Shown here: piece by piece, positions 1 through 64,000 of the stretch
Layout of the letters: every line of letters starts with the position of its first letter
Position numbering within the stretch: position 1 is the stretch's first letter
DNA from: Escherichia coli
Lineage (GTDB): Bacteria > Pseudomonadota > Gammaproteobacteria > Enterobacterales > Enterobacteriaceae
Length of the DNA stretch: 64,000 nucleotides
Reading direction: 5' to 3' (one strand)
Assembly: GCF_016026235.1 (NCBI RefSeq)
Contig: NZ_CP065613.1
Translations under genes and position numbers: made by a program
The notes under the pieces: generated by a model
Seen by the model: only the letters and a program-made list of their open reading frames with translations
What the model was told of the DNA's origin: nothing
The model's database searches: none

Positions 1-694
1 TATAAAGATAAAAATGCCCTTCATGTTGTGCATTTTTATCTCGACCCAGCAGGCCTTCACCTAAATAAATTGCTGTCGTTGATGCTTTTGTGCCTGAGTC
101 CGACACCTTTTCCCAGCCATTACCAACATTGTAATAATGATTGCCCAGTACCCGGCAAATATAGGTCCAGCCACGGGAGCGGAGCTGTTGGAACCATCGC
201 CCCTGAAAACCGGCATCTGTAATAACAATGACATCAGTCCCGGGGGAAAAGCACTCAGCAAGCGATTCCAGAAAACGCTCATGTACATCTGCATTCGCTG
301 TCTGTGATGATGGAACGACACAACTCATCAACGGTAAAGAACGCCCGTCACATGCCAGGCTTGCCCGCAAAAGCTGAAAACGAGAGGCATGATAAGCACT
401 CCAGTCAATGAGTATCACAACACGAGACATTCCCCGCGTAATCTTTTGGGTAATTCGCTGAAAAATGGTGGAAACCTCATTTTGCAAATGTCGATTCCCC
501 AACAGTCGATCCACCCGCTTTATTTTGTTTTTAACTGATGCCGTACCGGTTAAATGACGCCCGATACTGGTAAGTGTGAGGGAAGCGCCATTTATTACAG
601 CATTAGTTGCGTCAATCAGTGATTTTTGACGGTAAAGATGCAAAGGGGCCAGTATGTTGTTAAGGAAATTTTGGCATAATGAACGTGCAGGCAT
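1..694 (-). CDS. IS4-family (IS10-like) transposase, N-terminal 231 codons; gene continues past window start
   Basis: Manual translation of minus strand from ATG at 694 gives an open frame to position 1; N-terminus aligns residue-for-residue in length and motif pattern with recalled IS10 transposase (IKRxDRLLGNRHL, VxLxDWS, DAGF). Not in ORF track because stop lies outside window. Confidence 0.6.
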   Translation of the reverse strand, partial: MPARSLCQNFLNNILAPLHLYRQKSLIDATNAVINGASLTLTSIGRHLTGTASVKNKIKRVDRLLGNRHLQNEVSTIFQRITQKITRGMSRVVILIDWSAYHASRFQLLRASLACDGRSLPLMSCVVPSSQTANADVHERFLESLAECFSPGTDVIVITDAGFQGRWFQQLRSRGWTYICRVLGNHYYNVGNGWEKVSDSGTKASTTAIYLGEGLLGRDKNAQHEGHFYLY

Positions 695-880
695 AGTGGT
701 GATCTCCTTGAAATTGTTAGCACAATCAATTAGATCACATCTCACTATGCCTGTCTTGTTTTCTGGGGATTCCTCAGGGGTGTTCCCTCCTCCGGTTCGC
801 TGTTCTGGTGCTGTTTATCTTCAGTCTGTCGCACTTCATTTTCCGTTTTTTTGACTTCATTTGAGGAGATATGATGACCG
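1..880 (-). mobile_element. IS4-family insertion sequence, partial; inner end somewhere in 745-880
   Basis: Transposase gene above; terminal inverted repeat not identified, so boundary is approximate. Confidence 0.4.
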
Positions 881-2352
881 GGAATCCATTTCGGATCATT
901 CGGGTCGCTAATCCCTTCAACAAATTCTCCGCGAGAGGCAGCCAGTAATTTGTCTGCATCGACAGGATTTTTGGGCGGAATGTTTTTCCGGGCTTCATGG
1001 AGTTCTGCCCGCAGTTCCTGATATTTCTCATCAACAGCATTTACCTGTGACTGAGCATCCAGCGGCTGCGTGTCCTGATGATGTTCAGTTGCATCCGGTT
1101 CCACTGTTTCAGCCGTTGCCTGTTCATCTGCCATTGCGCAAGATGGTTGCGGTTTTTCTTCATCATCCTGTTTTCCTTCTTCTGTTACTCGCTGCGGCAT
1201 CGGGGCAGAGGAGCGACCGCAGGCAATATCCACGATTTCCGGATCAGGGTTGGCATGATCGGTTTCAGTCAGTACCTTGTTCAGATATTCAGTGACGTGC
1301 GCGGGGATGACCTCGATACCAATCGGTGCTTCTTTCACTGACGCAACCACGATGGCGCGGGAATAATCCATCCCGCCAGGCATGGTGATGAATTTGTCGC
1401 GGAAAACAGAAAAGGGCGGTTTATTTTCAGTGATAATTTCCTCAATGCGTTTAGCGTGTGCCGGATGAAGATTATAAATATCCACGTCCATTGAACGGGC
1501 CAGTACGCCAGTGGCTACGTCGCGCGCCAGCGACGTCAGATCGTGGACGAAACCTTCGCCGCGATCGGTGAGGTTCCCGCCGCCAGCATTAGCACCGGAA
1601 GCCGTGCGAGTGATACGCGAAACACGATTTCCTTTCATCCACTCTTTTGTCAGCAGACCGCGATCGGTGTAGTTGGCATCCAGATATGCTTCGAAAAAAG
1701 CAGTCATCAGTCCCAGATTTGAATTGCCAGGATTAGGGAAAACTTTGTCAGTATCACGCACGAGTTTGTGGAGGTCGCGAATCTCCAGCGGGTCGAGCAG
1801 ACTGGTTTTATGCGAAACAGCCAGAGCAGTAACAGCCGGTAGTTCTTCATCCCGAGCAATGTGTAATGCCTGGAGTTCGTCGCGTGAAACGTGCGTTACC
1901 GGTTTTTCGCTGCCGTGTTGCGCAAGCCAACGAATGGGCAGTTCCTGACCGGAAACTGGCAGGAGCATGTTCTCCTCAATTTCTGTCATGTCTTCGCCGT
2001 TGACGTTGGTATTGTCAGTGCTGGCTGGTTTGTCCTGAACAGAGGGAGAAGATGCGATAAATACCATTGTGATGCCATCTTCCCCGCCTTTTTCGTAACG
2101 GTTGCAGAATTCCGTATCAAACACGCCTTCTGGTGGGAGGTCATCAACAACGGGCAAATTGACGCGAACAGGTTTTTTAAAGTCATCTTCATCGTAGCCA
2201 GCATCGTCAATCGCAACAGCACCACGGGAGATGGCAATGGATAATTTTTTCGCTTCAGCCCAGTAAAAACCGCCTTTAATACCGAGGCGTTTTCTTACTT
2301 TGTCATTTTTTGCTTCGTAATACAGTGGGTAAACTTGTTTATCGGTGCTCAT
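745..2352 (-). CDS. recE: RecE-like exonuclease VIII, N-terminal region (about 535 aa); C-terminal nuclease domain absent, 3' end apparently read into IS-proximal sequence
   Basis: 535-aa ORF in the Rac-like leftward recombination operon; sequence resembles recalled RecE N-terminal/central region; full RecE is about 866 aa. Confidence 0.45.
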
Positions 2353-2375
2353 TGTTTTTTAACCTCAACTCATAT

Positions 2376-2672
2376 TCAGATTGCATAAAAGAAACGAACT
2401 GATGATGCGATATGAGAGAGTTCTTTCAGTCGTTGATAACTGATACCGTATTTCTTGTCAGCCTCTTCAATGCGAGCTGTGAGTAATGCAATTTCTTTAA
2501 TGGCACATACACAACAATCAAATGTTCCCAGAACGTAACCGTCATCAATAATTACCGTGACGTTTTCTTTTTGGGAAATCTGAATGAAACTATGTAATGT
2601 ATTCCCACATTTAAATTCGGCGAGAGAATCGTTAATAACATCAAGTTCAATTTCACATTCAATAATGCTCAT
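2376..2672 (-). CDS. hypothetical protein (RacC-like position), 98 aa
   Basis: ORF track 2376..2720; internal ATG at 2672 preceded by AAGGAA Shine-Dalgarno; immediately upstream of recE-like gene. Confidence 0.45.
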   Translation of the reverse strand: MSIIECEIELDVINDSLAEFKCGNTLHSFIQISQKENVTVIIDDGYVLGTFDCCVCAIKEIALLTARIEEADKKYGISYQRLKELSHIASSVRFFYAI

Positions 2673-2746
2673 TGCTGTTTCCTTTTTTAAGGTTGAGTGA
2701 ATCCCTGCCATTGCTGGCATAAATTCAGTTTCGAATATTCAGTTAA

Positions 2747-3034
2747 TTAAAGTTCGTGTGCCATCTTGTCTTTTTCGGCACAAGCTGCACTGCAATATTT
2801 TCGTTTCTTTCTGGCAATCATGTTTCCATGCATATAAATAAGCTCGCCAGTAAAAGCTTTTTCAGGTAAAAACTGTTTATTGCAGAGATGGTAATCACAT
2901 TGTATTAAATCCAGGTCACCTTTTTGCTGGAGAATTTTTCTGATTCTCCACAGCCATTTTTTAATCCCGGTATGACTGATGGTCTGCCTGAGGGCAGGTG
3001 TAAAACAATAATCAAGCATGGGGTTCATATCCAT
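2747..3034 (-). CDS. hypothetical small Cys-containing protein
   Basis: 95-aa ORF in operon context; no family recognised. Confidence 0.3.
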   Translation of the reverse strand: MDMNPMLDYCFTPALRQTISHTGIKKWLWRIRKILQQKGDLDLIQCDYHLCNKQFLPEKAFTGELIYMHGNMIARKKRKYCSAACAEKDKMAHEL

Positions 3035-3044
3035 AGCTCCATTT

Positions 3045-3590
3045 TTATTTTAAGGAAAGCAACTGCTCTACGGTCATGTTTTTAATTGCGCCCCGGTTTA
3101 CAAGAGTCCAGCCCTGTTTTTCCAGATAAAACCGGAAAGTCTCCAGGGTACAGACCAGTGCGCCATCAGGAACGGTTTCGGTGAATTCGACATTGCCGAA
3201 TTTGTCGAAGTGAACAACCAGAGTGCGACCATCACCCGGAATCATCTTGTCAGCAGGTGGGGTGTTATTCTGGCGCAGTTCGGCCTCCATGCGGTCGAAC
3301 TCAGCAATGTAGGCTTCCTTGAATGTGGCGGCTTTTTTGCCCGTGAAGCCCATCACCAGGAAAACGAAGCCGTTTTTGGTGATTTGGTAGGCGTTATAAG
3401 AATTGCCGCGGTGTTCGAATTTAACCCGCGAAAAGTTGCTGGTTAAAAATAGTTCAGAACATTCGAGGGATTCTATTTTTTGAACAACATGGTGATGCTG
3501 CTTGCCAAAAAACTCAGCAATCGAAATAGAAGTAGTGACGGCGCGACCATTTTCGATGGTTACGTCAGGGTGAGAAAGGGTAGTAGCCAT
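3045..3590 (-). CDS. Rha-family phage regulatory protein
   Basis: Rha-like N-terminal domain from MATTLSHPDVTIENGRAVTTSISIAEFFGK; ATG at 3590. The 98-codon in-frame extension up to 3884 is low-complexity and contains a terminator, so not taken as coding. Confidence 0.55.
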   Translation of the reverse strand: MATTLSHPDVTIENGRAVTTSISIAEFFGKQHHHVVQKIESLECSELFLTSNFSRVKFEHRGNSYNAYQITKNGFVFLVMGFTGKKAATFKEAYIAEFDRMEAELRQNNTPPADKMIPGDGRTLVVHFDKFGNVEFTETVPDGALVCTLETFRFYLEKQGWTLVNRGAIKNMTVEQLLSLK

Positions 3591-3754
3591 AATGACATCC
3601 TCAAGTGATAAGTTAATTAACTCACCAGCAGAGGTGCTAATCTCATGGGTGGTGAGACGCACAGGGTTAGCACTACCGGTCACTCGAGAACCCGGCCAGC
3701 CTTGCGGCTGCCCCGCACGCCTCACCATAATTTGAATGTGGCTGTGCATTACGC

Positions 3755-3781
3755 ATAAAAAAACCGCTTCAGCGCGGTTAT
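3755..3781 (-). terminator. Rho-independent terminator (minus strand)
   Basis: Minus-strand hairpin AACCGC-GCTGAA-GCGGTT followed by TTTTTTT. Confidence 0.4.
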
Positions 3782-3905
3782 GCGCTCGAGTAACTTTCGG
3801 GGTGCTAATCCCGGCACCCGTTTTATGAGGTGCAGGTGCACTATAATTCCACCCGTTCTGGTTTTCAATAGCTACATTCAACATTTTCTCTTTCCTTTCA
3901 TCACC

Positions 3906-4060
3906 GAAGTGAATTTTGTGATGCGGTGCCTGGTGCCTCCAGGTGACGTTAACCAGTTAACAATTACAGTCGGCTTTCCCACCCAAAACAATAAGGACTA
4001 ACATGACTTTTAACTGTGCCGCGTGCGCTTAGCCGCATTCACCGCATCACAAAATTCACT
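3906..4060. repeat. Perfect 22-bp inverted repeat pair (3906-3927 and 4039-4060) flanking 111 bp
   Basis: AAGTGAATTTTGTGATGCGGTG at 3906-3927 and its exact reverse complement at 4039-4060; encloses palindrome GTTAACCAGTTAAC. Confidence 0.7.
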
Positions 4061-4291
4061 TTAAAAAGGGCGGACATCAGCCAGCAATTAAACCGATGCC
4101 GCCAACTGGTACTTCACACAGCAATGTCGTTATTTACAACCGGAAGCGCACTCCCACCATTTAAATTTCACAGACAAGACCGACTCTTTATGAATACCGG
4201 AAATGCGCCTTCGTGTTGTGCCCGGTTTTATTTCACCACCTCCGGGCTTTGGTGGTATCTTTACTGAAGTTCTCACACAACCAGTAAGGAA

Positions 4292-4615
4292 ATGAATATG
4301 CCAACGTATCTCGCCAGAGTAGAACTATATAATGCTGAGCCAGAGGATTACGAAGGGCTTCATAAATATATGCTCTCACTAGGATTCAGGAGAACGATCC
4401 CCCATGGAGATGGTTCGTATAATCAACTCCCGGACGGAACTTATGTTTCCGAAAAGGGCGGTGATATTTATCAAATTCGCAGCCAGATATCTGACTATGC
4501 AGACCGACTATCCGGGTATCGCGCGTCTGTTTTGTTTGCGAATTCAGTCAATGCGCATGGTATTTATACCCCGCCAAGACCCGGTGAATATCCTGCACGG
4601 CCTTCTGCTTTGTAG
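4292..4615 (+). CDS. hypothetical protein
   Basis: 107-aa ORF with AAGGAA Shine-Dalgarno before ATG. Confidence 0.4.
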   Translation: MNMPTYLARVELYNAEPEDYEGLHKYMLSLGFRRTIPHGDGSYNQLPDGTYVSEKGGDIYQIRSQISDYADRLSGYRASVLFANSVNAHGIYTPPRPGEYPARPSAL

Positions 4616-4767
4616 AAGGCTTCTTCGCTATCATAATCGCCAGATTCCAGCGCTTCTTTAGCCAGCCAGATGCGTGCCCCAGTGCCTGCATTTGGCTCCA
4701 GTTGCTGGAGGCGTTTTGCATCTTCTAGGAGTAGAGCGATAACGTGTTTTAATTCTGTCTCGTTCAT
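4564..4767 (-). CDS. hypothetical small protein (67 aa)
   Basis: ATG at 4767 preceded by AGGTGAG; track start at 4776 is a GTG. Confidence 0.35.
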   Translation of the reverse strand: MNETELKHVIALLLEDAKRLQQLEPNAGTGARIWLAKEALESGDYDSEEAFYKAEGRAGYSPGLGGV

Positions 4768-4768
4768 T

Positions 4769-4924
4769 TTACTCACCTGAATGTCTTCCCAACCAACGAC
4801 GTGCGCCAGCTTCGGTTTTAAACGTTTTGCTTTTGGTATACGTCATGGCGGTGAATGTGCCGTCTTGATTGGGAAACACGCCACATACCAGAGATTCGTT
4901 GTTGCCAAGATCGATAGTATTCAT
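4769..4924 (-). CDS. small prophage protein (YdaG-like), 52 aa; alternative start at 4987
   Basis: ATG at 4924 with AGGGGA upstream; immediately downstream of repressor gene as ydaF/ydaG are in Rac. Confidence 0.4.
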   Translation of the reverse strand: MNTIDLGNNESLVCGVFPNQDGTFTAMTYTKSKTFKTEAGARRWLGRHSGE

Positions 4925-5229
4925 GTTGACCCCATTTCCCCTTAACGCCGGGTGGCGGAACGTTTTATCTACTGCGCTTTGTATCAATCAACAACTGCCG
5001 TCATGTTCGTATGCCTCAGGCTGGCTACTTAGCCCTGTTCAGTGACTGGATAACTCGAGGTATTGTCCTGCCGTTCTCTGGTGGGGCGTTGTTTGGATAT
5101 GCTTATTAAACACAATTTGTTTTCTTATGTCAACACGTAATGTGTTTTATGGTGGGTGTCATATGATGATGCTACAAAAAAGCCCGCTGATAGCGGGCTG
5201 ATTGGCATATTACTGTGATAGCAAGATCA

Positions 5230-5649
5230 TTATTCCGGTGGGGGATTATCTTTAATCCTGCCTCTCAAATATTTTTCTACATACTCATCGATTTCTTTTA
5301 GCCGGACTTCAAATAGCTCAATCATTCGTTGTTGTTCTGAGCCCGGTAGCTGGTTAAACAACTCAAGAAGTTTTCGTTGGGATTCATTTAACCACAATTC
5401 AGAAGATTCCTGTTCTCCAAAGAGGAGCTCAGGAGGAGATATGCCAAGTGCCTTTCCCAATACGACAGCGTCATGTACTCCAACATTTCTGCTGCCCGCC
5501 TCATAGTTACCTATACGCGATTGCGTCCATCCGCAGATTTCAGCAAGTTTTCCTTGAGATAAACCAAGCTTCTGCCTGCGCTCTTTAAGACGCATTGCAA
5601 TTTTGTCATTGAGCCTACTAGCGGCAATTTTTTCGTTTTCTTTTTCCAT
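5230..5649 (-). CDS. HTH (XRE-family) prophage repressor, cI/RacR-like; no S24 peptidase domain
   Basis: HTH motif LGLSQGKLAEICGWTQSRIGNYE; divergent from cro-like gene; AAGGA Shine-Dalgarno. Confidence 0.7.
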   Translation of the reverse strand: MEKENEKIAASRLNDKIAMRLKERRQKLGLSQGKLAEICGWTQSRIGNYEAGSRNVGVHDAVVLGKALGISPPELLFGEQESSELWLNESQRKLLELFNQLPGSEQQRMIELFEVRLKEIDEYVEKYLRGRIKDNPPPE

Positions 5650-5660
5650 TGCATCCTTGT

Positions 5661-5721
5661 ATCACGAATCGTGATTTACATAAAACACAAAACAGCTTGA
5701 CTATATAACACAAGGTGTGTT
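5661..5721. promoter_or_regulatory. Immunity-region operators and divergent promoters
   Basis: Perfect palindrome ATCACGAATCGTGAT (5661-5675); inverted repeat AACACA-agg-TGTGTT (5707-5721) overlapping a TTGACT -35-like hexamer (5697-5702) upstream of the cro-like gene. Confidence 0.45.
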
Positions 5722-5745
5722 TAAAATTGTCATCGGAGGTTTTCA

Positions 5746-5988
5746 ATGAACAAAATTTCAACATATCGAAAACAGCTTGGGCTGTCTCAAAGACAACTTG
5801 CTGTTCAGTTAGGGTGGATACAAAGCCGACTGGCAAATTACGAAGCAAATTTTCGTACCCCTGGACTAGAGGAGTGCAGAAAAATTGTTTCTACCCTTAA
5901 TCGGCTTGGCGCTCATTGTGGACTTGACGATGTATTCCCCCCAGACGGTAAGCATAGCGAAAACAGCATAGGAGCGGTTGATTCATGA
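5746..5988 (+). CDS. Cro/YdaS-like HTH regulator
   Basis: HTH LGLSQRQLAVQLGWIQSRLANYE; GGAGG Shine-Dalgarno; divergent from repressor. Confidence 0.65.
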   Translation: MNKISTYRKQLGLSQRQLAVQLGWIQSRLANYEANFRTPGLEECRKIVSTLNRLGAHCGLDDVFPPDGKHSENSIGAVDS

Positions 5989-6407
5989 AAATCAGGCATG
6001 AGCACATCGAATCAGTGTTGTTAGCCCTGGCAGCCGAAAAAGGGCAGGCGTGGGTCGCTAACGCAATTACTGAAGAATATCTGCGCCAGGGGGGAGGTGA
6101 ATTGTCTCTGACACCAGGCAAGGACTGGAATAATCAGCAGAACATCTATCATCGTTGGTTAAAAGGTGAAACGAAAGCGCAAAGGGAAAAAATTCAGAAA
6201 CTGATCCCTGCGGTTCTGGCAATTCTTCCGCGCGAGCTGCGTCACCGACTCTGCATCTTCGATACCCTGGAACGCCGTGCATTACTGGCGGCGCAGGAAG
6301 CGTTGAGTACGGCAATTGATGCGCATGATGATGCAGTCCAGGCCGTTTACCGGAAAGCGCATTTCAGCGGCGGCGGGTCTTCCGACGATTCTGTCATTGT
6401 TCATTAA
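5985..6407 (+). CDS. YdaT-like prophage protein
   Basis: 140 aa, same length and position as Rac YdaT; start overlaps cro-like stop. Confidence 0.5.
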   Translation: MKIRHEHIESVLLALAAEKGQAWVANAITEEYLRQGGGELSLTPGKDWNNQQNIYHRWLKGETKAQREKIQKLIPAVLAILPRELRHRLCIFDTLERRALLAAQEALSTAIDAHDDAVQAVYRKAHFSGGGSSDDSVIVH

Positions 6408-6470
6408 GCAAAAGTTTCCATGCTGTTTGTGCTTATTCTAAGCAACCGGGCAGCATCATACGGGGCAATT

Positions 6471-7619
6471 ATGGCCGCATTACCATACATGCAACTGTAC
6501 ATAGCTGATTACCTGGCTGACACCATGCATTTGTCAGCAGAGGAGCACGGCGCGTATTTGTTGCTGATGTTCAATTACTGGCAAACAGGAAAGCCAATAC
6601 CCAAAAACAGGTTGGCAAAAATTGCCCGTCTGACTAACGAGCGATGGGTTGATGTTGAACCATCCTTGCGGGAGTTTTTTTGTGATAACGGCGACGAATG
6701 GATGCATCTTCGGATTGAGGAAGATCTGGCATCTGTCAGAGAAAAATTAACCAAAAAATCAGCCGCAGGAAAAGCATCTGTTCAGGCCAGAAGAAGCAGA
6801 AAGGAAGCAGATGTTCAAACAAAACAAGAGAGAAATTTAACAGGTGTTCAAACAGATGTTGGAGTGATGTTCGAACATGATGCCAACACAAAGGCAACTA
6901 ATAAAGATACAGATAAAGATCTAAAAACAGATCTAACCCATCCCAAACCCTTCCCTTCCGGAAGGGAGTTTCGGGATTTTGTGGCTGGAGTGCTTGAGGG
7001 GAGATTATCTGGCGGTACTGCAGCGGAATTTTGTAATTCTGCGGTGGTTGCGTTGCAGGCTGCTGGCCTGGATGTCTGTCGTGAGTATCCGGTGCCAGAG
7101 CGTGGTGACGGTTGCGGAGGGCGGATTGATATCGTCGTGACTGACAGGAACGGTGTCCGGTGTGGGATCGAGCTTGACCGAAATTCTCCGCGACAGAAAT
7201 CACTGCTCAAAATCGGTGCTGTTGAAACCGGGATATGTGTCTTGCGGCGCAGTGATATCGCAAGGCACACCGAGCAGGGAATTCTGGTTATCGGTGGGGC
7301 TGTTCGCCAGAAAAAATTTGACCCGTTGTCAGTTGATCTGCCCGACTGGTTGCCAGAAACACTCTGGCATGAGTGGGTCCAGTTCAGGCAGGCATTGCGA
7401 AAACCGATTCGAACGGAGCAGGGCGCTAACGGGGCGATACGGGAACTGGAAAAATTCCGTCAGCAGGGTTTTACACCTGAGCAGGTGATTCGACACAGCA
7501 TCGCCAATGAATACCAGGGTCTGTTCGCGCCGAAAGGTGTTCGGCCTGAGACGTTGCTCCGACAGGTTAACACCGTCTCGTTGCCGGACAGTGCGATCCC
7601 GCCAGGCTTCAGGGGGTAA
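6471..7619 (+). CDS. Replication initiation protein (DUF1376/YdaU-like) with extended central region
   Basis: N-terminal YMQLYIADYLADTMHLSAEEHGAYLLLMFNYW resembles DUF1376; ATG at 6471 chosen over track start 6420. Confidence 0.55.
   Translation: MAALPYMQLYIADYLADTMHLSAEEHGAYLLLMFNYWQTGKPIPKNRLAKIARLTNERWVDVEPSLREFFCDNGDEWMHLRIEEDLASVREKLTKKSAAGKASVQARRSRKEADVQTKQERNLTGVQTDVGVMFEHDANTKATNKDTDKDLKTDLTHPKPFPSGREFRDFVAGVLEGRLSGGTAAEFCNSAVVALQAAGLDVCREYPVPERGDGCGGRIDIVVTDRNGVRCGIELDRNSPRQKSLLKIGAVETGICVLRRSDIARHTEQGILVIGGAVRQKKFDPLSVDLPDWLPETLWHEWVQFRQALRKPIRTEQGANGAIRELEKFRQQGFTPEQVIRHSIANEYQGLFAPKGVRPETLLRQVNTVSLPDSAIPPGFRG
6811..6935. repeat. Iteron-like repeats plus AT-rich tract inside replication gene (putative ori)
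   Basis: ATGTTCAAAC (6811), GTGTTCAAAC (6845), ATGTTCGAAC (6867) followed by AT-rich AATAAAGATACAGATAAAGATCTAAAAACAGATC. Confidence 0.4.
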
Positions 7620-7625
7620 CAGACC

Positions 7626-8372
7626 ATGAAAAATATTGCGACAGGAGGCGTTCTGGAGCGTATCCGCAGACTGACCCCACCACATGTAACCGCCCCATTC
7701 AGAACGGTTGCGGAGTGGCGCGAGTGGCAACTTGCTGAAGGCCAGAAACGTTGCGAGGAGATCAACCGCCTGAATCGTCAGTTGCGGGTGGAAAAAATCC
7801 TGAACCGCTCCGGCATCCAGCCGTTGCACCGGAAGTGTTCGTTTGCGAATTACCGGGCGCAGAACGACGGTCAGCGACATGCACTGAGTCAGGCGAAATC
7901 CATAGCTGACGAACTGATGACAGGCTGTACGAATTTTGTGTTCAGCGGTAAGCCCGGCACCGGAAAAAATCATCTTGCAGCCGCGATTGGCAACCGGCTG
8001 ATGGCGAAGGGGCGTAGCGTGATTATCGTCACCGTGTCCGATGTCATGAGCGTGTTGCATGAGAGCTACGACAACGGCAAATCCGGTGAAAAATTTTTAC
8101 AGGAGCTTTGTGGTGTTGACCTGCTGGTCCTGGATGAAATTGGCATGCAGCGGGATACGAAAAACGAGCAGGTGGTACTGAACCAGATTGTTGATCGCCG
8201 GACGGCATCGTTACGCGGTGTGGGGATGCTGACAAATATTAACCATGCAGCGATGAATACACTTCTCGGCGAGCGGGTGATGGATCGCATGGTCATGAAC
8301 GGCGGGCGCTGGGTGAATTTTAACTGGGAGAGCTGGCGTCCGAATGTTAGCCATTCGAGGGTTGTTAAGTAG
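7626..8372 (+). CDS. DnaC-like helicase loader (IstB-like AAA+ ATPase)
   Basis: Walker A GKPGTGKNHLAAAIG, Walker B LLVLDEIG; follows initiator gene. Confidence 0.75.
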   Translation: MKNIATGGVLERIRRLTPPHVTAPFRTVAEWREWQLAEGQKRCEEINRLNRQLRVEKILNRSGIQPLHRKCSFANYRAQNDGQRHALSQAKSIADELMTGCTNFVFSGKPGTGKNHLAAAIGNRLMAKGRSVIIVTVSDVMSVLHESYDNGKSGEKFLQELCGVDLLVLDEIGMQRDTKNEQVVLNQIVDRRTASLRGVGMLTNINHAAMNTLLGERVMDRMVMNGGRWVNFNWESWRPNVSHSRVVK

Positions 8373-8386
8373 TTTCAGGAGGATTT

Positions 8387-8809
8387 ATGGCGAAACCTTT
8401 TACTCCCGAACAGCGGGAAGAACTGAAGACGCGAATTGTGGAACTCGTGCATCAGGACGGTCGGGTCACGATTCGGCAGTTGTCAGATGAAACAGGTATC
8501 AGTCGTGCGTCTGTCGGTCGCTTATGCATGGAACTGGTCGCAAGTGGTGATGTATATAATTCTGGCTACGGGGTATTTCCCTCTGAACAGGCTCATAAAG
8601 ACTGGCAAAACGCCCGCAAAAAGCTATCGAGGGTAAAGGTGAAGAAACCGGTTGTGGTTGATCCTGACCTTATCTGGTCATTACCAGACGGAGAAATACG
8701 CCGCTACGACAGGCGCCTGAATATAATCTGTCGCGAGTGCCGGAAGAGCGAAGCTATGCAGCGCGTGCTGGCGTTTTATCAGGGGAAATTTCAGGAGGCG
8801 GTACTGTGA
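8387..8809 (+). CDS. hypothetical prophage protein (possible winged-helix)
   Basis: 140-aa ORF directly after dnaC-like gene. Confidence 0.45.
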   Translation: MAKPFTPEQREELKTRIVELVHQDGRVTIRQLSDETGISRASVGRLCMELVASGDVYNSGYGVFPSEQAHKDWQNARKKLSRVKVKKPVVVDPDLIWSLPDGEIRRYDRRLNIICRECRKSEAMQRVLAFYQGKFQEAVL

Positions 8810-8852
8810 GTAAAATTAGCTATGAAGTGGTCAACAAAAACTGGCCACCGAG

Positions 8853-10000
<1,148 letters not shown>

Positions 10001-10119
10001 TATGGCACCTGTGTTGTTCTGAGGTGAGCATATCACCTCTGTTCAGGTGGCCAAATTCAGTAAACCACTTCACTATCAGGCTTCAATTACCGCTGGTATT
10101 CGCATCAAAGGAGAGGAGC

Positions 10120-10476
10120 ATGGAAATAAAACCAGAAGATGAGTTAAGCAATATCGTTTTATTTCCGGTAAAAGAGGATGACCCACGTAATCAGGTTAAT
10201 TTTCTTTATGAACCATCGGAAAGACCATATTGCCATCACGCCTCTGTCCGGGTTGACGAAAAAGAGCGTCAGGTCCGCTGTAAAATCTGCGGTGCGGTTG
10301 TGGAGCCGTTTGACTGGATGCTCTCTGTGGCAAAAAGAGAAACCAGACTGGCAGATGATGTAAGGCTATTGCGCCAGGAGGAACAGGAAAGGCGGAGAAA
10401 TATAGAAAAGCTGATACAGATTGAGCGTAACGCGAAAGCGCGGATACGCAGGGCGACAAAATCCAGAACTGAATAA
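10120..10476 (+). CDS. hypothetical protein with Cys-rich segment and basic coiled-coil tail
   Basis: ATG at 10120 after AAAGGAGAGGAG; 118 aa. Confidence 0.5.
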   Translation: MEIKPEDELSNIVLFPVKEDDPRNQVNFLYEPSERPYCHHASVRVDEKERQVRCKICGAVVEPFDWMLSVAKRETRLADDVRLLRQEEQERRRNIEKLIQIERNAKARIRRATKSRTE

Positions 10477-10568
10477 TTAAATTTAGCACTGTTAAAAATT
10501 TAATCCTTAACCGGAGGGATTTCTGCACCCTCAAATCATCAGGAGACCGCCCGAAAGGGCGGTAATGA

Positions 10569-10787
10569 ATGGTTACATTATTTAGAAAAAAATATCCGCG
10601 AAAGAGTAGAACAACAGAATTCCTGTTTCTCATTCTGTTTATCGTGTTGATGACACCGATATCCCCACTAATTTTTGTCTGGATAATCGGAAAAATAATT
10701 GAGCCAGTTATTGAATTGTATAACGACGTGGTATGGGCGTCATTCAACACACTGCACAATAAAATTAATCCGTATAAGGAAAGCTGA
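10569..10787 (+). CDS. hypothetical small membrane protein
   Basis: 72-aa ORF with a hydrophobic core (two predicted transmembrane segments). Confidence 0.4.
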   Translation: MVTLFRKKYPRKSRTTEFLFLILFIVLMTPISPLIFVWIIGKIIEPVIELYNDVVWASFNTLHNKINPYKES

Positions 10788-10788
10788 T

Positions 10789-11154
10789 ATGGCACTGACG
10801 AAAAAACAACGTGCAGAACTGCGCATGAAGTTCGGTGGTCGCTGCGCTTATTGCGGCTGCGAACTTGGCGAAAAGTGGCATGCAGACCATGTAAAACCGG
10901 TCATTCGTTTTGATGGAAATATGCTTCACCAGGAACGTGACGATATATCCAACATGGTACCAGCATGCCACCCATGCAATCTGCACAAGCATTGCAGTAG
11001 CCTGGAAGATTATCGACGAATTATCAGTGATGGTCGTCGTGAATTCCTTGCGTCCGGGAAAGGCAAAGCGCTGGTTCGTATGGGATTGGTTGAAATGAAA
11101 TCTGACCCGGTTGTGTTCTGGTTTGAAAAATATCAAGAAGGGGCTACGGCATGA
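10789..11154 (+). CDS. HNH endonuclease
   Basis: CAYCGCEL...HADHVKP...CHPCNLHKH HNH motif; ATG at 10789 after TAAGGAAAG. Confidence 0.7.
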   Translation: MALTKKQRAELRMKFGGRCAYCGCELGEKWHADHVKPVIRFDGNMLHQERDDISNMVPACHPCNLHKHCSSLEDYRRIISDGRREFLASGKGKALVRMGLVEMKSDPVVFWFEKYQEGATA

Positions 11155-11816
11155 CCACTATTACCAAAGAGCGACTGCAATGGCTGGCTAACATTTCTGG
11201 CCGCGATGATATTGACGATATAGACGGCGGTGAAATTCGTGAACTGGCGCTTATCGCTCTGGCATCACTGGAAGCAGAGCCTGTAGCGGAATGCATTGTT
11301 GAAGATGGGGGCATGTGTATTGACGGGTTCGGTGAGTATGTGGGTCACTCGCTGCCTGATGGAATGCATGAGCTTTATGCTGCCCCGCGAATGCGACAAC
11401 CTGATGGATGGAAAGCCGTAGCTGTAGCGTGGAAGGTGACGTTTACTCAAGTTGACCAGGAATCTAATACGTTCACTGCTATATATTTTGACAAAGCGGA
11501 AGTTGAGCGTTGGGTACGACTGCATAAAGCATGTGATTTTCGGGCAGATATAACACCGCTTTACGCAGCGCCGGCAGTGCCGGTTGCAGTAAACGACGAC
11601 ATGGCTTACGCATTCCATCACGCACTGTCAGATTCATCGCTTGGCTCTGATGAAATCGAAGAAATTAAAACCGGTTTGCGTGCTGCCTTTGCCAACGTCA
11701 CTATCCAACCAGAGCCGATAGTGCCGGATGAAATCGGGCCAAACGATAGTAATACGTTTGATTATGTTGATGGCTGGAACGCCTGCCGCGCTGCCATGCT
11801 TAAGGGAGATAAATAA
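11151..11816 (+). CDS. hypothetical prophage protein
   Basis: 221-aa ORF, start overlaps HNH stop. Confidence 0.5.
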   Translation: MTTITKERLQWLANISGRDDIDDIDGGEIRELALIALASLEAEPVAECIVEDGGMCIDGFGEYVGHSLPDGMHELYAAPRMRQPDGWKAVAVAWKVTFTQVDQESNTFTAIYFDKAEVERWVRLHKACDFRADITPLYAAPAVPVAVNDDMAYAFHHALSDSSLGSDEIEEIKTGLRAAFANVTIQPEPIVPDEIGPNDSNTFDYVDGWNACRAAMLKGDK

Positions 11817-12181
11817 TGATTAATCGAACCAAACTGGAGCACATTCTCGAATATGCCAGGCAGCAGAAATGTATTGGGCAACTTTGTAAAATTCCACCAG
11901 GAGATATGGTTGAAATCGTGGAAATGGCCATGCGTAAGGCTGGCAACTCTCCGGTAACTCCGGCTGGCTGGATAAGCTGTAGTGATGCAGTTCCTGCTGA
12001 ATATTGCGATGTGATTCTTCTCGATGATCTCGGGAATGTATTCCCCGGTTCCTGGGATAAGGTTTTTTGCCCCACTCGTGGCGGGAATAAGATGGCTTTT
12101 GTGGACAAAGACGGCGTTGAAGTAGAGAGCTCAACTCACTGGATGCCGCTACCGGAACCACCGCAGGAGGTGAATCAATGA
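11816..12181 (+). CDS. DUF551-like prophage protein
   Basis: C-terminal FVDKDGVEVESSTHWMPLPEPP resembles DUF551. Confidence 0.55.
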   Translation: MINRTKLEHILEYARQQKCIGQLCKIPPGDMVEIVEMAMRKAGNSPVTPAGWISCSDAVPAEYCDVILLDDLGNVFPGSWDKVFCPTRGGNKMAFVDKDGVEVESSTHWMPLPEPPQEVNQ

Positions 12182-12261
12182 CCTGGCCTGAGGCATTCAC
12201 CACGGTAGGAATTGCGATGGCGGTGGCGCTGGTGGTGTATTCGATTTGCCGTTGGGGTTAA
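12178..12261 (+). CDS. possible 27-aa hydrophobic peptide
   Basis: ATGA overlap with upstream stop; MTWPEAFTTVGIAMAVALVVYSICRWG; directly followed by a terminator. Confidence 0.25.
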   Translation: MTWPEAFTTVGIAMAVALVVYSICRWG

Positions 12262-12266
12262 CAAAC

Positions 12267-12298
12267 AAAAACCCCGGATTGATGGTCCGGGGTTTTTG
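12267..12298 (+). terminator. Rho-independent terminator
   Basis: CCCCGGA-TTGATGG-TCCGGGG hairpin followed by TTTTT. Confidence 0.6.
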
Positions 12299-12479
12299 AA
12301 GGAAACAAAACAGAAACAGCAATTGCCGTTACCTGTTGTTACCATGGCAAGTAAACGTATCTCAGGCGAGCGCATTGCGCCGTTCTGACGCAGATAAACT
12401 AGCCTGGATAGATGGTGCTGGCAATAAAAAATAGCGTTTTCTTATCGGTGTCGGTAAGATTGCTGCGGGTGCTTGAGGC

Positions 12480-12635
12480 TGTCTGCCTCGGGCATGTCAC
12501 TGTAAGGCAGACAGAGAAAAGCCCCAGTTAACATTACGCGTCCTGCAAGACGCTTAACATTAATCTGAGGCCCAATCTATGTCTCACAAATGTAGGTTAG
12601 CCTCTTACGTGCCGAAAGGCAAGGAGAAGCAGGCT
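12480..12635. promoter_or_regulatory. hok mRNA leader with stem-loops; expected location of sok antisense RNA
   Basis: Inverted repeat GTCTGCCT...AGGCAGAC (12481-12512); 9-bp hairpin GGCGGGAGA-GTAA-TCTCCCGCC downstream at 12800-12822. Confidence 0.35.
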
Positions 12636-12791
12636 ATGAAGCAGCAAAAGGCGATGTTAATCGCCCTGATCGTCATCTGTTTAACCGTCATTGTGACGGC
12701 ACTGGTAACGAGGAAAGACCTCTGCGAGGTACGAATCCGAACCGGCCAGACGGAGGTCGCTGTCTTCGTAGACTACGAATCTAGAGAGTAA
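12579..12791 (+). CDS. mok: mok-like in-frame extended reading frame overlapping hok
   Basis: 70-aa ORF ending at the hok stop, as MokC extends HokC in E. coli. Confidence 0.4.
   Translation: MSHKCRLASYVPKGKEKQAMKQQKAMLIALIVICLTVIVTALVTRKDLCEVRIRTGQTEVAVFVDYESRE
12636..12791 (+). CDS. hok: Hok/Gef-family type I toxin
   Basis: MKQQKAMLIALIVICLTVIVTALVTRKDLCEVRIRTGQTEVAVF is near-identical in pattern to HokD/RelF; AAGGAG Shine-Dalgarno. Confidence 0.8.
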   Translation: MKQQKAMLIALIVICLTVIVTALVTRKDLCEVRIRTGQTEVAVFVDYESRE

Positions 12792-13069
12792 GAGTGACCA
12801 GGCGGGAGAGTAATCTCCCGCCACCTTTGATGTGTCAGGCATCCTCAACGCACCCGCACTTAACCCGTTTCGGCGGTTTTTTTTGTTGCGTGCTGAATAC
12901 GCAGGGTGAAAAATAACCATATATTTGATTATATACACAACAAAAAATAAAAGTCATTGTACTTGCACATTAAACAATCAAATATACGGCGTGAAATAAA
13001 TGTTTTTCAGATTAATATTTTTGTCTCTATGTGGATATAACCGTTTGTACTTATAAACCTGGAGGCATC

Positions 13070-13282
13070 GTGGAAAAAATAAAGAAACTATTTAGTAGCA
13101 AATACGCAGTCATACGTCGTGATGACCTGTCAGTTATAGTCGAAATGGATTACTTCCCTGAAACCCCAAAATCAATAATGTATCGTAATGGTCGAAAGGC
13201 AATTTTTTTACCGATGAGGGTAAGTGACATTATGGGAAATGATAAACTGCTGGATGAATTGCGAGTCAGAGCATCCTGTTAG
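13070..13282 (+). CDS. hypothetical protein
   Basis: GTG at 13070 preceded by GGAGG; track start 13031 lacks a ribosome-binding site. Confidence 0.4.
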   Translation: MEKIKKLFSSKYAVIRRDDLSVIVEMDYFPETPKSIMYRNGRKAIFLPMRVSDIMGNDKLLDELRVRASC

Positions 13283-13353
13283 TATTGGCATTAATTCTGG
13301 TATACTACATAACGGGCTGAACACCCATTCTACTGCGCCAGCGGAGAACTACG

Positions 13354-13953
13354 ATGGCGCATATACAACTGGTCAAACAAACCTCTTCCGGATTACTTCT
13401 CCCGGCGACGCCGGAGAGTTGCGATTTTTTGCATCAAATCAAAATAGGTGAGTGGATACACGCAGACTTTAAGCGTGTGCGTAACTACGCATTCCACAAG
13501 CGTTTTTTCAAACTCCTGCAACTGGGATTTGATTACTGGACTCCGGTCGGTGGGGCGATCACGCCTCGCGAACGAAAACTGGTATCAGGCTTCGTTGATT
13601 ACCTGTGCGAATCAGTAGGTCGGGAACACACTCCAGCCCTGAGTGATGCCGCAGAGCAATACCTTAATACAGTTGCGACATGCAGAACCCGGGATACGGC
13701 ATTGCTAAAGTCGTTTGACGCTTTCCGCGAGTGGGTAACCATTCAGGCCGGATTTTACACCGAGCATATTTATCCTGATGGTAGTCGTGGGCGCAGGGCA
13801 AAATCTATCGCATTTGCGAACATGGACGAAACCGAGTTTCAGCAGGTTTATAAATCTGTACTGAATGTGCTGTGGAACTGGATCCTGTTCCGTAAATTTT
13901 CCTCTCCGGAACAAGTCGAAAATGTGGCCGCGCAGCTACTGGAGTTTGCGTAA
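13354..13953 (+). CDS. DUF1367-like lambdoid prophage protein
   Basis: 199-aa ORF in the nin-like region upstream of Q. Confidence 0.5.
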   Translation: MAHIQLVKQTSSGLLLPATPESCDFLHQIKIGEWIHADFKRVRNYAFHKRFFKLLQLGFDYWTPVGGAITPRERKLVSGFVDYLCESVGREHTPALSDAAEQYLNTVATCRTRDTALLKSFDAFREWVTIQAGFYTEHIYPDGSRGRRAKSIAFANMDETEFQQVYKSVLNVLWNWILFRKFSSPEQVENVAAQLLEFA

Positions 13954-14243
13954 TGGTGGATTTACGTAAAGCGGCGCGGGGGCAGATGTGCACCGTCAGA
14001 ATTCCTGGCTACTGCAATCACGATCCGGAAACGTCTGTGCTGGCGCATTACCGACTGGCGGGAACGTGCGGAACAGCGACAAAACCACACGATATGCAGG
14101 CGGCGATTGCCTGTAGCTCATGCCACGATTTAATCGACGGGCGGGTAAAAACAAGCGATTACACCAAAGAAGAATTACGCCTGATACATGCAGAAGGTGT
14201 TTTTCGCACGCAAGAAATCTGGAGAAAGGAAGGTTATTTATGA
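13953..14243 (+). CDS. Zinc-binding prophage protein (DUF1364-like)
   Basis: Cys/His pattern C..C...CSSCH; translationally coupled to neighbours. Confidence 0.45.
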   Translation: MVDLRKAARGQMCTVRIPGYCNHDPETSVLAHYRLAGTCGTATKPHDMQAAIACSSCHDLIDGRVKTSDYTKEELRLIHAEGVFRTQEIWRKEGYL

Positions 14244-14794
14244 TTTACCCAACAAATACAGGCAAAAGCGGGGAACACCTTCGTCTCACCACGCTGGAAA
14301 GTGTCTGGATTCAGGGAAAACTGCGCATGTGGGGGCGCTGGTCGTATATTGGCGGCGGTAAGACGGGGAATATGTTCAACCAGTTGTTGGCCTCTAAAAA
14401 GCTGACAAAAACGGCAATTAACGAGGCGCTCCGGAGGATGAAAAAAGCAGGTCTGGACAAACCTGAACTTGAGGCTTTTTTGCGGGATATGATCAACGGC
14501 AAGCAAAAAAGCTGGCTGGTGCATTGTACTGACGCAGAGGCGTTATGCATTGATCGGGTGATTAGTGAAGTGCTGGCAGAACACCCAGGATTGATTTGTA
14601 TCCTCCGGCAACGATATGAAGGGAGTGGGATGACTAAGCGAAAAATGGCTGAATTGCTGAATGATTCACACCCTGAGTGGTGTTATCGGACGTGTTGCAG
14701 TCGGGTTGATGTATGGCTAAATCTTGCTGAATATATGCTCTATCTACCGATGCGTGATGCATTCTCTTCCGGGGATCTAAAAACCGTCTGTTGA
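14240..14794 (+). CDS. Late-gene antitermination protein Q
   Basis: Position before tRNA/lysis region; AAGGAAGG Shine-Dalgarno; Cys-containing C-terminus. Confidence 0.55.
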   Translation: MIYPTNTGKSGEHLRLTTLESVWIQGKLRMWGRWSYIGGGKTGNMFNQLLASKKLTKTAINEALRRMKKAGLDKPELEAFLRDMINGKQKSWLVHCTDAEALCIDRVISEVLAEHPGLICILRQRYEGSGMTKRKMAELLNDSHPEWCYRTCCSRVDVWLNLAEYMLYLPMRDAFSSGDLKTVC

Positions 14795-14883
14795 CTCAAT
14801 CTGTTATCCGGGGCTATATTCCTCACGCGCCAGCAAAATCTGGCGTCGGGATTGGCGTCCCGGATGTTTACGGAGCGATATGA

Positions 14884-14904
14884 GACGCGCCCGCGTCTTT
14901 TTTC
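14884..14904 (+). terminator. Hairpin plus T-run downstream of Q (possible tR'-like terminator)
   Basis: GACGCG-CCC-GCGTC followed by TTTTTT. Confidence 0.4.
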
Positions 14905-15066
14905 ATATCGTTTGCACAGTCTCATTCGCGATTTATGGCGGGCTGTGTGGGGGAGCCGAAAGGCTCGCCGGTTTCCGTACCCGGTTACGCCAACCCTGCA
15001 CAGTTCGCCACCAGTTCGATTGGCGTCGTCGGTGGCGATAATTTCCAAATGTACGGAGTTATCGTT

Positions 15067-15624
15067 ATGACCACTCAAATCTCTGTTGAAACTCTCTCCC
15101 CGATCACCCATAACCAGATTCCTGTTATTACCACCGAACTTTTGGCGCAGCTTTACGGCACTGAGCCGGTGCGTATTCGCCAGAATCATCATGAGAACAA
15201 AGTACGCTTCGTTGAAGGGAAACACTTTTTCAAAGTTGTTGGTAATGACCTTAAAGAATTGCGGGTAGCTTTAAACTACTCACAAAATCCCATCTCTCCC
15301 AAAGCCCGCTCCCTCATCCTCTGGACAGAACGAGGCGCAGCACGCCACGCCAAAATGCTCGAAACCGATCAGGCGTGGGATGTGTTCGAAAAACTGGAAG
15401 ACTGCTATTTCAGTCAAAAGGATCCGTCAACGCCAGTTTCATGCCAGAAAAGTTACGACACGCGAGTTCTCTGTTATCAGAGAGGCGGTGTCACTGTTTC
15501 CACAATTCAGTTACGGGATGATGATATTGTTATTTCCCTTGAGTCATGGCTGGAACTGGCGAGAGCCAATGGTTGGTTTGTTGTTCGCAGAGATAAACTG
15601 GTGGAAAGGTTGATGCAGCTTTAA
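15067..15624 (+). CDS. ORF6N/Bro-N-like antirepressor-family protein
   Basis: ATG at 15067 after GGAG; N-terminal IPVITTELLAQLYG...KVRFVEGKHFFKV resembles ORF6N domain. Confidence 0.5.
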   Translation: MTTQISVETLSPITHNQIPVITTELLAQLYGTEPVRIRQNHHENKVRFVEGKHFFKVVGNDLKELRVALNYSQNPISPKARSLILWTERGAARHAKMLETDQAWDVFEKLEDCYFSQKDPSTPVSCQKSYDTRVLCYQRGGVTVSTIQLRDDDIVISLESWLELARANGWFVVRRDKLVERLMQL

Positions 15625-15718
15625 AAAAGTTCTTGCATTTTTGCACATAAACTGCTTCAATTCCGGTAAGCTTCGCAAAGCTGTATCGCGAGGCGAATAG
15701 CAGACATGGACATTTGAA

Positions 15719-15746
15719 AGAGCCCGCTTTATGCGGGTTTTTTTAT
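15719..15746 (+). terminator. Rho-independent terminator
   Basis: AGCCCGC-TTTA-TGCGGGT followed by TTTTTTT. Confidence 0.55.
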
Positions 15747-15832
15747 ACCTGAAAAACGGCACAGGACGTTAAACGTGCTGGTGGTCAGATGAGTTTGCAG
15801 ATGTGATGACATATGGTTATTATTCTGCCTCC

Positions 15833-15909
15833 GGCCCTTTAGCTCAGTTGGTCAGAGCGAGCGACTCATAATCGCCAGGTCGCTGGTTCAAGTCCAGCAA
15901 GGGCCACCA
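15833..15909 (+). tRNA. tRNA with CAU anticodon (Met or Ile2, ileZ-like)
   Basis: Manual cloverleaf: acceptor GGCCCTT/AAGGGCC, anticodon loop CTCATAA, 3' CCA. Confidence 0.8.
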
Positions 15910-15910
15910 A

Positions 15911-15987
15911 CCACCACTAGCTCATCCGGATAGAGCATCAACCTTCTAAGTTGACGGTGCGAGGTTCGAGTCCTCGGTGGTGGGCCA
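15911..15987 (+). tRNA. tRNA-Arg (UCU)
   Basis: Acceptor CCACCAC/GTGGTGG, anticodon loop CTTCTAA, T-loop TTCGAGT, 3' CCA. Confidence 0.75.
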
Positions 15988-15989
15988 GC

Positions 15990-16065
<76 letters not shown>

Positions 16066-16068
16066 TAT

Positions 16069-16143
<75 letters not shown>

Positions 16144-16435
16144 GTCAGAGTCTTTCAGTCTGCGATGATGGGAAATCCCGGAGTGACTGAAAGACGTTTA
16201 AGTTATGAATGATCGCCTTTTTTTGCAAAATTGCTGTGCAGAAATACTAACCTTCGGGCGTGCGATCATTCATAAGCACTCTGCTTTTATTCCGATTAAC
16301 TGTGGGTGGTTTGTTGGATAGAGTGCTTTCCTTACTGTATATATCGTTTCGCCCGCTTTTGCGTTTTTTTCTTTTCAAATCCCTTTCATTTCTCAGTGTA
16401 AAACTACGCCATCCGTTATTTGCGGAGGTGAGGCT

Positions 16436-16651
16436 ATGAAATCCATGGACAAAATTTCAACGGGCATTGCCTACGGCACCTCCGCCGGCAGTGCCGGCTA
16501 CTGGTTTTTGCAGTGGTTGGATCAGGTCAGTCCATCACAGTGGGCTGCGATTGGTGTGCTGGGAAGTCTGCTTCTGGGGCTTCTGACTTATCTGACGAAT
16601 CTGTATTTCAAAATAAGAGAAGACAAGCGTAAGGCTGCACGGGGAGAGTAA
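16436..16651 (+). CDS. Pinholin (phage 21 S21-like class II holin)
   Basis: [29 protein letters not shown]...[13 protein letters not shown] matches recalled S21; GGAGGTGA Shine-Dalgarno. Confidence 0.8.
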
Positions 16652-16654
16652 ATA

Positions 16655-17284
16655 ATGAAGCATGAAGAAATGAATCAGCGATTCAATCACCTGGAAAATG
16701 AAATCACTGAGCTTAATAAAAAATTGTCGGCGTTGGTGAGTTCTGAAGATGAAAACAAACGCCGCGATGAGCATTATGCGGCGATTTACGATTACTGCCA
16801 CAAAGTCGCTCACGAGACTTTTATGAAGTTTTTGCAGGAAAAGTTTTTACCGGCCGCATTGTCAGAAAAAGAGGCGGCTTACCTGCGGCCTGAGTACGTC
16901 ATTACGGTTAACAGTGCCGGAGAGGAAGAGCATAAAAGTGATTTTATTGCGTCTGCACCGGATAAAGACCAGGAACCCCGTCGGCCTTTCAGGGTTTCCT
17001 GTGAAGAGGGTGAGTTCGTCGTTTATGAGAACGGAAAACCTGTCCGGGCATCGCATCATCACTGCCTGAAAATTATTAATCTCGCTATCAGATGCCTGAA
17101 AGACGAAAACACCAGAGTTATGAAACGCATTGGCCGTTGCATGGGGTATTTGCAGGTGGCGGCAGAGATTGAAGCACTTGCCAGTGGTGCAGACATGGAT
17201 GCTGCGGTGCGGGAGGCTCTTCTTCGTGATTTCAATACTCCCCCTTTAAGAAAGAGCCTGATGACTGGATCCAGCCGGGGCTGA
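16655..17284 (+). CDS. hypothetical 209-aa protein inserted between holin and endolysin
   Basis: ORF starts 4 bp after holin stop; N-terminal coiled-coil-like segment; no family recognised. Confidence 0.55.
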   Translation: MKHEEMNQRFNHLENEITELNKKLSALVSSEDENKRRDEHYAAIYDYCHKVAHETFMKFLQEKFLPAALSEKEAAYLRPEYVITVNSAGEEEHKSDFIASAPDKDQEPRRPFRVSCEEGEFVVYENGKPVRASHHHCLKIINLAIRCLKDENTRVMKRIGRCMGYLQVAAEIEALASGADMDAAVREALLRDFNTPPLRKSLMTGSSRG

Positions 17285-17349
17285 CTTATCTTAAAAGGCG
17301 TATATAAGTTGGCTCGTTATTTGTTGCCGATAAATCCTGATAAATATCC

Positions 17350-17883
17350 ATGAGCGCAAAAATCAAATACGGCCTGTCGGCTGCTGTTCTGGCGCTGATT
17401 GCCGCAGGCGCGTCTGCTCCCCAGATACTTGACCAGTTTCTGAACGAAAAAGAGGGTAATCACACAACGGCATACCGTGATGGTTCTGGCATATGGACCA
17501 TCTGTCGTGGTGCCACAATGGTGGATGGTAAGCCTGTCATACCGGGAATGAAGCTGTCGAAGGAAAAATGTGACCAGGTTAACGCTATTGAACGTGATAA
17601 GGCGCTGGCATGGGTGGAGCGCAATATTAAAGTACCTCTGACCGAACCACAAAAAGCGGGTATAGCGTCATTTTGCCCCTATAACATTGGCCCCGGTAAG
17701 TGTTTCCCGTCGACGTTTTATAAGCGGCTGAATGCCGGTGATCGTAAGGGCGCATGCGAGGCGATTCGCTGGTGGATAAAAGATGTTGGGCGCGATTGCC
17801 GCATACGTTCAAATAACTGCTATGGACAGGTTATTCGTCGTGACCAGGAAAGCGCATTAGCCTGTTGGGGGATAGATCAATGA
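17350..17883 (+). CDS. SAR endolysin (lysozyme, R21-like)
   Basis: N-terminal signal-anchor-release segment [16 protein letters not shown] followed by lysozyme-like domain. Confidence 0.8.
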
Positions 17884-18347
17884 GCAGAGTCACCGCGATT
17901 ATCTCCGCTCTGGTTATCTGCATCATCGTCTGCCTGTCATGGGCTGTTAATCATTACCGTGATAACGCCATTACCTACAAAGAGCAGCGCGACAAAAACG
18001 CAAGAGAACTGAAGCTGGCGAACGCAACCATTACTGACATGCAGCAGCGCCAGCGTTCTGTTGATGCACTCGATGCTAAATACACGAAGGAGTTAGCTGA
18101 TGCGAAAGCTGAAAATGATGCTCTTCGGCGCAAGCTTGATAATGGTGGTCGGGTGCTCGTCAAAGGAAAATGCCCTGTGCCAGCCTCAGCCAAAACCTCC
18201 AGCGCCTCCGGCATGGGCAATGATGCCACCGTCGAACTCTCTTCAGTTGCTGGACGAAACGTTCTCGGTATCCGGGACGGAATTATCCGCGACCAAACAG
18301 CACTGAGAACGCTTCAGGAATACATCAATACGCAATGCCTGAATTAA
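17880..18347 (+). CDS. Rz i-spanin
   Basis: ATGA overlap with endolysin stop; N-terminal transmembrane segment then coiled-coil periplasmic domain. Confidence 0.7.
18100..18306 (+). CDS. Rz1 o-spanin lipoprotein embedded in Rz (+1 frame)
   Basis: Lipobox VVGCSS; Pro-rich mature region; entirely within Rz. Confidence 0.65.
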
Positions 18348-18388
18348 TCCCTCTGTATCAAAAACGAACTCAATTTGTTGGATAGTGA

Positions 18389-18700
18389 ATGAAAATTTAT
18401 ATTGCCGGGCCAATGACGGGATATGAGAACTTTAATCGTGACGCCTTTAATAAAGAGGCAGATCGTTTGTCACGACATGGTCACTCTGTCTTGAATCCAG
18501 CCACTTTGCCTAATGGTCTGACACAACGTGAATACATGGATATTTGCTTTGCAATGCTTCGTTGTGCGGATGCTATTTTGATGCTTCCTGGCTGGAAAGC
18601 GTCTGCTGGAGCAACTGCTGAGTATCATTACGCATACAAGATGGAGATGCCGGTATTCACTACGCTGAATTACCCGCCAGCTTGTTCCTCTGCAGTATAA
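18389..18700 (+). CDS. DUF4406 / nucleoside 2-deoxyribosyltransferase-like protein
   Basis: MKIYIAGPMTGYENFNRDAF N-terminus typical of the family. Confidence 0.5.
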   Translation: MKIYIAGPMTGYENFNRDAFNKEADRLSRHGHSVLNPATLPNGLTQREYMDICFAMLRCADAILMLPGWKASAGATAEYHYAYKMEMPVFTTLNYPPACSSAV

Positions 18701-19039
18701 AAATCTCTTTGTTTCTCGTGTGCGATCGTGGTCGCTCGCTAAATTCCGCGCTGCATCGTCGCCGTATTTCCGCATTAACTATGACCGTAGCCCGACGGGG
18801 AACTCCTTCTGCGCGAGTGTGCGGGAATAATCAAAAACGATGCACACCGGGTTTTTACCGCGTTTATGGTTCGCGGGTTTGTCCCTCATGCTCGCCAGTC
18901 CTGTGCGGGGGTGGAAGAAACAGGACACTTACACTGATTCTTGTGGGTACGATGCTATTCCTTTCTGGATTATCCCGATGTCATTCATGCAGGGCGCTGT
19001 ATCAGACGTTCGTCATGGCTGTCAGGCTGACGGGTCCTC

Positions 19040-19150
19040 CCGGTGGGGTGGCCTGCCACGGGGCGGGAGCGGCGCGGAAAAAGGCTAGTTTTTGAAATTT
19101 CATTCGTCATCACCACTACTGTAATGTATTGATATTACAGTGGTTTTATT
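19040..19150. other. Putative cos/packaging site region upstream of terminase
   Basis: GC-rich GGGGCGGGAGCGGCGCGG followed by AT-rich tract with palindrome CTGTAAT...ATTACAG; ORF-poor 550 bp. Confidence 0.25.
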
Positions 19151-19246
19151 TTTGTGCTGTCGGTTTTGATTGTTTTTTGTTCATCACTAACACCGTTTGC
19201 CTAAAGTTGTTCGCAAGATGCATGTTTAAAACATTCTGGAGCGGGT

Positions 19247-19740
19247 ATGGATCGAGAGTTAAAAAATCTGACGCTGAATATCAGTCAACTGGCGGCACTG
19301 TCAGGTGTACATCGCCAGACTGCTGCGGCAAGGCTGCAAAATCTACCCGTTGCAGGGGGCATGAAAGCAACCTCAAGCTTTATCGGGTGGTTGATATTGT
19401 GTCGGCATTTCTGGCATTACCACCGCCGGTTGCAGAAGGCGAAATGGACGCGCATGAGCGCAAAGCCTGGTATCAGTCTGAACGTGAGCGTCTTAAGTTC
19501 GAACAGGAAACGGCACAACTCATTCCGGCCAGTGATGTCAGACGGGAGTTTGCCATCTGGGCAAAAGCGGTCGTGCAGGTGCTGGAGACATTACCGGATA
19601 TTCTTGAACGTGACTGCGGTCTGCAGCCTGCCGCTGTGAGCCGTGTTCAGTCCATTATTGATGATCTGCGCGATCAGATAGCCCTGCGGGTGACTGAAGC
19701 AGGTGCGGATGATGAGGAGGAATTACAGCAGGAGGAGTAA
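19247..19740 (+). pseudogene. Terminase small subunit (Nu1-like), frameshifted at G-run 19355-19359
   Basis: N-terminal HTH MDRELKNLTLNISQLAALSGVHRQT in one frame; C-terminal part in the -1 frame; one extra G restores a Nu1-like protein. Confidence 0.6.
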
Positions 19741-21820
19741 TGCTGAATCAGGAAACCGCAAAGGCAGCACGAACCGATTCAGGTTATATCCTTCGCGCAC
19801 CAAGACGAATGCGGGTTGCTGATGCCGTTGCTCAGTATATGCGGGTGCCCATGGGGCAGGGAACTCAGTCCCGTGGGATCCGCTGGTGGCACCGTATGTT
19901 ATTGAGCCGATGAACTGCCTGGCCTCGCGTGAATACGACGCAGTGATATTTGTTGGCCCGGCACGAACCGGCAAGACTATCGGCCTGATTGACGGCTGGG
20001 TGATTTACAACGTGATTTGCGATCCTGCTGATATGCTGATCATTCAGATGACGGAGGAAAAAGCCCGCGAACACTCCAAAAAACGACTCGCCAGAACGTT
20101 TCGCGTCAGCCCGGAAGTGGTCAGTCGCCTGAGTCCGAACAAAAATGACAACAACGTTTATGACAGAACATTCCTTGCTGGCAACTACCTGAAAATCGGC
20201 TGGCCGTCAGTCAATATCATGTCCTCATCAGATTATAAATGCGTCGCGCTGACGGATTATGACCGTTTTCCGGAAGATATTGATGGTGAGGGGGATGCTT
20301 TCTCTCTTGCCTCAAAACGTACCACAACATTTATGTCCAGTGGTATGACGCTGGTGGAGAGTTCCCCCGGCAGGGATGTGAAGGATGTGAAATGGCGACG
20401 GACTTCACCGCATGAGGCTCCACCAACCACGGGGATACTGTCGCTCTATAACCGTGGCGATCGCCGTCGCTGGTACTGGCCCTGTCCACACTGTGGTGAG
20501 TATTTTCAGCCCTGCGGCGATGTGGTTGCTGGTTTCCGTGATATTGCCGATCCCGTGCTGGCAAGTGAGGCGGCTTATATTCAGTGTCCTTCCTGTTCAG
20601 GACGGATTATGCCTGAACAAAAACGTGAGCTGAACGGACGTGGGGTCTGGTTGCGGGATGGTGAATCCATCAATGCGGATGGCAGTCGTTATGGTGATCC
20701 CAGGCGTTCACGTATTGCGTCATTCTGGATGGAGGGTCCGGCAGCTGCTTACCAGACACTCTCGCAACTCGTTTACAAACTGCTTACTGCAGAACAGGAA
20801 TACGAGACAACCGGAAGTGAAGAAACACTCAGGGCGGTTATCAACACCGACTGGGGATTACCTTATCTTCCCCGCGCCAGCATGGAGCAACGAAAAAGTG
20901 AACTGCTTGAGCAGCGGGCAGAGCCTGTTCCTCCCCGCTGCGTGCCGGATGGTGTTAATTTCCTGGCGGCGACAGTGGATGTGCAGGCGGGACGTCATCG
21001 CCGTTTTGTGGTTCAGGTAACGGGTTATGGTTGCCGTGGCGAACGCTGGATTATTGATCGTTACAACATCACGCAGTCATTGCGTTGTGACAACAACGGA
21101 GAAAGCCTGCGAATTGATCCTGCTGGTTATCCTGAGGACTGGGATGTCCTGCTGACGGATGTTTTTCATAAAAGCTGGCCGTTGGCCTCCGATCCTTCTC
21201 AACAAATGCGACTGATGGCAATGGCGGTGGACTCCGGCGGTGAAGACGGGGTCACTGATAATGCCTATAAATTCTGGCGTCGTTGCCGTCGTGATGGCCT
21301 TGGTAAACGTATTTACCTGTTTAAGGGCGACAGCATCCGGCGCGCAAAACTGATCACCCGTACATTCCCTGATAACACCGGACGAACGGGCCGACGGGCG
21401 CAGGCCGCAGGTGATGTGCCGCTCTGGCTTCTTCAGACGGATGCCCTGAAAGACCGGGTGAATAACGCGTTATGGCGTGACTCGCCAGGTCCCGGCTATG
21501 TGCATTTCCCTGACTGGCTGGGGAGCTGGTTTTACGACGAACTGACGTATGAAGAGCGGAGCAGTGACGGGAAATGGAGTAAGCCGGGTCGAGGTGCCAA
21601 CGAAGCTTTTGACCTGATGGTGTATGCCGAGGCTCTGGTCATTCTGCATGGTTACGAGAAAATTCAGTGGCCGGATGCGCCGGAATGGGCATGCAGGGAA
21701 ACCTGGCTGGAGCGTGTCAGGGACGATGCCGGACTGTCAGCCTCGCCGGAGCCGGTATCCGTGTCCGTTAAAAAAAGAAACGAAAAAAAGTGGTGCCTGA
21801 TGAAGAAAACCCATGGGTGA
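19740..21820 (+). pseudogene. Terminase large subunit (gpA-like), frameshifted at G-run 19859-19861
   Basis: Conserved N-terminal segment (RAPRRMRVADAVAQYMRVP) starts at ATG 19740 in one frame; main body 19886..21820 (Walker A GPARTGKT) in another; one extra G joins them. Confidence 0.65.
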
Positions 21821-22049
21821 CTTCCGGAGGATGGTTGTGAACCAGAATGATATTGAAGCCATGATCCATCGTTATATCAATGCGGAAATGGCAGTGCTGG
21901 ACGGAAAGTCCATTACTTTTAATGGTCAGCAGATGACCATGGAAAACTTATCCGAGATCCGACAGGGGCGGCAGGAGTGGGAACGTCGCCTTGCGACTCT
22001 GGCTGCGCGGCGACGGGGGACGCCGGGCTATAAACTGGCGAGGTTCTGA
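21813..22049 (+). CDS. Head-tail joining protein W-like
   Basis: Size and C-terminus RRRGTPGYKLARF resemble lambda gpW; start uncertain. Confidence 0.5.
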   Translation: MGDFRRMVVNQNDIEAMIHRYINAEMAVLDGKSITFNGQQMTMENLSEIRQGRQEWERRLATLAARRRGTPGYKLARF

Positions 22050-23553
22050 TGGCAATTCTTGATGATGTGATTGGTGTTTTTTCACCTGGCTGGAAAGCTG
22101 CGAGATTGCGCTCAAGGGCATTAATTCGTGCCTATGAGGCAGTGAAGCCTACTCGTACACATAAAGCCCGGCGGGAAAATCGTTCTGCCGACCAGCTCAG
22201 TAAGTACGGTGCAGTTTCCCTGCGGGAGCAGGCTCGTTTTCTGGACATCAATCATGATCTGGTAATCGGTGTTTTCGACAAACTTGAGGAACGGGTGATT
22301 GGTGCAAAAGGGATCGTTGTCGAACCCCAGCCATTACTGAAGAACGGTGATATAGCCACAGAGCTGGCAATGATTATCCGTCGCTTGTGGGTGGAATGGT
22401 CTGTCAGTCCGGATGTGACCGGGCAGTATACGCGCCCCATGCTCGAGCGTCTGCTGCTGCGTACCTGGTTACGTGATGGTGAAGTGTTTGCCCAGCTGGT
22501 TCGTGGTGCCGGCGGCGGGCTGGTGCGGACTGCTGGCGTGCCTTTCTGGATCGAGGCAATGGAGCCGGATTTTGTGCCCATGCTCAGTGATGAATCTGTG
22601 GGGTTGAATCAGGGTGTTTTTCTGGATGACTGGGGCAGACCGAAAAAATACCTGGTTTATAAAAATCATCCGACTACCGGGCGGCTGAGTGATACCAAAG
22701 AGATCGTTGCCGAAAATATGGTGCATCTGAAATTTACCCGTCGTCTGCATCAGACGCGTGGTACATCCATGTTGTCAGGTGTGCTGATGCGGATCAGTGC
22801 GCTTAAGGAATATGAAGATGCTGAGCTGACAGCGGCGCGTGTTGCTGCGGCTCTGGGGCTGTATATCCGTAAAGGAGATGGGCAGGATTATGAAGACGCC
22901 ACGATAAATAAAGATAATGACCGGGAACTGCATATCACCCCTGGCATTATTTATGACGATTTGCGCAAGGGGAAGATATTGGCATGGTCAAATCTGATCG
23001 GCCCAATCCTAACCTTGAAACTTTTCGTAACGGGCAGCTGCGTGCGGTGGCCGCAGGCAGTCGTATGAGTTTTTCCAGTGCGGCGCGCAATTACAACGGT
23101 ACCTACAGCGCTCAGCGACAGGAGCTGGTCGAGTCCACTGACGGGTATCTGATCCTGCAGGACTGCTTTATTGGTGCTGTAACCCGTCCCGTGTACCGGA
23201 CGTGGCTGAACATGGTGGTAGCAGCAGGTCTGCTGAAAATCCCGTCGGATGTGGATATGAAAACGTTGTGTAACGCAACATATTCCGGTCCGGTCATGCC
23301 GTGGATTGATCCGGTTAAGGAGGCTGAGGCCTGGAAAATCCAGATTCGCGGTGGAGCGGCGACAGAATCAGACTGGGTGCGAGCAGGTGGGCGTAATCCG
23401 GATGATGTCAAACGTCGGCGCAAGGCTGAAATTGATGAAAACCGCAAGCTGGGTCTGATATTTGATACCGATCCGGCCAGTGATAAAGGAGGCAGCAGTG
23501 TCGCAACGAAACGACAGGAGCCGCAGCACACCGACGGCCAGTCCGAAGAATAA
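22049..23553 (+). pseudogene. Portal protein, frameshifted at G-run 22969-22972
   Basis: Two overlapping ORFs (22049..23068, 22984..23553); one extra G makes a single reading frame of about 500 aa; position between W and protease. Confidence 0.6.
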
Positions 23554-23566
23554 TTCCTGGTTCAGG

Positions 23567-25557
23567 ATGCAGGCAGGTCACCAGAGTGACGCGGATATTT
23601 ATATTTATGACGAGATTGGTTTCTGGGGTGTTACGGCGAAGCAGTTTATCAGCGATCTGAATGCACTGGGCGATATCACCCACATTAATCTCCATATCAA
23701 TTCACCGGGTGGCGATGTCTTTGAAGGCATCGCCATTTTTAATGCACTGAAAACACATGGTGCGTCCATTACCGTTTATGTCGACGGTGTGGCGGCATCA
23801 ATGGCGTCGGTCATTGCGATGGTGGGAAACCCGGTCATTATGCCGGAAAACACCTTCATGATGATTCATAAACCATTTGGCTTTACGGGCGGTGATGCGG
23901 AGGACATGCGCACCTATGCCGACCTGCTCGATAAAGTTGAGGCGGTTCTGTTACCCGCTTATGCACAGAAAACCGGGAAAACCACCGATGAAGTTGCTGC
24001 CATGCTGGCGGATGAGACCTGGATGTCCGGTGCCGAATGTCTGGCACATGGATTTGCTGATCAGGTGACGCCAGCCGTTAAGGCAATGGCATGTATTCAG
24101 TCAAAACGTACAGAGGAATTTAAAAAGATGCCGGAATCCATTCGAAACATGATTACTCCGCCACGCAACAGTGCAACGCGTGAACCTGAAAACAAAAATA
24201 CTGCATCTCAGACACAGGAGCAGACTACGGCTCAGGTTGCCACAACCGCGACCACCACAAATGCACCTTCCGCAGATGAAAGCAGTATCCGTGCGCAGGT
24301 ACTGGCAGAGCAAAAAGCACGTGTGAGTGGTATTAATGAACTGTTTGGTATGTTTGGCGGGCGTTATCAGACATTGCAGGCCAGTTGTCTTTCCGATCCG
24401 GAGTGCTCGCTTGAGCAGGCCCGTGAGAAATTACTTAACGAAATGGGTAAGGAATTTTCACCATCAAATAAAAATACCCCGGCCCATATTTATGCCGGAA
24501 ACGGTAATTTTGTGGGGGACGGGATCCGCCAGGCGCTGATGGCGCGTGCCGGGTTTGAAAAAACTGAACGTGATAATGTCTACAACGGGATGACCCTGCG
24601 TGAATATGCCCGTATGTCACTGACTGAACGGGGTATTGGGGTTTCCGGTTATAACCCGATGCAGATGGTCGGGGCAGCGTTCACACACAGTACGTCTGAC
24701 TTCGGTAATATTCTGCTGGATGTTGCGAACAAAGCCATTCTGCAGGGCTGGGAAGATGCCCCTGAAACCTATGAACAGTGGACGCGGAAAGGTCAGCTGT
24801 CTGATTTTAAAATTGCCCATCGTGTGGGTATGGGGGCTTCAGTGCTCTGCGTCAGGTGCGTGAAGGAGCGGAATATAAATACGTTACTACCGGAGATAAA
24901 CAGGCCACGATTGCACTGGCGACCTATGGTGAACTGTTCAGTATCACCCGTCAGGCCATTATCAACGATGATCTGAATATGCTGACCGATGTCCCGATGA
25001 AACTGGGCCGTGCGGCAAAATCCACTATTGCCGATCTGGTTTATGCCATTCTGACGTCTAACCCGAAAATCTCCACAGATAATGTAAGTCTGTTCGATAA
25101 AGCGAAACATGCAAACGTACTGGAGAGCGCTGCAATGGACGTGGCATCGCTGGATAAAGCCCGCCAGTTGATGCGTGTTCAGAAAGAGGGTGAGCGTCAT
25201 CTGAATATTCGTCCTGCGTTCGTACTGGTACCGACGGCGATGGAGTCTGTTGCTAACCAGGTCATTCGCTCCTCAAGTGTCAAGGGGGCTGACATTAACG
25301 CCGGTATTATTAACCCGGTGAAAGATTTTGCGACCGTTATTGCAGAGCCTCGTCTTGATGATAACAGCCAGACCACCTTCTACCTGGCTGCGTCCAAAGG
25401 CTCCGATACGATTGAAGTGGCTTATCTCAACGGTGTGGATACGCCATATATTGATCAGATGGAGGGCTTCAGTGTGGATGGCGTGACAACGAAAGTGCGT
25501 ATTGACGCTGGTGTCGCGCCAGTTGATCACCGCGGTCTGGTGAAATGTACGGCGTAA
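23567..25557 (+). pseudogene. Prohead protease (ClpP/S49-like) - scaffold - major capsid fusion, frameshifted at G-run 24832-24836
   Basis: N-terminal ClpP-like GDVFEGIAIFNALKTHGASITVYVDGVAASMASVIA; capsid-like C-terminal part continues in ORF 24856..25557; one extra G restores continuity. Confidence 0.6.
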
Positions 25558-25643
25558 ACGTCGCAGATAACAACTCTGATGGCCCGTAAGGGCTTTTTTT
25601 GTACCTGAAATCAGCCCCTGAACGGGGCTGTGCGGAGACAGTT

Positions 25644-25967
25644 ATGGCAAAGAATTTTGTAGAAGAAGGGAAAACGGTGGCGATTGTTGCCAGTGCAGCC
25701 ATCAGCAGCGGAGATCTGGTGCAGGTGGGTGATGTTTTTGCGGTGGCGCTGACCGATATTCCACAGGGTGAAACAGGCGACGGCCTGACCGAAGGTGTGT
25801 TTATGCTGCCTAAGCTGAAAACGGATGACATGAAAACGGGTAAGAAGGTTTTTCTGAAGTCCGGAAAAGTTCAGCTGACTAACAGCGGCTCTGATCCGCT
25901 GGTCGGGGTTGTCTGGGCAGATGCCGGAGCTGGTGCAGAAGAAGTGCCGGTAAAACTCAATGTCTGA
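25644..25967 (+). CDS. DUF2190-like head protein
   Basis: ATG at 25644 after GGAG; 107 aa immediately after capsid gene. Confidence 0.45.
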   Translation: MAKNFVEEGKTVAIVASAAISSGDLVQVGDVFAVALTDIPQGETGDGLTEGVFMLPKLKTDDMKTGKKVFLKSGKVQLTNSGSDPLVGVVWADAGAGAEEVPVKLNV

Positions 25968-26235
25968 TCCCTTTTCCCGGCTGGCAGCGCGTATGGATGC
26001 GATCACGGTCAGAAAGATGGGAAAGATGGCCTCGATTAATGATGTTTATATGCCTGTGCTCCCGGGAGAAACTCTGGCAGAGCTGAACGCTCTGTCCGGA
26101 CCGGCGGTCTCTCTGGTGGTGTTTTCTTCGGGATACCGCCCACGGCGCGGGGACCGCGTTGTTTATGACGGACAACAATGGACGGTCACACGGCATGAAC
26201 GCTTTAACGGTAAACCAATGATCTTTATTGAGTAA
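25960..26235 (+). CDS. Head-tail connector protein (gpFII-like)
   Basis: RRGDRVVYDGQQW motif resembles lambda FII RRGDTLTIGEENFW; gene order. Confidence 0.5.
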   Translation: MSDPFSRLAARMDAITVRKMGKMASINDVYMPVLPGETLAELNALSGPAVSLVVFSSGYRPRRGDRVVYDGQQWTVTRHERFNGKPMIFIE

Positions 26236-26246
26236 AGAGGTGTGGG

Positions 26247-26831
26247 ATGAAGGGGCTTGAGAATGCCATCCGTAATCTGAACAGCCTCGATACCCGCATG
26301 GTGCCACAGGCCAGCGCATGGGCGGTAAACCGTGTGGCGGCAAAGATTATTTCTGTCGCCACACGGCAGGTTGCGCAGAATACCGTTGCCGGGGATAACC
26401 AGGTGAAAGGTATTCCCCTGAAAACGGTCAGGGAGCGTGTCAGGCTGCTTAAAGCCAGCCCCTCAGGAAAAATGTATGCCCGCATGCGTGTTAACCGGGG
26501 TAACCTGCCCGCCATTAAGCTGGGTACCGCACAGGTCAGACTGGCCCGCTCCCGGCATGGCAGCAACTCACGTCATCGTGGCAGCGTACTGAAAGTGGGG
26601 AAATACCTTTTCCGGGATGCGTTTATTCAGCAACTGGCGAATGGTCGCTGGCATGTGATGCGGCGTATTGACGGCAAAAATCGTTACCCCATTGATGTGG
26701 TGAAAATCCCGCTGTCCGGACCGCTGACACAGGCATTTGAAGATGCCCGCGACCGCATCATTGCTGCGGAAATGCCGAAACAGCTGGGGTATGCACTGAA
26801 ACAACAACTGAGGTTATGGCTGACCCGATGA
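26247..26831 (+). CDS. Tail completion protein Z-like
   Basis: 194 aa, position before U; AGAGG Shine-Dalgarno. Confidence 0.55.
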   Translation: MKGLENAIRNLNSLDTRMVPQASAWAVNRVAAKIISVATRQVAQNTVAGDNQVKGIPLKTVRERVRLLKASPSGKMYARMRVNRGNLPAIKLGTAQVRLARSRHGSNSRHRGSVLKVGKYLFRDAFIQQLANGRWHVMRRIDGKNRYPIDVVKIPLSGPLTQAFEDARDRIIAAEMPKQLGYALKQQLRLWLTR

Positions 26832-27229
26832 ACCGACATACACAGATCCGCCAGGTCGTACTGGCACGCCTTCGGGAACAGTGTGGAGACAGCGCCACGT
26901 TTTTTGACGGGCTTCCGGCATTTGTTGATGCGCAGGAACTGCCTGCCGTGGCGGTGTGGCTGAGTGATGCTCAGTACACCGGAAAAATGACGGATGAAGA
27001 TGACTGGCAGGCTGTTCTGCATATTGCTGTCTTCATCCGGGCACAGGCACCGGATTCAGAGCTGGATATGTGGATGGAGAGCACCATTTTCCCGGCCCTG
27101 AATGATGTACCGGCACTTTCCGGACTCATCGACACCATGAACCCACTCGGTTTTAACTATCAACGTGATAATGAGATGGCCACCTGGGCGATGGCGGAAA
27201 TCACGTACCAGATCACGTACACGAATTAA
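26816..27229 (+). CDS. Tail terminator protein U
   Basis: ATFFDG...AVAVWL...PDSELDMWMES...ITYQITY closely resembles recalled lambda gpU. Confidence 0.7.
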   Translation: MADPMNRHTQIRQVVLARLREQCGDSATFFDGLPAFVDAQELPAVAVWLSDAQYTGKMTDEDDWQAVLHIAVFIRAQAPDSELDMWMESTIFPALNDVPALSGLIDTMNPLGFNYQRDNEMATWAMAEITYQITYTN

Positions 27230-27239
27230 GGAGGTGGCA

Positions 27240-27980
27240 ATGACCACACCAAATCCACTGGCAAAAACGAAAGGTGCGGGAACGACGTTCTGGATGTACA
27301 CCGGCAAGGGCGATGCGTTTGCGAACCCTTTGTCGGACACTGACTGGCTGCGTCTTGCGATGGTGAAGGATCTGCAACCTGGCGAAATGACCGCTGATGC
27401 AGAAGATGACACTTATCTCGATGATGAAGATGCAGACTGGAAAACGACAACCCAGGGGCAGAAATCCGTCGGTGATACTTTGGCGACGCTGGCCTGGCGT
27501 CCGGGTGACAGCGGGCAGAAAAAACTGGTTCAGTTGTTCGATTCCGGTGAAGTCTGCGCGTTTCGTATCAAATACCCCAACGGTACGGTTGATGTTTTCC
27601 GTGGCTGGCTGAGTTCACTGGGTAAAACCATTACCTCAAAAGAGGTGATGACCCGTACTGTAAAAATCAGCGGTGTGGGGCGTCCGTATCTGGCAGAGGA
27701 GGGCGCTGAAACCGTGGGTGTTACCGGACTGACGGTGGCACCGGCATCTGTCAGTGTCAAAGCGGGAGCAACCACCACACTGACCTTTACAGTAAAACCT
27801 GACGGGGCCAGTGACAAAGCGATCAGTGTGCATTCGTCAGATCCTCAGACTGCTTCGGTGACCCTGAGCGGGCTTGTGGCCACGGTGAAAGGCGTGAAGC
27901 AGGGCAGTGTCAGCATCGTGGGCATGACCTCTGACGGAGAGTTTGTGGCAGTGGCTGCGGTGACCGTCAGCGCACCATAA
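27240..27980 (+). CDS. Major tail protein V with C-terminal Ig-like domain
   Basis: 246 aa as lambda gpV; AAGGAGGTG Shine-Dalgarno; C-terminal Big_2-like repeat. Confidence 0.8.
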   Translation: MTTPNPLAKTKGAGTTFWMYTGKGDAFANPLSDTDWLRLAMVKDLQPGEMTADAEDDTYLDDEDADWKTTTQGQKSVGDTLATLAWRPGDSGQKKLVQLFDSGEVCAFRIKYPNGTVDVFRGWLSSLGKTITSKEVMTRTVKISGVGRPYLAEEGAETVGVTGLTVAPASVSVKAGATTTLTFTVKPDGASDKAISVHSSDPQTASVTLSGLVATVKGVKQGSVSIVGMTSDGEFVAVAAVTVSAP

Positions 27981-28035
27981 CAGGACGATACTCATCATTG
28001 CCCCGGTTATCCGGGGCTTTTTGCATCCGGAGAAC

Positions 28036-28425
28036 ATGATGTTTCTGAAACAGGATACGTTTAATTATGAAAAACAGTCCGTGGTGCTCAGTGAGCTGTC
28101 CGGGCTGCAGAGAATTGAATATCTGACGTTTGTTCAGCAGCGAACGGCAAAGTTTGATGCACAGGAGGGAGAACTGCCGGAGGCTGAACGACAGATTGCT
28201 TTTCTGCGTATGGGAATGGATATCAATGCCTGGCTGGTTTCCCGCTCACTGTGGAATGCTGAGCAGTCTCAGGATGTTGAGACGCTTTGCGCATCCATTA
28301 TGACAACATGGTCGTATGATGCGCTGGGCGCGGGGGCGGAGAGGGTTCTGTCGCTGAGCGGTATGGGGACCATTGAGAATGCCGGGGATGATGATCATGA
28401 GGCGCTGACGCCGGAAAAGTCCTGA
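28036..28425 (+). CDS. Tail assembly chaperone G
   Basis: MFLKQ...LSELSGLQRIEYL resembles lambda gpG. Confidence 0.7.
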   Translation: MMFLKQDTFNYEKQSVVLSELSGLQRIEYLTFVQQRTAKFDAQEGELPEAERQIAFLRMGMDINAWLVSRSLWNAEQSQDVETLCASIMTTWSYDALGAGAERVLSLSGMGTIENAGDDDHEALTPEKS

Positions 28426-28763
28426 CGCGGGAAATGCAGTTTGTCATGCGGCTTGCCCGGGAGTTCCGGCGGGCAGACTGGCGGCGGATGCTGTCGGAAA
28501 TGTCGGCCACTGAGCTTGGTGAGTGGGGCGATTATTTCCGGATGCAGAGCTTCAGTGATGTGTGGATGGATGCGCAGTTTGCCTCGCTGAAGGCATTGAT
28601 CGTGAGAATGGTGTCCGGCAGCAGCGATGCTGCGGTGGCTGATTTCAGCCTTTTACCGGAAGAGAACGGGATACCGGAGCGAACGGACGAAGAACTGATG
28701 CATCTTGGGGAAGGTATTTCCGGAGGTGTGCGTTATGGACCAGATAGCCAACCTGGTCATTGA
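28410..28763 (+). CDS. T-frame of tail assembly chaperone GT (expressed as G-T fusion by -1 programmed frameshift)
   Basis: -1 frame opens at 28410 and overlaps the end of G; heptamer GGAAAAG at 28413-28419 sits where lambda has GGGAAAG. Confidence 0.55.
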   Translation, partial: AGKVLTREMQFVMRLAREFRRADWRRMLSEMSATELGEWGDYFRMQSFSDVWMDAQFASLKALIVRMVSGSSDAAVADFSLLPEENGIPERTDEELMHLGEGISGGVRYGPDSQPGH

Positions 28764-31700
28764 TTTGGGGATTGATGCGGCAGAGTTTAAAAATGAAATT
28801 CCCCGTATCAAAAACCTTCTGAATGGTGCAGCCAGCGATGCAGAACGGTCTTCTGCCCGTATGCAGCGTTTTATGGAGCGTCAGACTCAGGCCGCCCGGC
28901 AGACAACGCAGGCGGCTTCTTCGGCTGCAACAGCCGCATCCGTCCATGCGCAGACGGTGGAGAAGAACGCACAGGCTCATGAACGCATGGCCCGCGAGGT
29001 GGAGAAAACCCGCCAGCGCATGGAGGCGCTGAGCCAGAAAATGCGCGAGGAACAGGCGCAGGCCAGGGCACTGGCGGAGGCGCAGGATAAAGCGGCTGCC
29101 GCCTTTTATCGCCAGATTGACAGTGTGAAACAGGCCGGTGCGGGGCTTCAGGAATTACAGCGTATTCAGCAGCAGATCCGACAGGCCAGAAACAGTGGCG
29201 GGGTTGGTCAGCAGGATTATCTGGCGCTGATTTCGGAGATCACGGCGAAAACCCGTGCCCTGACGCAGGCAGAGGAACAGGCCACCCGGCAGAAAGCGGC
29301 GTTTATCCGCCAGCTTAAAGAGCAGGCAACCCGCCAGAATCTGTCGTCTTCTGAGTTGCTTCGCGCCAGGGCGGCTCAGCTGGGGGTAAGCAGTGCTGCA
29401 GAAGTGTATATCCGCAAAATGGAGCGGGCAGGAAAAGCCACACATTCGCTGGGGCTGAAAAGTGCGGCAGCCCGGCGGGAGCTGGGGGTGTTAATCAGTC
29501 AGATGGCGCGCGGCAATTTTGGTGCGCTGAGGGGATCCGGGATAACGCTGGCTAACCGTGCCGGATGGACAGGCGCACTGATGTCGCCGAAAGGCATGAT
29601 GACTGGCGGCGTTATTGGCGGACTTGTCGCGGCGGTCCTGGGTCTGGGTAAAGCCTGGCATGACGGCCGGAAGGAGGGCGAGGAATTTAACCGTCAGCTG
29701 GCGCTGACGGGACATTATGCCGGTGTCACTGTCGGGCAGTTGTGGAAACTCAGCCGGGCCATATCCGGGAATGGTATCACGCAACATGCGGCAGCCGGTG
29801 CGCTGGCACAGGTGGTGGGCAGTGGGGCATTTCATGGAAACGATATTGGTATGGTGGCGAAAGCTGCCGCACAGATGGAGCGATCGGTTGGCCAGTCGGT
29901 CAGCGATACCATAAATCAGTTTAAGCGGCTGAAGGATGATCCTGTAAATGCCGCGAAGGCGCTGGACAATGCGCTGCATTTTTTGACTGCCACTCAGCTT
30001 GAGCAGATACGCGTCCTTGGGGAGCAGGGGCGGTCCAGTGATGCGGCCCGGATCGCCATGTCTGCGCTGGCAGAGGAAACCGGTAAACGCACATCTGATA
30101 TTGATAATAATCTCAATGCGCTGGGTAGTACGCTGCAAACCTTGTCTGACTGGTGGAAGCAGTTCTGGGATGCGGCCATGAATATTGGTCGTGAAGACTC
30201 GCTGGATGCGCAGATTGATGCGTTACAGGAAAAAATTCAGCGCGCGAAAAAATATCCGTGGACAAACGCCTCCACACAGGTGGAGTACGATCAGCAGCGT
30301 CTTAACGATCTTCAGGAGAAAAAACGCCGGAAGGATTTGCAGGATGCAAAAGCGCAGGCAGAACGGAATTACCAGGAGCAACAGAAACGCCGGAATGCTG
30401 AAAATGCCGCGCTGAACCGGATGAATGAAACGGAAGCTGCACGACATCAGCGGGAAATTGCGCGTATTAATGCCATGCAGTACGCCGACCAGGCTGTCAG
30501 GGATGCGGCGATACAGCGTGAAAATGAACGTTACGAAAAAGCCATTAAGAAAAATACACGGGCAACCCGTAATGATGAGGCCACCCGGTTATTGCTGCAG
30601 TACAGTCAGCAGCAGGCACAGGTGGAAGGGCAGATTGCTGCTGCCAGACAGTCAGCAGGCATTGCCACTGAAAGGATGACTGAAGCGCATAAACAGCTTC
30701 TGGCCCTGCAGCAGCGCATCAGCGACCTGGGCGGGAAAAAGCTGACGGCAGATGAAAAGAGTGTGCTGGCCCGTAAGAATGAGCTGATTCAGGCGCTGAC
30801 GCTGCTGGATGTGAAACAGCAGGAGCTGCAGAAACAGACAGCGCTTAACGACCTGAGAAAAAAAACGGTTCAGCTGACCAGCCAGCTGGCAGACAAAGAA
30901 CGTGCACTGCGTGAGCAGCACAATCTGGATATTGCCACTGCAGGTATGGGGATAAGCAGCGGCAGCGCTACCAGGCACAGTTGCGCATCCGGCAGGAATA
31001 CCGGCAACAGTTGCAACAGCTTGAGAATGACAGTCGCCAGAAAGGCACTTACGGGACGGAGGACTACCGGAGGGCTGAGGAGGTGCTGAAGGGGAGCCTG
31101 AAGCGACAACTGAATGAAAACAAACGCTACTGGCAGGAACTGGAAGTGGCGCAGGGCGACTGGAAAAACGGTGCCATGCGGGCGTTTCAGAATTTTACGG
31201 CGGATGCGGATAATGCGGCGGGAACGGCAGAACAGATGTTTACAGTGGCATTCAGCAGTGCCGGTAATGCACTGGCGACATTCTGTACCACCGGTAAGCT
31301 GAATTTTAAATCCTTTACCTCTTCCCTGTTGTCAGATATGGCCAGAATTATGGCACAGATGGCCATGATGCAGGCGGTAAAGGGCGTCGGTTCTTTATTC
31401 GGCTTCACGACTAATGCTGATGGCGGTGTTTACCAGTCTGCTGATTTGAGTCGCTACAGTGGCACGGTGGTTAACCGTCCGACGTTTTTTGCTTTTGCAA
31501 AAGGCGCGGGTGTGATGGGGGAAGCGGGACCTGAAGCCATTCTGCCACTGCGTCGCGGTGCTGATGGTAAGCTGGGGGTTGTGGCGGATACTGGTGGTTC
31601 AGGCATGGTGATGTTTGCCCCGCAGTACAACATTGAGATCAATAACGATGGCACGAACGGGCAGATAGGTCCGGCTGCCCTGAAGGTGGTTTATGACCTC

Positions 31701-31775
31701 GGGAAAAAAGCGGCCGCGGACTTTATGCAACAGCAGGCCCGTGATGGTGGCCGGTTAAGTGGAGCATACCGGTAA
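28735..31775 (+). pseudogene. Tail tape measure protein H, frameshifted at G-run 30948-30951
   Basis: Long Ala/Gln-rich coiled-coil ORF 28705..31089 continues in ORF 30981..31775; one extra G gives a continuous protein of about 1010 aa. Confidence 0.7.
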
Positions 31776-32104
31776 TGGAGACGTTTCACTGGAAAGTGCG
31801 CCCGGATATGAATGTGGTATCAGAGCCGAAAGTGGTGACAGTGAAGCTGGGCGATGGTTATGAACAGCGTCGTGCGGCGGGACTGAATAACCAGTTGTCG
31901 ACTTACAGCGTGACGATACGTGTTCGTAAAGGTGAACACCCATCTTTAAAAGCCTTTCTGGAACGGCACGGTGGCGTCCGCGCATTTCAGTGGACGCCAC
32001 CTTATGACTGGAAGCCGATCAGGGTGGTTTGTCGTAAATGGTCGGCAAGCGTGGGGGCGTTGTGGGTAACCATAACGGCAGATTTTGAACAGGTCGTGGC
32101 ATAG
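31775..32104 (+). CDS. Minor tail protein M
   Basis: 109 aa, same length and gene order as lambda gpM. Confidence 0.8.
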   Translation: METFHWKVRPDMNVVSEPKVVTVKLGDGYEQRRAAGLNNQLSTYSVTIRVRKGEHPSLKAFLERHGGVRAFQWTPPYDWKPIRVVCRKWSASVGALWVTITADFEQVVA

Positions 32105-32113
32105 GAGTCTCTG

Positions 32114-32812
32114 ATGCAGGATATTCCACAGGAAACACATCATGAGACGACACGCCTCACTCAGTCAGCCCAGGTGGTGCTCTGGGAAATCGATCTGACA
32201 GTGGTCGGTGGAGAACGTTATTTTTTCTGTAATGAGCAGAACGATAAAGGTGAGCCGGTCACCTGGCAGAGGCGACAGTATCAGGCGTATCCCATTCAGG
32301 GGACGGGATTTGAACTGAACGGCAAAGGCAGTGCTGCCCGTCCGACACTGACGGTTTCTAACCTGCACGGCATGGTCACCGGGATGGCGGAAGACCTGCA
32401 GAGTCTGGTCGGAGGAACGGTGGTCCGGCGTAAGGTTTACGCCCGTTTTCTGGATGCGGTGAACTTCGTCAACGGAAACAGTGACGCCGATCCGGAGCAG
32501 GAGGTGATCAGCCGCTGGCGCATCGAGCAGTGCAGCGAACTGAGCGCGGTGAGTGCCTCTTTTGTACTGTCCACGCCGACGGAAACGGACGGCGCTGTTT
32601 TTCCGGGGCGCATCATGCTGGCTAATACCTGCACCTGGACCTATCGCGGTGATGAGTGCGGTTATCACGGTCCGGCGGTCGCGGATGAATATGACCAGCC
32701 GACCTCCGATATCACGAAGGATAAATGCAGCAAATGCCTGAGCGGCTGTAAGTTTCGCAATAACGTCGGCAACTTTGGCGGCTTCCTTTCCATTAACAAA
32801 CTTTCGCAGTGA
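32114..32812 (+). CDS. Minor tail protein L
   Basis: 232 aa as lambda gpL; Cys cluster near C-terminus. Confidence 0.8.
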   Translation: MQDIPQETHHETTRLTQSAQVVLWEIDLTVVGGERYFFCNEQNDKGEPVTWQRRQYQAYPIQGTGFELNGKGSAARPTLTVSNLHGMVTGMAEDLQSLVGGTVVRRKVYARFLDAVNFVNGNSDADPEQEVISRWRIEQCSELSAVSASFVLSTPTETDGAVFPGRIMLANTCTWTYRGDECGYHGPAVADEYDQPTSDITKDKCSKCLSGCKFRNNVGNFGGFLSINKLSQ

Positions 32813-33561
32813 ATCCCATGACAGAGACAGAATCAGCGATTCTGGCGCACGCCCGGCGATGTGCGCCAGCGGAGTCGTGCGGCTTCGTGGTGAGAACACC
32901 GGAGGGGGAAAGATATTTTCCCTGCGTGAATATCTCCGGTGAGCCGGAGGAGTATTTCCGGATGTCGCCGGAGGACTGGCTGCGGGCAGAGATGCAGGGT
33001 GAGATTGTGGCGCTGGTCCACAGCCACCCCGGTGGTCTGCCCTGGCTGAGTGAGACCGACCGGCGGCTGCAGGTGCAGAGTGATTTGCCGTGGTGGCTGG
33101 TTTGCCGGGGGGCGATTCACAAGTTCCGCTGTGTGCCACATCTTTCCGGGCGGCGCTTTGAGCACGGGGTGACGGACTGTTACACGCTGTTCCGGGATGC
33201 TTACCATCTGGCGGGGATTGAGATGCCGGATTTTCATCGCGAGGATGACTGGTGGCGTAACGGTCAGAATCTCTATCTGGATAATCTGGAGGCCACAGGG
33301 CTGTATCAGGTGCCGTTGTCAGCGGCGCAGCCGGGCGATGTGCTGCTGTGCTGTTTTGGTTCATCGGTGCCGAATCATGCCGCCATTTACTGTGGTGACG
33401 GCGAGCTGCTGCACCATATTCCTGAACAACTGAGCAAACGAGAGAGGTACACCGACAAATGGCAGCGACGCACACACTCCCTCTGGCGTCACCGGGCATG
33501 GCACGCATCTGCCTTTACGGGGATTTACAACGATTTGGCCGCCGCATCGACCTTCGAGTGA
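32809..33561 (+). CDS. Tail assembly protein K (MPN/JAB + NlpC/P60)
   Basis: HSHPGG JAB motif and Cys/His peptidase motifs. Confidence 0.75.
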   Translation: MNPMTETESAILAHARRCAPAESCGFVVRTPEGERYFPCVNISGEPEEYFRMSPEDWLRAEMQGEIVALVHSHPGGLPWLSETDRRLQVQSDLPWWLVCRGAIHKFRCVPHLSGRRFEHGVTDCYTLFRDAYHLAGIEMPDFHREDDWWRNGQNLYLDNLEATGLYQVPLSAAQPGDVLLCCFGSSVPNHAAIYCGDGELLHHIPEQLSKRERYTDKWQRRTHSLWRHRAWHASAFTGIYNDLAAASTFE

Positions 33562-34106
33562 AAACGGGGTCCGAAGCCATCCGGGCGCTGGCCATGCAGA
33601 TCCCGGCGTTTCGTCAGAAACTGAGCGACGGCTGGTACCAGGTACGCATTGCCGGGCGTGATGCAGGTGAAACCGAATTGTCTGCCCGTCTTAATGAGCC
33701 GCTGGCAAATGGTGCCGTGATCCACATCGTGCCGCGTCTGGCGGGAGCTAAAAGTGGCAGTGTGTTTCAGGTGGTGCTGGGGGTGGCGCTGATTGCGGTG
33801 GCATGGTGGAACCCTGTGGGCTGGCTGGGTGCCGCGGCTGTATCGGGCATGTATGCGGCAGGGGCCAGTATGATCCTGGGCGGAGTGGCGCAGATGCTGG
33901 CACCGAAAGCCAGGACGCCCACGGCAGCAAGTACAGATAACGGCAAACAGAACACCTATTTCTCCTCACTGGATAACATGGTTGCCCAGGGCAATGTTCT
34001 GCCCGTTCTGTACGGTGAAATGCGCGTGGGGTCGCGGGTGGTCTCTCAGGAGATCCGCACGGCAGACGAAGGGGATGGTGGTCAGGTTGTGGTGATTGGT
34101 CGCTGA
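33459..34106 (+). CDS. Tail assembly protein I
   Basis: MAATHTLPLASPGMARICLYGDLQRFGRRIDLRVKTG matches recalled lambda gpI; overlaps 3' end of K. Confidence 0.7.
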   Translation: MAATHTLPLASPGMARICLYGDLQRFGRRIDLRVKTGSEAIRALAMQIPAFRQKLSDGWYQVRIAGRDAGETELSARLNEPLANGAVIHIVPRLAGAKSGSVFQVVLGVALIAVAWWNPVGWLGAAAVSGMYAAGASMILGGVAQMLAPKARTPTAASTDNGKQNTYFSSLDNMVAQGNVLPVLYGEMRVGSRVVSQEIRTADEGDGGQVVVIGR

Positions 34107-34163
34107 TGAAAAACGTTTTATGTGAAACCGCCTCCGGGCGGTTTTGTCGTTTATGGAGCGTGA

Positions 34164-37575
<3,412 letters not shown>

Positions 37576-37644
37576 AATTGTTATAACCCATATAAGGGCA
37601 CCAGAAATGGTGCCTTTTTTATTGCAGAAAAGCGAGAGGTAATT

Positions 37645-38244
37645 ATGCGTAAACTTTATGCCGCCATTTTGTCCGCAGCCATTTGTCTGGCCGTATCCGG
37701 TGCGCCTGCATGGGCATCTGAACATCAGTCCACGCTGAGCGCGGGGTATCTTCATGCCTCGACGAACGTTCCCGGCAGCGATGATCTTAACGGGATTAAC
37801 GTGAAATACCGTTATGAGTTTACGGACACACTGGGGCTGGTGACGTCATTCAGCTATGCAGGAGACAAGAATCGCCAGCTTACCCGTTACAGCGATACCC
37901 GCTGGCATGAAGATTCCGTGCGTAACCGCTGGTTCAGCGTGATGGTGGGGCCGTCTGTGCGCGTGAATGAATGGTTCAGCGCGTATGCGATGGCGGGTAT
38001 GGCTTACAGCCGTGTGTCGACTTTCTCCGGGGATTATCTCCGCGTAACTGACAACAAGGGGAAAACGCACGACGTGCTGACCGGAAGTGATGACGGTCGC
38101 CACAGCAACACGTCTCTGGCGTGGGGAGCTGGCGTGCAGTTTAACCCGACCGAATCCGTGGCCATTGACCTTGCTTATGAAGGTTCCGGCAGTGGCGACT
38201 GGCGCACTGACGGTTTCATCGTGGGTGTCGGTTATAAGTTCTGA
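37645..38244 (+). CDS. lom: Lom-like outer membrane protein (Ail/OmpX family)
   Basis: Signal peptide, beta-barrel pattern ending GYKF; position between J and stf as in lambda. Confidence 0.75.
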
Positions 38245-38270
38245 TTAGCCAGGTAACACAGTGTTATGAC

Positions 38271-38296
38271 AGCCCGCTGGTTCAGGCGGGCTTTTT
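38271..38296 (+). terminator. Rho-independent terminator after lom
   Basis: AGCCCGC-TGGTTCAG-GCGGGCT followed by TTTTT. Confidence 0.55.
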
Positions 38297-38307
38297 GTGG
38301 GGTGAAT

Positions 38308-39720
38308 ATGGCAGTAAAGATTTCAGGTGTACTGAAAGATGGGGCGGGTAAACCTGTCGTAAATTGTGCGATTGAACTGCGGGCCAGAAGAACCAGTCCG
38401 ACCGTTGTGGCACACGTTGTTGCCACTTGCGTGACGGACAATAACGGTGCTTATGTGATTGAGGCTGAGCCGGGGTATTACGAGGTTGCGCTTCACTGTA
38501 ACGGCTGGCAGCCAACCCGTGTCGGGGATATTGATGTGGCACCGACTGATGCACCGGGGACACTGAACGCGTTTCTGAATGCACCAAAGGATGGTGATTT
38601 ACGTCCGGAGGTGATGAAGCGCTTTGAGGAAATGGTGGCGCAGGCGCAGCAGAGTGCCGGGGCTGCAGCCGGAAACGCACAGCAGACGGCGCAGAATGTG
38701 GCGGCAGCCGCAACGGCCCGTGATGATGCACAACGTTTTGCGGAGAATGCCAGACAGGATGCAGTTGCCACTGCAGAGGACAGAAAGGCCACTGCGGAAG
38801 ACGTGAAAAGCACGGGGAAAAACGCCGTCTTATCCGGTCAGCGTGCACAGGCAGCCGCAGGTTATGCCCGCGCAGCAGAACAGGCCAAAAATGACATTGA
38901 TGCTGCGCTGACCGGCACTCTGAAAACGGCTAACCATCTGTCAGAAATCGCAGCAGCAGGCGAAAAGGCACAACAGAAGTCCCGGGATAATCTGGGGCTG
39001 AAAAGTGCGGCCACGATGGAAGCACAGAGCGACATTTACGACCGGACAAAAGGCCGTCTGGCGATACCCGGCGCATTCGGCTTTGGGTGTGCTTTTCTGC
39101 CTGAAGATGTTATCCGTTTTGACACTAAGAGTGATTTCCTGGCCTGGGTAAGGAATGCGCTGCCAGGTGAGTATTCCGTTGCTGGCCGCCTGGGCATCAT
39201 ACCCGACACACGGTTTGAAGGGGTGCTCAGCATCCGGTGGACTGATGCACGCCCTGAGACAACAGAACCGCGGTACAGAGCCAAATCCCTTACTTTTTAC
39301 GGCATTAACGGCCCCATTTATCACACCCGCTACTGCTACTGGCCCATATCCAGACTGACTGACTGGGTGAAAATAAATATAACCACAGAAGATATTATTT
39401 ACAGAATCGTGGCGAGCTCTGTCTGCAACAGATGGGGAGACCCTGACATTGGCGGGCTGATTATTGCTGCGTACCAGGGAGAAGCTGACGGTGATAAAGT
39501 CATCAGACTTGTCAGGGGGCAGTCATACAGAGGCTCACGACTGGGACCGGTGGGGATTTCAGTGCCCAGTACTCCCACCGGAACGCATATAGCATACCCA
39601 CAATTTTTCATTACGGGATGTTCAGAGCATTCATTACCGGGGTCATATTGCGCCCTGTCCGGGGTGCCGGATGCACATGTCTCTGGCGCAATGCCCGGGC
39701 TTTTTATTCGCACATCGTGA
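38308..39720 (+). CDS. Side tail fibre protein (Stf-like)
   Basis: ATG at 38308; N-terminal prophage tail-fibre domain, Ala/Gln-rich central region. Confidence 0.55.
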   Translation: MAVKISGVLKDGAGKPVVNCAIELRARRTSPTVVAHVVATCVTDNNGAYVIEAEPGYYEVALHCNGWQPTRVGDIDVAPTDAPGTLNAFLNAPKDGDLRPEVMKRFEEMVAQAQQSAGAAAGNAQQTAQNVAAAATARDDAQRFAENARQDAVATAEDRKATAEDVKSTGKNAVLSGQRAQAAAGYARAAEQAKNDIDAALTGTLKTANHLSEIAAAGEKAQQKSRDNLGLKSAATMEAQSDIYDRTKGRLAIPGAFGFGCAFLPEDVIRFDTKSDFLAWVRNALPGEYSVAGRLGIIPDTRFEGVLSIRWTDARPETTEPRYRAKSLTFYGINGPIYHTRYCYWPISRLTDWVKINITTEDIIYRIVASSVCNRWGDPDIGGLIIAAYQGEADGDKVIRLVRGQSYRGSRLGPVGISVPSTPTGTHIAYPQFFITGCSEHSLPGSYCALSGVPDAHVSGAMPGLFIRTS

Positions 39721-39730
39721 GGAATGCACC

Positions 39731-40294
39731 GTGGAAATTAAAAAAATCATTAATCCCCGTTATACCGAAAGTGGCGCAGTAGACTGTGACGTTTTTTTTG
39801 ACGACAGGGACCAGGCAGTTCCCTACACAGCCACCGCTGATGATGTCGCACCGACGGGTCAGCAAATCTGGCAGGAACTGCAAAGTGGCAAATGGGGTGA
39901 GATAGCCCCATTCACTGTGACACCAGAAATGCTGGAAGCGGCCAGAGAGGCCAGACGTCAGGAAATTGAAGCATGGCGCGCAGAACAGGAGGCGAAGCCG
40001 TTCACGTTTGAATGGAACGGTCGTATCTGGAATGCTGGTCCCGACTCACTGGGCCGCCTGTCCCCGGTAGTCATGCTGGCAAAATCTGTCACAGCACAAA
40101 CACATATGGCGTGGAGCGATGCCGATAATCAGCAGGTGAAACTGTCGATGCCGGAACTGGAAGAACTGGCGGCAGCAATGGTGCAGGCGCAGGTCGATCG
40201 CAACGATGAGATTTATCGCCGTCAGCGGGAGCTGAAGGAAGAGCTGAATAGTCTGAAGGATTTGAATTCGGTTAGGAATTTTATCGTGGAATAA
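39731..40294 (+). CDS. hypothetical protein following stf (possible tail fibre assembly/chaperone)
   Basis: GTG at 39731 after GAGGAA; function inferred only from position. Confidence 0.35.
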   Translation: MEIKKIINPRYTESGAVDCDVFFDDRDQAVPYTATADDVAPTGQQIWQELQSGKWGEIAPFTVTPEMLEAAREARRQEIEAWRAEQEAKPFTFEWNGRIWNAGPDSLGRLSPVVMLAKSVTAQTHMAWSDADNQQVKLSMPELEELAAAMVQAQVDRNDEIYRRQRELKEELNSLKDLNSVRNFIVE

Positions 40295-40494
40295 CAGAAG
40301 CTGCGGCACGTCGTATGCAGGAACGTGCCGCGGTTGGCTGGTAAACTTTCGATAGTGCGAGTATTGAATGATTTCTAGGCGTTATCGATTTTACGTATTT
40401 TTTGCATGATAGAATTCGTACCTCCTCCCAACGACCTTCCATGGCTTTCCGGACTTCTGTAGGCTGGCGGACGATGCTGTCCTCGGATGTTGTG

Positions 40495-41352
40495 CTAATT
40501 GGGTGATAACAGATCCTGTGTATGGGCGTTTCCCTTTGTGCGTGCGTTGATGCTGGTAACGGTAAACGTCATGATGAACACGACCGCGAATAAGACGACA
40601 ATCGTCGGAGCTGGTGCGCTGTCGATAAAAAAGGACAGCCAGACACCAGTCATTGACACTATTACCGATATGCCAGTCGCCAGTAGGAGCGCAATATGAA
40701 AGCGTTGTGTCAGGAGTACTGCAATGGCGCCAGGCGCAATGAGCAGAGAAATAGAGAGAATGATACCTACTGCTTTCAGCGTCGCCACAATGGTCAGGGA
40801 AACCATGCACAGCAGCCCATAATGCAGCCATCTCGTATGCAAACCGCTTACCTGCGCCTGTTGATAATCAAAGCTGAACAGCAAAAAATCCCGCCATTTT
40901 ACGCTAATAACAAGTGTAACCAGCCCGGCAATAATCACCGTCTGGATTATATCGCCGATGGTTATCCCGAGCATGTCGCCGAAAAGAATATGGTCAAGAT
41001 GTACGTCTGGTTTGATTGCAATATACAAGATCAGACCTGCGGCAAACATGCCAGAAAAAACAATCCCCATAACTGTATCTTGCTTGATTCGGCTGTTGTC
41101 TTTCAGGTATCCCGTCGCCACCGCGCAGAATACTCCGGCGACGAATGCCCCTGTAGCCAGAGGTAACCCCAGAATCCAGGTAAGCACGATGCCAGGAAAA
41201 ACCGCATGACTCATCGCGTCACCCATCAGTGCCCAACCTTTCAGGACCAGAAAGACCGACAGCAGCGCACAGGGTATGGAAACTACCAGTGAAATCAGCA
41301 GTGCGTGACTCATAAAGGTGAACTGCAGTGGCTCCAGTAATAATGCCATCAT
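40495..41352 (-). CDS. sitD: Mn/Fe ABC transporter permease SitD
   Basis: 285-aa polytopic membrane protein; last gene of sitABCD; 4-bp overlap with sitC. Confidence 0.85.
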   Translation of the reverse strand: MMALLLEPLQFTFMSHALLISLVVSIPCALLSVFLVLKGWALMGDAMSHAVFPGIVLTWILGLPLATGAFVAGVFCAVATGYLKDNSRIKQDTVMGIVFSGMFAAGLILYIAIKPDVHLDHILFGDMLGITIGDIIQTVIIAGLVTLVISVKWRDFLLFSFDYQQAQVSGLHTRWLHYGLLCMVSLTIVATLKAVGIILSISLLIAPGAIAVLLTQRFHIALLLATGISVIVSMTGVWLSFFIDSAPAPTIVVLFAVVFIMTFTVTSINARTKGNAHTQDLLSPN

Positions 41353-42206
41353 GAGCGATCCTCCAGCGCTTTATGCGCACGCCGACGATTTGCCAAAAGT
41401 CCATGGGTGGGCGCAAATACAAATGCTAAAAGAAACAGCAGTGTCTGCGCCACCACGATGATTCCACCTGTCGCGCCGTCCAGAAAGTAACTGACCCACG
41501 CGCCGAGGAAACTGGTTACACTGCCAATAGTTACAGCAATTATGAGCAGGCGGGGAAAACGATCGGTTAACAACCATGCTGTTGCACCGGGAGTCACCAC
41601 CAGACAGATCACCAGAAAGGCACCAACCGTTTGCAGCGCCGCAACGGTCGAAACCGACAGCAGGGTGAAGAAGAGGATTTTTAATCTGCCCGGATGTAAT
41701 CCAATAGCACGGGCGTGATTCTCGTCGAAAAAGGTCACCATAAGATCTTTCCATTTGAAAAAAAGCACGATGATCGAGAGAATGCCAATGATAGTGAGTT
41801 GCAGGATATCCGCCGGATCGATTGCCAGAATATTGCCCAGGACGATGGTCTGAATGTTCACGGATGTCGGGTTCAATGACACCATAAACAGCCCCAGGCC
41901 AAAAAAGGACGAGAAGATCAGGCCGATGATGGCATCTTCTTTTAAGCGGGTGCGTTGGTTAAGAAACAGCATGCTGCCCGCTGCCAGTCCGCCGGAAAAG
42001 AAGGCTCCCAGAGAAAACGGAAGCCCCAGCATATATGCCCCCGCAACACCCGGGACAATAGAGTGCGACAGCGCATCGCCAATCAGCGACCAGCCTTTTA
42101 GCATCAGATAGCATGACAGGAAAGCGCAGAGACCGCCGACCATTGCCGAGACCCACATCGCATTGAGCATATATTCATAGCTGAAGGGTTCCAGTAGCAC
42201 GTTCAT
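41349..42206 (-). CDS. sitC: Mn/Fe ABC transporter permease SitC
   Basis: 285-aa ABC-3 family permease. Confidence 0.85.
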
Positions 42207-43030
42207 CTTGCTTCCCTCTGCACCGCTGACGGTCGATGTGCCACAAAAGGGCGTTCATCGTCAGTAATAATGCTTTCTTCCGAGCCGTTAAGTGTGACAT
42301 GGCGCAGTACGCCGCTAAAAGCCAGCTCCAGGTTCTCGGCTGTAAAAGTGGTGTCTGTCGGCCCGCTTGCCAGGACGGTGCCTTTGACCATGACCGTATA
42401 ATCGCAAAATGTCGTGACTGAGCCGAGATTGTGCGTTGAGACAAGCATCGTTTTGCCTTCCGCGCGTAACTCCCTCAACAGGCTGATGATTTTCGCTTCG
42501 GTTTTCACATCAACGCCGGTAAAAGGTTCATCCAGCAGGATCACATCACCCTGCTGTGCAATCGCTCTCGCCAGAAAGACGCGTTTCTTTTGTCCACCGG
42601 AAAGCTCGCCGATTTGACGATGGCGAAAATCCACCATATCGACACGTTCCAGCGCATCGGTGACAATCTGACGATCCCTCTTTTTGGCTATACGCAACAT
42701 ACCCATATGCCCATAGCGGCCCATCATCACCACATCTTCCACCAGTACAGGAAATGACCAGTCAACCTCTTCTGACTGAGGGACGTAGGCAACCAGGTTT
42801 TTCTGTAGCGCCTGTCGCGTGGGAATACCCAGAACAGATATCTTTCCGCTGGTCAGACGCACAAATCCCATAATCGCTTTAAACAACGTCGATTTTCCGG
42901 AACCGTTTACCCCAACCAGAGCGGCAATAGATCCACTTGGTACTGTGAAGGATGCATCGCGCAGTGCTGTGTGCCCGTTACGCCAGGTGACAGTAACATC
43001 ATTAACGACAATGCCTGCAGATTGCATCAT
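42203..43030 (-). CDS. sitB: Mn/Fe ABC transporter ATP-binding protein SitB
   Basis: Walker [10 protein letters not shown], signature LSGGQKKR, Walker B ILLDEP. Confidence 0.85.
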
Positions 43031-43944
43031 TATTTCTCCCTTTTCCCGGCTTTAATTCCCTGTACCAGCGTACTGGTAGTAACCTTAAGAAGGTCGATAT
43101 ACGTAGGTACCGGGCCGTTTTCTGTGCTCAGGGAATCGACATAGAGCACACCGCCGTAGTGTGCGCCGGTTTCACGCGCAACCTGACGCGCTGGTTTATC
43201 GGAAATCGTACTCTCGCTAAAGACTGCCGGGATATGATTTTTCTTAACTATATCAACAACCTTACGTACCTGCTGCGGTGTTCCTTGTTGATCGGCATTA
43301 ATCGGCCACAGATAAAGCTCTTTTAGCCCCAAATCGCGTGCGAGATAAGAAAAAGCCCCTTCACTGGTGACCATCCATCGCTGATTCTCAGGGAGTTCCG
43401 TAATCTGCTTACGCAGGGGGGCAAGGGTTTGGGTAATCTTGGCTTTATAAGTATCGGCATTACGTTGGTAGGTTTGTGCATTTGCCGGATCGTATTTTAT
43501 CAACGCATCACGAATATTATCGACGTAAATCAGAGCATTATCTGGCGACATCCATGCATGGGGATTAGGTTTGCCCTCATAGGGTCCTTCGGTGATCCCT
43601 ACTGGCGTCACACCCGAAGAGACAATTACTTCTGGAACCCCATTGAGATGCTGGTAAAAGCGTTGGAACCACAATTCCAGATTCATACCATTGGCGAGAA
43701 TCAGTTGTGCCCCCTGCGCACGTTTAATATCGCCAGGGGTAGGCTGATACTCATGAATTTCTGCACCAGGCTTGGTTATGGATGAGACTTCTGCAGCATC
43801 TCCAGCCACGTTTTTGGCCATATCCGCGATGATGGTAAATGTTGTAATGACCTTGAATTTTTCAGTTGCACTTGCCTGAAATGCGATCGAGCAGGTGAGG
43901 GCGAGGCACCCCAAGAGCATGGTTACTTTTTTTATTGAGTGCAT
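43030..43944 (-). CDS. sitA: Periplasmic Mn/Fe-binding protein SitA
   Basis: 304 aa, signal peptide, cluster A-I substrate-binding family. Confidence 0.85.
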
Positions 43945-43976
43945 AATTTAGTACCTATAGTGAGCAAAATTAGAAC

Positions 43977-43998
43977 AAACATAGCAACGGCTATGTTT
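43977..43998. promoter_or_regulatory. MntR box upstream of sitA
   Basis: Perfect inverted repeat AAACATAGC-AACG-GCTATGTTT, 33-54 bp upstream of the sitA start codon. Confidence 0.6.
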
Positions 43999-44020
43999 TA
44001 TAGCATAACCTATACAAAAT

Positions 44021-44039
44021 GAAAATAATTATCATTAAC
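44021..44039. promoter_or_regulatory. Fur box upstream of sitA
   Basis: GAAAATAATTATCATTAAC matches Fur consensus GATAATGATAATCATTATC at 15 of 19 positions. Confidence 0.5.
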
Positions 44040-44497
44040 AGCTTTGAGGCCTAAAACAGGGATTAGGTTGTTTCCTGCTGGCGACATGATATTGAGGAAA
44101 AAAGTAGAGCAGCTATTAGGCTTTGAAATGACTTTATGAGGAAAATTGTTGATGGCAAAAATGGGGCAAAACGCTGTAGAAGGGGCAAAAAAGGGGCAAA
44201 AAAAGAGTGGGTTATCGTAGCTTATTGTTGTCGCTGATAATGTTTAACATATTGAAAAATAAATAAAATACTTATGAGTCAGATAGTTGTGATTTTTGCC
44301 CTTACTTGTTCAGATTGTATTGTTCTTTCTTGCTAATTTCTTGATTTTGCGACATTTAAAAGCGACTCAATTCGTTATATGGCATCAGAAGAGTATGCGT
44401 CATGCCGGAACGCCCAGCATAAGAAATCTGATATAAAAACTGTGGCGTGTATGGTACGGATTAGAGGGGAAAATGTCAGCACATTTGCGAAATGAAT

Positions 44498-44524
44498 CAA
44501 AAAGCCCGCAGCAATGTGCGGGCG
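44498..44524 (-). terminator. Rho-independent terminator of uspF
   Basis: Minus-strand GCCCGCA-CATTGCT-GCGGGC followed by TTTTT. Confidence 0.5.
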
Positions 44525-44530
44525 TTAGTG

Positions 44531-45046
<516 letters not shown>

Positions 45047-45075
45047 TTAGATCAAAGGAGGAAGAATAAGCAGAA

Positions 45076-45102
45076 AAAGCCCGCCATAACAGCGGGCAGG
45101 AG
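45076..45102 (-). terminator. Rho-independent terminator of ompN
   Basis: Minus-strand GCCCGC-TGTTATG-GCGGGC followed by TTTTT. Confidence 0.5.
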
Positions 45103-45105
45103 GAT

Positions 45106-46239
45106 TTAGAACTGATAAACCAGACCTAAAGCGACAATATCATCGGTAGAGATGCCGTTGGCAGCGTAGAAACTGTCATCTTCATCCAACAGGTTGATTT
45201 TATAGTCAACATAAGTGGACATGTTTTTATTGAAATAGTAAGTCGCGCCAACATCGGCGTATTTAACCAGATCTTTATCATCAACACCTGCCGGGTTGTC
45301 TGCACCACCGGCAGCGTGCAGGTCACGGCCTTTAGACATCAGGAAAGAGACTGCCGGACGCAGACCAAAATCAAACTGGTACTGTGCAGTGACTTCAAAG
45401 TTCTGGGTTTTGTTTGCAACAGCATAATCGCTGTCGCCAAACGGGGTCATATTACGCGTTTCTGAATACATGGTTGCCAAGTAAATATTGTTAGCATCGT
45501 ATTTTAGCCCAGCAGTCCACGCGTCTGCTTTATCACCACCCGCCGCAGTATGGTTAACCTGGTCATTGGTGCGGTCAGAAGAGGTGTATGCCGCACCAGC
45601 GCTAAAGCCCATGCCTAAATCATATGTTGTGGAAAGACCCCAGCCGTCACCGTTTTCATGGCGAACATCACGTCCGTTGTTGGTGCCTTCCTGACCATTA
45701 CTGGCACCTTCGTTGTTACCTTGATACTGCACCGCGAAGTTCAGACCATTTACCAGACCGAAGAAATCAGTATTACGATAAGTCGCGACGCCATTGGCAC
45801 GACCAGTCATAAAGTTGTCTGCATTGGTATAAGAGTCACCGCCAAATTCAGGCAGCATATCGGTCCAGCCTTCGATGTCGTACATTACGCCATAATTACG
45901 TCCGTAATCGAAAGAACCGTAATCTGAAAATTTCAGTCCGGCAAATGCCAGACGGGTCCATGACTGGTTTTTTGAAGATTCAGTGTTGTTTGCCTGAATA
46001 TTGTATTCCCATTGACCGTAGCCAGTAAGTTGATCGTTAATTTGGGTTTCGCCTTTAAAACCCAGACGCGCATAGCTCTGGTCGCCATCTTTCGCTGAAT
46101 TATCAGAAAAATAATGCAGGCCATCAACTTTGCCATACAGATCTAATTTGTTGCCGTCTTTATTATAAACTTCGGCTGCATGTGCAGCACCTGCGCCGAG
46201 CAGGGCAGGAATTAAAAGTGCCAGTACTTTGCTTTTCAT
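45106..46239 (-). CDS. ompN: Outer membrane porin OmpN
   Basis: 377-aa OmpC/F-family porin with signal peptide, C-terminal LVYQF. Confidence 0.85.
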
Positions 46240-46548
46240 TGAATAAATCCTTTAGTTATTTTATTTGCCTTTTATCCCCATTTCGGGGAGTGAAAACATC
46301 CTAAAGGAGAAGTTCAGTTAGCCGATAAATATCATTTGTTACGCCTTAAGTAAAACCTTAATCAAAAAATTCCTCTGAAATGATAATAAGTCTGGTGAAT
46401 GTATCGAAGATAATACATACAAAATAAAAATTATACTTTTAATTTTCTATACGTTATTCTGCGCGGGTTATATGCCTTTATTGTCACAGATTTTATTTTC
46501 TGTTGGGCCATTGCATTGCCACTGATTTTCCAACATATAAAAAGACAA

Positions 46549-46580
46549 GCCCGAACAGTCGTCTGGGCTTTTTTTTAGAA
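46549..46580. terminator. Bidirectional hairpin terminator between ydbK and ompN
   Basis: AAGCCC...GGGCTT hairpin flanked by A-run and T-run. Confidence 0.45.
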
Positions 46581-46604
46581 TTGGATAATCCTTATCCAGA
46601 GCAT

Positions 46605-49600
46605 TTAATCGGTGTTGCTTTTTTCCGCTTTTCCGGCCATTTGTGCCAGGAAGTCATAGCGTTTTTGCAAATCAGCTGCAGCATCTTTCCATAACTGTTC
46701 TGCCACTTCTGGCTGCTGAGAATTCAGACGACGGAAACGTTGCTCGTGAAGTAACGTTTCTTCCAGTGCTTCTGACGGCGGGCGTGAATCCAGCGCCAGC
46801 GGCAGTTTGCCTTCATCGGCACGACGCGGATCGAAGCGATATAGCGGCCAGAAGCCGGTAGCTGTGAGTTGGCGCATCTGGTCATGGCTGAGTGCCAGAT
46901 CGTAACCATGCTCTTCACACGGGCTATAAGCAATGATCAGCGATGGTCCCGGATACGCTTCCGCTTCCTGAATCGCTTTCACCGTCTGGTTCAGTTGCGC
47001 GCCGAGAGAAATCTGCGCCACATAAACATGACCGTACATCATCATACTGACGCCAAGATCTTTACGCGCTTTACGTTTGCCGTGCTCGCCAAATTTAGTT
47101 ACTGCACCCAGCGGTGTCGCTTTCGACGCCTGACCACCGGTGTTGGAATAGCATTGCGTATCCAGCACCAGAATGTTGACGTTTTCCGTCAAACTCAATA
47201 CATGATCCAGACCGCCAAAGCCGATATCGTAAGCCCAGCCGTCGCCACCAATCAGCCAGATTGATTTTTCTACCAGTGCATCTGCGTCACGCAGCAGTTC
47301 ATGTGCTTCGGCAACATCGTTGAGTTGCTGGCGTAAAGCTGCAACCTGTTCACGACGAACCTCTGGCGTGGCGTCTGATTTCAACGCAGTCAGTAATTCC
47401 GCCGGGATTTTATCGGCAAATTGATCCAGCAGACGCAGCACGCGGACACGGTGTTGATCGACCGTCAGGCGGAAACCAAGGCCAAATTCGGCATTATCTT
47501 CAAATAGAGAGTTCGCCCATGCCGGCCCACGACCGTTGGCATCGGTGGTATACGGTGTAGAGGGCAGGTTACCGCCATAAATTGAAGAACAGCCGGTGGC
47601 GTTAGCGATCAACATCCGGTCGCCATAGAGCTGAGTCAGCAATTTAATATACGGCGTCTCGCCACAACCGGAGCAAGCACCGGAATATTCAAACAGCGGT
47701 GTAATCAGCTGCGATGTACGAATATCAATACGTTCCAGTTTGCTACGGTCGATTTCTGGCAGGTTGAGGAAGAAATCGTAATTGATTTTCTCTTCTTCGA
47801 CATGTTCCAGGCGCGACATCATATTGATGGCTTTAATCTCTGGATTCTGACGGTCTTTCGCCGGGCAAACTTCGACGCACAGGTTACAACCGGTGCAATC
47901 TTCCGGAGCCACCTGCAAGACATATTTCTGCCCGCGCATATCACGCGATTTCACATCCAGCGAATGCAGGCTGGCAGGGGCGTTTTCCATCGCTTCAGGC
48001 GGTACCACTTTTGCGCGAATAGCTGAGTGTGGGCAAGCGGCGACGCAGTGGTTACATTGGGTACAGAGTTCCTCTTTCCAGATGGGGATCTCTTCGGCGA
48101 TATTGCGTTTTTCCCAGCGAGTGGTGCCCATCGGCCAGGTGCCGTCTGGCGGCAGCGCCGAAACGGGGAGGGCATCACCAAGCCCGGCGAGCATCGCAGC
48201 GGTTACGGTTTTCACGAAATCAGGGGCGGCATCGGAAACCACTGGCGGTCGATTGGCGCTGTGCGGATTTACCGGTTGCAACGGAACTTCTTCTACGGAT
48301 TCACGCGCCAGCGCCAGAGCCTGCCAGTTGCGTTCCACCAGATCCTGACCTTTGCTGCTGTAACTTTTGGCAATCGCACCCTGCAATTCTGCGAGGGCGC
48401 TATCGCCAGGCAGAATTTGTGTCAGATGGAAAAAAGCCATCTGCATGACGGTATTAATACGGGCCGCCAGGCCACATTCGCGGGCGATTTTCGCCGCGTT
48501 AATCACATAGAAGCGCGCTTTTTTCTGATTTAGCACGGCCTGAACTTCCTGCGGCAAGCGCGACCACACTTCATCTGCGCTGTACGGCGTGTTGAGCAGG
48601 AAAATGCCGCCAGGTTTTAAACGCTCAGCCATCTGATATTTATCGATAAACTGCAACTGGTGGCAGCCAACAAAATCAGCCTGGGAAATGAGATAAGCGG
48701 AACGAATCGGCTGTTCGCTCACGCGAAGGTGAGAAACCGTCAGGCCGCCCGCCTTTTTGGAGTCGTAAACAAAATAGCCCTGTGCGTACCACGGCGTGGA
48801 ATTACCGATAATCTTGATATTGTTTTTGGTCGCGGAAACGCTGCCATCACTACCAAGGCCATAAAACAAGGCTTCCAGTTTCGCCGAGTTTGGCAGGGTG
48901 TTTTCCGGCAACGGCAGTGACAGATTGGTCACATCATCGTAAATACCAACCGTAAAGCGCGCTTTCGGTTTAGCCGCGTTGAGCTCGGCAAATACCGCCA
49001 GTACACAGTCCGGGCCAAATTCTTTGGATGAAAGACCATAGCGCCCACCAATGATACGGGGCAGAGTTTCGCGCTCGCCATTATTAAAGGCTTCTGCCAG
49101 TGCGGTCATTACATCCAGATAGAGCGGTTCTGCCTGGGCACTGGGTTCTTTGGTTCTGTCCAGTACCGCCACGCTGCGTACGGATCCCGGCAGAGCTTGC
49201 AGCAAGTGTTTGGCGGAGAAGGGACGGTACAGGCGAACTTTCAGCACGCCAACTTTTTCGCCACGGGTTAGCAATTCATCAACCACTTCTTCACAGGTGC
49301 CAATGGCAGAGCCCATCAGGATAATCACCCGTTCCGCTTGCGGATGCCCGTAATATTCAAACGGCTGATACTGACGACCTGTCGCGGCAGAGAAATCATT
49401 CATCGCCTGTTCAACATGGTCATAGACCGCGTTGTACCATGGGTTGGTGGCTTCGCGAGACTGGAAATAAGTGTCAGGATTCGCGGACGTACCGCGGATC
49501 ACCGGATGTTCCGGGTTGAGTGCCCGGGCGCGATGAGCATCAATTTCGGCCTGCGGCATGAGATCAAGAATCGTGTCATCGGCCAGCGGGACAATTTTGT

Positions 49601-50129
49601 TGATTTCGTGGGACGTGCGGAAACCATCAAAGAAATGAATAAATGGCACGCGGCTCTTCAGCGTCGCGATGTGCGAAATGAGAGCAAAGTCTTGCGCTTC
49701 CTGGACGTTTGCTGCACACAACATCGCGCAACCCGTCTGGCGCACCGCCATGACGTCGGAATGATCGCCAAAAATAGAGAGTGCATGTGTGGCAACGGTA
49801 CGTGCCGCTACATGCAGGACAAACGGTGTGAGTTCGCCTGCCAGTTTGTACAGCGTCGGGATCATCAGCAGCAAACCCTGCGATGACGTAAACGATGTTG
49901 AAAGGGCACCCGTCTGCAAAGCGCCATGCACGGTAGCGATAGCACCCGCTTCCGACTGCATTTCAACCACGCGTGGTGTGTCTCCCCAAACGTTCTTCAA
50001 GCCGTTTCCGGCCCAGGCATCAGCCTGTTCTGCCATCGTGGAACTGGGGGTAATAGGGTAGATGGCGATAACTTCACTGGTGCGAAACGCCACCGAAGCA
50101 ACCGCGCCATTACCGTCAATAGTAATCAT
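46605..50129 (-). CDS. ydbK: Pyruvate:flavodoxin oxidoreductase
   Basis: 1174-aa PFOR with 4Fe-4S Cys clusters (CTQCNHCVAACP, CTGCNLCVEVCP) and TPP-binding domain. Confidence 0.9.
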   Translation of the reverse strand: MITIDGNGAVASVAFRTSEVIAIYPITPSSTMAEQADAWAGNGLKNVWGDTPRVVEMQSEAGAIATVHGALQTGALSTSFTSSQGLLLMIPTLYKLAGELTPFVLHVAARTVATHALSIFGDHSDVMAVRQTGCAMLCAANVQEAQDFALISHIATLKSRVPFIHFFDGFRTSHEINKIVPLADDTILDLMPQAEIDAHRARALNPEHPVIRGTSANPDTYFQSREATNPWYNAVYDHVEQAMNDFSAATGRQYQPFEYYGHPQAERVIILMGSAIGTCEEVVDELLTRGEKVGVLKVRLYRPFSAKHLLQALPGSVRSVAVLDRTKEPSAQAEPLYLDVMTALAEAFNNGERETLPRIIGGRYGLSSKEFGPDCVLAVFAELNAAKPKARFTVGIYDDVTNLSLPLPENTLPNSAKLEALFYGLGSDGSVSATKNNIKIIGNSTPWYAQGYFVYDSKKAGGLTVSHLRVSEQPIRSAYLISQADFVGCHQLQFIDKYQMAERLKPGGIFLLNTPYSADEVWSRLPQEVQAVLNQKKARFYVINAAKIARECGLAARINTVMQMAFFHLTQILPGDSALAELQGAIAKSYSSKGQDLVERNWQALALARESVEEVPLQPVNPHSANRPPVVSDAAPDFVKTVTAAMLAGLGDALPVSALPPDGTWPMGTTRWEKRNIAEEIPIWKEELCTQCNHCVAACPHSAIRAKVVPPEAMENAPASLHSLDVKSRDMRGQKYVLQVAPEDCTGCNLCVEVCPAKDRQNPEIKAINMMSRLEHVEEEKINYDFFLNLPEIDRSKLERIDIRTSQLITPLFEYSGACSGCGETPYIKLLTQLYGDRMLIANATGCSSIYGGNLPSTPYTTDANGRGPAWANSLFEDNAEFGLGFRLTVDQHRVRVLRLLDQFADKIPAELLTALKSDATPEVRREQVAALRQQLNDVAEAHELLRDADALVEKSIWLIGGDGWAYDIGFGGLDHVLSLTENVNILVLDTQCYSNTGGQASKATPLGAVTKFGEHGKRKARKDLGVSMMMYGHVYVAQISLGAQLNQTVKAIQEAEAYPGPSLIIAYSPCEEHGYDLALSHDQMRQLTATGFWPLYRFDPRRADEGKLPLALDSRPPSEALEETLLHEQRFRRLNSQQPEVAEQLWKDAAADLQKRYDFLAQMAGKAEKSNTD

Positions 50130-50402
50130 ATGACACCCTTACATTGCGCAAATGAGGGGCGCACGAAATTGCTGCGCGCCCAGTAGTAATCCTTCAATTT
50201 TAGCAAATGGCTTTCTTCTGCATTTTCGCTTTTGTGTCCCCCACATCAGCGTAATGAATGTTTTGATCAAACAGAGGGCAAAAAAATAGCCATAAAAAAG
50301 TAAAAATGCGGGGCAACGCGCAGGACAGCTCTCGACGCCGCCCTCTGTGCTGCCTATTATTTATGGCGGTGTCGTTTGGCTTGAAGATCAGAGGAAGAAG
50401 AG

Positions 50403-50669
50403 ATGCGAGCAGCGTTTTGGGTAGGGTGTGCCGCTTTATTGTTGTCGGCGTGTAGTAGTGAACCTGTTCAGCAGGCGACTGCGGCGCACGTAGCGCCAGG
50501 TTTAAAAGCGTCGATGTCCAGTAGTGGAGAAGCAAATTGTGCAATGATCGGCGGTTCGCTTTCTGTTGCCCGTCAACTGGATGGTACGGCGATTGGGATG
50601 TGTGCATTACCCAACGGCAAACGCTGTAGCGAACAGTCACTTGCCGCCGGGAGCTGTGGCAGCTATTAA
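50403..50669 (+). CDS. ydbJ: DUF333 lipoprotein YdbJ
   Basis: 88 aa with lipobox LSAC. Confidence 0.8.
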   Translation: MRAAFWVGCAALLLSACSSEPVQQATAAHVAPGLKASMSSSGEANCAMIGGSLSVARQLDGTAIGMCALPNGKRCSEQSLAAGSCGSY

Positions 50670-51088
50670 TTCATTAAATCCGCCAGCTTATAAGTTAATG
50701 TCTGTTTCGCGGTCGCCAGCGTTAACTGGTTCGCGGTCAGATCCACTTGTGCACCTTCTTTCAGCATTTCGCTAATGGTGTTATCGAGTTCATTAAGCTG
50801 CGGGTTAGCGCACATCATACGGGTCATTGCCAGCCCTTTGGCTGTCAGTTCACCATTAGACAGTTTGCCTTCACCGCTAAAGCGGTTACACATGCTGCCG
50901 GAAATCATCATTTTTTCACCAAAGCTGATTTCTGGCGGATTTTTATCGCTGGTCACGGGCTTACCGTTTACGCTTTCCAGCACAAAGCGATGATGCTGTA
51001 GCTGTTCTGGCGTAACAGCAATTTTGTCATTACTTACACATCCCGCCATCAGCAGGCTTAGCGCAACAAACGCGGCTACTTTCTTCAT
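50666..51088 (-). CDS. hslJ: Heat-shock lipoprotein HslJ
   Basis: 140 aa from MKKVAAFVALSLLMAGC; track ORF has a 4-codon upstream extension. Confidence 0.85.
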   Translation of the reverse strand: MKKVAAFVALSLLMAGCVSNDKIAVTPEQLQHHRFVLESVNGKPVTSDKNPPEISFGEKMMISGSMCNRFSGEGKLSNGELTAKGLAMTRMMCANPQLNELDNTISEMLKEGAQVDLTANQLTLATAKQTLTYKLADLMN

Positions 51089-51198
51089 TGTGGTTCTCAA
51101 TTACAGTTTCTGACTCAGGACTATTTTAAGAATAGAGGATGAAAGGTCATTGGGGATTATCTGAATCAGCTCCCCTGGATTGCAGGGGAGCGGCAAGA

Positions 51199-52188
51199 TT
51201 AAACCAGTTCGTTCGGGCAGGTTTCACCTTTTTCCAGATTGCTTAAGTTTTGCAGCGTAGTCTGAGAAATACTGGTCAGAGCTTCTGCTGTCAGGAATGC
51301 CTGGTGCCCGGTAAACAGCACGTTGTGGCAGGCAGACAGGCGACGGAATACGTCATCCTGGATCACGTCGTTGGATTTATCTTCAAAGAACAGATCGCGT
51401 TCGTTCTCATACACGTCCATACCCAACGAACCAATTTTCTGATTTTTCAGCGCTTCAATTGCTGCCTGAGAATCAATCAATGCACCGCGACTGGTATTGA
51501 CGATCATCACGCCATTTTTCATCTGATCGAAGGCGGCTTCGTTCAACAGATGGTAGTTTTCCGGTGTCAGCGGGCAGTGCAGAGAGATAACGTCAGATTC
51601 AGAGAACAGGGTTGGCAGATCGACATACTCCACACCGAGTTCCAGCGCCGCTGCACTTGGATACGGATCGAACGCCAGCAGACGCATACCAAAACCTTTC
51701 AGAATGCGCAGCATCGCCACCCCGATTTTACCGGTACCGATAACGCCTGCCGTTTTGCCATACATAGTAAAGCCGGTCAGACCTTCCAGAGAGAAGTTAG
51801 CGTCACGGGTACGCTGATACGCGCGGTGAATACGGCGGTTCAGCGTCATCATCATACCGATGGCGTGTTCAGCAACGGCCTCTGGATCATAGGCTGGAAC
51901 ACGGACTACTTTCAGCCCCAGTTCTTTTGCCGCGTCAAGGTCGACGTTATTGAAACCGGCACAGCGCAGGGCGATATATTTAACGCCGTGCTTTTTCAGC
52001 TCTTCCAGCACCGGGCGGCTGCCGTCATCGTTTACGAAAATACATACCGCTTCGCAGCCATTGGCAGTTTTAGCGGTTTTTTCCGTCAGCAGAAAGTCAA
52101 AAAATTCCAGCTCAAAGCCAAAGGACTCGTTCACCTGTTGCAGGTACTTCTTGTCGTACTGTTTTGTGCTATAAACGGCGAGTTTCAT
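51199..52188 (-). CDS. ldhA: Fermentative D-lactate dehydrogenase
   Basis: 329-aa D-2-hydroxyacid dehydrogenase with NAD-binding GVIGTGKIG. Confidence 0.9.
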   Translation of the reverse strand: MKLAVYSTKQYDKKYLQQVNESFGFELEFFDFLLTEKTAKTANGCEAVCIFVNDDGSRPVLEELKKHGVKYIALRCAGFNNVDLDAAKELGLKVVRVPAYDPEAVAEHAIGMMMTLNRRIHRAYQRTRDANFSLEGLTGFTMYGKTAGVIGTGKIGVAMLRILKGFGMRLLAFDPYPSAAALELGVEYVDLPTLFSESDVISLHCPLTPENYHLLNEAAFDQMKNGVMIVNTSRGALIDSQAAIEALKNQKIGSLGMDVYENERDLFFEDKSNDVIQDDVFRRLSACHNVLFTGHQAFLTAEALTSISQTTLQNLSNLEKGETCPNELV

Positions 52189-52395
52189 AAGACTTTCTCC
52201 AGTGATGTTGAATCACATTTAAGCTACTAAAAATATTTTACAAAATTTCAAATTTAATTGAAAGCTATGGCGATATTGAAAAATTCATCAACAACTATGC
52301 TTAGTGTAGGCGCAACCTTCAACTGAACGGTTAAACATGCCACAATACCCGTATTGAATGCTTAATTTTTCGCTAAATCAGGATATTAACTACCC

Positions 52396-55035
52396 ATGCT
52401 GGGTAAATATAAAGCCGTTCTCGCGCTGTTATTACTGATTATTCTTGTGCCGTTGACGCTGCTGATGACGCTCGGGCTGTGGGTTCCCACGCTGGCGGGC
52501 ATCTGGCTACCGCTCGGGACACGTATTGCATTAGATGAAAGCCCACGCATTACGCGTAAAGGTTTAATCATTCCCGATCTCCGTTATCTGGTGGGAGATT
52601 GTCAGCTTGCGCATATCACCAACGCCAGCCTTTCACATCCCAGCCGCTGGTTATTGAACGTCGGCATGGTAGAACTTGATTCTGCTTGTCTGGCGAAATT
52701 GCCGCAGACGGAGCAATCGCCAGCTGCTCCAAAAACCCTCGCGCAGTGGCAGTCCATGCTGCCTAACACCTGGATCAATATCGATAAACTGATTTTTTCT
52801 CCCTGGCAGGAATGGCAGGGAAAACTCTCTCTCGCATTAACCTCTGATATCCAGCAACTGCGTTATCAGGGCGAAAAAGTTAAATTTCAAGGCCAGCTGA
52901 AAGGGCAACAACTTACAGTCAGCGAACTGGATGTCGTCGCGTTTGAAAATCAGCCGCCGGTTAAACTGGTGGGGGAATTTACTATGCCGCTCGTGCCGGA
53001 TGGACTTCCTGTAAGTGGGCATGCTACTGCGACGTTAAACTTGCCGCAGGAACCGTCACTGGTGGATGCAGAGCTGGACTGGCAGGAAAATAGCGGGCAA
53101 TTGATTGTGCTGGCACGGGATAACGGCGATCCGTTGCTCGATTTGCCGTGGCAAATTACTCGTCAACAATTGACCGTAAGCGATGGTCGCTGGAGTTGGC
53201 CGTATGCAGGTTTTCCTTTGAGTGGCCGACTGGGTGTCAAAGTCGACAACTGGCAGGCAGGGCTTGAGAACGCTCTGATCAGCGGACGACTGAGTGTGCT
53301 GACCCAGGGGCAAGCGGGTAAAGGCAACGCGGTGCTAAATTTTGGCCCAGGAAAATTAAGCATGGATAACAGCCAGCTGCCTCTGCAGCTGACCGGTGAA
53401 GCGAAACAGGCGGACCTCATTTTATATGCCCGCTTACCCGCGCAGCTAAGTGGAAGTCTGACTGACCCAACGCTGGCCTTTGAGCCAGGCGCGTTACTTC
53501 GTTCAAAGGGAAGAGTCATCGATTCGCTGGACATCGATGAAATCCGCTGGCCTTTAGCGGGTGTAAAAGTCACCCAACGTGGTGTTGACGGACGTCTGCA
53601 GGCCATTTTGCAGGCGCATGAAAATGAACTGGGCGATTTCGTGCTGCATATGGATGGTCTGGCGAATGATTTTCTCCCTGACGCTGGCCGCTGGCAGTGG
53701 CGCTACTGGGGAAAAGGGAGTTTTACACCGATGAATGCCACCTGGGATGTCGCAGGAAAAGGTGAGTGGCATGACAGCACGATTACGCTGACCGATCTAT
53801 CCACCGGTTTCGACCAGTTACAATACGGTACGATGACGGTAGAAAAGCCGCGATTAATTCTCGACAAGCCCGTCGTCTGGGTACGTGACGCACAGCATCC
53901 CTCCTTCAGCGGCGCGCTGTCACTGGACGCCGGGCAAACGCTGTTCACTGGCGGCAGTGTGTTACCGCCATCAACCTTAAAATTTAGCGTCGATGGGCGC
54001 GATCCGACGTATTTCCTCTTTAAAGGCGATTTACATGCTGGTGAGATTGGCCCGGTTCGGGTAAATGGTCGCTGGGACGGTATTCGTCTGCGCGGTAACG
54101 CCTGGTGGCCAAAACAATCACTGACTGTATTCCAGCCGCTGGTGCCACCCGACTGGAAGATGAACTTACGCGATGGTGAACTGTATGCTCAGGTTGCATT
54201 TTCTGCTGCGCCTGAACAAGGATTCCGCGCGGGAGGACACGGCGTGTTGAAAGGCGGTAGTGCCTGGATGCCAGATAATCAGGTTAACGGTGTCGATTTT
54301 GTCCTGCCTTTCCGTTTTGCCGATGGAGCCTGGCATCTGGGGACTCGCGGCCCCGTTACGTTGCGAATTGCCGAAGTGATTAATCTGGTGACAGCGAAAA
54401 ATATTACGGCTGATTTGCAAGGGCGTTATCCGTGGACTGAAGAAGAACCCTTGCTGTTGACTGATGTTAGCGTCGATGTGTTAGGCGGTAACGTACTGAT
54501 GAAACAATTACGTATGCCGCAACATGACCCGGCGCTGTTGCGGCTGAATAATCTCTCATCCAGCGAACTGGTTAGCGCCGTCAATCCAAAACAATTCGCC
54601 ATGTCCGGGGCATTTAGTGGTGCATTGCCGTTATGGCTAAACAACGAAAAATGGATAGTGAAAGATGGTTGGCTGGCAAATAGCGGGCCAATGACCTTGC
54701 GGCTGGATAAAGACACCGCAGATGCGGTGGTGAAAGACAATATGACTGCGGGTTCAGCAATTAACTGGTTGCGCTATATGGAAATTAGCCGTTCATCGAC
54801 AAAAATTAACTTAGATAATCTCGGTTTATTAACCATGCAGGCCAACATTACAGGTACCAGTCGCGTTGATGGTAAAAGCGGTACGGTAAACCTTAATTAC
54901 CATCATGAAGAGAATATTTTTACGCTGTGGCGCAGTTTACGCTTTGGCGATAATCTCCAGGCATGGTTGGAGCAGAACGCACGTCTGCTGGGAAATGACT
55001 GTCCGCAAGGAAAAGAGTGTGAGGAAAAACAATGA
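52396..55035 (+). CDS. ydbH: AsmA-family protein YdbH
   Basis: 879 aa with N-terminal transmembrane anchor; first gene of ydbH-ynbE-ydbL. Confidence 0.85.
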   Translation: MLGKYKAVLALLLLIILVPLTLLMTLGLWVPTLAGIWLPLGTRIALDESPRITRKGLIIPDLRYLVGDCQLAHITNASLSHPSRWLLNVGMVELDSACLAKLPQTEQSPAAPKTLAQWQSMLPNTWINIDKLIFSPWQEWQGKLSLALTSDIQQLRYQGEKVKFQGQLKGQQLTVSELDVVAFENQPPVKLVGEFTMPLVPDGLPVSGHATATLNLPQEPSLVDAELDWQENSGQLIVLARDNGDPLLDLPWQITRQQLTVSDGRWSWPYAGFPLSGRLGVKVDNWQAGLENALISGRLSVLTQGQAGKGNAVLNFGPGKLSMDNSQLPLQLTGEAKQADLILYARLPAQLSGSLTDPTLAFEPGALLRSKGRVIDSLDIDEIRWPLAGVKVTQRGVDGRLQAILQAHENELGDFVLHMDGLANDFLPDAGRWQWRYWGKGSFTPMNATWDVAGKGEWHDSTITLTDLSTGFDQLQYGTMTVEKPRLILDKPVVWVRDAQHPSFSGALSLDAGQTLFTGGSVLPPSTLKFSVDGRDPTYFLFKGDLHAGEIGPVRVNGRWDGIRLRGNAWWPKQSLTVFQPLVPPDWKMNLRDGELYAQVAFSAAPEQGFRAGGHGVLKGGSAWMPDNQVNGVDFVLPFRFADGAWHLGTRGPVTLRIAEVINLVTAKNITADLQGRYPWTEEEPLLLTDVSVDVLGGNVLMKQLRMPQHDPALLRLNNLSSSELVSAVNPKQFAMSGAFSGALPLWLNNEKWIVKDGWLANSGPMTLRLDKDTADAVVKDNMTAGSAINWLRYMEISRSSTKINLDNLGLLTMQANITGTSRVDGKSGTVNLNYHHEENIFTLWRSLRFGDNLQAWLEQNARLLGNDCPQGKECEEKQ

Positions 55036-55217
55036 AAATTTTACTGGCTGCGTTGACGTCATCTTTTATGCTGGCTGCCTGTACGCCGCGTATTGAAGTC
55101 GCTGCGCCCAAGGAACCGATCACTATCAATATGAACGTTAAAATTGAGCATGAGATCATCATCAAGGCAGACAAAGATGTCGAAGAGCTGCTTGAAACTC
55201 GTAGCGATCTTTTCTGA
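55032..55217 (+). CDS. ynbE: Lipoprotein YnbE
   Basis: 61 aa, lipobox LAAC; overlaps ydbH stop. Confidence 0.8.
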   Translation: MKILLAALTSSFMLAACTPRIEVAAPKEPITINMNVKIEHEIIIKADKDVEELLETRSDLF

Positions 55218-55221
55218 GGCG

Positions 55222-55551
55222 ATGATGAAGAAAACATTACTTCTTTGTGCGTTTCTTGTTGGACTGGTAAGCAGCAATGTAATGGCATTGACTCTGGATG
55301 AAGCCAGAACGCAGGGGCGGGTCGGGGAAACATTTTATGGTTATCTGGTTGCGCTGAAAACGGATGCTGAAACAGAGAAATTAGTAACCGACATTAATGC
55401 CGAACGTAAAGCGAGTTACCAACAACTGGCAAAGCAAAATAATGTGTCGGTAGATGATATCGCGAAACTCGCCGGGCAAAAGCTCGTAGCTCGGGCCAAA
55501 CCGGGGGAATATGTACAAGGGATAAACGGTAAATGGGTGCGAAAATTTTAA
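55222..55551 (+). CDS. ydbL: DUF1318 periplasmic protein YdbL
   Basis: About 108 aa from MMKKTLLLCAFLVGL; track ORF starts earlier in frame. Confidence 0.8.
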   Translation: MMKKTLLLCAFLVGLVSSNVMALTLDEARTQGRVGETFYGYLVALKTDAETEKLVTDINAERKASYQQLAKQNNVSVDDIAKLAGQKLVARAKPGEYVQGINGKWVRKF

Positions 55552-55722
55552 TAGCAAAACCGCAATATCGGGATAACGCTACAGGAGAAAGCGATTGATC
55601 TATTTTCCTGAAACAAGGTGAATATTCAAAAACTCCTGTCAAATTGCCTTTCGCCCTGAAAAATGCATAGTCAAATATCTGTTTTAACTAATTGGCGTTG
55701 CAGTACACACAACGCCAATTAG

Positions 55723-56628
55723 TTAGCGGAATTTACGTCGATACTCGCCTGGCGTCATCCCAAAGCGTTGCTTAAATACCGTTGAAAAATGACTCTGGTC
55801 AGAAAATCCCCAATGAAAGCCGATGCCTGCCAGTTTTTCATCATCTGCGGCATGGCGAATCGCATCTGCACAAAAATCGAGACGACGGTTACGAATATAT
55901 TGCGCGACTACCAAACCTTTATCGGCAAACATTCGGTACAAACTACGTACTGACATACCTGTCTCTCCTGCTATCCACTCCGGGCGTAATATCTCTTCGC
56001 GAATATTATCGTCTATCAACGTAACCACTTTTTGAAACTGACGTTCACGGCGAGGTTGAACAGATTCCCGCTGATGAAGTACCGGGCGCAGCAGACACAC
56101 CATCGCCTGTAGCGCAGCTTCACTTTCTGTTTCAGAAAGTGCCGGGTTATTCATGCTCTCCTGCAACAGGCGATGACTGAGTTGCACCATAGGTAAGTCA
56201 GCAGCCAGTCTCTCTGCGCAGACAGGTTTTTGATGGGGAAAATATTGTTCCAGCAGAGTGCGTGGCAAAAGTAATGAAATCTGTTTAGAAGACTCCTGCC
56301 AGTAAAGCGAACAGGGTCGTGAGGCATCGAGTAACGTAATATCGCCTGCGCTAATCGGCACCTGACGCTCATCCTGCTCCATTATCGCCTGACCACTAAG
56401 CTGAAAAACGGTGTAAAACCAGGCATCGTCACTGCCTTTTACCTCCTGCCAGGTGCGGGATAAATTCACCCCGCTGGTTGTCACGGTACTCAGCTTTAGT
56501 CCTTTGGCAAAATGCGTGTCCAGTACACCCGTGTAACGCTCAGTCAGCAGGCGTCCGGTAAAATTTCCGCATACCTGATTGATTTGGGAAAGCCATTGCT
56601 GAAACTCATTATCCACTGCGGGGTTCAT
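55723..56628 (-). CDS. feaR: AraC-family transcriptional activator FeaR
   Basis: 301 aa with C-terminal AraC HTH; divergent from feaB. Confidence 0.85.
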   Translation of the reverse strand: MNPAVDNEFQQWLSQINQVCGNFTGRLLTERYTGVLDTHFAKGLKLSTVTTSGVNLSRTWQEVKGSDDAWFYTVFQLSGQAIMEQDERQVPISAGDITLLDASRPCSLYWQESSKQISLLLPRTLLEQYFPHQKPVCAERLAADLPMVQLSHRLLQESMNNPALSETESEAALQAMVCLLRPVLHQRESVQPRRERQFQKVVTLIDDNIREEILRPEWIAGETGMSVRSLYRMFADKGLVVAQYIRNRRLDFCADAIRHAADDEKLAGIGFHWGFSDQSHFSTVFKQRFGMTPGEYRRKFR

Positions 56629-56863
56629 GGCACGTTTTCGCTCTGTGAAATGTATTTTTATTGTTGCATTTGTGTTGCAGTAAACGAAGCTAATGAGCCT
56701 GACTATAGGAAATAAGTCTTGTCAGGCATAGAGGCATAAGCGGTTATTGTCACGATTTGCGGAGCTTGTCACAGCTGACAAAGCGAATGTCACAGCGAAA
56801 AAAGTGACATTTCTTGTCGCTGCGTACACTGAAATCACACTGGGTAAATAATAAGGAAAAGTG

Positions 56864-58363
56864 ATGACAGAGCCGCATGTAGCAGTATTAAGCCAGGTCC
56901 AACAGTTTCTCGATCGTCAACACGGTCTTTATACTGATGGTCGTCCTGGCCCCGCACAAAGTGAAAAACGGTTAGCGATCTTTAATCCGGCAACCGGGCA
57001 AAAAATTTCGTCAACTGCTGATGCCAACGAAGCGGATGTAGATAACGCGGTCATGTCTGCCTGGCGGGCCTTTGTCTCGCGTCGCTGGGCCGGGCGATTA
57101 CCCGCAGAGCGTGAACGTATCCTGCTACGTTTTGCCGATCTGGTGGAGCAGCACAGTGAGGAGCTGGCGCAGCTGGAAACCCTGGAGCAAGGCAAGTCAA
57201 TTGCCATTTCCCGTGCTTTTGAAGTGGGCTGTACGCTGAACTGGATGCGTTATACCGCCGGGTTAACGACCAAAATCGCGGGTAAAACGCTGGACTTGTC
57301 GATTCCCTTACCCCAGGGGGCACGCTATCAGGCCTGGACACGTAAAGAGCCGGTTGGCGTAGTGGCGGGAATTGTGCCGTGGAACTTCCCGTTGATGATT
57401 GGCATGTGGAAGGTGATGCCTGCACTGGCAGCAGGCTGTTCAATCGTGATTAAGCCTTCGGAAACCACGCCACTGACGATGTTGCGCGTGGCGGAACTGG
57501 CCAGCGAGGCTGGTATTCCTGATGGCGTTTTTAATGTGGTCACCGGGGCCGGTGCTGTATGCGGCGCGGCCCTGACGTCACATCCTCATGTTGCGAAAAT
57601 CAGTTTTACCGGTTCAACCGCGACGGGCAAAGGTATTGCCAGAACTGCTGCTGATCGCTTAACGCGTGTAACGCTGGAACTGGGCGGTAAAAACCCGGCA
57701 ATTGTATTAAAAGATGCTGATCCGCAATGGGTTATTGAAGGCTTGATGACCGGAAGCTTCCTGAATCAGGGGCAAGTATGCGCCGCCAGTTCGCGAATTT
57801 ATATTGAAGCGCCGTTGTTTGACACGCTGGTTAGTGGATTTGAGCAGGCGGTAAAATCGTTGCAAGTGGGACCGGGGATGTCACCTGTTGCACAGATTAA
57901 CCCTTTGGTTTCTCGTGCGCACTGCGACAAAGTGCGTTCATTCCTCGACGATGCGCAGGCACAGCAAGCAGAGCTGATTCGCGGGTCGAATGGACCAGCC
58001 GGAGAGGGGTATTATGTTGCGCCAACGCTGGTGGTAAATCCCGATGCTAAATTGCGTTTAACTCGTGAAGAGGTGTTTGGTCCGGTGGTAAACCTGGTGC
58101 GAGTAGCGGATGGAGAAGAGGCGTTACAACTGGCAAACGACACGGAATATGGCTTAACTGCCAGTGTCTGGACGCAAAATCTCTCCCAGGCTCTGGAATA
58201 TAGCGATCGCTTACAGGCAGGTACGGTGTGGGTAAACAGCCATACCTTAATTGACGCTAACCTACCGTTTGGTGGGATGAAGCAGTCAGGAACGGGCCGT
58301 GATTTTGGCCCCGACTGGCTGGACGGTTGGTGTGAAACCAAGTCGGTGTGTGTACGGTATTAA
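56864..58363 (+). CDS. feaB: Phenylacetaldehyde dehydrogenase
   Basis: 499-aa aldehyde dehydrogenase (ELGGKNP, catalytic Cys); ATG at 56864. Confidence 0.9.
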
Positions 58364-58381
58364 TCTTGTTCGCGCATAAGT

Positions 58382-58410
58382 AAAAAACGGCACCTGGTGC
58401 CGTTTTTTTA
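58382..58410. terminator. Bidirectional Rho-independent terminator between feaB and tynA
   Basis: AAAAAACGGCACC-TGGT-GCCGTTTTTTT. Confidence 0.55.
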
Positions 58411-58421
58411 GTCTGAAACAA

Positions 58422-60695
58422 TCACTTATCTTTCTTTATCGCCCCTAGCGTTGGCGTTTCGTCAAAGAAGTTCCATGGTTTAAGCAGAGTATGTACCCAT
58501 TCGGTCGGCATAATCGGCCACTCTTCGGCACGGGCCACATGCGTGGTGCCGGTGGTCATCCAGACAACGGCGTCGGTGTTGTCCAGCGACTCGTTATTCT
58601 TACTGTATTGTCCAAGACCGGTGTCATGAGTGGAACGGTTCGGATATTTGCCTTCCGGGAAACGCTCGCCTGGATGGTAACGCGTTACCCAAAGCTGCTT
58701 GTCCATAAAGCTTAAACGATGATAGATCCACTCGTCCGGGGCGAACTGGGCACCTTTTGCTACCGGGTGAGTACCACCTGCATAAGGAATAATTTGATAG
58801 GAAACCGGATTGCCCATGCGATTCTCTTTGTTCGGGTTACTCAACAAACGAATCGTGCCCGGATCAAATTTCTGTGCGGCATCCTGTTCATTGCCGATGT
58901 TGTACTGATTAACTTGCATGGTACTGGTGCGTGGGCCACCGGTAGTATTCGGTTTTACCACCGGGTCCATCGCCACCAGGCTGTTATTTTCGCCATCTAC
59001 ATCCAGATCGAGGCGGAAATTATAAATATGTTGGTGCGTAGTACCCACGATATTGTGATCGATAAGCGTGCCGTAGCGCGTGTCATCTTTCGCCGTCTCA
59101 TCGTGCATGGTTTTCGCTTTAACACCTTTCACCGCTTCGATGCCCGTAGCACCGGCATCAATGCCAATAGTGCCGTTTTCATGGAAGATCCAGTCAAAAA
59201 TGTAGTCATAGTTACCCACTGTACTGATCCAGCGCACCACCAACTCCCGGCGTTCGGTACTGACGTTGGGCTGGCCCATTTCCTGATGCTTATACTCAGG
59301 CCCGGCATAACGTTCAAATACCGCGATAGCACGAGGGATCTCCATCGGTACGCCAGTGTAGTCGGCGATGGTTTCATTCAGGAGCACTGCGTTAGAGGGT
59401 GCATCTTTGCCACGTGCAATTGGCGAGGTTAGCGTGCCCATACCGTAGTCACCAGAGTCCAGATACGCTTTAAAGTACCAGCCAATATCAGGATCACCGT
59501 AAGGCACAATCATGCCGCCGAGAGAACCTTCGTACATGACTTTGCGTTTGGTGCCATTGTCGTTATAAGTCACGGTGGAGATCATCGGCCCGACGCGAGA
59601 GTTCATGCTGAGGTGAAAATCCCAGTTACGCCAGTGAATCATATCGCCAGTAATGGTGTAATTTTTACCTTCAGGCTCGATGATTTGCATAGGTTTAACT
59701 GCCGGAGCAACGCGGTCACGGCCATCAAATGGACGTGCGGTCATTGGCACCGGAACTACCGGACCTTCTTCAATCTTAACGATTTTTTTCTGTTCTAAAT
59801 CAACGACCGCCACCAGGTTTTCGATGGGATGTGCCCAGTAGTTGCCATCACCGACATCAAGATAGCTGATGACTTTGAGCAACCGGGCATCTTGTTTCAG
59901 GCCATCTTTACCATCGAAATAACCTACGGTCAGCGGCGTGGTAATCACTTTCTTCGCATCAGTAATACCGCGCTTCTTCACGGCAGCGGTAAATTCTTCA
60001 CTGTTGTTAATAATGTTCTGCACACTGGCGAAATCATCCAGCAACACCATTCCGTGGGCGTCTTTAATGGGTTGCCAGGAGAGCAATTTGTTGTTTTGCA
60101 GATCCACCACCGCTTCGATGATATGTTTGCCGTCGAGCATAATGACGTCGGCTTTGCGTGGCTGGTCAACCGGTTTGTTTTCCAGCGCAAACGCCCAGAC
60201 AGCTTCTTTATCTGGCGGTAGCAGGGAGATCTCAGTAAAACGGGTATTGGGTTTGAAGTCCGCGGAAGCTTTAACAATTTCAACGGCCTGTTTAATTTCG
60301 TCCGCAGTTAGCGCATTAAGTGGGTGAGGGCGCTTTTCTACCTGAAAGGTTTGATCCAGCCCGGACTGGAAAACATCGTTAATAAAGGTGTCAGAAACCC
60401 AGGCTTTATTGTCTTTCATCACTACCGGTACTTGCAGTGCCAGAGGCTGACCATTAACAATTGCTGTTTGTGCACTAGGCTTCACTTTCACGTACGCGCC
60501 ATCTTTAATCAGGGTAAAGAGCTGGGCGTAGTCGTCCCACTGCACATCGGCACCAAATTCTTTAAGCGTTTTATCCATTGGCACCATATGCGCTTCACCA
60601 CCGTGGGCAAATACCGGCGCTTGCCAGGCGAAACTTAAGGCGACTGCCAACGCCAGGGTTGTTTTACGGGCAGAATACAGAGAGGGGCTTCCCAT
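58422..60695 (-). CDS. tynA: Copper-containing primary amine oxidase
   Basis: 757 aa from MGSPSLYSARKTTLALAV (signal peptide); track ORF has a 12-codon upstream extension. Confidence 0.9.
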   Translation of the reverse strand: MGSPSLYSARKTTLALAVALSFAWQAPVFAHGGEAHMVPMDKTLKEFGADVQWDDYAQLFTLIKDGAYVKVKPSAQTAIVNGQPLALQVPVVMKDNKAWVSDTFINDVFQSGLDQTFQVEKRPHPLNALTADEIKQAVEIVKASADFKPNTRFTEISLLPPDKEAVWAFALENKPVDQPRKADVIMLDGKHIIEAVVDLQNNKLLSWQPIKDAHGMVLLDDFASVQNIINNSEEFTAAVKKRGITDAKKVITTPLTVGYFDGKDGLKQDARLLKVISYLDVGDGNYWAHPIENLVAVVDLEQKKIVKIEEGPVVPVPMTARPFDGRDRVAPAVKPMQIIEPEGKNYTITGDMIHWRNWDFHLSMNSRVGPMISTVTYNDNGTKRKVMYEGSLGGMIVPYGDPDIGWYFKAYLDSGDYGMGTLTSPIARGKDAPSNAVLLNETIADYTGVPMEIPRAIAVFERYAGPEYKHQEMGQPNVSTERRELVVRWISTVGNYDYIFDWIFHENGTIGIDAGATGIEAVKGVKAKTMHDETAKDDTRYGTLIDHNIVGTTHQHIYNFRLDLDVDGENNSLVAMDPVVKPNTTGGPRTSTMQVNQYNIGNEQDAAQKFDPGTIRLLSNPNKENRMGNPVSYQIIPYAGGTHPVAKGAQFAPDEWIYHRLSFMDKQLWVTRYHPGERFPEGKYPNRSTHDTGLGQYSKNNESLDNTDAVVWMTTGTTHVARAEEWPIMPTEWVHTLLKPWNFFDETPTLGAIKKDK

Positions 60696-60942
60696 TATTA
60701 ACCTCGTCAGATGTTGTGTTCTTGTTAGCAACCGCGCTCTGTGGGCGGTTTAGTCAGGTTCACATTATCAGCACTGATGTAAAGGGGATTGCCTGCACCT
60801 GCCAGGTTGTTTGGCAGGTGTGCCAGCTTTTCATACAGTGGGTGCCCTGAAAATAGATATATACATCATGCATAATGTGACAACGTCACAAAATTTGGTG
60901 AAATAAAAGGGCAACTATTCGCCGTTGCCCTTCATTCACCGA

Positions 60943-62988
60943 TTAATCGACAAAATCACCGTGCTGCCTTGCCACCAGCGTCAGAATTGAATACAGCGCC
61001 ACCGGGGTTTGATGCTGATTGAATACCTCTACCGCCCATTCCACCACACCTGTTGGTTTTTCTTCTGCGCTACGCTGTTTTTTCAGCGTCTTGCGCTTAC
61101 AGGTGAGACGCACCTGGATGGTATCGCCTGGTTTTACTGGCTCGATAAAACGCAAGTTTTCCAGCCCGTAGTTAGCAATGACCGGACCAACTCCGGCATC
61201 GACAAACAGACCCGCAGCCGCAGAAAGCACAAAATACCCATGCACCACACGCTCACCGAAAATAGATTCGGCAGCAGCAATCTTATCCATATGCGCATAG
61301 AAATGATCGCCGCTGAGGCAAGCAAAGTTAACAATATCGGCCTCTGTCATTGTGCGGCGGGGAGTCAGCAGGCTGTCGCCTGGTTGCAGCTCCTCAAAAT
61401 ATTTGCGGAACGGATGAATACGATCTTCTTCGACTTTCGCGCCACGCACCCACTGTTTACTGATAGCGGCAAGCATCGACGGGCTACCCTGTACAGCGGT
61501 TCGCTGCATGTAATGTTTCACCGCCCGTAAACCACCTAATTCTTCACCGCCTCCTGCGCGACCAGGCCCACCATGTACCAGTTGTGGCAGTGGGGAGCCA
61601 TGCCCGGTGGATTCTTTTGCCGACTCTTCATTGAGGATCTGAATTCGCCCATGCGTACGCGCCGCGTCGGCAATAAACTGACGCGCAATTTGCGGATCAG
61701 CCGTCACCAGCGTTCCCGCAAGGCTACCGCCGCCTGCACAAGCCAGTTGCAGAGCATGTTGCTGGTTTTGTGCTGGCATTAGCGTTGCGACAGGGCCAAA
61801 GGCTTCTGTTGCATGTACCGCCGGTGTTTCATCCGGCTGCGGACAGTACAATAAGGTTGGCGGGAAGAAGGCACCCGCAGCAGATAAATCCGCCTGACCA
61901 CCGAGGCGAATCTCGCATCCTGCAGCCAGCAATGTGTTCACTTTTTCCTGCACATCGGCACGCTGCTCAGCATTTACCAGTGCGCCCATTTTCACGCCTT
62001 CCTGCGCAGGATCACCGACCACGACTTTCTGTAATCGCGCAACCAGAGCGTCACTGACAGCATTAACCAATACTTGCGGCACAATAATCCGCCGGATTGC
62101 CGTACATTTTTGCCCGGCTTTTGTGGTCATCTCACGCACAACTTCACGAATAAACAGCGCAAACTCCGGGCGATCCGGGGTGACATCTTCGCCCAGTACG
62201 CAGCAGTTCAGGGAATCAGCTTCCATAGTGAAGGGGATAGATTTGGCTACGATATTTGGCTGAACTCGCAGCATCTGTCCGGTCGCCGCTGACCCCGTGA
62301 AAGTCACCACATCCTGGCTGTCCAGATGATCCAAAAGGTCGCCCGCACTACCGCAGATCAGACTAATTGCGCCTTCGGGAACAAGACCACTATCGACAAT
62401 TGATTTCACCATCGCCTGAGTCAGTTGGGCCGTCGCGGTAGCTGGTTTGATGATGGCTGGCATTCCGCCCAGCCACGTTGGTGCCAGCTTTTCCAGCATT
62501 CCCCAGCAGGGGAAGTTAAAGGCGTTAATATGCACTGCCACGCCTGACTTTGAGGTCAGTACATGGCGCGCGGCAAATCCACCTTCTTTTGATAAGGGGA
62601 TCAATTCATCTTCCGGCCACAGCGTATCGTCAGGCAGCTCCCGGCTACCGAGGCTGGCGTAAGTAAATAACGTCCCAATACCGCCTTCAATATCAACCCA
62701 ACTGTCTGCCCGCGTTGCGCCTGTTTGCGCAGAAAGAGCATAGAAACGCTCTTTTTCACTCAGCAGATGTTTAGCGACCGCTTTAAGCATCGCCGCACGT
62801 TCGATAAAGGTCATAGCGCGAAGGGCTGGGGCACCTTTTTCAATGGCAAACAGGCGGGCAGCCGCCATATCAAGACCTTCACGGGTCACTTCCCATAACG
62901 CCTCGCCGCTAATAGCGTGATGAATCAAACGGCTACGGCCCCGGCCAGACTGCCAGGTACCGGATAAGAAACTGGCTAACTGCTGCAT
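60943..62988 (-). CDS. paaZ: Bifunctional oxepin-CoA hydrolase / 3-oxo-5,6-dehydrosuberyl-CoA semialdehyde dehydrogenase
   Basis: 681 aa: N-terminal aldehyde dehydrogenase domain, C-terminal MaoC-like hydratase domain. Confidence 0.9.
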
Positions 62989-63272
62989 CGCTACTCTCCA
63001 GATGTTTCACATTTCTGTTGCTAATAGTTAAATCACGAATCATAAAAAGCAAGGCGTATTTTAACGAAATGTTAACTGTGCGATCTGTATATCAACTACT
63101 AAAAACATTAATGCACTGATAAATAATGAGTTATAAAAATAGGGTGCGAAATCCGTCACAGTTCAAACATACAAAATTTGTGATTTTAGTTAACCATTGT
63201 GTAACTTTCATAAAACAACATGATTCGTGTTTTTAATTAATTCACGAAAACTGGAATCGTAAAGGTGATGAC
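62989..63272. promoter_or_regulatory. Divergent paaZ / paaA promoter region
   Basis: AT-rich 284-bp intergenic region between divergent paaZ and paaA; regulatory sites not resolved by eye. Confidence 0.35.
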
Positions 63273-64000
63273 GTGACCCAAGAAGAACGCTTTGAGCAAC
63301 GGATAGCCCAGGAAATGGCTATCGAGCCGCAGGACTGGATGCCCGATGCTTACCGAAAGACATTGATCCGCCAGATTGGGCAGCATGCGCACTCCGAGAT
63401 TGTTGGTATGTTGCCTGAAGGTAACTGGATCACTCGCGCACCAACCTTGCGGCGTAAAGCCATTCTGTTAGCCAAAGTGCAGGATGAAGCAGGTCATGGC
63501 CTGTATCTCTATAGCGCCGCCGAAACACTGGGCTGTGCCAGAGAAGACATCTACCAAAAAATGCTCGACGGACGGATGAAATATTCCTCCATCTTTAATT
63601 ATCCGACATTGAGTTGGGCTGATATCGGCGTTATCGGCTGGCTGGTGGATGGCGCAGCGATCGTCAATCAGGTGGCGTTATGCCGCACTTCTTATGGCCC
63701 GTATGCCAGAGCAATGGTGAAAATCTGCAAAGAAGAGAGTTTTCACCAGCGTCAGGGGTTTGAAGCCTGCATGGCACTGGCGCAGGGCAGCGAAGCTCAA
63801 AAGCAGATGTTGCAAGACGCCATTAACCGTTTCTGGTGGCCGGCCTTAATGATGTTCGGGCCAAACGATGATAACTCGCCAAACAGCGCCAGAAGTCTCG
63901 CCTGGAAAATCAAACGTTTCACCAACGACGAACTCCGCCAGCGTTTCGTGGATAACACCGTTCCACAAGTTGAAATGCTCGGTATGACCGTTCCTGACCG
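63273..64000 (+). CDS. paaA: Phenylacetyl-CoA 1,2-epoxidase subunit A, 5' portion (runs off window end)
   Basis: GTG at 63273 then [13 protein letters not shown]...; open to window end. Confidence 0.85.

Follow-up and report, generated by a model that had tools for sequence, protein, structure and literature searches.

Simple insertion of ISEc60 into a probable nuclease-less recE relative in a decaying Escherichia coli prophage at the Rac site

The stretch of DNA analysed here (the window) covers 64,000 nucleotides of Escherichia coli contig NZ_CP065613.1 (assembly GCF_016026235.1), and begins inside an insertion sequence (IS) that adjoins a recE-like gene. The best explanation, to which we give a probability of about 0.88, is that ISEc60 split a natural nuclease-less relative of recE by a simple insertion, and that no RecET system was knocked out. 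On this explanation, one ISEc60 transposition would have hit a 646-codon gene of the early left operon, between codons 525 and 526, in a lambdoid prophage that occupies the Rac (ttcA) site. The target gene would encode a RecE N-terminal module of approximately 590 aa, a disordered linker and a conserved two-helix tail of approximately 40 aa replacing the nuclease. The insertion would have produced a chimeric 535-aa open reading frame (ORF) of 525 native and 10 IS-encoded codons, with loss of the tail, and the orphaned 3' remnant would afterwards have gained a 1-bp frameshift. Both components, ISEc60 and the recE-like gene, are already present in public annotation. The prophage also carries an IS911-like insertion (at approximately 8823-10072) and a frameshifted tail-tip gene J, and these lesions together with the ISEc60 split indicate a decaying prophage. 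The event itself is an ordinary case of an IS entering a Rac-site prophage in decay.

The right-hand 777 bp of ISEc60 occupy positions 1-777 on the minus strand and are 100% identical to ISEc60 copies in several E. coli genomes and plasmids. The complete element is 1294 bp long, with about 60% of it inside the window and the remaining 517 bp beyond. Its transposase frame starts at 694 on the minus strand (ATG 692-694) and runs out of the window, as the preliminary description had it, with the first 231 of 396 codons inside (positions 2-694). With these 231 codons the NCBIfam profile transpos_IS4_2 scores 196 bits (cutoff 152; 1e-57), and Pfam DDE_Tnp_1 also matches; the full 396-aa DDE transposase gene is found in L003, the contig described below. 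The terminal inverted repeat CTGAGGAATCCCC at the transposase-start end lies at 765-777 (minus strand), directly at the gene junction, and is the sole match within the window. A complete ISEc60 in L002 terminates in CTGAGGAATCCCC on one side and in CTGAGGGATCCCC on the opposite side, over a distance of 1294 bp. The ends of IS10A are CTGAAGAATCCCC and CTGAAGGATCCCC, and the ISEc60 repeat agrees with them at 12 of 13 positions. Over 93% of its length, the transposase has 36% identity with those of IS10A and ISVsa5. With this kinship and these terminal repeats, the element can be assigned by sequence to the IS4 family as an IS10-like insertion sequence, ISEc60, and the earlier assignment to that type is correct. 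It shares with IS10 the IS10-type terminal repeats, a 9-10 bp target duplication, a length of about 1.3 kb and a single DDE transposase; however, at only 36% transposase identity it is IS10-like, not IS10. Promoter and terminator scans of window positions 1-3000 returned background level only.

The recE-like ORF runs from 2352 to 745 on the minus strand (535 aa). In a megablast analysis of window positions 1-2400, recE-like DNA was found in 3841 E. coli genomes, and in the nine closest of these the match begins exactly at 778. Since non-IS homology starts at 778, codons 526-535 and the TAG stop (positions 745-777, minus strand, by direct reading with the IS boundary taken from the comparisons) are IS sequence, as had been suspected for the last codons. 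Native codons 1-525 of a RecE-N-type gene occupy 778-2352 (minus strand) and are 99.7% identical to the 646-codon allele that E. coli O121 carries uninterrupted. No record in the megablast search joined the IS part to the recE-like part, and a scan of genome contigs gave no exact match to the junction. The identical chimeric protein is encoded on 6 contigs of public assemblies, with four distinct places listed, each in a different assembly. An assembly artefact was rejected, since the same chimeric ORF recurs in several assemblies. In the profile searches the 535-aa protein matches Pfam Exonuc_VIII (PF06630, residues 52-189, E = 1e-36) and positions 1-523 of 877 in the NCBIfam RecE equivalog NF007259 (980 bits against a cutoff of 1269). 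The PD-(D/E)XK domain PF12684 was absent in the Pfam search, in agreement with the preliminary description of an ORF without the nuclease domain, and the C-terminal tail motif discussed below is also absent from this protein, whose last residues are encoded by the IS.

An exact look-up of the 535-aa protein led to L003, a 4.68-Mb contig that encodes it and is 99.99% identical to window positions 1-12351 (12.35 kb), with window position 1 corresponding to L003 position 12352. L003 contains the whole of ISEc60 (11576-12869), bordered by GGGAACACCC on both sides. One copy of this target-site duplication lies in the window at 778-787, where the plus strand reads GGGTGTTCCC and the gene strand GGGAACACCC, and the second, seen in L003, falls outside the window. 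The uninterrupted allele (L001, E. coli O121) has a single copy of GGGAACACCC. Thus, ISEc60 entered by a simple transposition that duplicated 9-10 bp of the target and left no adjacent deletion. One nucleotide at the IS boundary is ambiguous, so that the duplication is 9 bp if one G/C is counted to the IS and 10 bp otherwise. The insertion point is between codons 525 and 526 of the 646-codon gene.

The gene is uninterrupted, in the same gene order, in the complete genomes of E. coli O121 (L001), CFSAN029787 (L010) and FDAARGOS_943 (L011). In L001 it is a 646-codon ORF. The stop of the gene overlaps the start of gam, and in these genomes PGAP labels it as a pseudogene ('incomplete; missing C-terminus'). 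The 646-aa protein aligns to K-12 RecE over residues 40-585 only (77% amino-acid identity), and past residue 585 it diverges into a 55-aa tail (QQLTIAALQGLCANPA...). PF12684 did not match this allele, although it was found in the controls, K-12 RecE (residues 615-850) and a 1042-aa RecE. Against NF007259 the protein covers profile positions 1-596 of 877 with 1064 bits (cutoff 1269). The segment comprising the tail plus gam is present at a coverage of at least 80% in about 25 of 5426 complete E. coli genomes, as two sequence types that are approximately 83% identical to each other. The tail has no family in Pfam, NCBIfam or PHROGs, and a PDB sequence search gave no match.

Modelling the 646-aa protein in AlphaFold2 with a 66-sequence alignment gave a mean pLDDT of 76. 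The confidence exceeds 90 over roughly residues 1-400, helices follow at 437-473, the linker 491-591 is of low confidence and contains the IS site (aa 525), and the tail is modelled as two helices at 590-634 (block-mean pLDDT 70-86). All domains that are folded with confidence (residues 1-473) are still present in the 535-aa product.

Past the IS, L003 continues with the last 121 codons of the same recE-like gene and then with gam (PF06064), an AAA_24 ATPase gene, DUF1187, xis, int and the host gene ttcA, the attachment site of Rac. The 121-codon remnant has the sequence of the intact allele except for a 1-bp deletion (A5 to A4) that shifts the frame, and still holds the tail motif, out of frame; this deletion could be a sequencing error instead of a real frameshift. 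The gam and AAA_24 ORFs are intact. The ATPase (365 aa) belongs to phrog_1366 and has a weak Sak4-like match. No recT was found beyond the IS in L003 up to int and ttcA, and no PD-(D/E)XK domain was found in the L003 DNA beyond the IS. The expectation that recT might lie on the far side of the element is therefore not borne out, gam, AAA_24, DUF1187, xis, int and ttcA being there instead. Nor does the earlier conclusion hold that the IS inactivated a prophage recombination module of the RecET type, as no such module existed here.

The nuclease-less form is not confined to this lineage. When 1.84 billion cluster representatives were searched exhaustively, 228 related clusters emerged. Among the 66 long representatives scanned with Pfam, the N-terminal region is accompanied by PD-(D/E)XK in 17, an Rv2179c-like 3'-5' exonuclease in 11, RecT in 3 and RNase_T in 2; the remaining ones have only PF06630. 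The tail motif, L-x-[YW]-x-Q-Q-L-x-I-A-A-[LV]-x-G-L-C-A-N-P-A ... P-x-[MI]-A (approximate consensus L-T-Y-x-Q-Q-L-T-I-A-A-L-Q-G-L-C-A-N-P-A ... D-[IL]-P-x-M-A), is found at the extreme C-terminus of 22 representatives (490-730 aa, clusters at 50% identity), with tails 35-57% identical to that of the query. Queries with nuclease domains matched none of these 22 and matched 20 other representatives. The presence of the tail in 22 diverged clusters, none with a nuclease, marks the nuclease-less form as an established gene type. An origin of the tail form as a recent deletion product was rejected, as the motif is conserved across these diverged clusters. K-12 RecE, the RecE forms of 1042 aa and the proteins with the tail diverge from one another just after a common '...ETGE'. 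The N-module is thus joined to different C-terminal modules in different proteins, and the form with the tail is old and conserved. The gene in the window derives from this tail-bearing, nuclease-less family, of which its 535-aa product, by sequence, is no longer a complete member.

More distant relatives extend this group. The core of the 646-aa protein (query residues ~226-490) is 32% identical to the tail-bearing protein P0129 (E = 2e-25), and the tail is also shared. P0129 and P0117, another tail-bearing protein, carry the precomputed Pfam labels YdfE_N and YdfE_C (PF27430 and PF27432), although our Pfam scan returned neither, even for these two proteins. P0129 in turn has a weak match to K-12 YdfE (E = 4e-7). 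BLASTP found no direct similarity of K-12 YdfE to the protein in the window; YdfE is a distant member of the same nuclease-less superfamily, linked via intermediates only. K-12 ydfE, in the cryptic prophage Qin, is likewise IS-truncated, being a pseudogene cut by IS2E. Its N-terminal domain is YdfE_N, whereas that of the window protein is PF06630 Exonuc_VIII, and the IS and the prophage also differ. For the tail, a word-indexed search for homologues yielded nothing longer than short fragments, most of them from Shigella, and full-length tail-bearing proteins came to light through the exhaustive representative search; tblastn of the tail against a phage collection gave no match.

K-12 Rac RecE (exonuclease VIII, 866 aa) is encoded at the same chromosomal site as the window gene, beside ttcA, and at the same operon position, downstream of ydaE/racC-like genes. 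K-12 RecE has a PD-(D/E)XK nuclease at residues ~564/615-866, which the gene type in the window lacks, and its residues 40-585 form an N-terminal region of unknown function (PMC11611040). The gene order in K-12 Rac is recE-recT-ralR; in contrast, the window lineage has no adjacent recT or ralR, and in place of the nuclease and recT it has the helical tail followed by gam and the AAA_24 ATPase. Nuclease-less 'RecE family' proteins also occur ahead of lambda Red genes, as in E. coli M8, where WP_129541925.1 is an intact annotated protein of 672 aa that has the same N-module without the nuclease, the same '...ETGE' breakpoint, a C-terminal tail 76% identical to that of the 646-aa protein, and gam directly downstream. 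In M8, a prophage at the yebY site, gam is followed by bet-exo, ralR, xis and int, whereas in the window lineage the AAA_24 gene comes next and ISEc60 interrupts the recE-like gene. The gam-AAA_24 pair is also found after kil, without a recE-N gene, in phiES15, an inducible phage of Cronobacter.

The preliminary description had taken the ORF for a copy of full-length recE (about 866 aa) truncated by the IS, with the nuclease and recT lying beyond the IS or lost, and the RecET module inactivated. Such a gene would give an ORF like the one seen, covering only 523 of 877 RecE equivalog positions and ending in IS-derived codons. This reading is refuted by L003, where the IS is followed by 121 codons of a nuclease-less gene, gam and AAA_24 with neither recT nor PD-(D/E)XK; the target duplication indicates a simple insertion without an adjacent deletion, and the uninterrupted alleles are 646 aa long and lack PF12684. 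We consider it very improbable. What stands of the truncation is that the IS cut the ORF to 535 aa; the lack of the nuclease is native to this gene type. The PGAP flag raises a different objection, that the 646-codon form is itself the dead remnant of a recE deletion and that ISEc60 was a second hit in a functionless gene, and the shared '...ETGE' breakpoint with K-12 RecE and the 1042-aa forms is compatible with a recombination joint. However, the ORF is open up to the stop that overlaps the gam start, the M8 homologue of 672 aa is intact and annotated as a protein, and the AlphaFold2 model gives the tail two helices at a block-mean pLDDT of 70-86. The tail motif is also strongly conserved in 22 clusters (35-57% tail identity), in each case at the very C-terminus and in none alongside a nuclease. 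A dead remnant thus has a small probability, though not as small as that of a truncated full-length recE.

Somewhat more weight, but still with the odds well against it, falls on a mild insertion, in which the 535-aa chimera would keep the activity of the N-module and read-out from the IS would still express gam and AAA_24. The high-confidence folded regions (residues 1-400 and the helices at 437-473) lie upstream of an insertion in a disordered linker, the transposase and the recE-like gene are on the same strand, and the gam and AAA_24 ORFs are intact in L003. Against this, full-length members always have a C-terminal module, either nuclease or tail, which suggests that one is required; the remnant has begun decaying, as its frameshift indicates; and the IS911-like insertion and the frameshifted J suggest relaxed selection on the prophage. 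The preferred reading therefore remains that of a natural nuclease-less gene split by ISEc60.

For the split gene, the IS separated the folded N-module from the conserved tail, with ten IS-encoded residues in its stead. Since every full-length family member has some C-terminal module, we infer that the gene is inactivated or at least crippled; going by the structural model, the 535-aa product might retain activity. The 1.3-kb insertion is probably also polar on the downstream gam and AAA_24 genes. As the gam-AAA_24 pair occurs without recE-N in phiES15, by analogy gam and AAA_24, and not RecET, are the likelier candidate for the recombination/anti-RecBCD module of this prophage.

The N-terminal region of RecE is listed as a domain of unknown function in a 2023 review. 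One tentative proposal, for which we see clearly less than even odds, is that this region is an autonomous phage module that has been shuffled widely and whose fold has no solved relative, working with any available DNA-end-processing activity. It could do so in cis (PD-(D/E)XK, DEDDh exonuclease or RecT) or in trans, via the helical tail QQLTIAALQGLCANPA beside Red-type or gam/AAA_24-type modules, in which case the window allele would represent a natural mutant of this adaptor with the tail deleted. Full-length RecE reportedly enhances linear-linear recombination. The comparisons provide evidence for nuclease-less RecE-N proteins with the tail as a genuine, widespread family that annotation pipelines tend to flag as pseudogenes. 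For this gene type, pseudogene calls of the kind 'RecE family, missing C-terminus' are unsafe. It is equally unsafe to infer an inactivated RecET system from such genes, as the conserved form precedes gam-bet-exo or gam-AAA_24. The nuclease-less form presents the unexplained N-terminal region of RecE as a separable module, and may thereby offer a route to its role.

The orphaned 3' remnant of the recE-like gene split by ISEc60 lies past the element, outside the window, and is seen in the near-identical genome L003. At L003 13000-13010 a run of five A residues in the intact allele is reduced to four (A5 to A4), and this 1-bp deletion shifts the frame of the remnant upstream of the conserved tail, the C-terminal two-helix segment of the nuclease-less family. 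A 75-aa remnant ORF of the same kind in Shigella boydii carries the annotation 'exodeoxyribonuclease VIII', and comparable short fragments are found in S. sonnei and S. flexneri.

Other lesions are present in the prophage. An IS3-family (IS911-like) element at about 8823-10072 of the window sits in the replication/early-right region, with 94% identity to the IS911 copy of the E. coli O121 locus L001; the corresponding gene in L003 is at 2352-3499. The lambda-type tail-tip gene J appears as two plus-strand ORFs of 821 and 275 aa (34167-36632 and 36748-37575), broken by at least one frameshift around 36610-36680. The prophage is probably tail-defective. At 40495-46584 of the window, the tail-fibre genes give way directly to a metal ABC transporter of sitABCD type, with ZnuA and ABC-3 domains, together with an OmpN-like porin and the MicC sRNA. 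Host genes resembling ydbK, ydbH, tynA and paaZ come next, and this adjoining gene content places the prophage in the Rac neighbourhood of K-12.

Two sets of isrK and C4 antisense RNAs, which are P1/P7-type immunity RNAs, are found in the window: one on the minus strand (3645-3833) and one on the plus strand (14814-15015), the latter accompanied by an a1b1 target. The first set falls within the 5' third of a 279-aa 'Rha/Ash' ORF (3045..3884), and the Pfam Phage_ASH match of this ORF (aa 14-105) coincides exactly with it. Thus, the 5' part of the ORF may be translated RNA-gene sequence, and the true Rha start may be near Met-99. Immediately downstream of the second set is a prophage-borne cluster of four plus-strand tRNA genes (Met-CAT, Arg-TCT, Thr-TGT and Gly-TCC; 15833-16143). 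The prophage also carries a sok antitoxin RNA of the hok/sok type I toxin-antitoxin system (12467-12641, plus strand).

The ISEc60 event has a parallel in the Qin prophage of K-12, where ydfE (L014 6079-7549), a distant relative of the nuclease-less RecE-N family, is an IS2E-truncated pseudogene. Cronobacter phage phiES15 carries a gam and AAA_24 ATPase pair after kil (L015 4211-5601), the ATPase having 85% amino-acid identity, and this inducible phage has no recE-N gene. The occurrence of the pair without recE-N points to gam-AAA_24 as a self-contained module that takes the place of gam-bet-exo.

Follow-up and report, generated by a model that had tools for sequence, protein, structure and literature searches.

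A perfect 22-bp inverted repeat in the early-left operon of a Rac-like Escherichia coli prophage acts as RNA, on the minus strand, and probably forms the closing stem of a conserved prophage RNase III hairpin that follows a KilS/DicF-like small RNA, a reading to which we assign a probability of roughly 0.75. The helix, conservation, covariation, strand, homology and synteny of the unit are observations. Its closest relatives, namely the RNase III site of K-12 Qin, the KilS RNA of Rac, IsrK and C4, are already characterised or named. Throughout, the window is the whole stretch of 64,000 nucleotides that was analysed, and the copy it carries lies ahead of an IsrK-C4-Rha cassette.

The repeat consists of two 22-nt arms, AAGTGAATTTTGTGATGCGGTG at 3907-3928 and, at 4040-4061, its exact reverse complement; the arms are 100% complementary (22 of 22 pairs formed) and 111 nt apart. 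A preliminary description of this DNA had recognised the pair from the letters alone and placed it at 3906-3927 and 4039-4060, one base too far to the left. By simple arithmetic, a perfect 22-bp repeat within 500 nt is expected by chance about 2e-6 times in 64 kb (~3e7 position pairs x 4^-22), and the arm 22-mer had neither a second copy in the 64-kb window, allowing up to three mismatches, nor a match in 100 shuffles. The repeat was thus confirmed as real and non-random. Folding of the minus-strand RNA from 4125 to 3895, a check that the description had proposed, gave -85.9 kcal/mol against -66.1 +/- 4.6 in shuffles (z = -4.3), with the 22-bp helix, hereafter helix P1, in both the minimum free energy and the centroid structures. 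Helix P1 (4061-4040 with 3928-3907) closes a 155-nt domain that encloses three further hairpins, P2, P3 and P4. The sRNA and the domain comprised the following features, in the order of leftward transcription:

4063-4157, minus strand: KilS/DicF-like small RNA with a DicF-like terminator hairpin as its 3' half (stem 4100-4073, U-run 4067-4063)
4118-4068, minus strand: DicF-like Rfam match, 28.6 bits (gathering score 48)
4056-3915, minus strand: STnc100-like Rfam match, 34.3 bits, E = 3.5e-5 (gathering score 47)
4040-4061, minus strand: P1 5' arm, AAGUGAAUUUUGUGAUGCGGUG, with a putative RNase III cut near 4049/4048
4039-4037, minus strand: junction AAU, directly preceding P2
4021-4036, minus strand: P2 hairpin GCGGC-UAAGC-GC-A-CGC, identical among dicF-type copies
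3945-3971, minus strand: P3 hairpin, GACUGUAAUUGUUAACUGGUUAACGUC, containing the GTTAAC..GTTAAC palindrome, two central pairs mismatched
3929-3943, minus strand: P4 hairpin CCUGG-AGGCA-CCAGG, its motif CACCNGGAGGCACCNGGCAC found once in the window and 0 times in shuffles
3907-3928, minus strand: P1 3' arm, CACCGCAUCACAAAAUUCACUU, its 3' end a mosaic junction

The palindrome that the preliminary description noticed inside the spacer, GTTAAC-CA-GTTAAC (GTTAACCAGTTAAC), was found at 3948-3961, where it forms the tip of P3. In P4, the G-C to U-A change relative to the CCGGG/CCCGG of other copies was compensatory.

Sequence change in the arms preserved pairing across genera. In an 11-sequence alignment P1 was 97% paired and both bases had changed in 11 of its 22 pairs across Escherichia and Klebsiella copies, against only 31-41% pairing in a control in which the partner strand was slid; in P3, five of eight pairs had changed on both sides. 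Each of the 13 one-sided variant cells in P1 (13/13) was a G.U or U.G on the minus strand, where the opposite strand would have an A.C mismatch; since these wobbles fit the minus strand only, the functional strand is that of the leftward transcript. The long P1 arm also occurred as two unrelated sequences, both forming 21-22 bp: AAGUGAAUUUUGUGAUGCGGUG in Escherichia, and (C/A)AACAGACCUUGCAAUGCAGUG in Klebsiella pneumoniae phages. Some close relatives (Rac and loci L028 and L089) carried a bulged A and a G.U pair in P1. Three readings had been offered for the repeat at the outset, of which a small leftward non-coding RNA came closest, in that the repeat is an RNA helix and 3640-4160 holds four consecutive RNA elements; the other two, paired operator sites and a miniature inverted-repeat element, fared poorly and are weighed below.

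Immediately upstream of the domain, window 4157-4063 was near-identical to KilS, an sRNA of K-12 Rac (b4833, 1418405-1418502 in NC_000913.3) whose annotation directly precedes the Rac copy of the unit and whose 3' half scores 39.1 bits as DicF, under the Rfam gathering threshold. KilS is an Hfq-associated RNA that was verified by northern blot and RIL-seq and is thought to have its own promoter (PMC8175672). The U-run of the window sRNA ends at 4063 and P1 begins at 4061 on the same strand, so that the unit starts directly after a DicF/KilS-type terminator. End to end, the 155-nt unit aligned with the dicF-dicB spacer of K-12 Qin and of phage Tritos, where DicF and DicB are annotated, and over its full length with the K-12 Rac kilS-kilR region at 94% identity. 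The arms of P1 have these equivalents in K-12:

1649441-1649462 and 1649573-1649594: P1 arms in Qin
1418403-1418382 and 1418270-1418248: P1 arms in Rac

A search for further genomic copies, which the preliminary description had suggested, found the unit in 4623 of 5426 complete E. coli genomes (85%), with a median of two copies and up to nine; in 4414 complete genomes a match covered at least 80% of it. The 155-nt hairpin unit was unannotated in every record examined. A retron msr/msd, considered on account of the flanking inverted repeats, was rejected, since no reverse transcriptase gene adjoins the unit and the dicF-dicB spacer is its homologue.

With the Qin hairpin the window copy shares full-length homology, helices P1-P4, a closing helix of 21-22 bp and a start at most three bases past the U-run of the sRNA terminator. 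It differs in that Qin P1 has three G.U pairs whereas window P1 is perfect, and in that Qin has canonical DicF upstream and dicB downstream, whereas the window has a Rac/KilS-variant sRNA and the IsrK-C4-Rha cassette. The Rac kilS-kilR 5' untranslated region is the closest sequence relative, with a near-identical KilS and upstream promoter region and the same prophage backbone: in the Rac-like prophage of the window, ydaE and recE follow downstream and a DicA-like repressor lies upstream. In Rac, by contrast, kilR lies 19 nt past P1, the P1 3' arm is bulged and contains G.U pairs, and the P4 closing pair is broken in K-12 (CCAGA; locus L128, 2439-2656). The 3' third of the window unit is Qin-type, and the sieB position of the window holds a YmfI-like gene.

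The window unit is a recombinant, Rac-type as far as the P3 loop and Qin-type beyond it. Compared with the K-12 Rac and Qin loci (L128 and L004), the 5' strand of P3 was Rac-type (GACUGUAA) and the 3' strand Qin-type (UUAACGUC), with the crossover in the conserved P3 loop; the two central P3 mismatches are explained by this joining of strands, and the core of the window copy may be partly defective as a result of them. A second mosaic junction sat at the outer end of P1 (3907), and homology with dicB-carrying phages ended exactly at 3907/3910, the outer end of the P1 3' arm.

RNase III dependence has been reported by others, for the Qin homolog only. As relayed in later papers (PMC5069750, PMC9438474), Faubladier, Cam & Bouche (1990) found that RNase III creates the 72-nt DicF of K-12 Qin. 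Counting 72 nt from the annotated dicF start (983 in L004) leads to 1054, the 13th nucleotide of the 22-nt 5' arm (1042-1063), a mapping that rests on these secondary citations and on the annotated start. The end thus lies within the 5' arm, and the Qin counterpart of the repeat accordingly agrees with the reported RNase III site. In a table of RNA-seq data from an rnc mutant (Gordon 2017), rnc-dependent entries occur both in dicF-dicB, at 1649470 and marked as known, and in kilR-sieB, at 1418510. They lend weak support, because the counts are low (0 vs 26 and 41 reads), the spacing is coarse (at least 400 bp) and the table contains hundreds of comparable entries. Searching the literature for kilR in connection with RNase III yielded no relevant paper. 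By homology with Qin, and given a perfect two-turn duplex, the window copy would probably be cut near 4049 and 3919.

We propose that leftward transcripts passing the KilS/DicF-like terminator would fold into the 155-nt domain closed by P1, and that host RNase III would cut both P1 strands near their middle. Such a cut would have three consequences. The upstream KilS/DicF-like sRNA would gain an alternative, longer 3' end, like that of the 72-nt DicF in K-12 Qin; the downstream message would be severed from the upstream RNA; and a core of ~130 nt would be released with a closing helix of ~10 bp, which is the usual P1 length in the STnc100-like family. The severed message in the window would be the IsrK-C4-Rha cassette, and elsewhere kilR (Rac), dicB (Qin) or a lambda-Kil-like gene (Klebsiella phages). 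Classical phage RNase III sites include R1-R5 of the T7 early region and, in lambda, the N leader and sib. As is proposed for the element described here, they are long hairpins in early transcripts at which a host RNase III cut separates or retro-regulates neighbours. They lack any sequence relationship to it, and they differ further in that the window helix encloses a conserved domain of several hairpins, which is also known from elsewhere with no long helix around it.

The long-P1 form preceded three unrelated septation inhibitors, dicB in Qin, kilR (phrog_294) in Rac and a lambda-Kil-like gene (phrog_2055) in Klebsiella phage ST405-OXA48phi1.2:

L130, 2501-3195: long-helix form with the Kil-like gene
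L128, 2501-2896: long-helix form with kilR
L004, 1042-1398: long-helix form with dicB

Its position ahead of these genes, and here ahead of an antirepressor, suggests that the unit may be a brake or insulator that acts post-transcriptionally ahead of toxic or otherwise dangerous early-left genes.

The core of the domain is a sub-threshold relative of Rfam STnc100 (RF02076). The outer helix of the STnc100 model aligned on the repeat arms, and model positions 155-206, including the terminator, had no match in the window. Other long-P1 copies scored 28-44.5 bits, and at least nine loci had a match at the corresponding element that was sub-threshold yet independent, as the Rfam model was built without dicF-type sequences. 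We scanned viral contigs with a conserved 20-mer of the unit, which gave at least 120 loci, and compared 120 copies. The architecture common to the matches listed was P1 with a GGUG/CACC end, AAU, P2 with a UNNGC loop and a bulged A, a variable linker, a variable P3, an invariant P4 (CCGGG-AGGCA-CCCGG) and the 3' strand of P1. Among the matches listed, P3 had at least 5 bp in 113 of the 120 viral copies, in 57 distinct stems, and P2 co-varied with STnc100-type P2 (CCCCC-UGUGC-GG-A-GGGG; CCUUUC-UAAGC-GAAAGG) in this set of 120; P1, again among the matches listed, was usually 5-10 bp in the family and 21-22 bp in dicF/kilS-type units. STnc100 and PasD thus share with the window unit the GGUG/CACC end of P1, the AAU junction, the UNNGC loop of P2, a variable, covarying P3 and the invariant P4. 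STnc100 differs in its 5-10 bp P1, 3' tail and own terminator, and in being an independent sRNA of Stx and other enterobacterial prophages; the window unit has a 22-bp P1, lacks a terminator, lies inside an operon and reaches 34.3 of the 47 bits.

Phage records with the core motif numbered 480; they came from Escherichia phages, Stx-converting ones among them, and from phages of Klebsiella, Salmonella, Shigella, Cronobacter and Erwinia. The motif makes up the body of STnc100 in Stx phages, where it lies downstream of stx2B (PMC12370729); STnc100 copies are expressed in lysogens, one of them northern-verified (PMC5331693), EDL933 has 11 copies, and PasD, a relative of STnc100, has RIL-seq targets. 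The same RNA domain, here with a helix P1 of 9 bp, is found in bacteriophages P1 (L126; AF234172, 70080-70200) and P7, 35 nt upstream of tciA; in phage P1 the domain, itself unannotated, belongs to the C1-controlled ban operon, together with an annotated 'dicF-like region' and three tRNA genes. In ST64B the core motif lies in the sb37 leader, downstream of a cI-like gene. A 2026 preprint links STnc100 to PasD and does not mention DicF, and we found no paper that links the dicF-dicB RNase III hairpin with STnc100. This link, which draws on the sub-threshold Rfam scores and the shared helices, appears to be the only new element here.

A broader reading, which we consider less likely than not, takes the ~130-nt core (P2, P3, P4 and the inner half of P1) as an autonomous RNA domain of a large unrecognised superfamily in enterobacterial phages, to which the 22-bp P1 would have been added in early-left operons as an RNase III excision cassette. 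Its members would be STnc100, PasD, the ban-operon element of phages P1 and P7, the ST64B leader element and the dicF/kilS-linked units; the invariant junction and loops might bind a host factor, and the long P1 would, upon transcription of the operon, release the core and gate the toxic gene behind it.

The unit might instead be a stand-alone sRNA gene of the STnc100/PasD type, with its own promoter and Hfq-dependent base pairing, to which RNase III would be irrelevant. The alignment of STnc100 to 4056-3915 with its outer helix on the arms speaks for this, as do the expression of STnc100 copies in lysogens and the RIL-seq targets of PasD. We consider it unlikely, since the score is below the gathering score of 47, the terminator part of the model is unmatched and no terminator follows P1 (no terminator-like site was found between 3907 and 3834 on the minus strand), and since the 22-bp extension of P1 is specific to the dicF/kilS context. 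Nor was a promoter-like site present at 4062-4130 on the minus strand, and there is no room for one directly ahead of P1, because P1 starts one base past the upstream U-run.

Slightly less probable still is that the domain is a cis element altering elongation, either by conferring terminator resistance in the manner of put or by occluding Rho loading on a long untranslated stretch. The conserved multi-hairpin architecture with invariant loop and junction sequences would fit such a role, many members of the family are located in early-operon leaders or 40-90 nt ahead of an intrinsic terminator, and ~500 nt are untranslated in this region of the window. Against it, the domain lies downstream rather than upstream of the KilS/DicF terminator, and the ~22-bp length of P1 would be left unexplained. 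A put-like antiterminator as in HK022, considered on account of the two-hairpin motif near terminators, was rejected: the whole HK022 genome had no match to the conserved 20-mer at up to three mismatches, and putL and putR look unrelated, so that put survives here only as an improbable analogy of function.

Covariation of the arms and strand-specific G.U pairs mean that the symmetry is not explained by protein operators or by the terminal repeats of a transposon, and we regard both as very improbable. Operators for the cI-like or Rha protein were suggested by two identical 22-bp sequences, inverted, in a regulatory-looking region near the repressor gene (5230-5649), but changes in the arms preserve pairing and not sequence, the Klebsiella phages have an unrelated complementary pair, ~1.2 kb separates the arms from the repressor/cro intergenic region, and the homologous site in K-12 serves RNA processing. 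A miniature inverted-repeat transposable element of 155 bp would account for perfect terminal repeats, several copies per genome and a mosaic junction exactly at one end, but the flanks (TTTAA / unit / CGGTG) differ and show no target-site duplication, the window has a single copy, the interior is conserved as covarying hairpins, and all copies examined were syntenic in prophages, with a DicF/KilS-type sRNA or an early-left leader on one side and the following prophage gene on the other.

Downstream of the RNase III hairpin, as we read it, no septation-inhibitor gene (dicB, kilR or kil) directly followed the window unit; the kilR position of Rac was occupied instead by an isrK promoter, IsrK, C4 and Rha:

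3840-3868, minus strand: isrK promoter-like site TTGAAA-17-TATAGT, 10/12 consensus matches
3757-3833, minus strand: IsrK-family sRNA (RF01394), 68.5 bits (gathering score 50)
3809-3802, minus strand: C4 target b1, AUUAGCAC, within IsrK
stem 3779-3762 with a T-run ending at ~3755, minus strand: IsrK terminator, from a terminator scan
3645-3732, minus strand: C4-family antisense RNA (RF01695), 78.6 bits (gathering score 45)
3045-3593, minus strand: Rha-family antirepressor gene, likely start AUG 3593, Shine-Dalgarno GAGGA at 3602-3598

The -10 hexamer of the promoter-like site ends 6 nt ahead of the Rfam start of IsrK (3833). A terminator at 3755-3781 that had been noted upstream of the Rha gene start is real, with its stem and T-run, and belongs to IsrK, because it forms the 3' end of the Rfam IsrK match. 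The GUGCUAA of C4 (3673-3667) is complementary to b1 (3809-3802) and to b2 (3641-3634), the latter just upstream of the Rha ribosome-binding site. The order dicF-hairpin-isrK-C4 recurred in a viral contig (L106, canonical DicF 71.5 bits) and in 63 E. coli genomes.

The 279-aa Rha open reading frame (3884-3045) runs across the IsrK and C4 RNA genes, and the Rha domain (TIGR02681) matched only residues 106-206 of it. The preliminary description doubted that its N-terminal extension is coding, and the doubt holds for 3884-3729, which the promoter and IsrK occupy. The final 46 codons, beginning at AUG 3728, are the counterpart of Gifsy-1 orf45 and may be translated, because orf45, with its start at +107 of the isrK transcript, is a translated frame in Salmonella (PMC4825925). 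The module resembles immI of P1/P7 (c4-icd-ant) and isrK-orf45-anrP of Gifsy-1 (PMC4825925) in its IsrK, C4, b1/b2 targets and downstream antirepressor. It differs in that the orf45-like frame of the window is fused in frame to Rha, whereas Gifsy-1 orf45 ends at an AUGA overlap with anrP, and in that the window module lies in the early-left operon, at the kilR position. RefSeq/PGAP annotates the 279-aa form as 'Rha', reading through IsrK and C4. Four protein families (phrog_6928, phrog_3960, phrog_29966 and phrog_4908) matched only residues ~12-108 of this form, that is, translated RNA genes, and look like spurious families derived from mis-called N-terminal extensions.

Other features of the window were recorded alongside. 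A second c4-a1b1/IsrK/C4 module was found at 14814-15624 on the plus strand (Rfam 52.2, 75.6 and 77.6 bits), where the open reading frame 14935-15624 begins at an AUG inside the C4 5' end and continues in frame into an antirepressor-like protein, as in the first copy (AUG 3728, Rha AUG 3593). Four tRNA genes (15833-16140) adjoin this second module, and a sok antitoxin RNA (118 bits) was placed by Rfam at 12467-12641. The open reading frame 4292-4615 on the plus strand (107 aa; phrog_8894, 1e-29, and a weak YmfI-family match) has no annotation in a RefSeq record that is 100% identical. Located where K-12 Rac carries sieB, it is oriented against the leftward operon and overlaps a convergent open reading frame (4564-4776, minus strand) at the latter's 3' end. 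MicC was found at 46464-46584, and its presence fits a chromosomal location at the Rac locus.

These results do not overturn current understanding, and the feature was largely understood already. The window copy is a Rac/Qin-type recombinant hairpin in a variant context, in which IsrK-C4-Rha replaces kilR or dicB. For annotation, the KilS/DicF-like sRNA, the hairpin domain, IsrK and C4 make four RNA elements in ~520 bp that are covered by the Rha reading frame or left blank in RefSeq, and a unit present in 85% of complete E. coli genomes is missed by Rfam STnc100 at the gathering threshold. The unit connects the abundant STnc100/PasD family with a published RNase III site of DicF and with KilS, an sRNA that was named recently, and the occurrence of its long-helix form before three cell-division inhibitors suggests a post-transcriptional safety catch on toxic prophage genes.

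Follow-up and report, generated by a model that had tools for sequence, protein, structure and literature searches.

The 64,000-nt stretch of Escherichia coli DNA that we analysed (the window) contains a lambdoid prophage at the Rac site, and its immunity switch probably pairs a non-cleavable repressor of the DicA/Gifsy type with a 70-aa candidate antirepressor of the GfoA/Rem family, which is the factor most likely to inactivate the repressor. An immunity switch at this position had been proposed in a first-pass annotation of the same DNA, and we reached the same assignment from its divergent HTH genes, from a single family of operators that occupies both OR and OL, and from the YdaT/CII analogue and box that directly follow. 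Sequence features, homologies, conservation and co-occurrence were observed, whereas DNA binding, promoter positions, contact between antirepressor and repressor, and the induction signal are inferred; the proposed antirepressor mechanism is drawn from homology, synteny and co-occurrence. The genes of the switch and their immediate signals are as follows.

5230-5649, minus strand: repressor gene, 139 aa; exact ORF, with Pfam HTH_3 as its sole domain match
5181-5199, minus strand: intrinsic terminator 3' of the repressor gene, between the gene and PL; 8-bp stem with 6 GC pairs, then a T run (terminator scan)
5746-5988, plus strand: Cro-like gene, 80 aa, Pfam HTH_3 only
5985-6407, plus strand: ydaT, a CII analogue; Pfam YdaT_toxin, phrog_163 (CII-like activator)
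5978-5995: YdaT box TTGATTCATGAAAATCAG, lying across the ydaT start codon, as read from the sequence

The repressor and Cro-like genes diverge, as first described, from a 96-bp intergenic region (5650-5745). The AlphaFold model of the repressor is all-helical (pLDDT 88), with an N-terminal HTH domain at approximately residues 1-77, a linker, and a C-terminal domain of 45 aa that consists of two helices arranged as a hairpin (89-99 and 103-133). Neither an S24 peptidase domain nor a Ser/Lys dyad domain was found in the repressor by Pfam search, in the AlphaFold model or with Foldseek, which matched the model to HTH domains only, and the precomputed annotation of the best 120 of 155 homologues gave HTH-type families or no Pfam family, with no S24 among them. 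These observations bear out the earlier claim that the repressor is without a LexA-like cleavage domain. Proteolysis of the repressor, whether as RecA-stimulated self-cleavage at an unrecognised site or through a host protease (Lon or ClpXP, for example), is a highly improbable route to induction. In its favour there is just one feature, the Ala-Gly dipeptide of residues 51-52, which falls within the HTH domain and outside the linker. Against it, besides the lack of an S24 fold and a Ser/Lys dyad domain, the homologous Gifsy repressors stay uncleaved during mitomycin C induction, and what inactivates them is GfoA/GftA, whose genes follow a LexA-controlled dinI (PMC3121763). Since the repressor has no protease domain, its derepression would most likely proceed via a small antirepressor.

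With respect to ancestry, DicA matches the repressor from end to end at 29% identity (E 2.8e-14), and the repressor's score of 57 bits with the NCBIfam DicA model lies under the curated cut-off of 101 bits; by this score it is a relative of DicA and not a DicA orthologue. The C-terminal domain, which is the most conserved part across the repressor family, is 51% identical to that of the SPN3UB CI protein (E 7e-13) and 46% identical, over 35 aa, to that of Gifsy-2 GtgR (E 1e-5). The hairpin in this domain is presumably the part with which the protein forms oligomers and binds partners.

The operators and promoters that we assign to the switch are the following.

5661-5675: OR3 operator ATCACGAATCGTGAT, a perfect dyad (7-1-7 or 6-N3-6), closest to the repressor start codon
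5684-5698: OR2 operator AACACAAAACAGCTT, weak; one good half-site in the half-site scan, PSSM score 9.8
5707-5721: OR1 operator AACACAAGGTGTGTT, in the PR spacer, with a 2-nt overlap with the -10 element
5697-5725, plus strand: putative PR, TTGACT (5697-5702), 17-nt spacer, TTTAAA (5720-5725); from the sequence and its conservation in Chris1 and pAEv1818
5656-5684, minus strand: candidate PRM, -35 TTTATG (5684-5679), -10 TACAAG (5661-5656); proposed purely from sequence
5105-5146 including the OL sites, minus strand: PL, inferred leftward promoter, TTGACA (5133-5128), 17-nt spacer, TTTAAT (5110-5105)
5109-5123: OL1 AACACAATTTGTTTT, from a pattern search; inside the PL spacer
5132-5146: OL2 AACACGTAATGTGTT, from a pattern search; abuts the PL -35 element

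Both palindromes reported previously are present in the 96-bp region (ATCACGAATCGTGAT at 5661-5675 and AACACAAGGTGTGTT at 5707-5721). The TTGACT hexamer at 5697-5702 and the inverted repeat AACACAaggTGTGTT also exist, but the overlap that had been described between them does not: the repeat begins 4 nt after the hexamer, fills the PR spacer and covers the first 2 nt of the TTTAAA element. Perfect 6-N3-6 palindromes occur twice in these 96 bp; all 64 kb contain 20, a density of 0.03 per 96 bp. When the region was shuffled 20,000 times, only 0.075% of the shuffled versions contained two or more. A pattern made from the two OR sites located two more sites, at 5109-5123 and 5132-5146, and in the remaining 63 kb it found just two, both weaker. 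The five highest PSSM scores in the 64 kb included four within 5109-5721, with OL1 and OL2 as the top two in the window. This OL/PL cluster, which had escaped notice earlier, lies downstream of the repressor terminator. Together, the three sites in OR and the two in OL conform to the consensus A[A/T]CAC[A/G]-N3-[C/T]GTG[T/A]T. By direct reading of the sequence, OR2 ends in the TT with which the PR -35 element starts, and it stands in the same register to that element as does OL2 to the -35 element of PL.

The same arrangement was seen in other phages. In Citrobacter phage Chris1, the OR3 equivalent ACCACGTTACGTGTT is at an identical distance from the repressor start and the OR1 geometry is TTGACT-ATCT-AACACATTATGTGTT-TAAT, while that in Aeromonas phage pAEv1818 is TTGATA-GTCA-GACACAATTTGTGTC-TAAT. 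Thus three phages from as many genera, with 60-65% identity between their repressors, have in common a register of -35 element, 4 nt, and an operator with a 2-nt overlap with the -10 element; Chris1 and pAEv1818 also have OL equivalents, likewise situated downstream of their repressor genes. A literature search for the operator sequences gave no match in published papers.

PR and PL were placed by hand and by conservation, and a consensus promoter scanner called neither of them, because their -10 elements, TTTAAA and TTTAAT, have no A at position 2. PR would drive the Cro-like gene and ydaT. With the candidate PRM, the repressor ATG would be 7 nt downstream of the -10 element and OR3 would be inside the spacer, so placed that the repressor mRNA is possibly leaderless, by analogy with lambda cI and with PaaR2 (PMC8630535). 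An SD-like AAGGA before the repressor ATG speaks against an obligatorily leaderless mRNA, and TATAGT at 5705-5700 is a rival candidate for the -10 element of PRM.

The Cro-like protein resembles the HTH domain of the repressor (45% identity over 42 aa, E 2e-9), and homologues of it were found in Chris1 and pAEv1818. The recognition helices of the two proteins are nearly identical (IQSRLANYE in the Cro-like protein and TQSRIGNYE in the repressor, with GW-QSR(I/L)-NYE in common), so that the Cro-like protein presumably competes for the repressor's sites. In BLASTP comparisons the ydaT product was 95.7% identical to the YdaT of K-12 (Rac), and the box TTGATTCATGAAAATCAG matches two published sequences, the box ATGATTCATGAAAATCAA that was footprinted in Rac and the consensus TTGATT-N6-AATCAA of CP-933P (PMC11879457, PMC9986795). 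A PRE-like promoter reading leftward would probably have this box as the activator site at its -35 position.

Several kilobases to the right, we observed a small ORF, whose gene had not been named in the earlier annotation and which is the best candidate for a cognate antirepressor.

13070-13282, plus strand: small ORF, 70 aa, GTG start, GGAGG Shine-Dalgarno sequence; phrog_1813 (E 4.5e-32)
13354-13953, plus strand: irsA/DUF1367 (NinB-like) gene, phrog_319; conserved right neighbour of the small ORF

The position of the small ORF is that of gfoA/gftA in the Gifsy prophages and of rem in Qin: like gftA it is directly upstream of an irsA homologue (the gene at 13354-13953 is 54% identical to Gifsy-2 STM1020, itself an irsA homologue), and like rem it is directly after hok. 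At the protein level, the product is 32-34% identical to those of the ORFs that follow dinI in SPN3UB, Chris1 and pAEv1818. The 13070-13282 protein itself has no match with the Rem family, phrog_340, and the link to Rem runs via other members of phrog_1813, namely those of Chris1 (E 5e-10) and SPN3UB (E 5e-6) and, weakly, that of pAEv1818 (E 0.014). With hhalign, the family of the small ORF gave an insignificant match with Rem (E 0.19), a match of 12 columns only with the C-terminal domain of the Rha-like protein described below, and one of 44 columns (E 5e-4) with the C-terminal domain of the ORF6N protein. GftA belongs to a different family (phrog_4847), with no detectable similarity between it and the small ORF product. 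The AlphaFold model of the latter is of low confidence (pLDDT 59).

The small ORF accompanied the repressor in 49 of the 53 evaluable loci selected by their repressor. Near-identical copies of it stand beside RacR or other DicA-like repressors in 6 of 44 evaluable loci, and its pairing with this repressor is therefore non-exclusive. Among 5426 complete E. coli genomes, 175 contained the small ORF and 161 the repressor region, and in the genomes common to both lists the small ORF was always 6-9 kb from the repressor. In the Salmonella group the two diverge in step, with identities of 84% for the repressor and 54% for the small ORF.

In relatives from other genera the corresponding ORF comes after a LexA box and dinI, and we looked for such an input here. 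Exact matches to the LexA box, CTGT-N8-ACAG, numbered 0 in the window; with one mismatch allowed there were 29, against 19 expected, none of them convincing. We also built a LexA PSSM from SOS boxes, whose training sites score 12.9 or more, and the maximum that it reached in the window was 11.7. SOS control in cis was rejected. Upstream of the small ORF the best score was 6.1, as compared with 19-28 in relatives (25-28 before the post-dinI ORFs, including 27.5 for Chris1 and 25.5 for pAEv1818, and 19-28 at 12 IMG/VR loci). No dinI is present upstream of the small ORF, its place being taken by hok/sok and an AT-rich block, and phage vB_Apl-pPE4, known as a sequenced genome, has the identical LexA-less arrangement. 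As read from these sequences, the ancestral LexA/dinI input is missing in this E. coli/Salmonella lineage.

No rightward promoter of the small ORF could be recognised, a leftward promoter, ATGACT-N18-TATAAT, might interfere with its expression, and the rightward operon is broken by an IS3-family element (8853-10036) that lies beyond the replication genes and ahead of the small ORF. The small ORF may be expressed only after derepression, in feed-forward fashion, or never, and with the IS element in place the prophage found here may be a defective copy. Such features suit a different reading, in which the switch has no dedicated inducer and either flips stochastically as a bistable element or is a locked, cryptic one whose repressor silences toxic early genes. 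Spontaneous switching without an inducer is seen with CP-933P PaaR2/YdaS/YdaT (PMC8630535) and with DicA/DicC at dicBp (PMC10448788), the window has neither a LexA box nor an uninterrupted early right operon, and in strain D23580 one SNP in the promoter ahead of dinI-gfoA is enough to abolish induction of Gifsy-1 (PMC5322425), a precedent to which loss of the LexA/dinI promoter could be equivalent. Yet an intact small ORF, with its Shine-Dalgarno sequence, is next to irsA in the same 49 of 53 related loci, and this retention, with its divergence in step with the repressor, argues for selection; moreover, the LexA-less vB_Apl-pPE4 is a phage genome in its own right. On balance we consider an inducer-free switch to be quite unlikely, and we retain the small ORF product as the probable inactivator of the repressor.

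The first-pass annotation had pointed to two other genes, Rha-like (3045-3590) and ORF6N-like (15067-15624), as possible antirepressors. Both are present by Pfam and PHROG searches, and each is part of a module resembling P1 ImmI.

3045-3833, minus strand: ImmI-like module 1, comprising isrK/a1b1 (3757-3833), C4 (3645-3732) and the Rha-type protein (3045-3590)
14791-15624, plus strand: ImmI-like module 2, comprising isrK/a1b1 (14827-14903), C4 (14931-15015) and the ORF6N protein (15067-15624)
14791-14820, plus strand: promoter of module 2, TTGACT-N18-TATATT

In P1, a module of this type controls the antirepressor Ant. Both modules here show the P1-type arrangement of a1/b1, C4 and a2/b2 words at the ribosome-binding site, and their RNAs exceed the Rfam gathering scores (isrK 68.5 bits and C4 78.6 bits in module 1; isrK 75.6, C4 77.6 and c4-a1b1 52.2 bits in module 2). 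In module 1 the word GATTAGCACC recurs in isrK and in the leader, and C4 contains the complementary word; in module 2 the words GATTGGCGTC and TACGGAG recur in isrK and in the leader/Shine-Dalgarno region; and the target words of the two modules differ from each other by compensatory changes. Duplex energies from RNAduplex for C4 with leader or isrK were within 1-2.4 SD of those of shuffled controls, and it is therefore the repeated, covarying words that constitute the evidence for pairing. A near-miss LexA site, CAGTTAACAATTACAG, with its critical CTG mutated, is located at 3954-3969, upstream of the Rha module.

That induction of this prophage is due to one or both of these proteins acting as antirepressors is, in our view, unlikely, although several observations are consistent with it. 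The proteins (Pfam Rha and Pfam ORF6N) fall in PHROG families annotated as anti-repressor (phrog_373, phrog_63 and phrog_2379, the last matched by the ORF6N protein with E 3e-94); their C-terminal domains match the Rem profile phrog_340 (E 2e-4 for Rha, 9e-6 for ORF6N); their modules are of the kind just described, with isrK/a1b1, C4 and gene in order; and the hhalign match of 44 columns (E 5e-4) connects the ORF6N domain with the family of the small ORF. The C-terminal domains of Rha and ORF6N gave no BLASTP match with each other, and the link among these two domains and the small ORF is made through profile phrog_340 alone. Linkage to the repressor, on the other hand, is inconsistent, with Rha alongside it in 5 of the 62 related loci that could be evaluated and ORF6N in 12 of 23, the latter gene being just as frequent in loci without this repressor or without any that we detected. 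The Rha module is located past PL among the leftward early genes, a position like that of FsoA in Fels-1, and induction of the FsoA prophage itself proceeds without FsoA. Translation of both genes would be gated by their own C4 RNAs, and PSSM scans of their promoters found neither a LexA box nor a repressor operator; indeed, no operator-like site above 5 was found at the promoters of any of the three candidate antirepressor genes. Given the poor linkage, the separate C4 gating and the lack of LexA and operator sites, Rha and ORF6N look accessory, or possibly trans-acting, as antirepressors; what stands of the earlier suggestion is their possession of Rem-like C-terminal domains, while their role as inducers of this prophage does not fit the linkage.

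In the mechanism that we favour, the repressor would bind 15-bp dyads in the spacers or at the -35 edges of PR (OR1, OR2) and PL (OL1, OL2) and in its own promoter (OR3), and would thereby keep the early operons off and regulate its own synthesis. The Cro-like protein would presumably compete at these operators, and YdaT, bound to the box over its own start codon, would probably activate the leftward establishment promoter. Derepression would most likely follow from stoichiometric binding of the small antirepressor to the repressor, with the C4-gated Rha and ORF6N proteins, through their related C-terminal domain, as accessory and possibly trans-acting antirepressors. A more far-reaching proposal, which we offer tentatively and think improbable, is that a Rem/GfoA-like repressor-binding domain, present three times in one prophage under three controls, forms a multi-input hub uncoupled from SOS. 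One copy would be the free 70-aa protein, without its ancestral LexA/dinI control, and two would be fused to the Rha and ORF6N DNA-binding domains behind two hetero-specific C4 RNAs; between them they would set the timing at which DicA-type repressors are inactivated, in this prophage and in those co-resident with it.

This immunity type is present in 161 of 5426 complete E. coli genomes (~3%), and its carriers include O145, O121, O111 and O55:H7 strains and some strains of O157:H7. The operators, together with a repressor of an antirepressor-controlled class, provide concrete sites for studies of prophage cross-talk, which are relevant to strains with many lambdoid prophages, some of them bearing virulence genes. 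If the small protein is still the inducer, then these prophages answer a signal other than SOS, or solely other prophages.

The switch has much in common with that of lambda, namely a divergent repressor/cro pair, a tripartite OR (22-24 bp centre-to-centre), second operators at the leftward promoter and a CII-type activator. The resemblance to lambda may extend to the ATCAC-N5-GTGAT core of the operators and to the QS at the start of the recognition helix. In contrast, the lambda repressor has 237 aa and S24 autocleavage, whereas that described here has 139 aa and no such domain; lambda has OL1-3, and just two OL sites are recognisable here; and a YdaT/POU-like analogue replaces CII. The two C4 modules are comparable with ImmI of P1/P7 (c4, icd, ant) and with Gifsy-1 isrK-orf45-anrP (PMC4825925), in that promoter, a1b1/isrK, C4 and an antirepressor-type gene follow in order, and the target words before and after C4, including the Shine-Dalgarno sequence, are repeated as in P1/P7. 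They differ from P1 in their location within a lambdoid prophage, in that no icd-like ORF was identified, and in encoding Rha/ORF6N fusions with a Rem-like C-terminal domain.

The order of the module, in which a repressor gene, an intergenic region of ~96-97 bp, a cro analogue, YdaT, YdaU and a DnaC-like gene succeed one another, is that of CP-933P PaaR2/YdaS/YdaT and Rac RacR/YdaS/YdaT (PMC8630535, PMC9986795, PMC11879457). With Rac the likeness extends to YdaT (96% identical), to the conserved YdaT box over its start codon, and to the chromosomal site, with MicC downstream; as in these systems, a leaderless repressor mRNA may be used. Unrelated genes, however, replace racR and ydaS, with no BLAST similarity between RacR/YdaS and the repressor and Cro-like protein here. 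CP-933P differs in that its operators are GTTTAGTAA repeats, unlike those we describe, and in its paaA2-parE2 toxin-antitoxin pair, which has no counterpart downstream of the repressor here.

The DicA/DicC/Rem system of Qin in K-12 (Ragunathan et al. 2023, PMC10448788), in which Rem antagonises DicA, is similar in the full-length alignment of the two repressors and in that both rem and the small ORF come directly after hok and its terminator. Relatives of the small ORF match the Rem profile phrog_340, although the small ORF and Rem have no significant direct similarity. DicC is unrelated to the Cro-like protein, and we saw no dicB/dicF among the genes of the leftward operon.

The system is also comparable with Gifsy-1/-2/-3 (GfoR/GfhR/GtgR and GfoA/GfhA/GftA; Lemire et al. 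2011, PMC3121763). The Gifsy repressors, of ~136-140 aa, are likewise without a cleavage domain and have the C-terminal motif LFxQLPExE in common with the repressor here; a small, GTG-started ORF is again found just upstream of an irsA homologue, with the replication genes several kilobases to its left; and both have the lambdoid layout, in which repressor, cro, a cII analogue and O/P-like genes are arranged alike. Before the Gifsy antirepressors are dinI and a LexA box, neither of which is present here, and the small ORF is related to the post-dinI proteins of SPN3UB and Chris1 (phrog_1813), as opposed to GftA (phrog_4847), to which it has no detectable similarity. The Gifsy repressors also have another DNA-binding domain and other operators, and the two systems are therefore heteroimmune. 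In summary, the switch is a heteroimmune newcomer to an established class, the combination of a non-cleavable repressor with an antirepressor being known from Gifsy (2011) and from DicA/Rem (2023).

The divergent gene pair proposed in the first-pass annotation, a 139-aa repressor (5230-5649, minus strand) and an 80-aa Cro-like protein (5746-5988, plus strand), was confirmed with exact coordinates by an ORF check, the two genes being separated by a 96-bp control region (5650-5745). HTH_3 was the sole Pfam family type in either protein (E values of 4.6e-13 and 6.7e-10, respectively). Both palindromes described there, ATCACGAATCGTGAT (5661-5675) and AACACAAGGTGTGTT (5707-5721), were present, as was the hexamer TTGACT (5697-5702); however, the second repeat does not overlap this -35-like hexamer, as had been claimed, but starts 4 nt past it. 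Perfect 6-N3-6 palindromes number 20 in the whole 64 kb, or 0.03 per 96 bp, and when the intergenic region was shuffled 20,000 times, only 0.075% of the shuffles contained two of them. The 2 palindromes both match one pattern, A[A/T]CAC[A/G]-N3-[C/T]GTG[T/A]T, and by sequence appear to belong to one operator family with more copies nearby. A search of the whole window with this pattern, one mismatch permitted, gave six sites, four of them inside 5109-5721, and added AACACAATTTGTTTT (5109-5123) and AACACGTAATGTGTT (5132-5146), situated just past the repressor terminator. When we scored the window with a position matrix trained on the window sites and on sites from related phages, 4 of the 5 top scores fell in this same 600-bp stretch. 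There is also a weaker fifth site with a single good half-site, AACACAAAACAGCTT (5684-5698). The operator-like AACATGATTCGTGTT (63217-63231), which had the third-best matrix score in the window, is probably a chance match; it lies between host genes, about 230 bp upstream from an ORF of 681 aa (60943-62988, minus strand).

We designate the putative operators OR3 (ATCACGAATCGTGAT), OR2 (AACACAAAACAGCTT) and OR1 (AACACAAGGTGTGTT) on the right, and OL1 (AACACAATTTGTTTT) and OL2 (AACACGTAATGTGTT) on the left. The associated elements are the following.

5181-5199: intrinsic terminator after the repressor gene, from a terminator scan
5697-5725, plus strand: PR, promoter-like, putative rightward promoter read from the sequence (TTGACT 5697-5702, N17, TTTAAA 5720-5725)
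5133-5105, minus strand: PL, promoter-like, putative leftward early promoter (TTGACA 5133-5128, N17, TTTAAT 5110-5105), in which OL1 and OL2 sit
5661-5656, minus strand: -10 TACAAG of PRM, the repressor's own candidate promoter, with ATG 7 nt downstream, OR3 in the spacer and OR2 centred near -41

By direct reading of the sequence, OR1 begins 4 nt past the -35 of PR and overlaps its -10 by 2 nt, the end of OR2 coincides with the first TT of the -35, and OL1 and OL2 occupy the same 2 positions at PL. Neighbouring sites are spaced 23 bp from centre to centre, at both intervals of OR as well as in OL, an arrangement of the lambda type. By its ATCAC-N5-GTGAT operator core and by a recognition helix beginning with QS, the switch also resembles lambda, which we treat as a lead only. 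The recognition helices of the repressor and the Cro-like protein are nearly identical (GWTQSRIGNYEA and GWIQSRLANYEA; 45% identity over 42 aa), as expected if the 2 proteins compete for the same sites. For the Cro-like protein there is also a match among solved structures, 28tn_A ('lambda repressor-like protein', 82 aa; E 8e-15). With TACAAG as its -10, PRM would yield a leaderless repressor mRNA, by analogy with lambda cI and PaaR2. Against this reading, an AAGGA Shine-Dalgarno-like motif precedes the repressor ATG; a second -10-like hexamer for PRM, TATAGT, lies at 5705-5700. Our confidence is high that this locus is the immunity switch and that its operators lie where we place them.

The switch recurs in sequenced phage genomes, where full-length relatives of the repressor occur in Citrobacter phage Chris1 (65% identity), Aeromonas phage pAEv1818 (60%), Klebsiella phage Kp4865-4 and others. 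In the two examined closely, Chris1 and pAEv1818, the order is repressor, cro, YdaT-type cII and replication genes, as here, and operator type and register are conserved in the control regions. The PR equivalents are TTGACT-ATCT-AACACATTATGTGTT-TAAT in Chris1, where ACCACGTTACGTGTT adjoins the repressor start, and TTGATA-GTCA-GACACAATTTGTGTC-TAAT in pAEv1818; past the repressor terminator there are OL-like pairs, AACACGGCATGTGTT in Chris1 and GACACGATACGTGTC plus ATCACGAATAGTGAT in pAEv1818. Actinobacillus phage vB_Apl-pPE4 (PP818812.1, 6590-14044) has an E. coli-type module with a DicA-like repressor, the C-terminal domain of which is 72% identical to that of the repressor here, together with YdaT, hok and a counterpart, at 96% identity, of the 70-aa small ORF discussed below; its Actinobacillus host assignment looks doubtful.

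A domain search upheld the earlier statement that the repressor has no LexA-like cleavage domain: Pfam gave HTH families alone and no S24 peptidase, which places it outside the S24 autocleaving repressors by their defining test. Precomputed Pfam annotations, listed for the best 120 among 155 homologues in the database (sizes about 91-202 aa; hosts including Salmonella, Serratia, Klebsiella, Citrobacter, Yersinia and Pectobacterium), likewise showed HTH-type families or none. An AlphaFold model (41-sequence alignment; pLDDT 88) was all-helical: the HTH domain has five helices, a linker follows at about 78-88, and helices 89-99 and 103-133 form a hairpin. Foldseek matched the model to HTH domains alone (C.AhdI, P22 C2, 434, lambda, SinR). 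The hairpin is the most conserved region of the family (LFxQLPExEQxRMIDLFxxRLKEIDEYVEKYLRGR) and is found also in the CI of Gifsy-like SPN3UB (51% identity, E 7e-13) and in Gifsy-2 GtgR (46% over 35 aa), and the alignment with DicA extends along the entire protein (29% identity, E 2.8e-14); these likenesses make it a short repressor of the Gifsy/DicA class. Yet it is not DicA itself, the NCBIfam DicA model giving 57 bits, under the 101-bit cut-off. Gifsy repressors are not cleaved; small antirepressors, whose genes follow LexA-controlled dinI, inactivate them (PMC3121763), and Qin Rem relieves repression of a DicA-controlled promoter (PMC10448788).

The main candidate for such a function here is an ORF absent from the first-pass list of candidates.

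13070-13282, plus strand: small ORF of 70 aa with a GTG start and a GGAGG ribosome-binding site
12908-12965: AT-rich block (about 55 nt) preceding the small ORF, conserved in Salmonella relatives

On one side of the small ORF is the terminator of hok/sok and on the other a DUF1367 gene with 54% identity to the irsA homologue of Gifsy-2; Gifsy gftA/gfoA (order dinI, antirepressor, irsA) and Qin rem (order hokD, rem) occupy the same position. The hok/sok module lies directly upstream (12467-12791). The product falls in phrog_1813 (E 4.5e-32) and is 32-34% identical to the post-dinI ORFs of Chris1, pAEv1818 and SPN3UB. Rem (4e-21), the Chris1 protein (5e-10) and the SPN3UB protein (5e-6) match phrog_340, the family of Rem, and the pAEv1818 member of phrog_1813 matches it weakly (E 0.014).

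In 80 IMG/VR loci drawn from the repressor side, a homologue of the small ORF adjoins irsA in 49 of 53 evaluable loci, including 12/12 evaluable loci of the Salmonella type (identity 84% for the repressor and 54% for the small ORF); in the same sample, Rha was found in 5 of 62 and ORF6N in 12 of 23 evaluable loci. Among 5426 complete E. coli genomes, 161 matched the repressor region and 175 the small-ORF region, and the distance between them was 6-9 kb in every genome among the matches listed for both. In a phage collection, 8 of 10 records with the small ORF were also among the 16 with the repressor C-terminal domain, and phages carrying both differ in tail type. The small ORF is not tied to this repressor alone: near-identical copies occur next to RacR (1 locus) or next to other short repressors that are DicA-like (5/44 evaluable loci).

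Control by the SOS system was assessed with a LexA matrix built from E. coli SOS boxes. Chris1, pAEv1818 and SPN3UB have a terminator and a canonical LexA box before dinI (scores 27.5 in Chris1 and 25.5 in pAEv1818), and 12 of 13 distant IMG/VR homologues of the small ORF have a box scoring 19-28, which precedes either dinI or, directly, the ORF itself; the thirteenth locus is cut off by the end of its contig. The window contains no dinI and no LexA box: the exact LexA pattern is absent, and the best matrix score is 11.7 as against at least 12.9 for genuine sites. No rightward promoter was recognisable in the 190 bp that precede the small ORF. Salmonella relatives have the same LexA-less arrangement and the same AT-rich block, through which expression of the candidate antirepressor may be controlled. 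Within the block lie ATGACT-N18-TATAAT (12957-12928), a good promoter-like sequence facing leftward, and ATTTGATTATATACACAACA (12923-12942; LexA score 6.1), a 20-mer that looks like a LexA box in decay. By the operator matrix, there is no repressor operator at the promoters of the small ORF, Rha or ORF6N. Release of the antirepressor could result from PR read-through after derepression (feed-forward), from a non-SOS signal or from antirepressors of other prophages. We incline slightly to induction through an antirepressor, with the small ORF as main candidate.

The Rha-like (3045-3590) and ORF6N-like (15067-15624) genes, noted earlier as antirepressor candidates, proved real by Pfam and PHROG, and each has a C-terminal domain that hits phrog_340 (E 2e-4 for Rha and 9e-6 for ORF6N). 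Each is preceded by isrK/a1b1 and C4 antisense RNA, all beyond Rfam gathering scores, and each C4 module by a promoter-like sequence of its own.

3645-3833, minus strand: isrK/a1b1-to-C4 stretch of the Rha module (Rfam)
14827-15015, plus strand: isrK/a1b1-to-C4 stretch of the ORF6N module (Rfam)

In both modules, short words recur on both sides of C4 with their complement inside C4, and in the ORF6N module a second repeated word covers the Shine-Dalgarno sequence. The target words differ by module, GATTGGCGTC and ACGCCAA in one and GATTAGCACC and GTGCTAA in the other; these compensatory differences suggest 2 hetero-specific ImmI-type immunities in a single prophage. The modules resemble, and are putatively, translationally gated antirepressor modules of the P1-ImmI type with different specificities; to the immunity type here they look accessory. 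Fels-1 FsoA lies in the leftward early region, like the Rha module, and targets the repressor of another prophage (PMC3121763). Pfam Phage_ASH (PF10554) matches on long upstream extensions of the 2 reading frames (3570-3884, minus strand; 14935-15066, plus strand) coincide with the isrK and C4 genes, and the 'Ash' frames here look like translated RNA genes; in a close relative, PGAP annotated an over-long 'Rha family' CDS. A perfect 22-bp inverted repeat, AAGTGAATTTTGTGATGCGGTG (3907-3928/4040-4061, arms 111 bp apart), lies just upstream of the Rha module, and four tRNA genes (15833-16140) follow the ORF6N gene.

On the other side of the Cro-like gene, the prophage resembles Rac.

5985-6407, plus strand: ydaT (Pfam YdaT_toxin; phrog_163 'CII-like activator')
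5978-5995: YdaT box, TTGATTCATGAAAATCAG, over the ydaT start codon
8853-10036, minus strand: IS3-family element (orfA 9698-10036, orfB 8853-9671)
46464-46584: MicC sRNA, marking host DNA past the prophage in the Rac integration region

YdaT is 95.7% identical to that of the K-12 Rac prophage and is followed by YdaU and a DnaC-like gene; its box fits the footprinted Rac box, ATGATTCATGAAAATCAA, and the CP-933P consensus TTGATT-N6-AATCAA (PMC11879457, PMC9986795). BLASTP showed no similarity of Rac RacR and YdaS to the repressor and Cro-like protein here. Together with the position of MicC, these observations identify a lambdoid prophage at the Rac site in which the racR-ydaS immunity cassette has been exchanged for a different one, with the mosaic joint at the YdaT box. 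Inserted in the rightward early operon, with the replication genes on one side and the nin-like region on the other, the IS3-family element may have a polar effect on downstream genes; it is missing from the similar prophage of strain VL40, and the copy here may therefore be defective.

We regard the explanation as a whole as fairly probable. The structural features of the Gifsy/DicA class are found here; LexA control of the antirepressor, which belongs to the Gifsy systems, is absent. What might surprise a specialist is that a gfoA-like gene has lost its SOS control in a widespread E. coli/Salmonella lineage, and that the same prophage has Rem-like domains in three places, each controlled differently. 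The exact operators have no match in the searchable literature, which suggests a heteroimmune newcomer within a known class. How the switch works and where it comes from both place it among lambdoid immunity switches of the Gifsy/DicA class; here it is coupled to the YdaT circuit of Rac/CP-933P.

Follow-up and report, generated by a model that had tools for sequence, protein, structure and literature searches.

The locus described here probably serves a Rac-type lambdoid prophage as its replication module, in which the origin lies within the initiator gene itself and a nuclease-fold cassette, carried in the middle of the initiator protein, is thereby tethered at or near that origin. The lambda-style origin is well supported by the anatomy of the DNA and by its homologues, and would consist of an array of short palindromes followed by an AT-rich tract, both placed in the DNA that encodes an interdomain linker; the cassette is, according to a structural model, an autonomous PD-(D/E)xK nuclease-fold domain with a BamHI-like E-D-ExD acidic set intact. 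Both were found in a 64 kb stretch of Escherichia coli DNA, referred to below as the window, and both extend the initial annotation, which had noticed repeat copies with an AT-rich tract, reminiscent of lambda, and an unusually long gene: the copies turn out to belong to a larger array with a phasing of ~11 bp, and the extra material is a PD-(D/E)xK-fold domain that recurs in unrelated initiators.

The initiator gene and its neighbourhood

The initiator belongs to the YdaU family and has the N-terminal DUF1376 domain of that family (Pfam PF07120, aa 5-87, E 1.4e-24), a winged helix like those of origin-recognition proteins, and it also matches the PHROG family phrog_6451, labelled 'primosomal protein' (E 2e-116). 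Together with the long basic helix that adjoins it, the winged helix is presumed to form the candidate origin-recognition part of the protein, and the C-terminal domain is presumed to provide the candidate contact with the helicase or the helicase loader. The latter is covered by a match to phrog_678, 'replication initiation O-like', which spans aa 279-356, and its residues 290-382 match the DnaT structures PDB 2ru8 and 9zbt (E about 2e-4 to 7e-4, with 1.8e-4 for 2ru8), which is why relatives carry the annotation 'primosomal protein I'; the likeness to DnaT is nevertheless confined to the C-terminal domain, and the NCBIfam DnaT model reaches 15.6 bits against a cutoff of 201. The neighbouring genes (Table 1) follow the lambdoid early-right order of cro-like gene, cII-like/YdaT gene, initiator and DnaC-like loader, the last two being separated by a gap of 7 bp.

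Table 1. Coordinates of the features of the replication module in the window
Feature	Position	Strand	Remarks
Divergent repressor gene	5230-5649	-	ORF
cro-like HTH gene	5746-5988		ORF
cII-like / YdaT gene	5985-6407	+	directly upstream of initiator; phrog_163 'CII-like transcriptional activator', E 1e-36
YdaU-type replication initiator gene	6471-7619	+	382 aa; uninterrupted ORF
DUF1376 winged-helix domain and long basic helix	6483-6803	+	aa 5-87 and aa 80-111
Outlying partial repeat copies	6563-6663	n/a	within N-domain coding region; GCTGATGTTCAA at 6563-6574, GTTGATGTTGAACCAT at 6648-6663; from repeat search
Iteron-like array	6805-6899	n/a	three TGTTYRAACA palindromes and two weaker units
AT-rich tract	6896-6935	n/a	(GATAMA)n-like repeat AACTAATAAAGATACAGATAAAGATCTAAAAACAGATCTA; 22.5% GC
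Cassette	6933-7310	+	126 aa (aa 155-280); Pro-rich joint LTHPKPFPSG and predicted PD-(D/E)xK nuclease-fold domain
Perfect 14-bp G+C-rich palindrome	6953-6966	n/a	CCCTTCCGGAAGGG; 18 bp right of AT-rich tract; also reported as hairpin
C-terminal DnaT-like / lambda-O-like domain	7338-7616	+	PDB and PHROG matches in text
DnaC-like helicase loader (YdaV homologue)	7626-8372	+	phrog_50 'DnaC-like helicase loader', E 5e-83

If translated from the in-frame ATG at 6420, the initiator would comprise 399 aa, and the annotation of K-12 YdaU begins at the equivalent position; Pseudomonas phage homologues begin with MAALPYMQLY, which corresponds to the start at 6471. Compared like for like from the equivalent of 6420, the protein exceeds the 285-aa YdaU of K-12 by 114 aa, all of them internal. 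The suspicion that a wrong start codon might account for the extra length is therefore rejected, the added residues being internal and 6471 being the conserved start, and the surmise of the initial annotation that the additional material sits in the middle of the protein is borne out.

The nuclease-fold cassette

Outside the cassette the initiator shares 91% protein identity with YdaU of the K-12 Rac prophage, and both genes have the same neighbours; the two proteins are not collinear throughout, 126 residues standing mid-protein in the place of 12 (PPLNPPRGNRGV). At the DNA level, 33 bp of the empty site (...GATCCCCCCCTAAATCCCCCCCGGGGG...) are replaced by 375 bp in the filled one, and the pair does not represent a clean insertion. 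The cassette boundaries, ...TD/LTHPKPFPSGREF... and ...GGAVRQ/KKF..., show neither splicing motifs (an N-terminal Cys or Ser, or a C-terminal His-Asn followed by Cys, Ser or Thr) nor flanking repeats. An intein, an IS or MITE insertion and a pseudogene were all rejected on the strength of these boundaries, the open reading frame and the selection that acts on the cassette, which is strongly purifying (pN/pS 0.03, with 11 synonymous changes against 1 nonsynonymous).

The structural model of the cassette is confident (pLDDT 92.6), has a restriction-endonuclease-like alpha-beta-beta-beta-alpha-beta core and finds structural neighbours exclusively among PD-(D/E)xK proteins, with which weak PD-(D/E)xK sequence matches agree. 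The predicted candidate catalytic residues are E205, D220, E234, D236, K243 and K247 (nt 7083-7211): the four acidic ones, at least 90% conserved, lie on beta1-beta3 of the model, the third motif is of the ExD rather than the ExK type, and the two conserved lysines sit in the helix that follows this motif. All four acidic residues are retained in 75 of the 83 embedded and 51 of the 62 stand-alone copies. The nearest types of PD-(D/E)xK nuclease appear to be BamHI/OkrAI, NucS, Hjc and Mrr/AF1548, from which the cassette differs in its ExD motif, in a family-specific RGDG loop and PRxKSxxKL helix, and in its location in theta-type initiators instead of restriction, repair or recombination proteins. 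No Pfam or NCBIfam family reaches threshold for the cassette; among the PADLOC defence models the full initiator has no match and its stand-alone relatives have just E values of ~0.003-0.009 to PDC-S11 and Cas4; and a literature search found no paper on the cassette.

A word-indexed protein search with the cassette returned only five close fragments, and an exhaustive one was needed to recover the family, which forms no fewer than 296 clusters when grouped at 50% identity; a 12-sequence alignment was used for the locus scan. Embedded copies follow DUF1376, HTH_36, Phage_rep_O, DUF6291 and other winged-helix N-domains, and in these unrelated phage initiators the cassette occupies the site between the DNA-binding and the helicase-recruiting domains, with DnaC-like, DnaB-like, primase or helicase genes downstream. 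Stand-alone cassette genes occur as well, adjoining helicase genes, and in many Stx2a-converting phages they lie beside helicase and primase genes. Viral contigs also contain 'N-truncated' versions of 242-274 aa, but these are IS-disrupted copies and do not represent a third architecture. HNH and T5orf172/GIY-YIG-like domains, which are typical of homing endonucleases, also occur inside DUF1376 initiators.

In E. coli two initiator backgrounds, YdaU and EDL933/ETEC4075, each occur with and without the cassette, which is carried by only 39 of 5426 complete genomes, about 1500 of which have related initiators. Being dispensable in close relatives, it cannot be a core step of initiation. A presence or absence in otherwise near-identical backgrounds, with the same boundaries and so sporadic a distribution, is also what would be expected of a selfish homing-type element that uses the iteron-binding domain of the initiator as its targeting arm, cuts cassette-less alleles beside the origin in related phages or prophages that share the cell, and enters those alleles as a copy during repair of the break, a reading that would leave the origin model unchanged. 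It would fit the HNH and GIY-YIG-like domains mentioned above, the fact that the cassette is always encoded beside the binding sites of the initiator, across unrelated initiator families, and the ~70 bp to the right of the cassette, which are strongly diverged from K-12 and common to the other filled allele, in the manner of a co-converted flank. An analogy may be drawn with modular homing endonucleases of the I-TevI type, in which a flexible linker connects a small nuclease domain with a separate domain that recognises a specific DNA sequence, and which likewise are sporadically distributed among near-identical alleles, although here the fold is another one, the cassette resides in a protein essential for replication, no intron or intein surrounds it, and empty and filled sites do not form a clean insertion pair. 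We nevertheless consider homing unlikely: the cassette shows no decay, the acidic tetrad being kept in about 87% of 145 clusters under the purifying selection described above; 33 bp exchanged for 375 bp is unlike a clean insertion; the architecture holds even between phages that are very distant and differ in their N- and C-domains; the stand-alone copies sit in helicase/primase operons, as would those of a functional replication factor; and the linker is in any case the sole permissive insertion site.

The opposite possibility, that the cassette is an inactivated nuclease fold serving as a non-catalytic structural or DNA-binding spacer, for oligomerisation or for grip on the DNA at the origin, seems to us quite improbable. 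Across the 296 clusters, four acidic residues are near-invariant at the canonical positions and are accompanied by R/K/S residues in the next helix, which resembles a metal-dependent active site, and matches to the BamHI family were found for the cassette, BamHI itself using an ExE variant of the nuclease motif.

Repeat array and AT-rich tract in the linker-coding DNA

The DNA encoding aa 112-143, a stretch that links the winged-helix domain to the one after it, contains three sites of the form TGTTYRAACA (6812-6821, 6845-6854 and 6868-6877), which fit within 66 bp and have no further copy in the 64 kb. The core is a 10-bp palindrome or near-palindrome, perfect in the third copy (TGTTCGAACA), and two weaker units, GCCAACA and GGCAACT, follow downstream, so that the AAC cores of the array fall at 6818, 6851, 6874, 6885 and 6896 with spacings of 33, 23, 11 and 11 bp; within the window, 14 of 2000 shuffles reach the observed score for this ~11 bp phasing. 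The initial annotation had listed three copies of (A/G)TGTTC(A/G)AAC, and these are real, at 6811, 6844 and 6867, the second having been placed one base off at 6845; three matches in 64 kb compare with 0.56 expected, a count that none of 100 shuffles reaches. At one mismatch the motif shows no window-wide enrichment (12 matches against 9.5 expected), which means that the signal is that of a local cluster. The significance of the outlying partial copies in the N-domain coding region is uncertain, and phage PfDIW6 has a second repeat cluster at the equivalent place (L004, 2678-2718). No DnaA boxes were found near the candidate origin, and Tandem Repeats Finder detects the hexamer tract only and misses the iterons.

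The AT-rich tract, which had been reported to follow the repeats and does so, is the GC minimum of the initiator gene and of the whole operon (5650-8810), ranks in the lowest 0.4% of the 40-bp windows of the 64 kb, and is a candidate DNA-unwinding element. At the place equivalent to the G+C-rich palindrome on its right, the K-12 allele reads CCCCCGGGGG.

This layout recurs in homologues, the absence of the repeats from which would have spoken against an origin. K-12 Rac and a further E. coli allele (L012) have the same three sites with the same 33- and 23-bp spacing, and K-12 Rac shares sites and tract with the present locus apart from four SNPs, its third site reading TGTTTGAACA instead of TGTTCGAACA. 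Equivalent phased arrays were found in five further YdaU-family genes (L004, L005, L006, L099 and L100). In Pseudomonas phages and metagenomic relatives, whose N-domains range from 75% to 38% identity, this part of the gene holds phased (G)TTCAAC/CAACG repeats that lead into a hexamer-repeat tract, the architecture of array and tract occupying the same codon positions in PfDIW6, PfAn1, AH02, L099 and L100. Initiators with unrelated N-domains have different repeats at the same gene position, as illustrated by the ETEC4075-type initiator, with three copies of TGTAACGC-N4-GCGTTACA at the equivalent place, and by a lambda-O-type Providencia phage, with four iterons of 23 nt and, after them, an A-rich tract. 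The E. coli A34 allele retains the DUF1376 domain with a different repeat set, which suggests that the winged helix may not be the element that confers specificity.

The origin reading is tempered by the fact that hydrophilic linkers are AT-rich through coding alone. Repeats and tract might accordingly be by-products of a low-complexity hydrophilic interdomain linker, with the true origin elsewhere in the prophage; the linker does contain many K, D, T, E and N residues, which have AT-rich codons, the array lacks extra conservation among six E. coli alleles, where it is no more conserved than the N-domain (8 versus 14 segregating sites, mostly nonsynonymous), and the absence of enrichment at one mismatch points the same way. 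We hold this to be very improbable. Sites 1 and 2 share a codon phase and site 3 has a different one, which argues that the repeat belongs to the DNA and not to the peptide, and a phasing of 11 bp cannot track codons; a (GATACA)n tract persists at the position of the AT-rich tract in Pseudomonas phage genes with a GC content of 51-57%; the sequence of the repeat switches with the type of N-domain while its position stays constant; and the tract is the GC minimum of an entire operon.

The resemblance to lambda proposed in the initial annotation is thus supported by gene order, by the 'O-like' and DnaT matches of the C-terminal domain, and by repeats and tract in the linker DNA, and it extends as an analogy to lambda O and ori-lambda together with their P22, phi80 and 21 kin: in both cases the origin would lie inside the initiator gene, in the DNA for the linker between a DNA-binding N-domain and a helicase-recruiting C-domain, and dyad-symmetric repeats precede an AT-rich tract. 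The parts, however, differ. The lambda origin has four iterons of about 19 bp, and the N-domain of lambda O is Phage_rep_O, whereas here 10-bp palindromes are phased at ~11 bp, the N-domain is DUF1376 with no phage_O_Nterm match, a DnaC-like loader stands in place of lambda P, and the DNA directly right of the AT-rich tract encodes an additional domain with a predicted nuclease fold. The present origin would therefore work like lambda ori while standing outside the O/ori-lambda sequence family.

Proposed mechanism and wider meaning

From this anatomy we infer a sequence of events in which the N-terminal winged-helix/basic-helix part would bind, as a dimer, to the phased TGTTYRAACA palindromes in its own linker-coding DNA, binding would strain the adjacent hexamer-repeat tract and lead to its unwinding, and the C-terminal DnaT-like/O-like domain would recruit the host helicase through the neighbouring DnaC-like loader; the logic of lambda O, ori and P would thus be executed by unrelated parts. 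The cassette is optional, and the variants are reassorted through recombination inside the AT-rich tract; it would be a metal-dependent nuclease that the initiator keeps in place at or close to the origin and that acts on origin-proximal or replicating DNA.

Annotation pipelines currently break such intact genes into pseudogene fragments: PGAP splits the initiator because 126 residues replace 12 mid-protein, so that RefSeq lists the identical locus of strain VL40 as two pseudogene fragments with partial CDS, and 'hypothetical protein (x2)' stands over the cassette in many other genomes. That the long gene itself reflects an error of annotation or assembly, or is a disrupted pseudogene, is hardly credible, given a reading frame open throughout, an identical 382-aa protein from Salmonella in UniProt/AFDB, a cassette in frame in 39 genomes and many viral contigs, the excess of synonymous changes, the compact domain fold, and boundaries devoid of terminal repeats, target-site duplications or intein motifs.

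An origin within the initiator gene is the lambda paradigm, and in this respect the result is an ordinary yet useful one. An active origin, oriJ, has been reported for the Rac prophage (PMC3945230), and the array and tract supply a concrete, testable sequence for the Rac-type origin. Phased CAAC-type repeats together with a hexamer-repeat tract moreover provide a recognisable signature for the whole DUF1376/YdaU family, whose mode of action is unannotated.

The cassette, as a conserved nuclease fold lacking a Pfam or NCBIfam model, is less expected than the origin, and we know of no need for a nuclease in theta-type initiators. It is conceivable, though we put this forward only tentatively, that unrelated families of theta-type initiators have on repeated occasions acquired an active endonuclease domain, placed exactly beside their origins, where it would either nick or cut in order to redirect replication, for instance towards a rolling-circle or recombination-dependent start, or act as an 'origin-homing' cassette that attacks cassette-less rivals by way of the iteron-binding domain of the initiator. 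If true, either role would give lambda-like initiators an activity that has not been described before, and if the cassette does cut origin DNA, it would bear on the switching of replication mode in temperate phages or on their competition with related prophages.

Prophage setting and extent of the initiator gene

The window carries an Escherichia coli Rac-type lambdoid prophage, and the position of its MicC RNA presumably agrees with the Rac neighbourhood. Its replication operon, whose K-12 counterpart is the region racR-ydaS-ydaT-ydaU-ydaV, is listed below together with the elements discussed in the following sections. An IS3-family element sits directly 3' of the Ren-like gene of this operon, and two C4 antisense RNA/isrK pairs, which are immunity RNAs of the P1/P7 type, are oppositely oriented, with about 11 kb between them. 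The open reading frame of the YdaU-type (DUF1376) initiator comprises 382 aa if translation starts at 6471 and 399 aa if it starts at the ATG further upstream, at 6420, which is the start used for the annotated K-12 YdaU (285 aa); Pseudomonas-phage homologues start MAALPYMQLY, which favours 6471. The initial annotation had called the protein unusually long owing to material in its middle, and this is borne out by alignment: like for like, it exceeds K-12 YdaU by 114 codons, and the excess is wholly internal.

Coordinates of features in the window and, where a locus is named, in comparison loci
Feature	Position	Strand	Detail
C4 antisense RNA/isrK pair	3645-3833	-	
Divergent repressor	5230-5649	-	
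cro-like HTH gene	5746-5988		
cII-like/YdaT gene	5985-6407		
YdaU-type initiator gene	6471-7619	+	
RTGTTCRAAC repeats	6811, 6844, 6867		sites 1 to 3
AAC cores of the array	6818, 6851, 6874, 6885, 6896		
AT-rich tract	6896-6935		22.5% GC
Cassette	6933-7310		LTHPKPFPSG...GGAVRQ
G+C-rich palindrome	6953-6966		CCCTTCCGGAAGGG
DnaC-like helicase loader	7626-8372		
Ren-like gene	8387-8809		
IS3-family element	8853-10036	-	orfA 9698-10036, orfB 8853-9671
sok antitoxin RNA	12467-12641		
C4 antisense RNA/isrK pair	14814-15015	+	
tRNA cluster	15833-16143		Met, Arg, Thr, Gly
MicC RNA	46464-46584		
TGTAACGC-N4-GCGTTACA copies	L003:3535-3555, 3727-3747, 3935-3954		ETEC4075; also in L096 (EDL933)

A lambda-style candidate origin inside the gene

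Three repeats followed by an AT-rich tract had been reported within the initiator gene, and both elements are real. RTGTTCRAAC has no further match in the 64 kb, where 0.56 matches are expected by chance and the observed three were not equalled in any of 100 shuffles, and the tract is the GC minimum of both the initiator gene and the 5650-8810 operon, falling within the lowest 0.4% of all 40-bp windows of the 64 kb. Allowing one mismatch gives no enrichment across the whole window (12 observed versus 9.5 expected), so the repeat signal is a local cluster. Its core is a 10-bp (near-)palindrome, TGTTYRAACA, and the three copies form part of a more extended array in which the AAC cores are spaced by 33, 23, 11, and 11 bp, roughly whole helical turns; 14 of 2000 shuffles were as well phased, by a measure chosen once the data had been seen. 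Sites 1 and 2 are read in the same codon phase (as DVQT and GVQT) and site 3 in another (MFEH), and since such spacing cannot track codons, the repeats are a feature of the DNA and not a peptide repeat. The same sites at the same spacing are found in K-12 and in a third E. coli allele, in both of which site 3 is TGTTTGAACA, that is, sites 1 and 2 inverted, a form that would fit a symmetric site bound by a dimer. A perfect 14-bp palindrome, for which the K-12 allele has CCCCCGGGGG, lies at the start of the cassette, 18 bp right of the AT tract; the lambda ori, too, has a palindrome right of its AT-rich region.

In YdaU-family genes of falling similarity, this layout recurs at matching codon positions (roughly aa 115-145): the gene at locus L099 (N-domain identity 75%) has GTTCAAC / GTTTGAAC and then (GATACA)5, PfDIW6 (68%) has CGTTCAACG / CGTTGAACG four times at 11 bp and then a purine-rich AT tract, PfAn1 (56%) and AH02 (51%) have TCAACG-type units at 11-12 bp and then (GATACA)n, and the gene at L100 (38%) has CAACGG at about 11 bp and then (CTTCAC)4. 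In every YdaU-family gene compared for GC, including genes of 51-57% GC, the minimum lies at aa 128-142. Initiators whose N-domain is unrelated have other repeats in the corresponding position. In a Providencia phage whose N-domain is truly of the lambda-O kind, four iterons of 23 nt precede an A-rich tract, and the ETEC4075/EDL933-type initiator, whose N-domain is PHROG 2509, repeats the 20-bp palindrome TGTAACGC-N4-GCGTTACA three times, probably as its own origin or operator set. The latter copies are about 200 bp apart: one precedes the start codon, one falls within the sequence coding for the N-domain, and one is in the linker.

The model of the DUF1376 domain (pLDDT 86) shows a winged helix that leads into a long basic helix; its structural neighbours are winged-helix domains of ORC, Cdc6, and a plasmid initiator. 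The last 90 residues of the protein match both the DnaT C-terminal domain and an "O-like" PHROG family. In the mechanism that we propose, a dimer of the N-terminal part would bind the palindromes, the AT hexamer tract would melt, and the C-domain would recruit the helicase through the neighbouring loader.

It counts against an origin that, in a sample of six E. coli alleles, conservation of the array does not exceed that of the N-domain: 8 sites segregate in the 95 bp of the array (2 synonymous, 6 nonsynonymous), clustered around the third site, versus 14 in the 309 bp of the N-domain (10 synonymous, 4 nonsynonymous). In E. coli A34 (L014:1552-2835, NZ_CP028741.1), DUF1376 residues 1-83 are unchanged. 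A T5orf172/GIY-YIG-like domain stands in for the next ~130 residues, including the iteron-coding linker, and the repeats that precede the same (GATACA)n hexamer tract are of another kind, built of AACTACG units; as DUF1376 is kept and the repeats differ, either specificity resides in the basic helix or the A34 allele is defective. The A34 gene is followed by a lambda-P-like gene, not a DnaC-like one.

With repeats, tract, and a layout kept across the family, the lambda-like arrangement first suggested still stands, and a lambda-style origin inside the initiator gene appears well supported by these sequence comparisons but is unproven. Rac is reported to have an active origin, oriJ (PMC3945230). 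The candidate origin inside this gene is probably the sequence of oriJ. A lambda-type ori within the initiator gene is already a known arrangement, of which this would be one more case.

A nuclease-like cassette beside the AT tract

The DNA of K-12 and of the window allele is identical up to ...AAAAACAGAT within the AT tract, after which K-12 has about 35 bp (PPLNPPRGNRGV) in place of the 378-bp cassette; about 70 bp to its right are strongly diverged from K-12, and high identity then resumes. In ETEC4075, the cassette and C-domain are 96.9% identical to those of the window and fused to a completely different N-domain, which is found without the cassette in O157:H7 EDL933, so the two pairs give presence and absence of the cassette in two backgrounds with the same boundaries. 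Recombination within the AT tract or close to it reassorts the initiator variants. The cassette is not a clean insertion: target duplication, terminal repeat, and intein motif are all absent from its boundaries, and empty sites hold a 33-35-bp C-rich segment instead.

Of 5426 complete E. coli genomes, 39 have the cassette, in each case as one chromosomal copy, and related initiator sequence occurs in about 1500 genomes. RefSeq/PGAP splits the intact gene into two partial pseudogenes or two hypothetical proteins (L002:4001-5200 in VL40, and many further genomes), a systematic mis-annotation due to the internal domain; the pseudogene call is wrong, given the open frame and a pN/pS of 0.03 between two E. 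coli versions of the cassette (11 synonymous changes, 1 nonsynonymous). Insertion sequences have landed independently in the ydaU iteron/AT-tract region of other genomes, with an IS3-family element after codon ~165 in one (L013:1501-3491) and a second IS (L026 and L027) whose flanking matches to the window overlap by 5 bp, equivalent to 6879-6883; such disruptions are the source of the database entries for "N-truncated" cassette proteins of 242-274 aa.

When 1.84 billion representative proteins were searched exhaustively, 296 relatives of the cassette were recovered at E <= 1e-3. Of those listed (150), 83 carry the domain embedded in a protein of 250-745 aa, at a distance of 130-170 residues from its N-terminus, and a further 62 are stand-alone proteins (100-140 aa). 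The family consensus is A..FH..L..G..V.RE.pV.DRGDGR.GRvD.V...gIELDR..PR.KS..KL....V.LR. No Pfam or NCBIfam family matched the cassette, nor did any known defence system, and a literature search found no paper on the domain; its sole family match is PHROG 1347, which has no function assigned. All weak matches are to PD-(D/E)xK families (MTES_1575, BamHI, Mrr_cat, Hjc, AF1548, OkrAI, Cas4), and both the AlphaFold model (68-sequence alignment, pLDDT 92.6), of alpha-alpha-beta-beta-beta-alpha-beta topology, and Foldseek against AFDB50 agree with this assignment. AFDB50 also holds an identical, uncharacterised 382-aa protein from Salmonella. The candidate active site comprises E205 on beta1, D220 on beta2, and E234-x-D236 on beta3, with K243 and K247 in the following helix; each acidic residue is kept in 81-98% of embedded and stand-alone copies, and all four are present in 75 of 83 and 51 of 62, respectively. 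The BamHI motif is an ExE variant, so the ExD of the cassette is not disqualifying.

In long proteins, the N-terminal partners include DUF1376 (8), HTH_36 (7), Phage_rep_O (4), DUF6291 (3), and several other winged-helix families, and the C-terminal partners include Phg_2220_C and DnaT. For about 11 of the 17 distinct gene types with an embedded copy, the GC minimum of the gene ends 6-41 nt upstream of the projected domain start, and the Providencia lambda-O-type gene has the order iterons, A-rich tract, cassette. Partners and GC minimum together indicate that the cassette recurs as the middle domain of phage initiators, its coding sequence lying immediately to the right of the presumed origin. 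Across 80 viral contigs, the downstream gene is a DnaC-like loader, a DnaB-like helicase, or a primase, stand-alone copies being followed by an SF helicase and then a primase. This stand-alone form before helicase/primase occurs in about 100 phage records, mostly of Stx2a-converting phages, where it occupies the expected initiator position and no other initiator is annotated; in Escherichia phage PhiR12_3 (L007:2926-3303), a 125-aa homologue lies between cro/cII-like genes and SF helicase plus primase.

Possible roles of the cassette

The observed anatomy comprises position-conserved DNA repeats, a neighbouring loader, and a folded, selected, nuclease-like cassette that is optional and modular. 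Since close relatives that lack it still replicate, the cassette cannot serve as a core step of initiation; it may be a metal-dependent nuclease kept near the origin. We tentatively lean towards an accessory nuclease with origin-proximal or replicating DNA as its target, which it might, for example, nick to redirect replication. This role is favoured by the strong conservation of the cassette and the operon context of stand-alone copies, and no specific point speaks against it. HNH and T5orf172 domains are likewise found inside DUF1376 initiators, of which nuclease-type domains seem to be recurrent passengers; fragments with HNH (PF01844/PF14279/PF13395), T5orf172 (PF10544/PF13455), or RusA (PF05866) are P0202, P0220, P0238, P0239, P0244, P0259, P0262, P0194, and P0273. 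The parallel HNH and T5orf172 insertions, the presence/absence pattern, and the diverged right flank would suit a homing or competition element using the DNA-binding arm of the initiator, but the cassette is without decay and its junctions are not clean, which leaves this reading rather unlikely. A non-catalytic spacer, which would suit a top structural neighbour that we take not to be a nuclease, is improbable in view of the near-invariant acidic set. As an accessory nuclease or otherwise, the cassette adds a new part to these systems: an uncharacterised, widespread nuclease-fold domain within theta-type phage initiators, beside their presumed origins.

Follow-up and report, generated by a model that had tools for sequence, protein, structure and literature searches.

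A probable mosaic of early lytic accessory genes, with an HNH nuclease and small membrane proteins, in a Rac-like lambdoid prophage of Escherichia coli

Introduction

In lambdoid and Stx phages, the exo-xis (ea) region has a variable part (L0063-L0068 in 933W; gp10-gp18 in ArgO145) made up of small, overlapping and co-oriented genes, among them those for Ead/Ea22-like and DUF551 proteins. One Stx Ea22 variant has DUF551 as its C-terminal domain (PMC8614690; PMC10834534). The nin region (ninB-ninI in lambda, ninA-ninZ in P22) instead runs from the replication genes to NinB/Q, on the same strand, and has an internal intrinsic terminator. Small HNH endonucleases have been solved, such as the 112-amino acid 4H9D, and the same zinc-finger nuclease core is found in the defence effectors Septu PtuB and retron HNH (TIGR02646).

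Here we analyse six ORFs (O1 to O6) from a 64,000-nucleotide stretch of Escherichia coli DNA (contig NZ_CP065613.1), referred to as the window, for which an earlier note made from the letters alone had proposed a defence or superinfection-exclusion module. The cluster has gene families, protein modules and a common style of small, overlapping, co-oriented genes in common with the exo-xis region, although its place is downstream of the replication genes, on the early-right arm, and not between exo and xis. It resembles the nin region in its position, strand and intrinsic terminator, but lies upstream of NinB and not among the classical nin genes.

Our hypothesis, which we consider the probable explanation, is that a Rac-like lambdoid prophage carries here a mosaic of early lytic accessory genes that are independent of one another. 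They would come from one pool of cassettes, which also fills the variable part of the exo-xis region in Stx phages and, in other lambdoid phages, the nin region. The value of this reading is mainly negative and clarifying, in that the apparent system of a nuclease and membrane proteins would consist of early-gene cassettes that recombine freely and are neighbours by chance; thousands of genomes of E. coli and Shigella contain these cassettes.

Gene content and prophage setting

The host element is a Rac-like lambdoid prophage, and the six genes lie on its early-right strand, in the order replication genes, cluster, hok/NinB. Specifically, the same-strand genes 5' of the cluster are those for a cI-like repressor, cro/YdaS, YdaT, YdaU, a DnaC-like protein and DUF977, and those 3' of it are hok, NinB (DUF1367), YbcO (DUF1364) and a Q-like gene, flanks which uphold the earlier placing of the cluster as nin-like variable cargo of a lambdoid prophage. 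The features of the locus are as follows.

8823-10072, minus strand: IS3-family, IS911-like element of 1250 bp (RefSeq name for close copies, ISEc52)
10120-10476, plus strand: O1, 118 amino acids, phrog_1621
10541-10563, plus strand: Shine-Dalgarno AGGAG (10541-10545) and 7-bp GNRA hairpin (10546-10563), 5' of the O2 start at 10569
10569-10787, plus strand: O2, 72 amino acids, DUF4014 (PF13198), phrog_1832
10789-11154, plus strand: O3, 121 amino acids, minimal zinc-finger HNH endonuclease
11151-11816, plus strand: O4, 221 amino acids, Ea22-type mosaic protein
11816-12181, plus strand: O5, 121 amino acids, helical N-terminal module (phrog_24004) and DUF551 (residues 51-117)
12178-12261, plus strand: O6, 27 amino acids, single-helix hydrophobic peptide MTWPEAFTTVGIAMAVALVVYSICRWG
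12266-12298, both strands: terminator-like hairpin of the bidirectional intrinsic type, 3' boundary of the cluster
12467-12791, plus strand: hok/sok type I toxin-antitoxin locus (Rfam sok, 118 bits), the usual right-hand neighbour of O6

All six ORFs were found where the earlier note had placed them, on the plus strand between 10120 and 12261, and its description of tight packing with mostly translational coupling also holds, as four of the five junctions are coupled (a 1-nt gap at O2/O3 and ATGA, TAATG and ATGA overlaps at O3/O4, O4/O5 and O5/O6, respectively), the uncoupled one being O1/O2 with its gap of 92 nt. Pfam bore out the domain calls, with DUF4014 in O2 (residues 1-71 on model positions 1-71 of 72, E 1.4e-25), HNH in O3 (PF01844, E 3.6e-6) and DUF551 in O5 (PF04448, residues 51-117 on model positions 1-68 of 68, E 4.8e-19), with the matches of O2 and O5 covering the full length of the domain. 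Known phage families account for five of the six proteins (the zinc-ribbon/coiled-coil phrog_1621, DUF4014, small HNH nuclease, Ea22-type mosaic and DUF551), and each of the six occurs as an exact match in public databases, chiefly in entries for Shigella sonnei, Shigella flexneri and E. coli. The RefSeq annotation of a near-identical copy in E. coli VL40 has the same five larger CDSs and leaves out the 27-amino acid ORF. No named Nin family matched any of the six proteins above threshold.

A closing terminator had been reported at 12267-12298, and a hairpin is present at 12266-12298, with a folding energy of -23 kcal/mol on the plus strand (z -4.8) and -20.7 kcal/mol on the minus strand. The A-run and T-run on its flanks make it look like a bidirectional intrinsic terminator, and this segment varies between relatives. 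In an Rfam scan of positions 8000-14000 hok/sok alone was above threshold, and a crude consensus match for promoters found no promoter-like site on the plus strand of the cluster.

The upstream insertion sequence

The IS911 named earlier as a neighbour is indeed an IS911-like element, although its name and extent are corrected here to an ISEc52-type element at 8823-10072, flanked by the 3-bp target duplication CTA (8820-8822 and 10073-10075). It lies between the stop of the DUF977 gene (8809) and O1, 47 nt upstream of O1 and in the opposite orientation. In the IS-free relatives L049 and L033 window position 8823 is joined straight to 10073, and the IS is a simple, clean insertion with no deletion.

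We infer that the six genes would be transcribed as the distal part of the early-right operon, most likely upon induction or infection, with translation coupled via the stop/start overlaps. In the present copy, transcription from upstream would first have to traverse the 1250-bp IS in antisense, and the insertion may have severed the cluster from the early promoter. From the position and orientation of the IS, the six genes may be seen as inert cargo that the insertion has silenced and that has lost its function, in a Shigella/E. coli prophage undergoing decay. Consistent with this, the close relative VL40 has an IS600 and pseudogenes in its left arm, and it is in IS-rich Shigella genomes that the exact proteins are found most often. 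However, we consider such decay very improbable, because the six ORFs are all intact and identical or nearly so to the copies in the IS-free prophages L049 and L033, O6 is under purifying selection and the insertion is clean, with a target duplication.

Independent assortment of the six genes

The proposed mosaic of independent genes draws on a comparison with about 150 related loci, taken as the best matches (80 HNH-anchored and 80 DUF4014-anchored) in a sample that is redundant and skewed to close relatives. The full six-gene set is found in about 17 of the 80 HNH-anchored loci. DUF4014 stands directly 5' of this HNH in most of the HNH-anchored loci, and in many loci the two adjoin with an identical 1-nt spacer, which could mean a functional pair rather than recent common descent and counts against reading them as independent cassettes. 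From the other side, this HNH directly follows DUF4014 in 35 of the 80 DUF4014-anchored loci, while DUF4014 occurs without it in 45, and where the HNH is absent another gene fills the slot. Moreover, distant HNH homologues adjoin no DUF4014 in Raoultella, where they lie downstream of the replication genes, or in Enterobacter, where they precede int. An obligate DUF4014-HNH pair was therefore rejected, since each gene is found without the other.

The same mosaicism extends to the rest of the cluster. Homology breakpoints concentrate at gene borders, gene order and spacing vary between loci, the distance from O1 to the HNH takes more than 10 values and O1 is sometimes found downstream of DUF4014. 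Thus the six genes assort independently. Each product probably acts alone. At least 80% of the 2.3 kb is present in one piece in 1 of 5426 complete E. coli genomes, and some part of it in 3050 of them. The six genes are an ordinary, reshuffled set of early "dark-matter" genes of lambda-like prophages, common in E. coli and Shigella.

Homologues of these genes also occupy other positions in lambdoid genomes. In ArgO145, gp17, gp12 and gp11, which correspond to O1, DUF4014 and the HNH, lie between exo/RecT and int; in 933W the O2 homologue, L0067, lies between the ea22-like L0069 and xis; and E. coli S6 provides a third case of cluster genes in the PL-side exo-xis region. Distant O1 homologues, from prophages of Serratia and Yersinia, are placed in the nin region, adjoining NinG/NinH/RusA on their downstream side and preceding Q. 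Cassettes typical of the Stx-phage exo-xis region therefore also fill the post-replication (nin-side) region of Rac-like prophages, so that the most relevant guide to function is the body of experiments on Ea22 and on other proteins of the exo-xis region.

The HNH nuclease, homing and defence

As read from its sequence, O3 has a complete HNH motif (C19xxC22, D33-H34, N55, C60xxC63-N64 and H66/H68) with two CxxC zinc pairs, and in addition to the Pfam match it belongs to phrog_2118 (8.8e-57). The closest solved chain by sequence is 4H9D, which is alike in size and in its CxxC...DH...N...CxxCN motif, although the sequence likeness is marginal (E 0.058), and there are weak profile matches to NinG (HNH core, E 0.003) and endonuclease VII. 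O3 is thus predicted to be a small, catalytically complete HNH (beta-beta-alpha-metal) DNA endonuclease.

One possibility is that O3 is a free-standing, selfish endonuclease of the homing type, whose mobility would explain why it occurs patchily, along with some of the mosaicism around it. It is 96-100% identical across loci with differing flanks, a single 90% cluster holds copies from E. coli, Salmonella, Citrobacter, Raoultella and Enterobacter, and homology blocks stop exactly at its borders. However, O1 and O6 are equally conserved, with module borders just as sharp, so this pattern does not set the nuclease apart. Among the roughly 150 loci of this redundant sample there was also no pair differing in the presence of the HNH with otherwise identical neighbours, and the HNH-less slot after DUF4014 holds a different gene. 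Homing is therefore an improbable account, and assortment of whole cassettes is preferred.

The defence module of six genes proposed earlier, or a core of it such as DUF4014 and HNH with or without the small peptides, would be an undescribed prophage system for defence or superinfection exclusion, in which the membrane protein senses or positions and the HNH cuts incoming DNA. Defence genes are known to reside in the accessory regions of prophages, and the complete motif of O3, the presence of two small hydrophobic proteins and the frequent position of DUF4014 directly 5' of this HNH would all be compatible with such a system. PADLOC, which the earlier note had suggested as a check, gave no match for five of the proteins, and for O3 generic HNH-domain matches only, the best being to PtuB (31.6 bits, model positions 20-88 of 227), with a further weak one to PDC-M01B. 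These might be counted in favour of defence, but they are partial and confined to the HNH domain, and O3 is half as long as PtuB and far under the family cut-off. No PtuA-like ABC/AAA ATPase or other partner is encoded among the six ORFs, the nearest ATPase being the DnaC-like replication protein beyond the IS. The NCBIfam defence models gave a similar result for O3, with retron-HNH (TIGR02646) at 21.8 bits against a cut-off of 52.15 and IscB likewise far under its threshold, and Rfam found no retron RNA in 8000-14000. Unlike Septu and retron systems, then, the cluster has no PtuA ATPase, retron reverse transcriptase or ncRNA near O3.

The wider genetic evidence also argues against a dedicated module. 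DUF4014 and this HNH are each found without the other, as in the 45 DUF4014 loci and the Raoultella and Enterobacter prophages described above, and the genes are co-oriented members of early lytic operons, on one or the other arm of lambdoid genomes and in both exo-xis and nin regions, with no promoter of their own detected. The defence proposal is thus not supported, and we regard it as unlikely. A single one of the genes could still act in defence or exclusion. There is likewise only a slight chance that a subset of the cluster, most plausibly DUF4014 and HNH or the conserved membrane peptide O6, is an undescribed exclusion or abortive module expressed by the prophage.

Ea22-type modular proteins

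Within the mosaic of independent genes, O1, O4 and O5 would be Ea22-type modular proteins, which combine zinc-ribbon/coiled-coil, C-terminal domain and DUF551 modules. O1 incorporates a disordered N-terminus, a CxH...CxxC zinc ribbon, for which Pfam gives a weak match, and a long basic helix that bears the invariant motif LRxEExxRRxNIEKLIQIERNAKARIRR. Pfam found no PF13935 (Ead_Ea22) match in O1 itself, and its module is sometimes joined to an Ead/Ea22 (PF13935) N-terminus (P0077 and P0117).

The ORF of O4 stands as first described, but its product, then a 221-amino acid unknown, is reassigned by its shared modules as an Ea22-type mosaic protein. It consists of modules at residues 1-48, 49-134 and 135-221, with LYAAP motifs at about 75-79 and 137-141. 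Residues 80-136 are missing from Ea22-like relatives, and residues 41-79 and 137-217 show 73-84% identity to P0236, which bears PF13935. O4 itself has no Pfam match even at E<=10, and is without the PF13935 coiled-coil signature.

The DUF551 domain of O5 is modelled as a small four-stranded beta domain, and this module is found fused to PF13935 Ead_Ea22 proteins; Pfam found no PF13935 in O5. By sequence O5 matched no solved structure, and Foldseek searches of the PDB with the AlphaFold models gave nothing significant for either O5 (pLDDT 71.3; best matches Tudor/SH3-like barrels, E 0.17 and above) or O1 (pLDDT 72.5; best match a TFIIB zinc ribbon, E 0.28), matches that we do not take as evidence of function.

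By analogy with Ea22 and other exo-xis proteins, O1, O4 and O5 would tune the lysis-lysogeny decision or host physiology via protein contacts. Comparison of the six proteins with lambda 27500-31500 by tblastn gave nothing below E 0.07, and no likeness to orf60a, orf63, orf61, orf73, ea22 or ea8.5, and the functional analogy with Ea22 thus comes from common modules and position and not from orthology.

Small membrane proteins

O2 and O6 are probably small inner-membrane proteins. O6 is a genuine small gene and a conserved one, with clear protein-level purifying selection across loci, and 24% of complete E. coli genomes carry it. It is absent from the annotation of both RefSeq genomes inspected, and lies just 5' of hok/sok in most copies. 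With respect to a possible type I toxin (Hok, Ibs or TisB-like), O6 is short and hydrophobic; Rfam shows no known antisense RNA family over it, just sub-threshold matches on the terminator, and, unlike a typical type I toxin, it is translationally coupled to the gene upstream. It could be a new small membrane effector, carried by about a quarter of complete E. coli genomes.

O2 is small, its N-terminus being basic and its core segment hydrophobic. A literature search with DUF4014 and the RefSeq accessions and PHROG ids of the cluster found no paper; a PHROG label, "released from the phage upon host infection", likewise led to no paper and was ignored as without support, as was the unsupported GenBank label "sugar acetyl transferase inhibitor". 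The start of O2 has a split ribosome-binding-site arrangement, with the hairpin placed between the Shine-Dalgarno and the start codon (-17.3 kcal/mol for the element, z -4.1). This Shine-Dalgarno-hairpin-AUG element is kept 5' of DUF4014 genes in two different further-upstream contexts, and should be respected by gene finders and in expression constructs.

Setting and layout of the cluster

The window carries a Rac-like lambdoid prophage, in which RecE and a cI-like repressor lie on the - strand and cro/YdaS, YdaT, YdaU, a DnaC-like ATPase and lastly DUF977 (8387-8809) on the + strand. Beyond DUF977 the order is an insertion sequence (IS), a cluster of six small genes (O1 to O6), hok/sok (sok is matched by Rfam at 118 bits), NinB/DUF1367, YbcO/DUF1364 and a DUF1133 Q-like gene, and this gene order places the cluster in a nin-like stretch of the early-right operon. 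An earlier note had described variable cargo in a nin-like region, which is borne out by a position after DUF977 and before NinB, and all six of its reading frames were recovered on the + strand at the same coordinates:

8823-10072, transposase on - strand, IS of 1250 bp (8820-10075 with its CTA target duplication)
10120-10476, + strand, O1, 118 aa
10569-10787, + strand, O2 (DUF4014), 72 aa
10789-11154, + strand, O3 (HNH), 121 aa
11151-11816, + strand, O4, 221 aa
11816-12181, + strand, O5 (DUF551), 121 aa
12178-12261, + strand, O6, 27 aa
12266-12298, hairpin

The IS is an IS3-family, IS911-like element, close copies of which RefSeq names ISEc52. It is a clean insertion 14 nt past the DUF977 stop, oriented against the early-right operon, and could exert polar effects on all that lies downstream. 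In two IS-free relatives (loci L049 and L033) O1 directly follows DUF977 with 57 bp between them, and in E. coli VL40 this interval holds instead a DUF4406 gene and an Ead/Ea22-like gene.

The genes are tightly packed, with overlaps of 4 nt (O3/O4), 1 nt (O4/O5) and 4 nt (O5/O6) and spacers of 1 nt (O2/O3) and 92 nt (O1/O2); in the VL40 copy, which is 99.2% identical, RefSeq calls the same five larger genes. The strong terminator proposed for the end of the cluster was confirmed as a hairpin with folding energies of -23 kcal/mol (+ strand) and -20.7 kcal/mol (- strand), an energy equalled in 0 of 200 shuffles, and its flanking A- and T-runs suggest a bidirectional terminator. A consensus scan found no sigma-70-like site on the + strand within the cluster, and the six genes would be transcribed as part of the early-right operon in lytic growth.

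Independent assortment of the six genes

The six proteins were mapped onto 150 related IMG/VR loci, anchored on either HNH or DUF4014. These loci are best matches and redundant, such that the counts illustrate a pattern rather than population frequencies: about 17 of the 80 HNH-anchored loci have all six genes in order, among them L025 with the same IS, and in the remainder the six genes recombine freely. Specifically, O1 lies upstream of HNH at more than 10 different distances, and in some loci downstream of DUF4014; this HNH follows DUF4014 in 35 of the 80 DUF4014-anchored loci, with other genes there in the rest; and O4 and O5 are mostly missing or replaced. HNH homologues occur after replication genes in Raoultella and before int in Enterobacter, in neither case with DUF4014 beside them. 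Moreover, BLAST block ends cluster at the gene borders (approximately 10070-10090, 10460-10570, 10770-10810, 11160-11170, 12170 and 12260). Some part of the 2.3 kb is found in 3050 of 5426 complete E. coli genomes; an unbroken stretch of at least 80% of it is present in only 1.

We consider it probable that independent early accessory cassettes, of Ea22/exo-xis and nin type, have come together here by chance and are read in the early-right operon during lytic growth. These cassettes are also found in exo-xis regions elsewhere. In the Stx phage ArgO145, gp17, gp12 and gp11 correspond to O1, DUF4014 and HNH and lie among Ead/Ea22-like genes in the early-left operon, with the recombination genes on one side and int on the other; in the Stx phage 933W the DUF4014 gene, L0067, lies between the Ea22-like L0069 and xis; and in E. 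coli S6, O6 is directly upstream of DUF4222, xis and int. None of the six resembles lambda's own exo-xis proteins. One Stx Ea22 variant has DUF551 as its C-terminal domain (PMC10834534), and DUF551 is also present in YfdS of prophage CPS-53 (PMC4776307). A passage of PMC8614690 describes the exo-xis region as transcribed very early from pL and able to shift the lysis-lysogeny balance. From domain content and this exo-xis literature we infer putative biochemical roles for the individual products.

The earlier note had also suggested a prophage defence or superinfection-exclusion module, to be checked by profile searches. Pfam searches returned the domains DUF4014, HNH and DUF551. PADLOC gave no matches for O1, O2, O5 and O6, an insignificant match for O4, and for O3 only partial HNH-domain matches (PtuB, 31.6 bits; PDC-M01B, 23.9 bits); O3 scored far below the cut-offs of the NCBIfam retron-HNH and IscB models, and the locus has no partner ATPase, reverse transcriptase or ncRNA. 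A defence or exclusion module, for which every membership test run was negative and with which independent assortment conflicts, is unsupported and, in our view, improbable. That O3, a minimal HNH nuclease with all motif residues present, is of the homing type is hardly likely either, as its conservation pattern does not set it apart from its neighbours.

The individual proteins

Exact sequences of all six are already public, mostly from Shigella sonnei, Shigella flexneri and E. coli, as hypothetical protein, DUF4014, HNH endonuclease or DUF551; the families and proteins are catalogued and the region type is in the literature. Two minor points are worth recording, the start of DUF4014, with its hairpin between Shine-Dalgarno (SD) sequence and AUG, and the unannotated 27-aa O6.

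O1 is a member of the phage protein family phrog_1621 (3e-56), with a weak match to a TFIIB-type zinc ribbon. Across 27 aligned homologues (drawn from Escherichia, Klebsiella, Kluyvera, Salmonella, Yokenella, Serratia, Erwinia, Pluralibacter and Yersinia) C38, H40, C54 and C57 are kept and a basic helix, LRxEExxRRxNIEKLIQIERNAKARIRR, is almost invariant. In the AlphaFold model a beta-hairpin knuckle leads into a single long helix (residues 63-117), and a search with this model gave no significant structural neighbour. Homologues in Serratia and Yersinia prophages have a fixed slot, just past NinG/NinH/RusA and ahead of the late-gene region, with a recognisable Q-type antiterminator downstream in Yersinia, and O1 appears to represent a family of nin-region proteins that has no name. 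The O1 module is fused to an Ead/Ea22 N-terminus in some E. coli proteins.

O2 matches DUF4014 over its full length. Its start has AGGAG 23 nt upstream and, in between, a 7-bp GNRA hairpin (ACCGCCC-GAAA-GGGCGGT; 10541-10571). This arrangement is kept in DUF4014 genes with two different further-upstream sequences, and a second DUF4014 class has an ordinary, closely spaced SD without it. The start resembles the split ribosome-binding sites of T4, and it is possibly such a site, brought together by the hairpin. Databases label DUF4014 'released from the phage upon host infection' (PHROGs, phrog_1832) and 'putative sugar acetyl transferase inhibitor' (GenBank KY914478; locus L154, 3253-3471); in the library searched, no paper backs either label.

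Pfam gave no match for O4, pieces of which are common to more than 3000 database proteins, many with DUF551, Ead_Ea22 or DUF550. It has three modules (1-48, 49-134 and 135-221), and since two Ea22-like proteins (P0236 and P0247) fuse the second and last directly at a LYAAP motif, residues 80-136 are an insert. The LYAAP motifs at 75-79 and 137-141 flank these 57 residues, which Ea22-like relatives lack. In this hyper-mosaic family LYAAP is a mark of module junctions, and recombination may be favoured there. The model of the O5 DUF551 domain is a small beta domain, for which the PDB search gave no significant neighbour.

O6 and its hok neighbour

The O6 peptide is MTWPEAFTTVGIAMAVALVVYSICRWG, and its 84-bp block forms a homology unit of its own, found in 1289 of 5426 complete E. 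coli genomes at up to 5 matching places per genome. The gene upstream differs between copies, with at least three unrelated ones represented; in each case O6 is coupled to it, with a GGAGG site and an ATG that overlaps or directly follows its stop. At least five different sequences lie downstream. The identical peptide is encoded by 14 of the 32 distinct nucleotide variants recovered, and amino-acid changes are conservative (V/I, M/L, A/V, F/L). Judged by these comparisons, O6 is a real gene, with clear purifying selection at the protein level, and both RefSeq records inspected leave it unannotated. This selection, and the intact reading frames of the cluster, conflict with the view that it is inert cargo, which we regard as very unlikely. 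Downstream of O6, at a distance of 134-434 nt, 68 of 98 copies have the start of a hok/mok reading frame, and O6 with hok/sok (12178-12791 in the window) therefore forms a frequent right-hand boundary of the variable region. In early-left (exo-xis) contexts the O6 gene occurs without hok.
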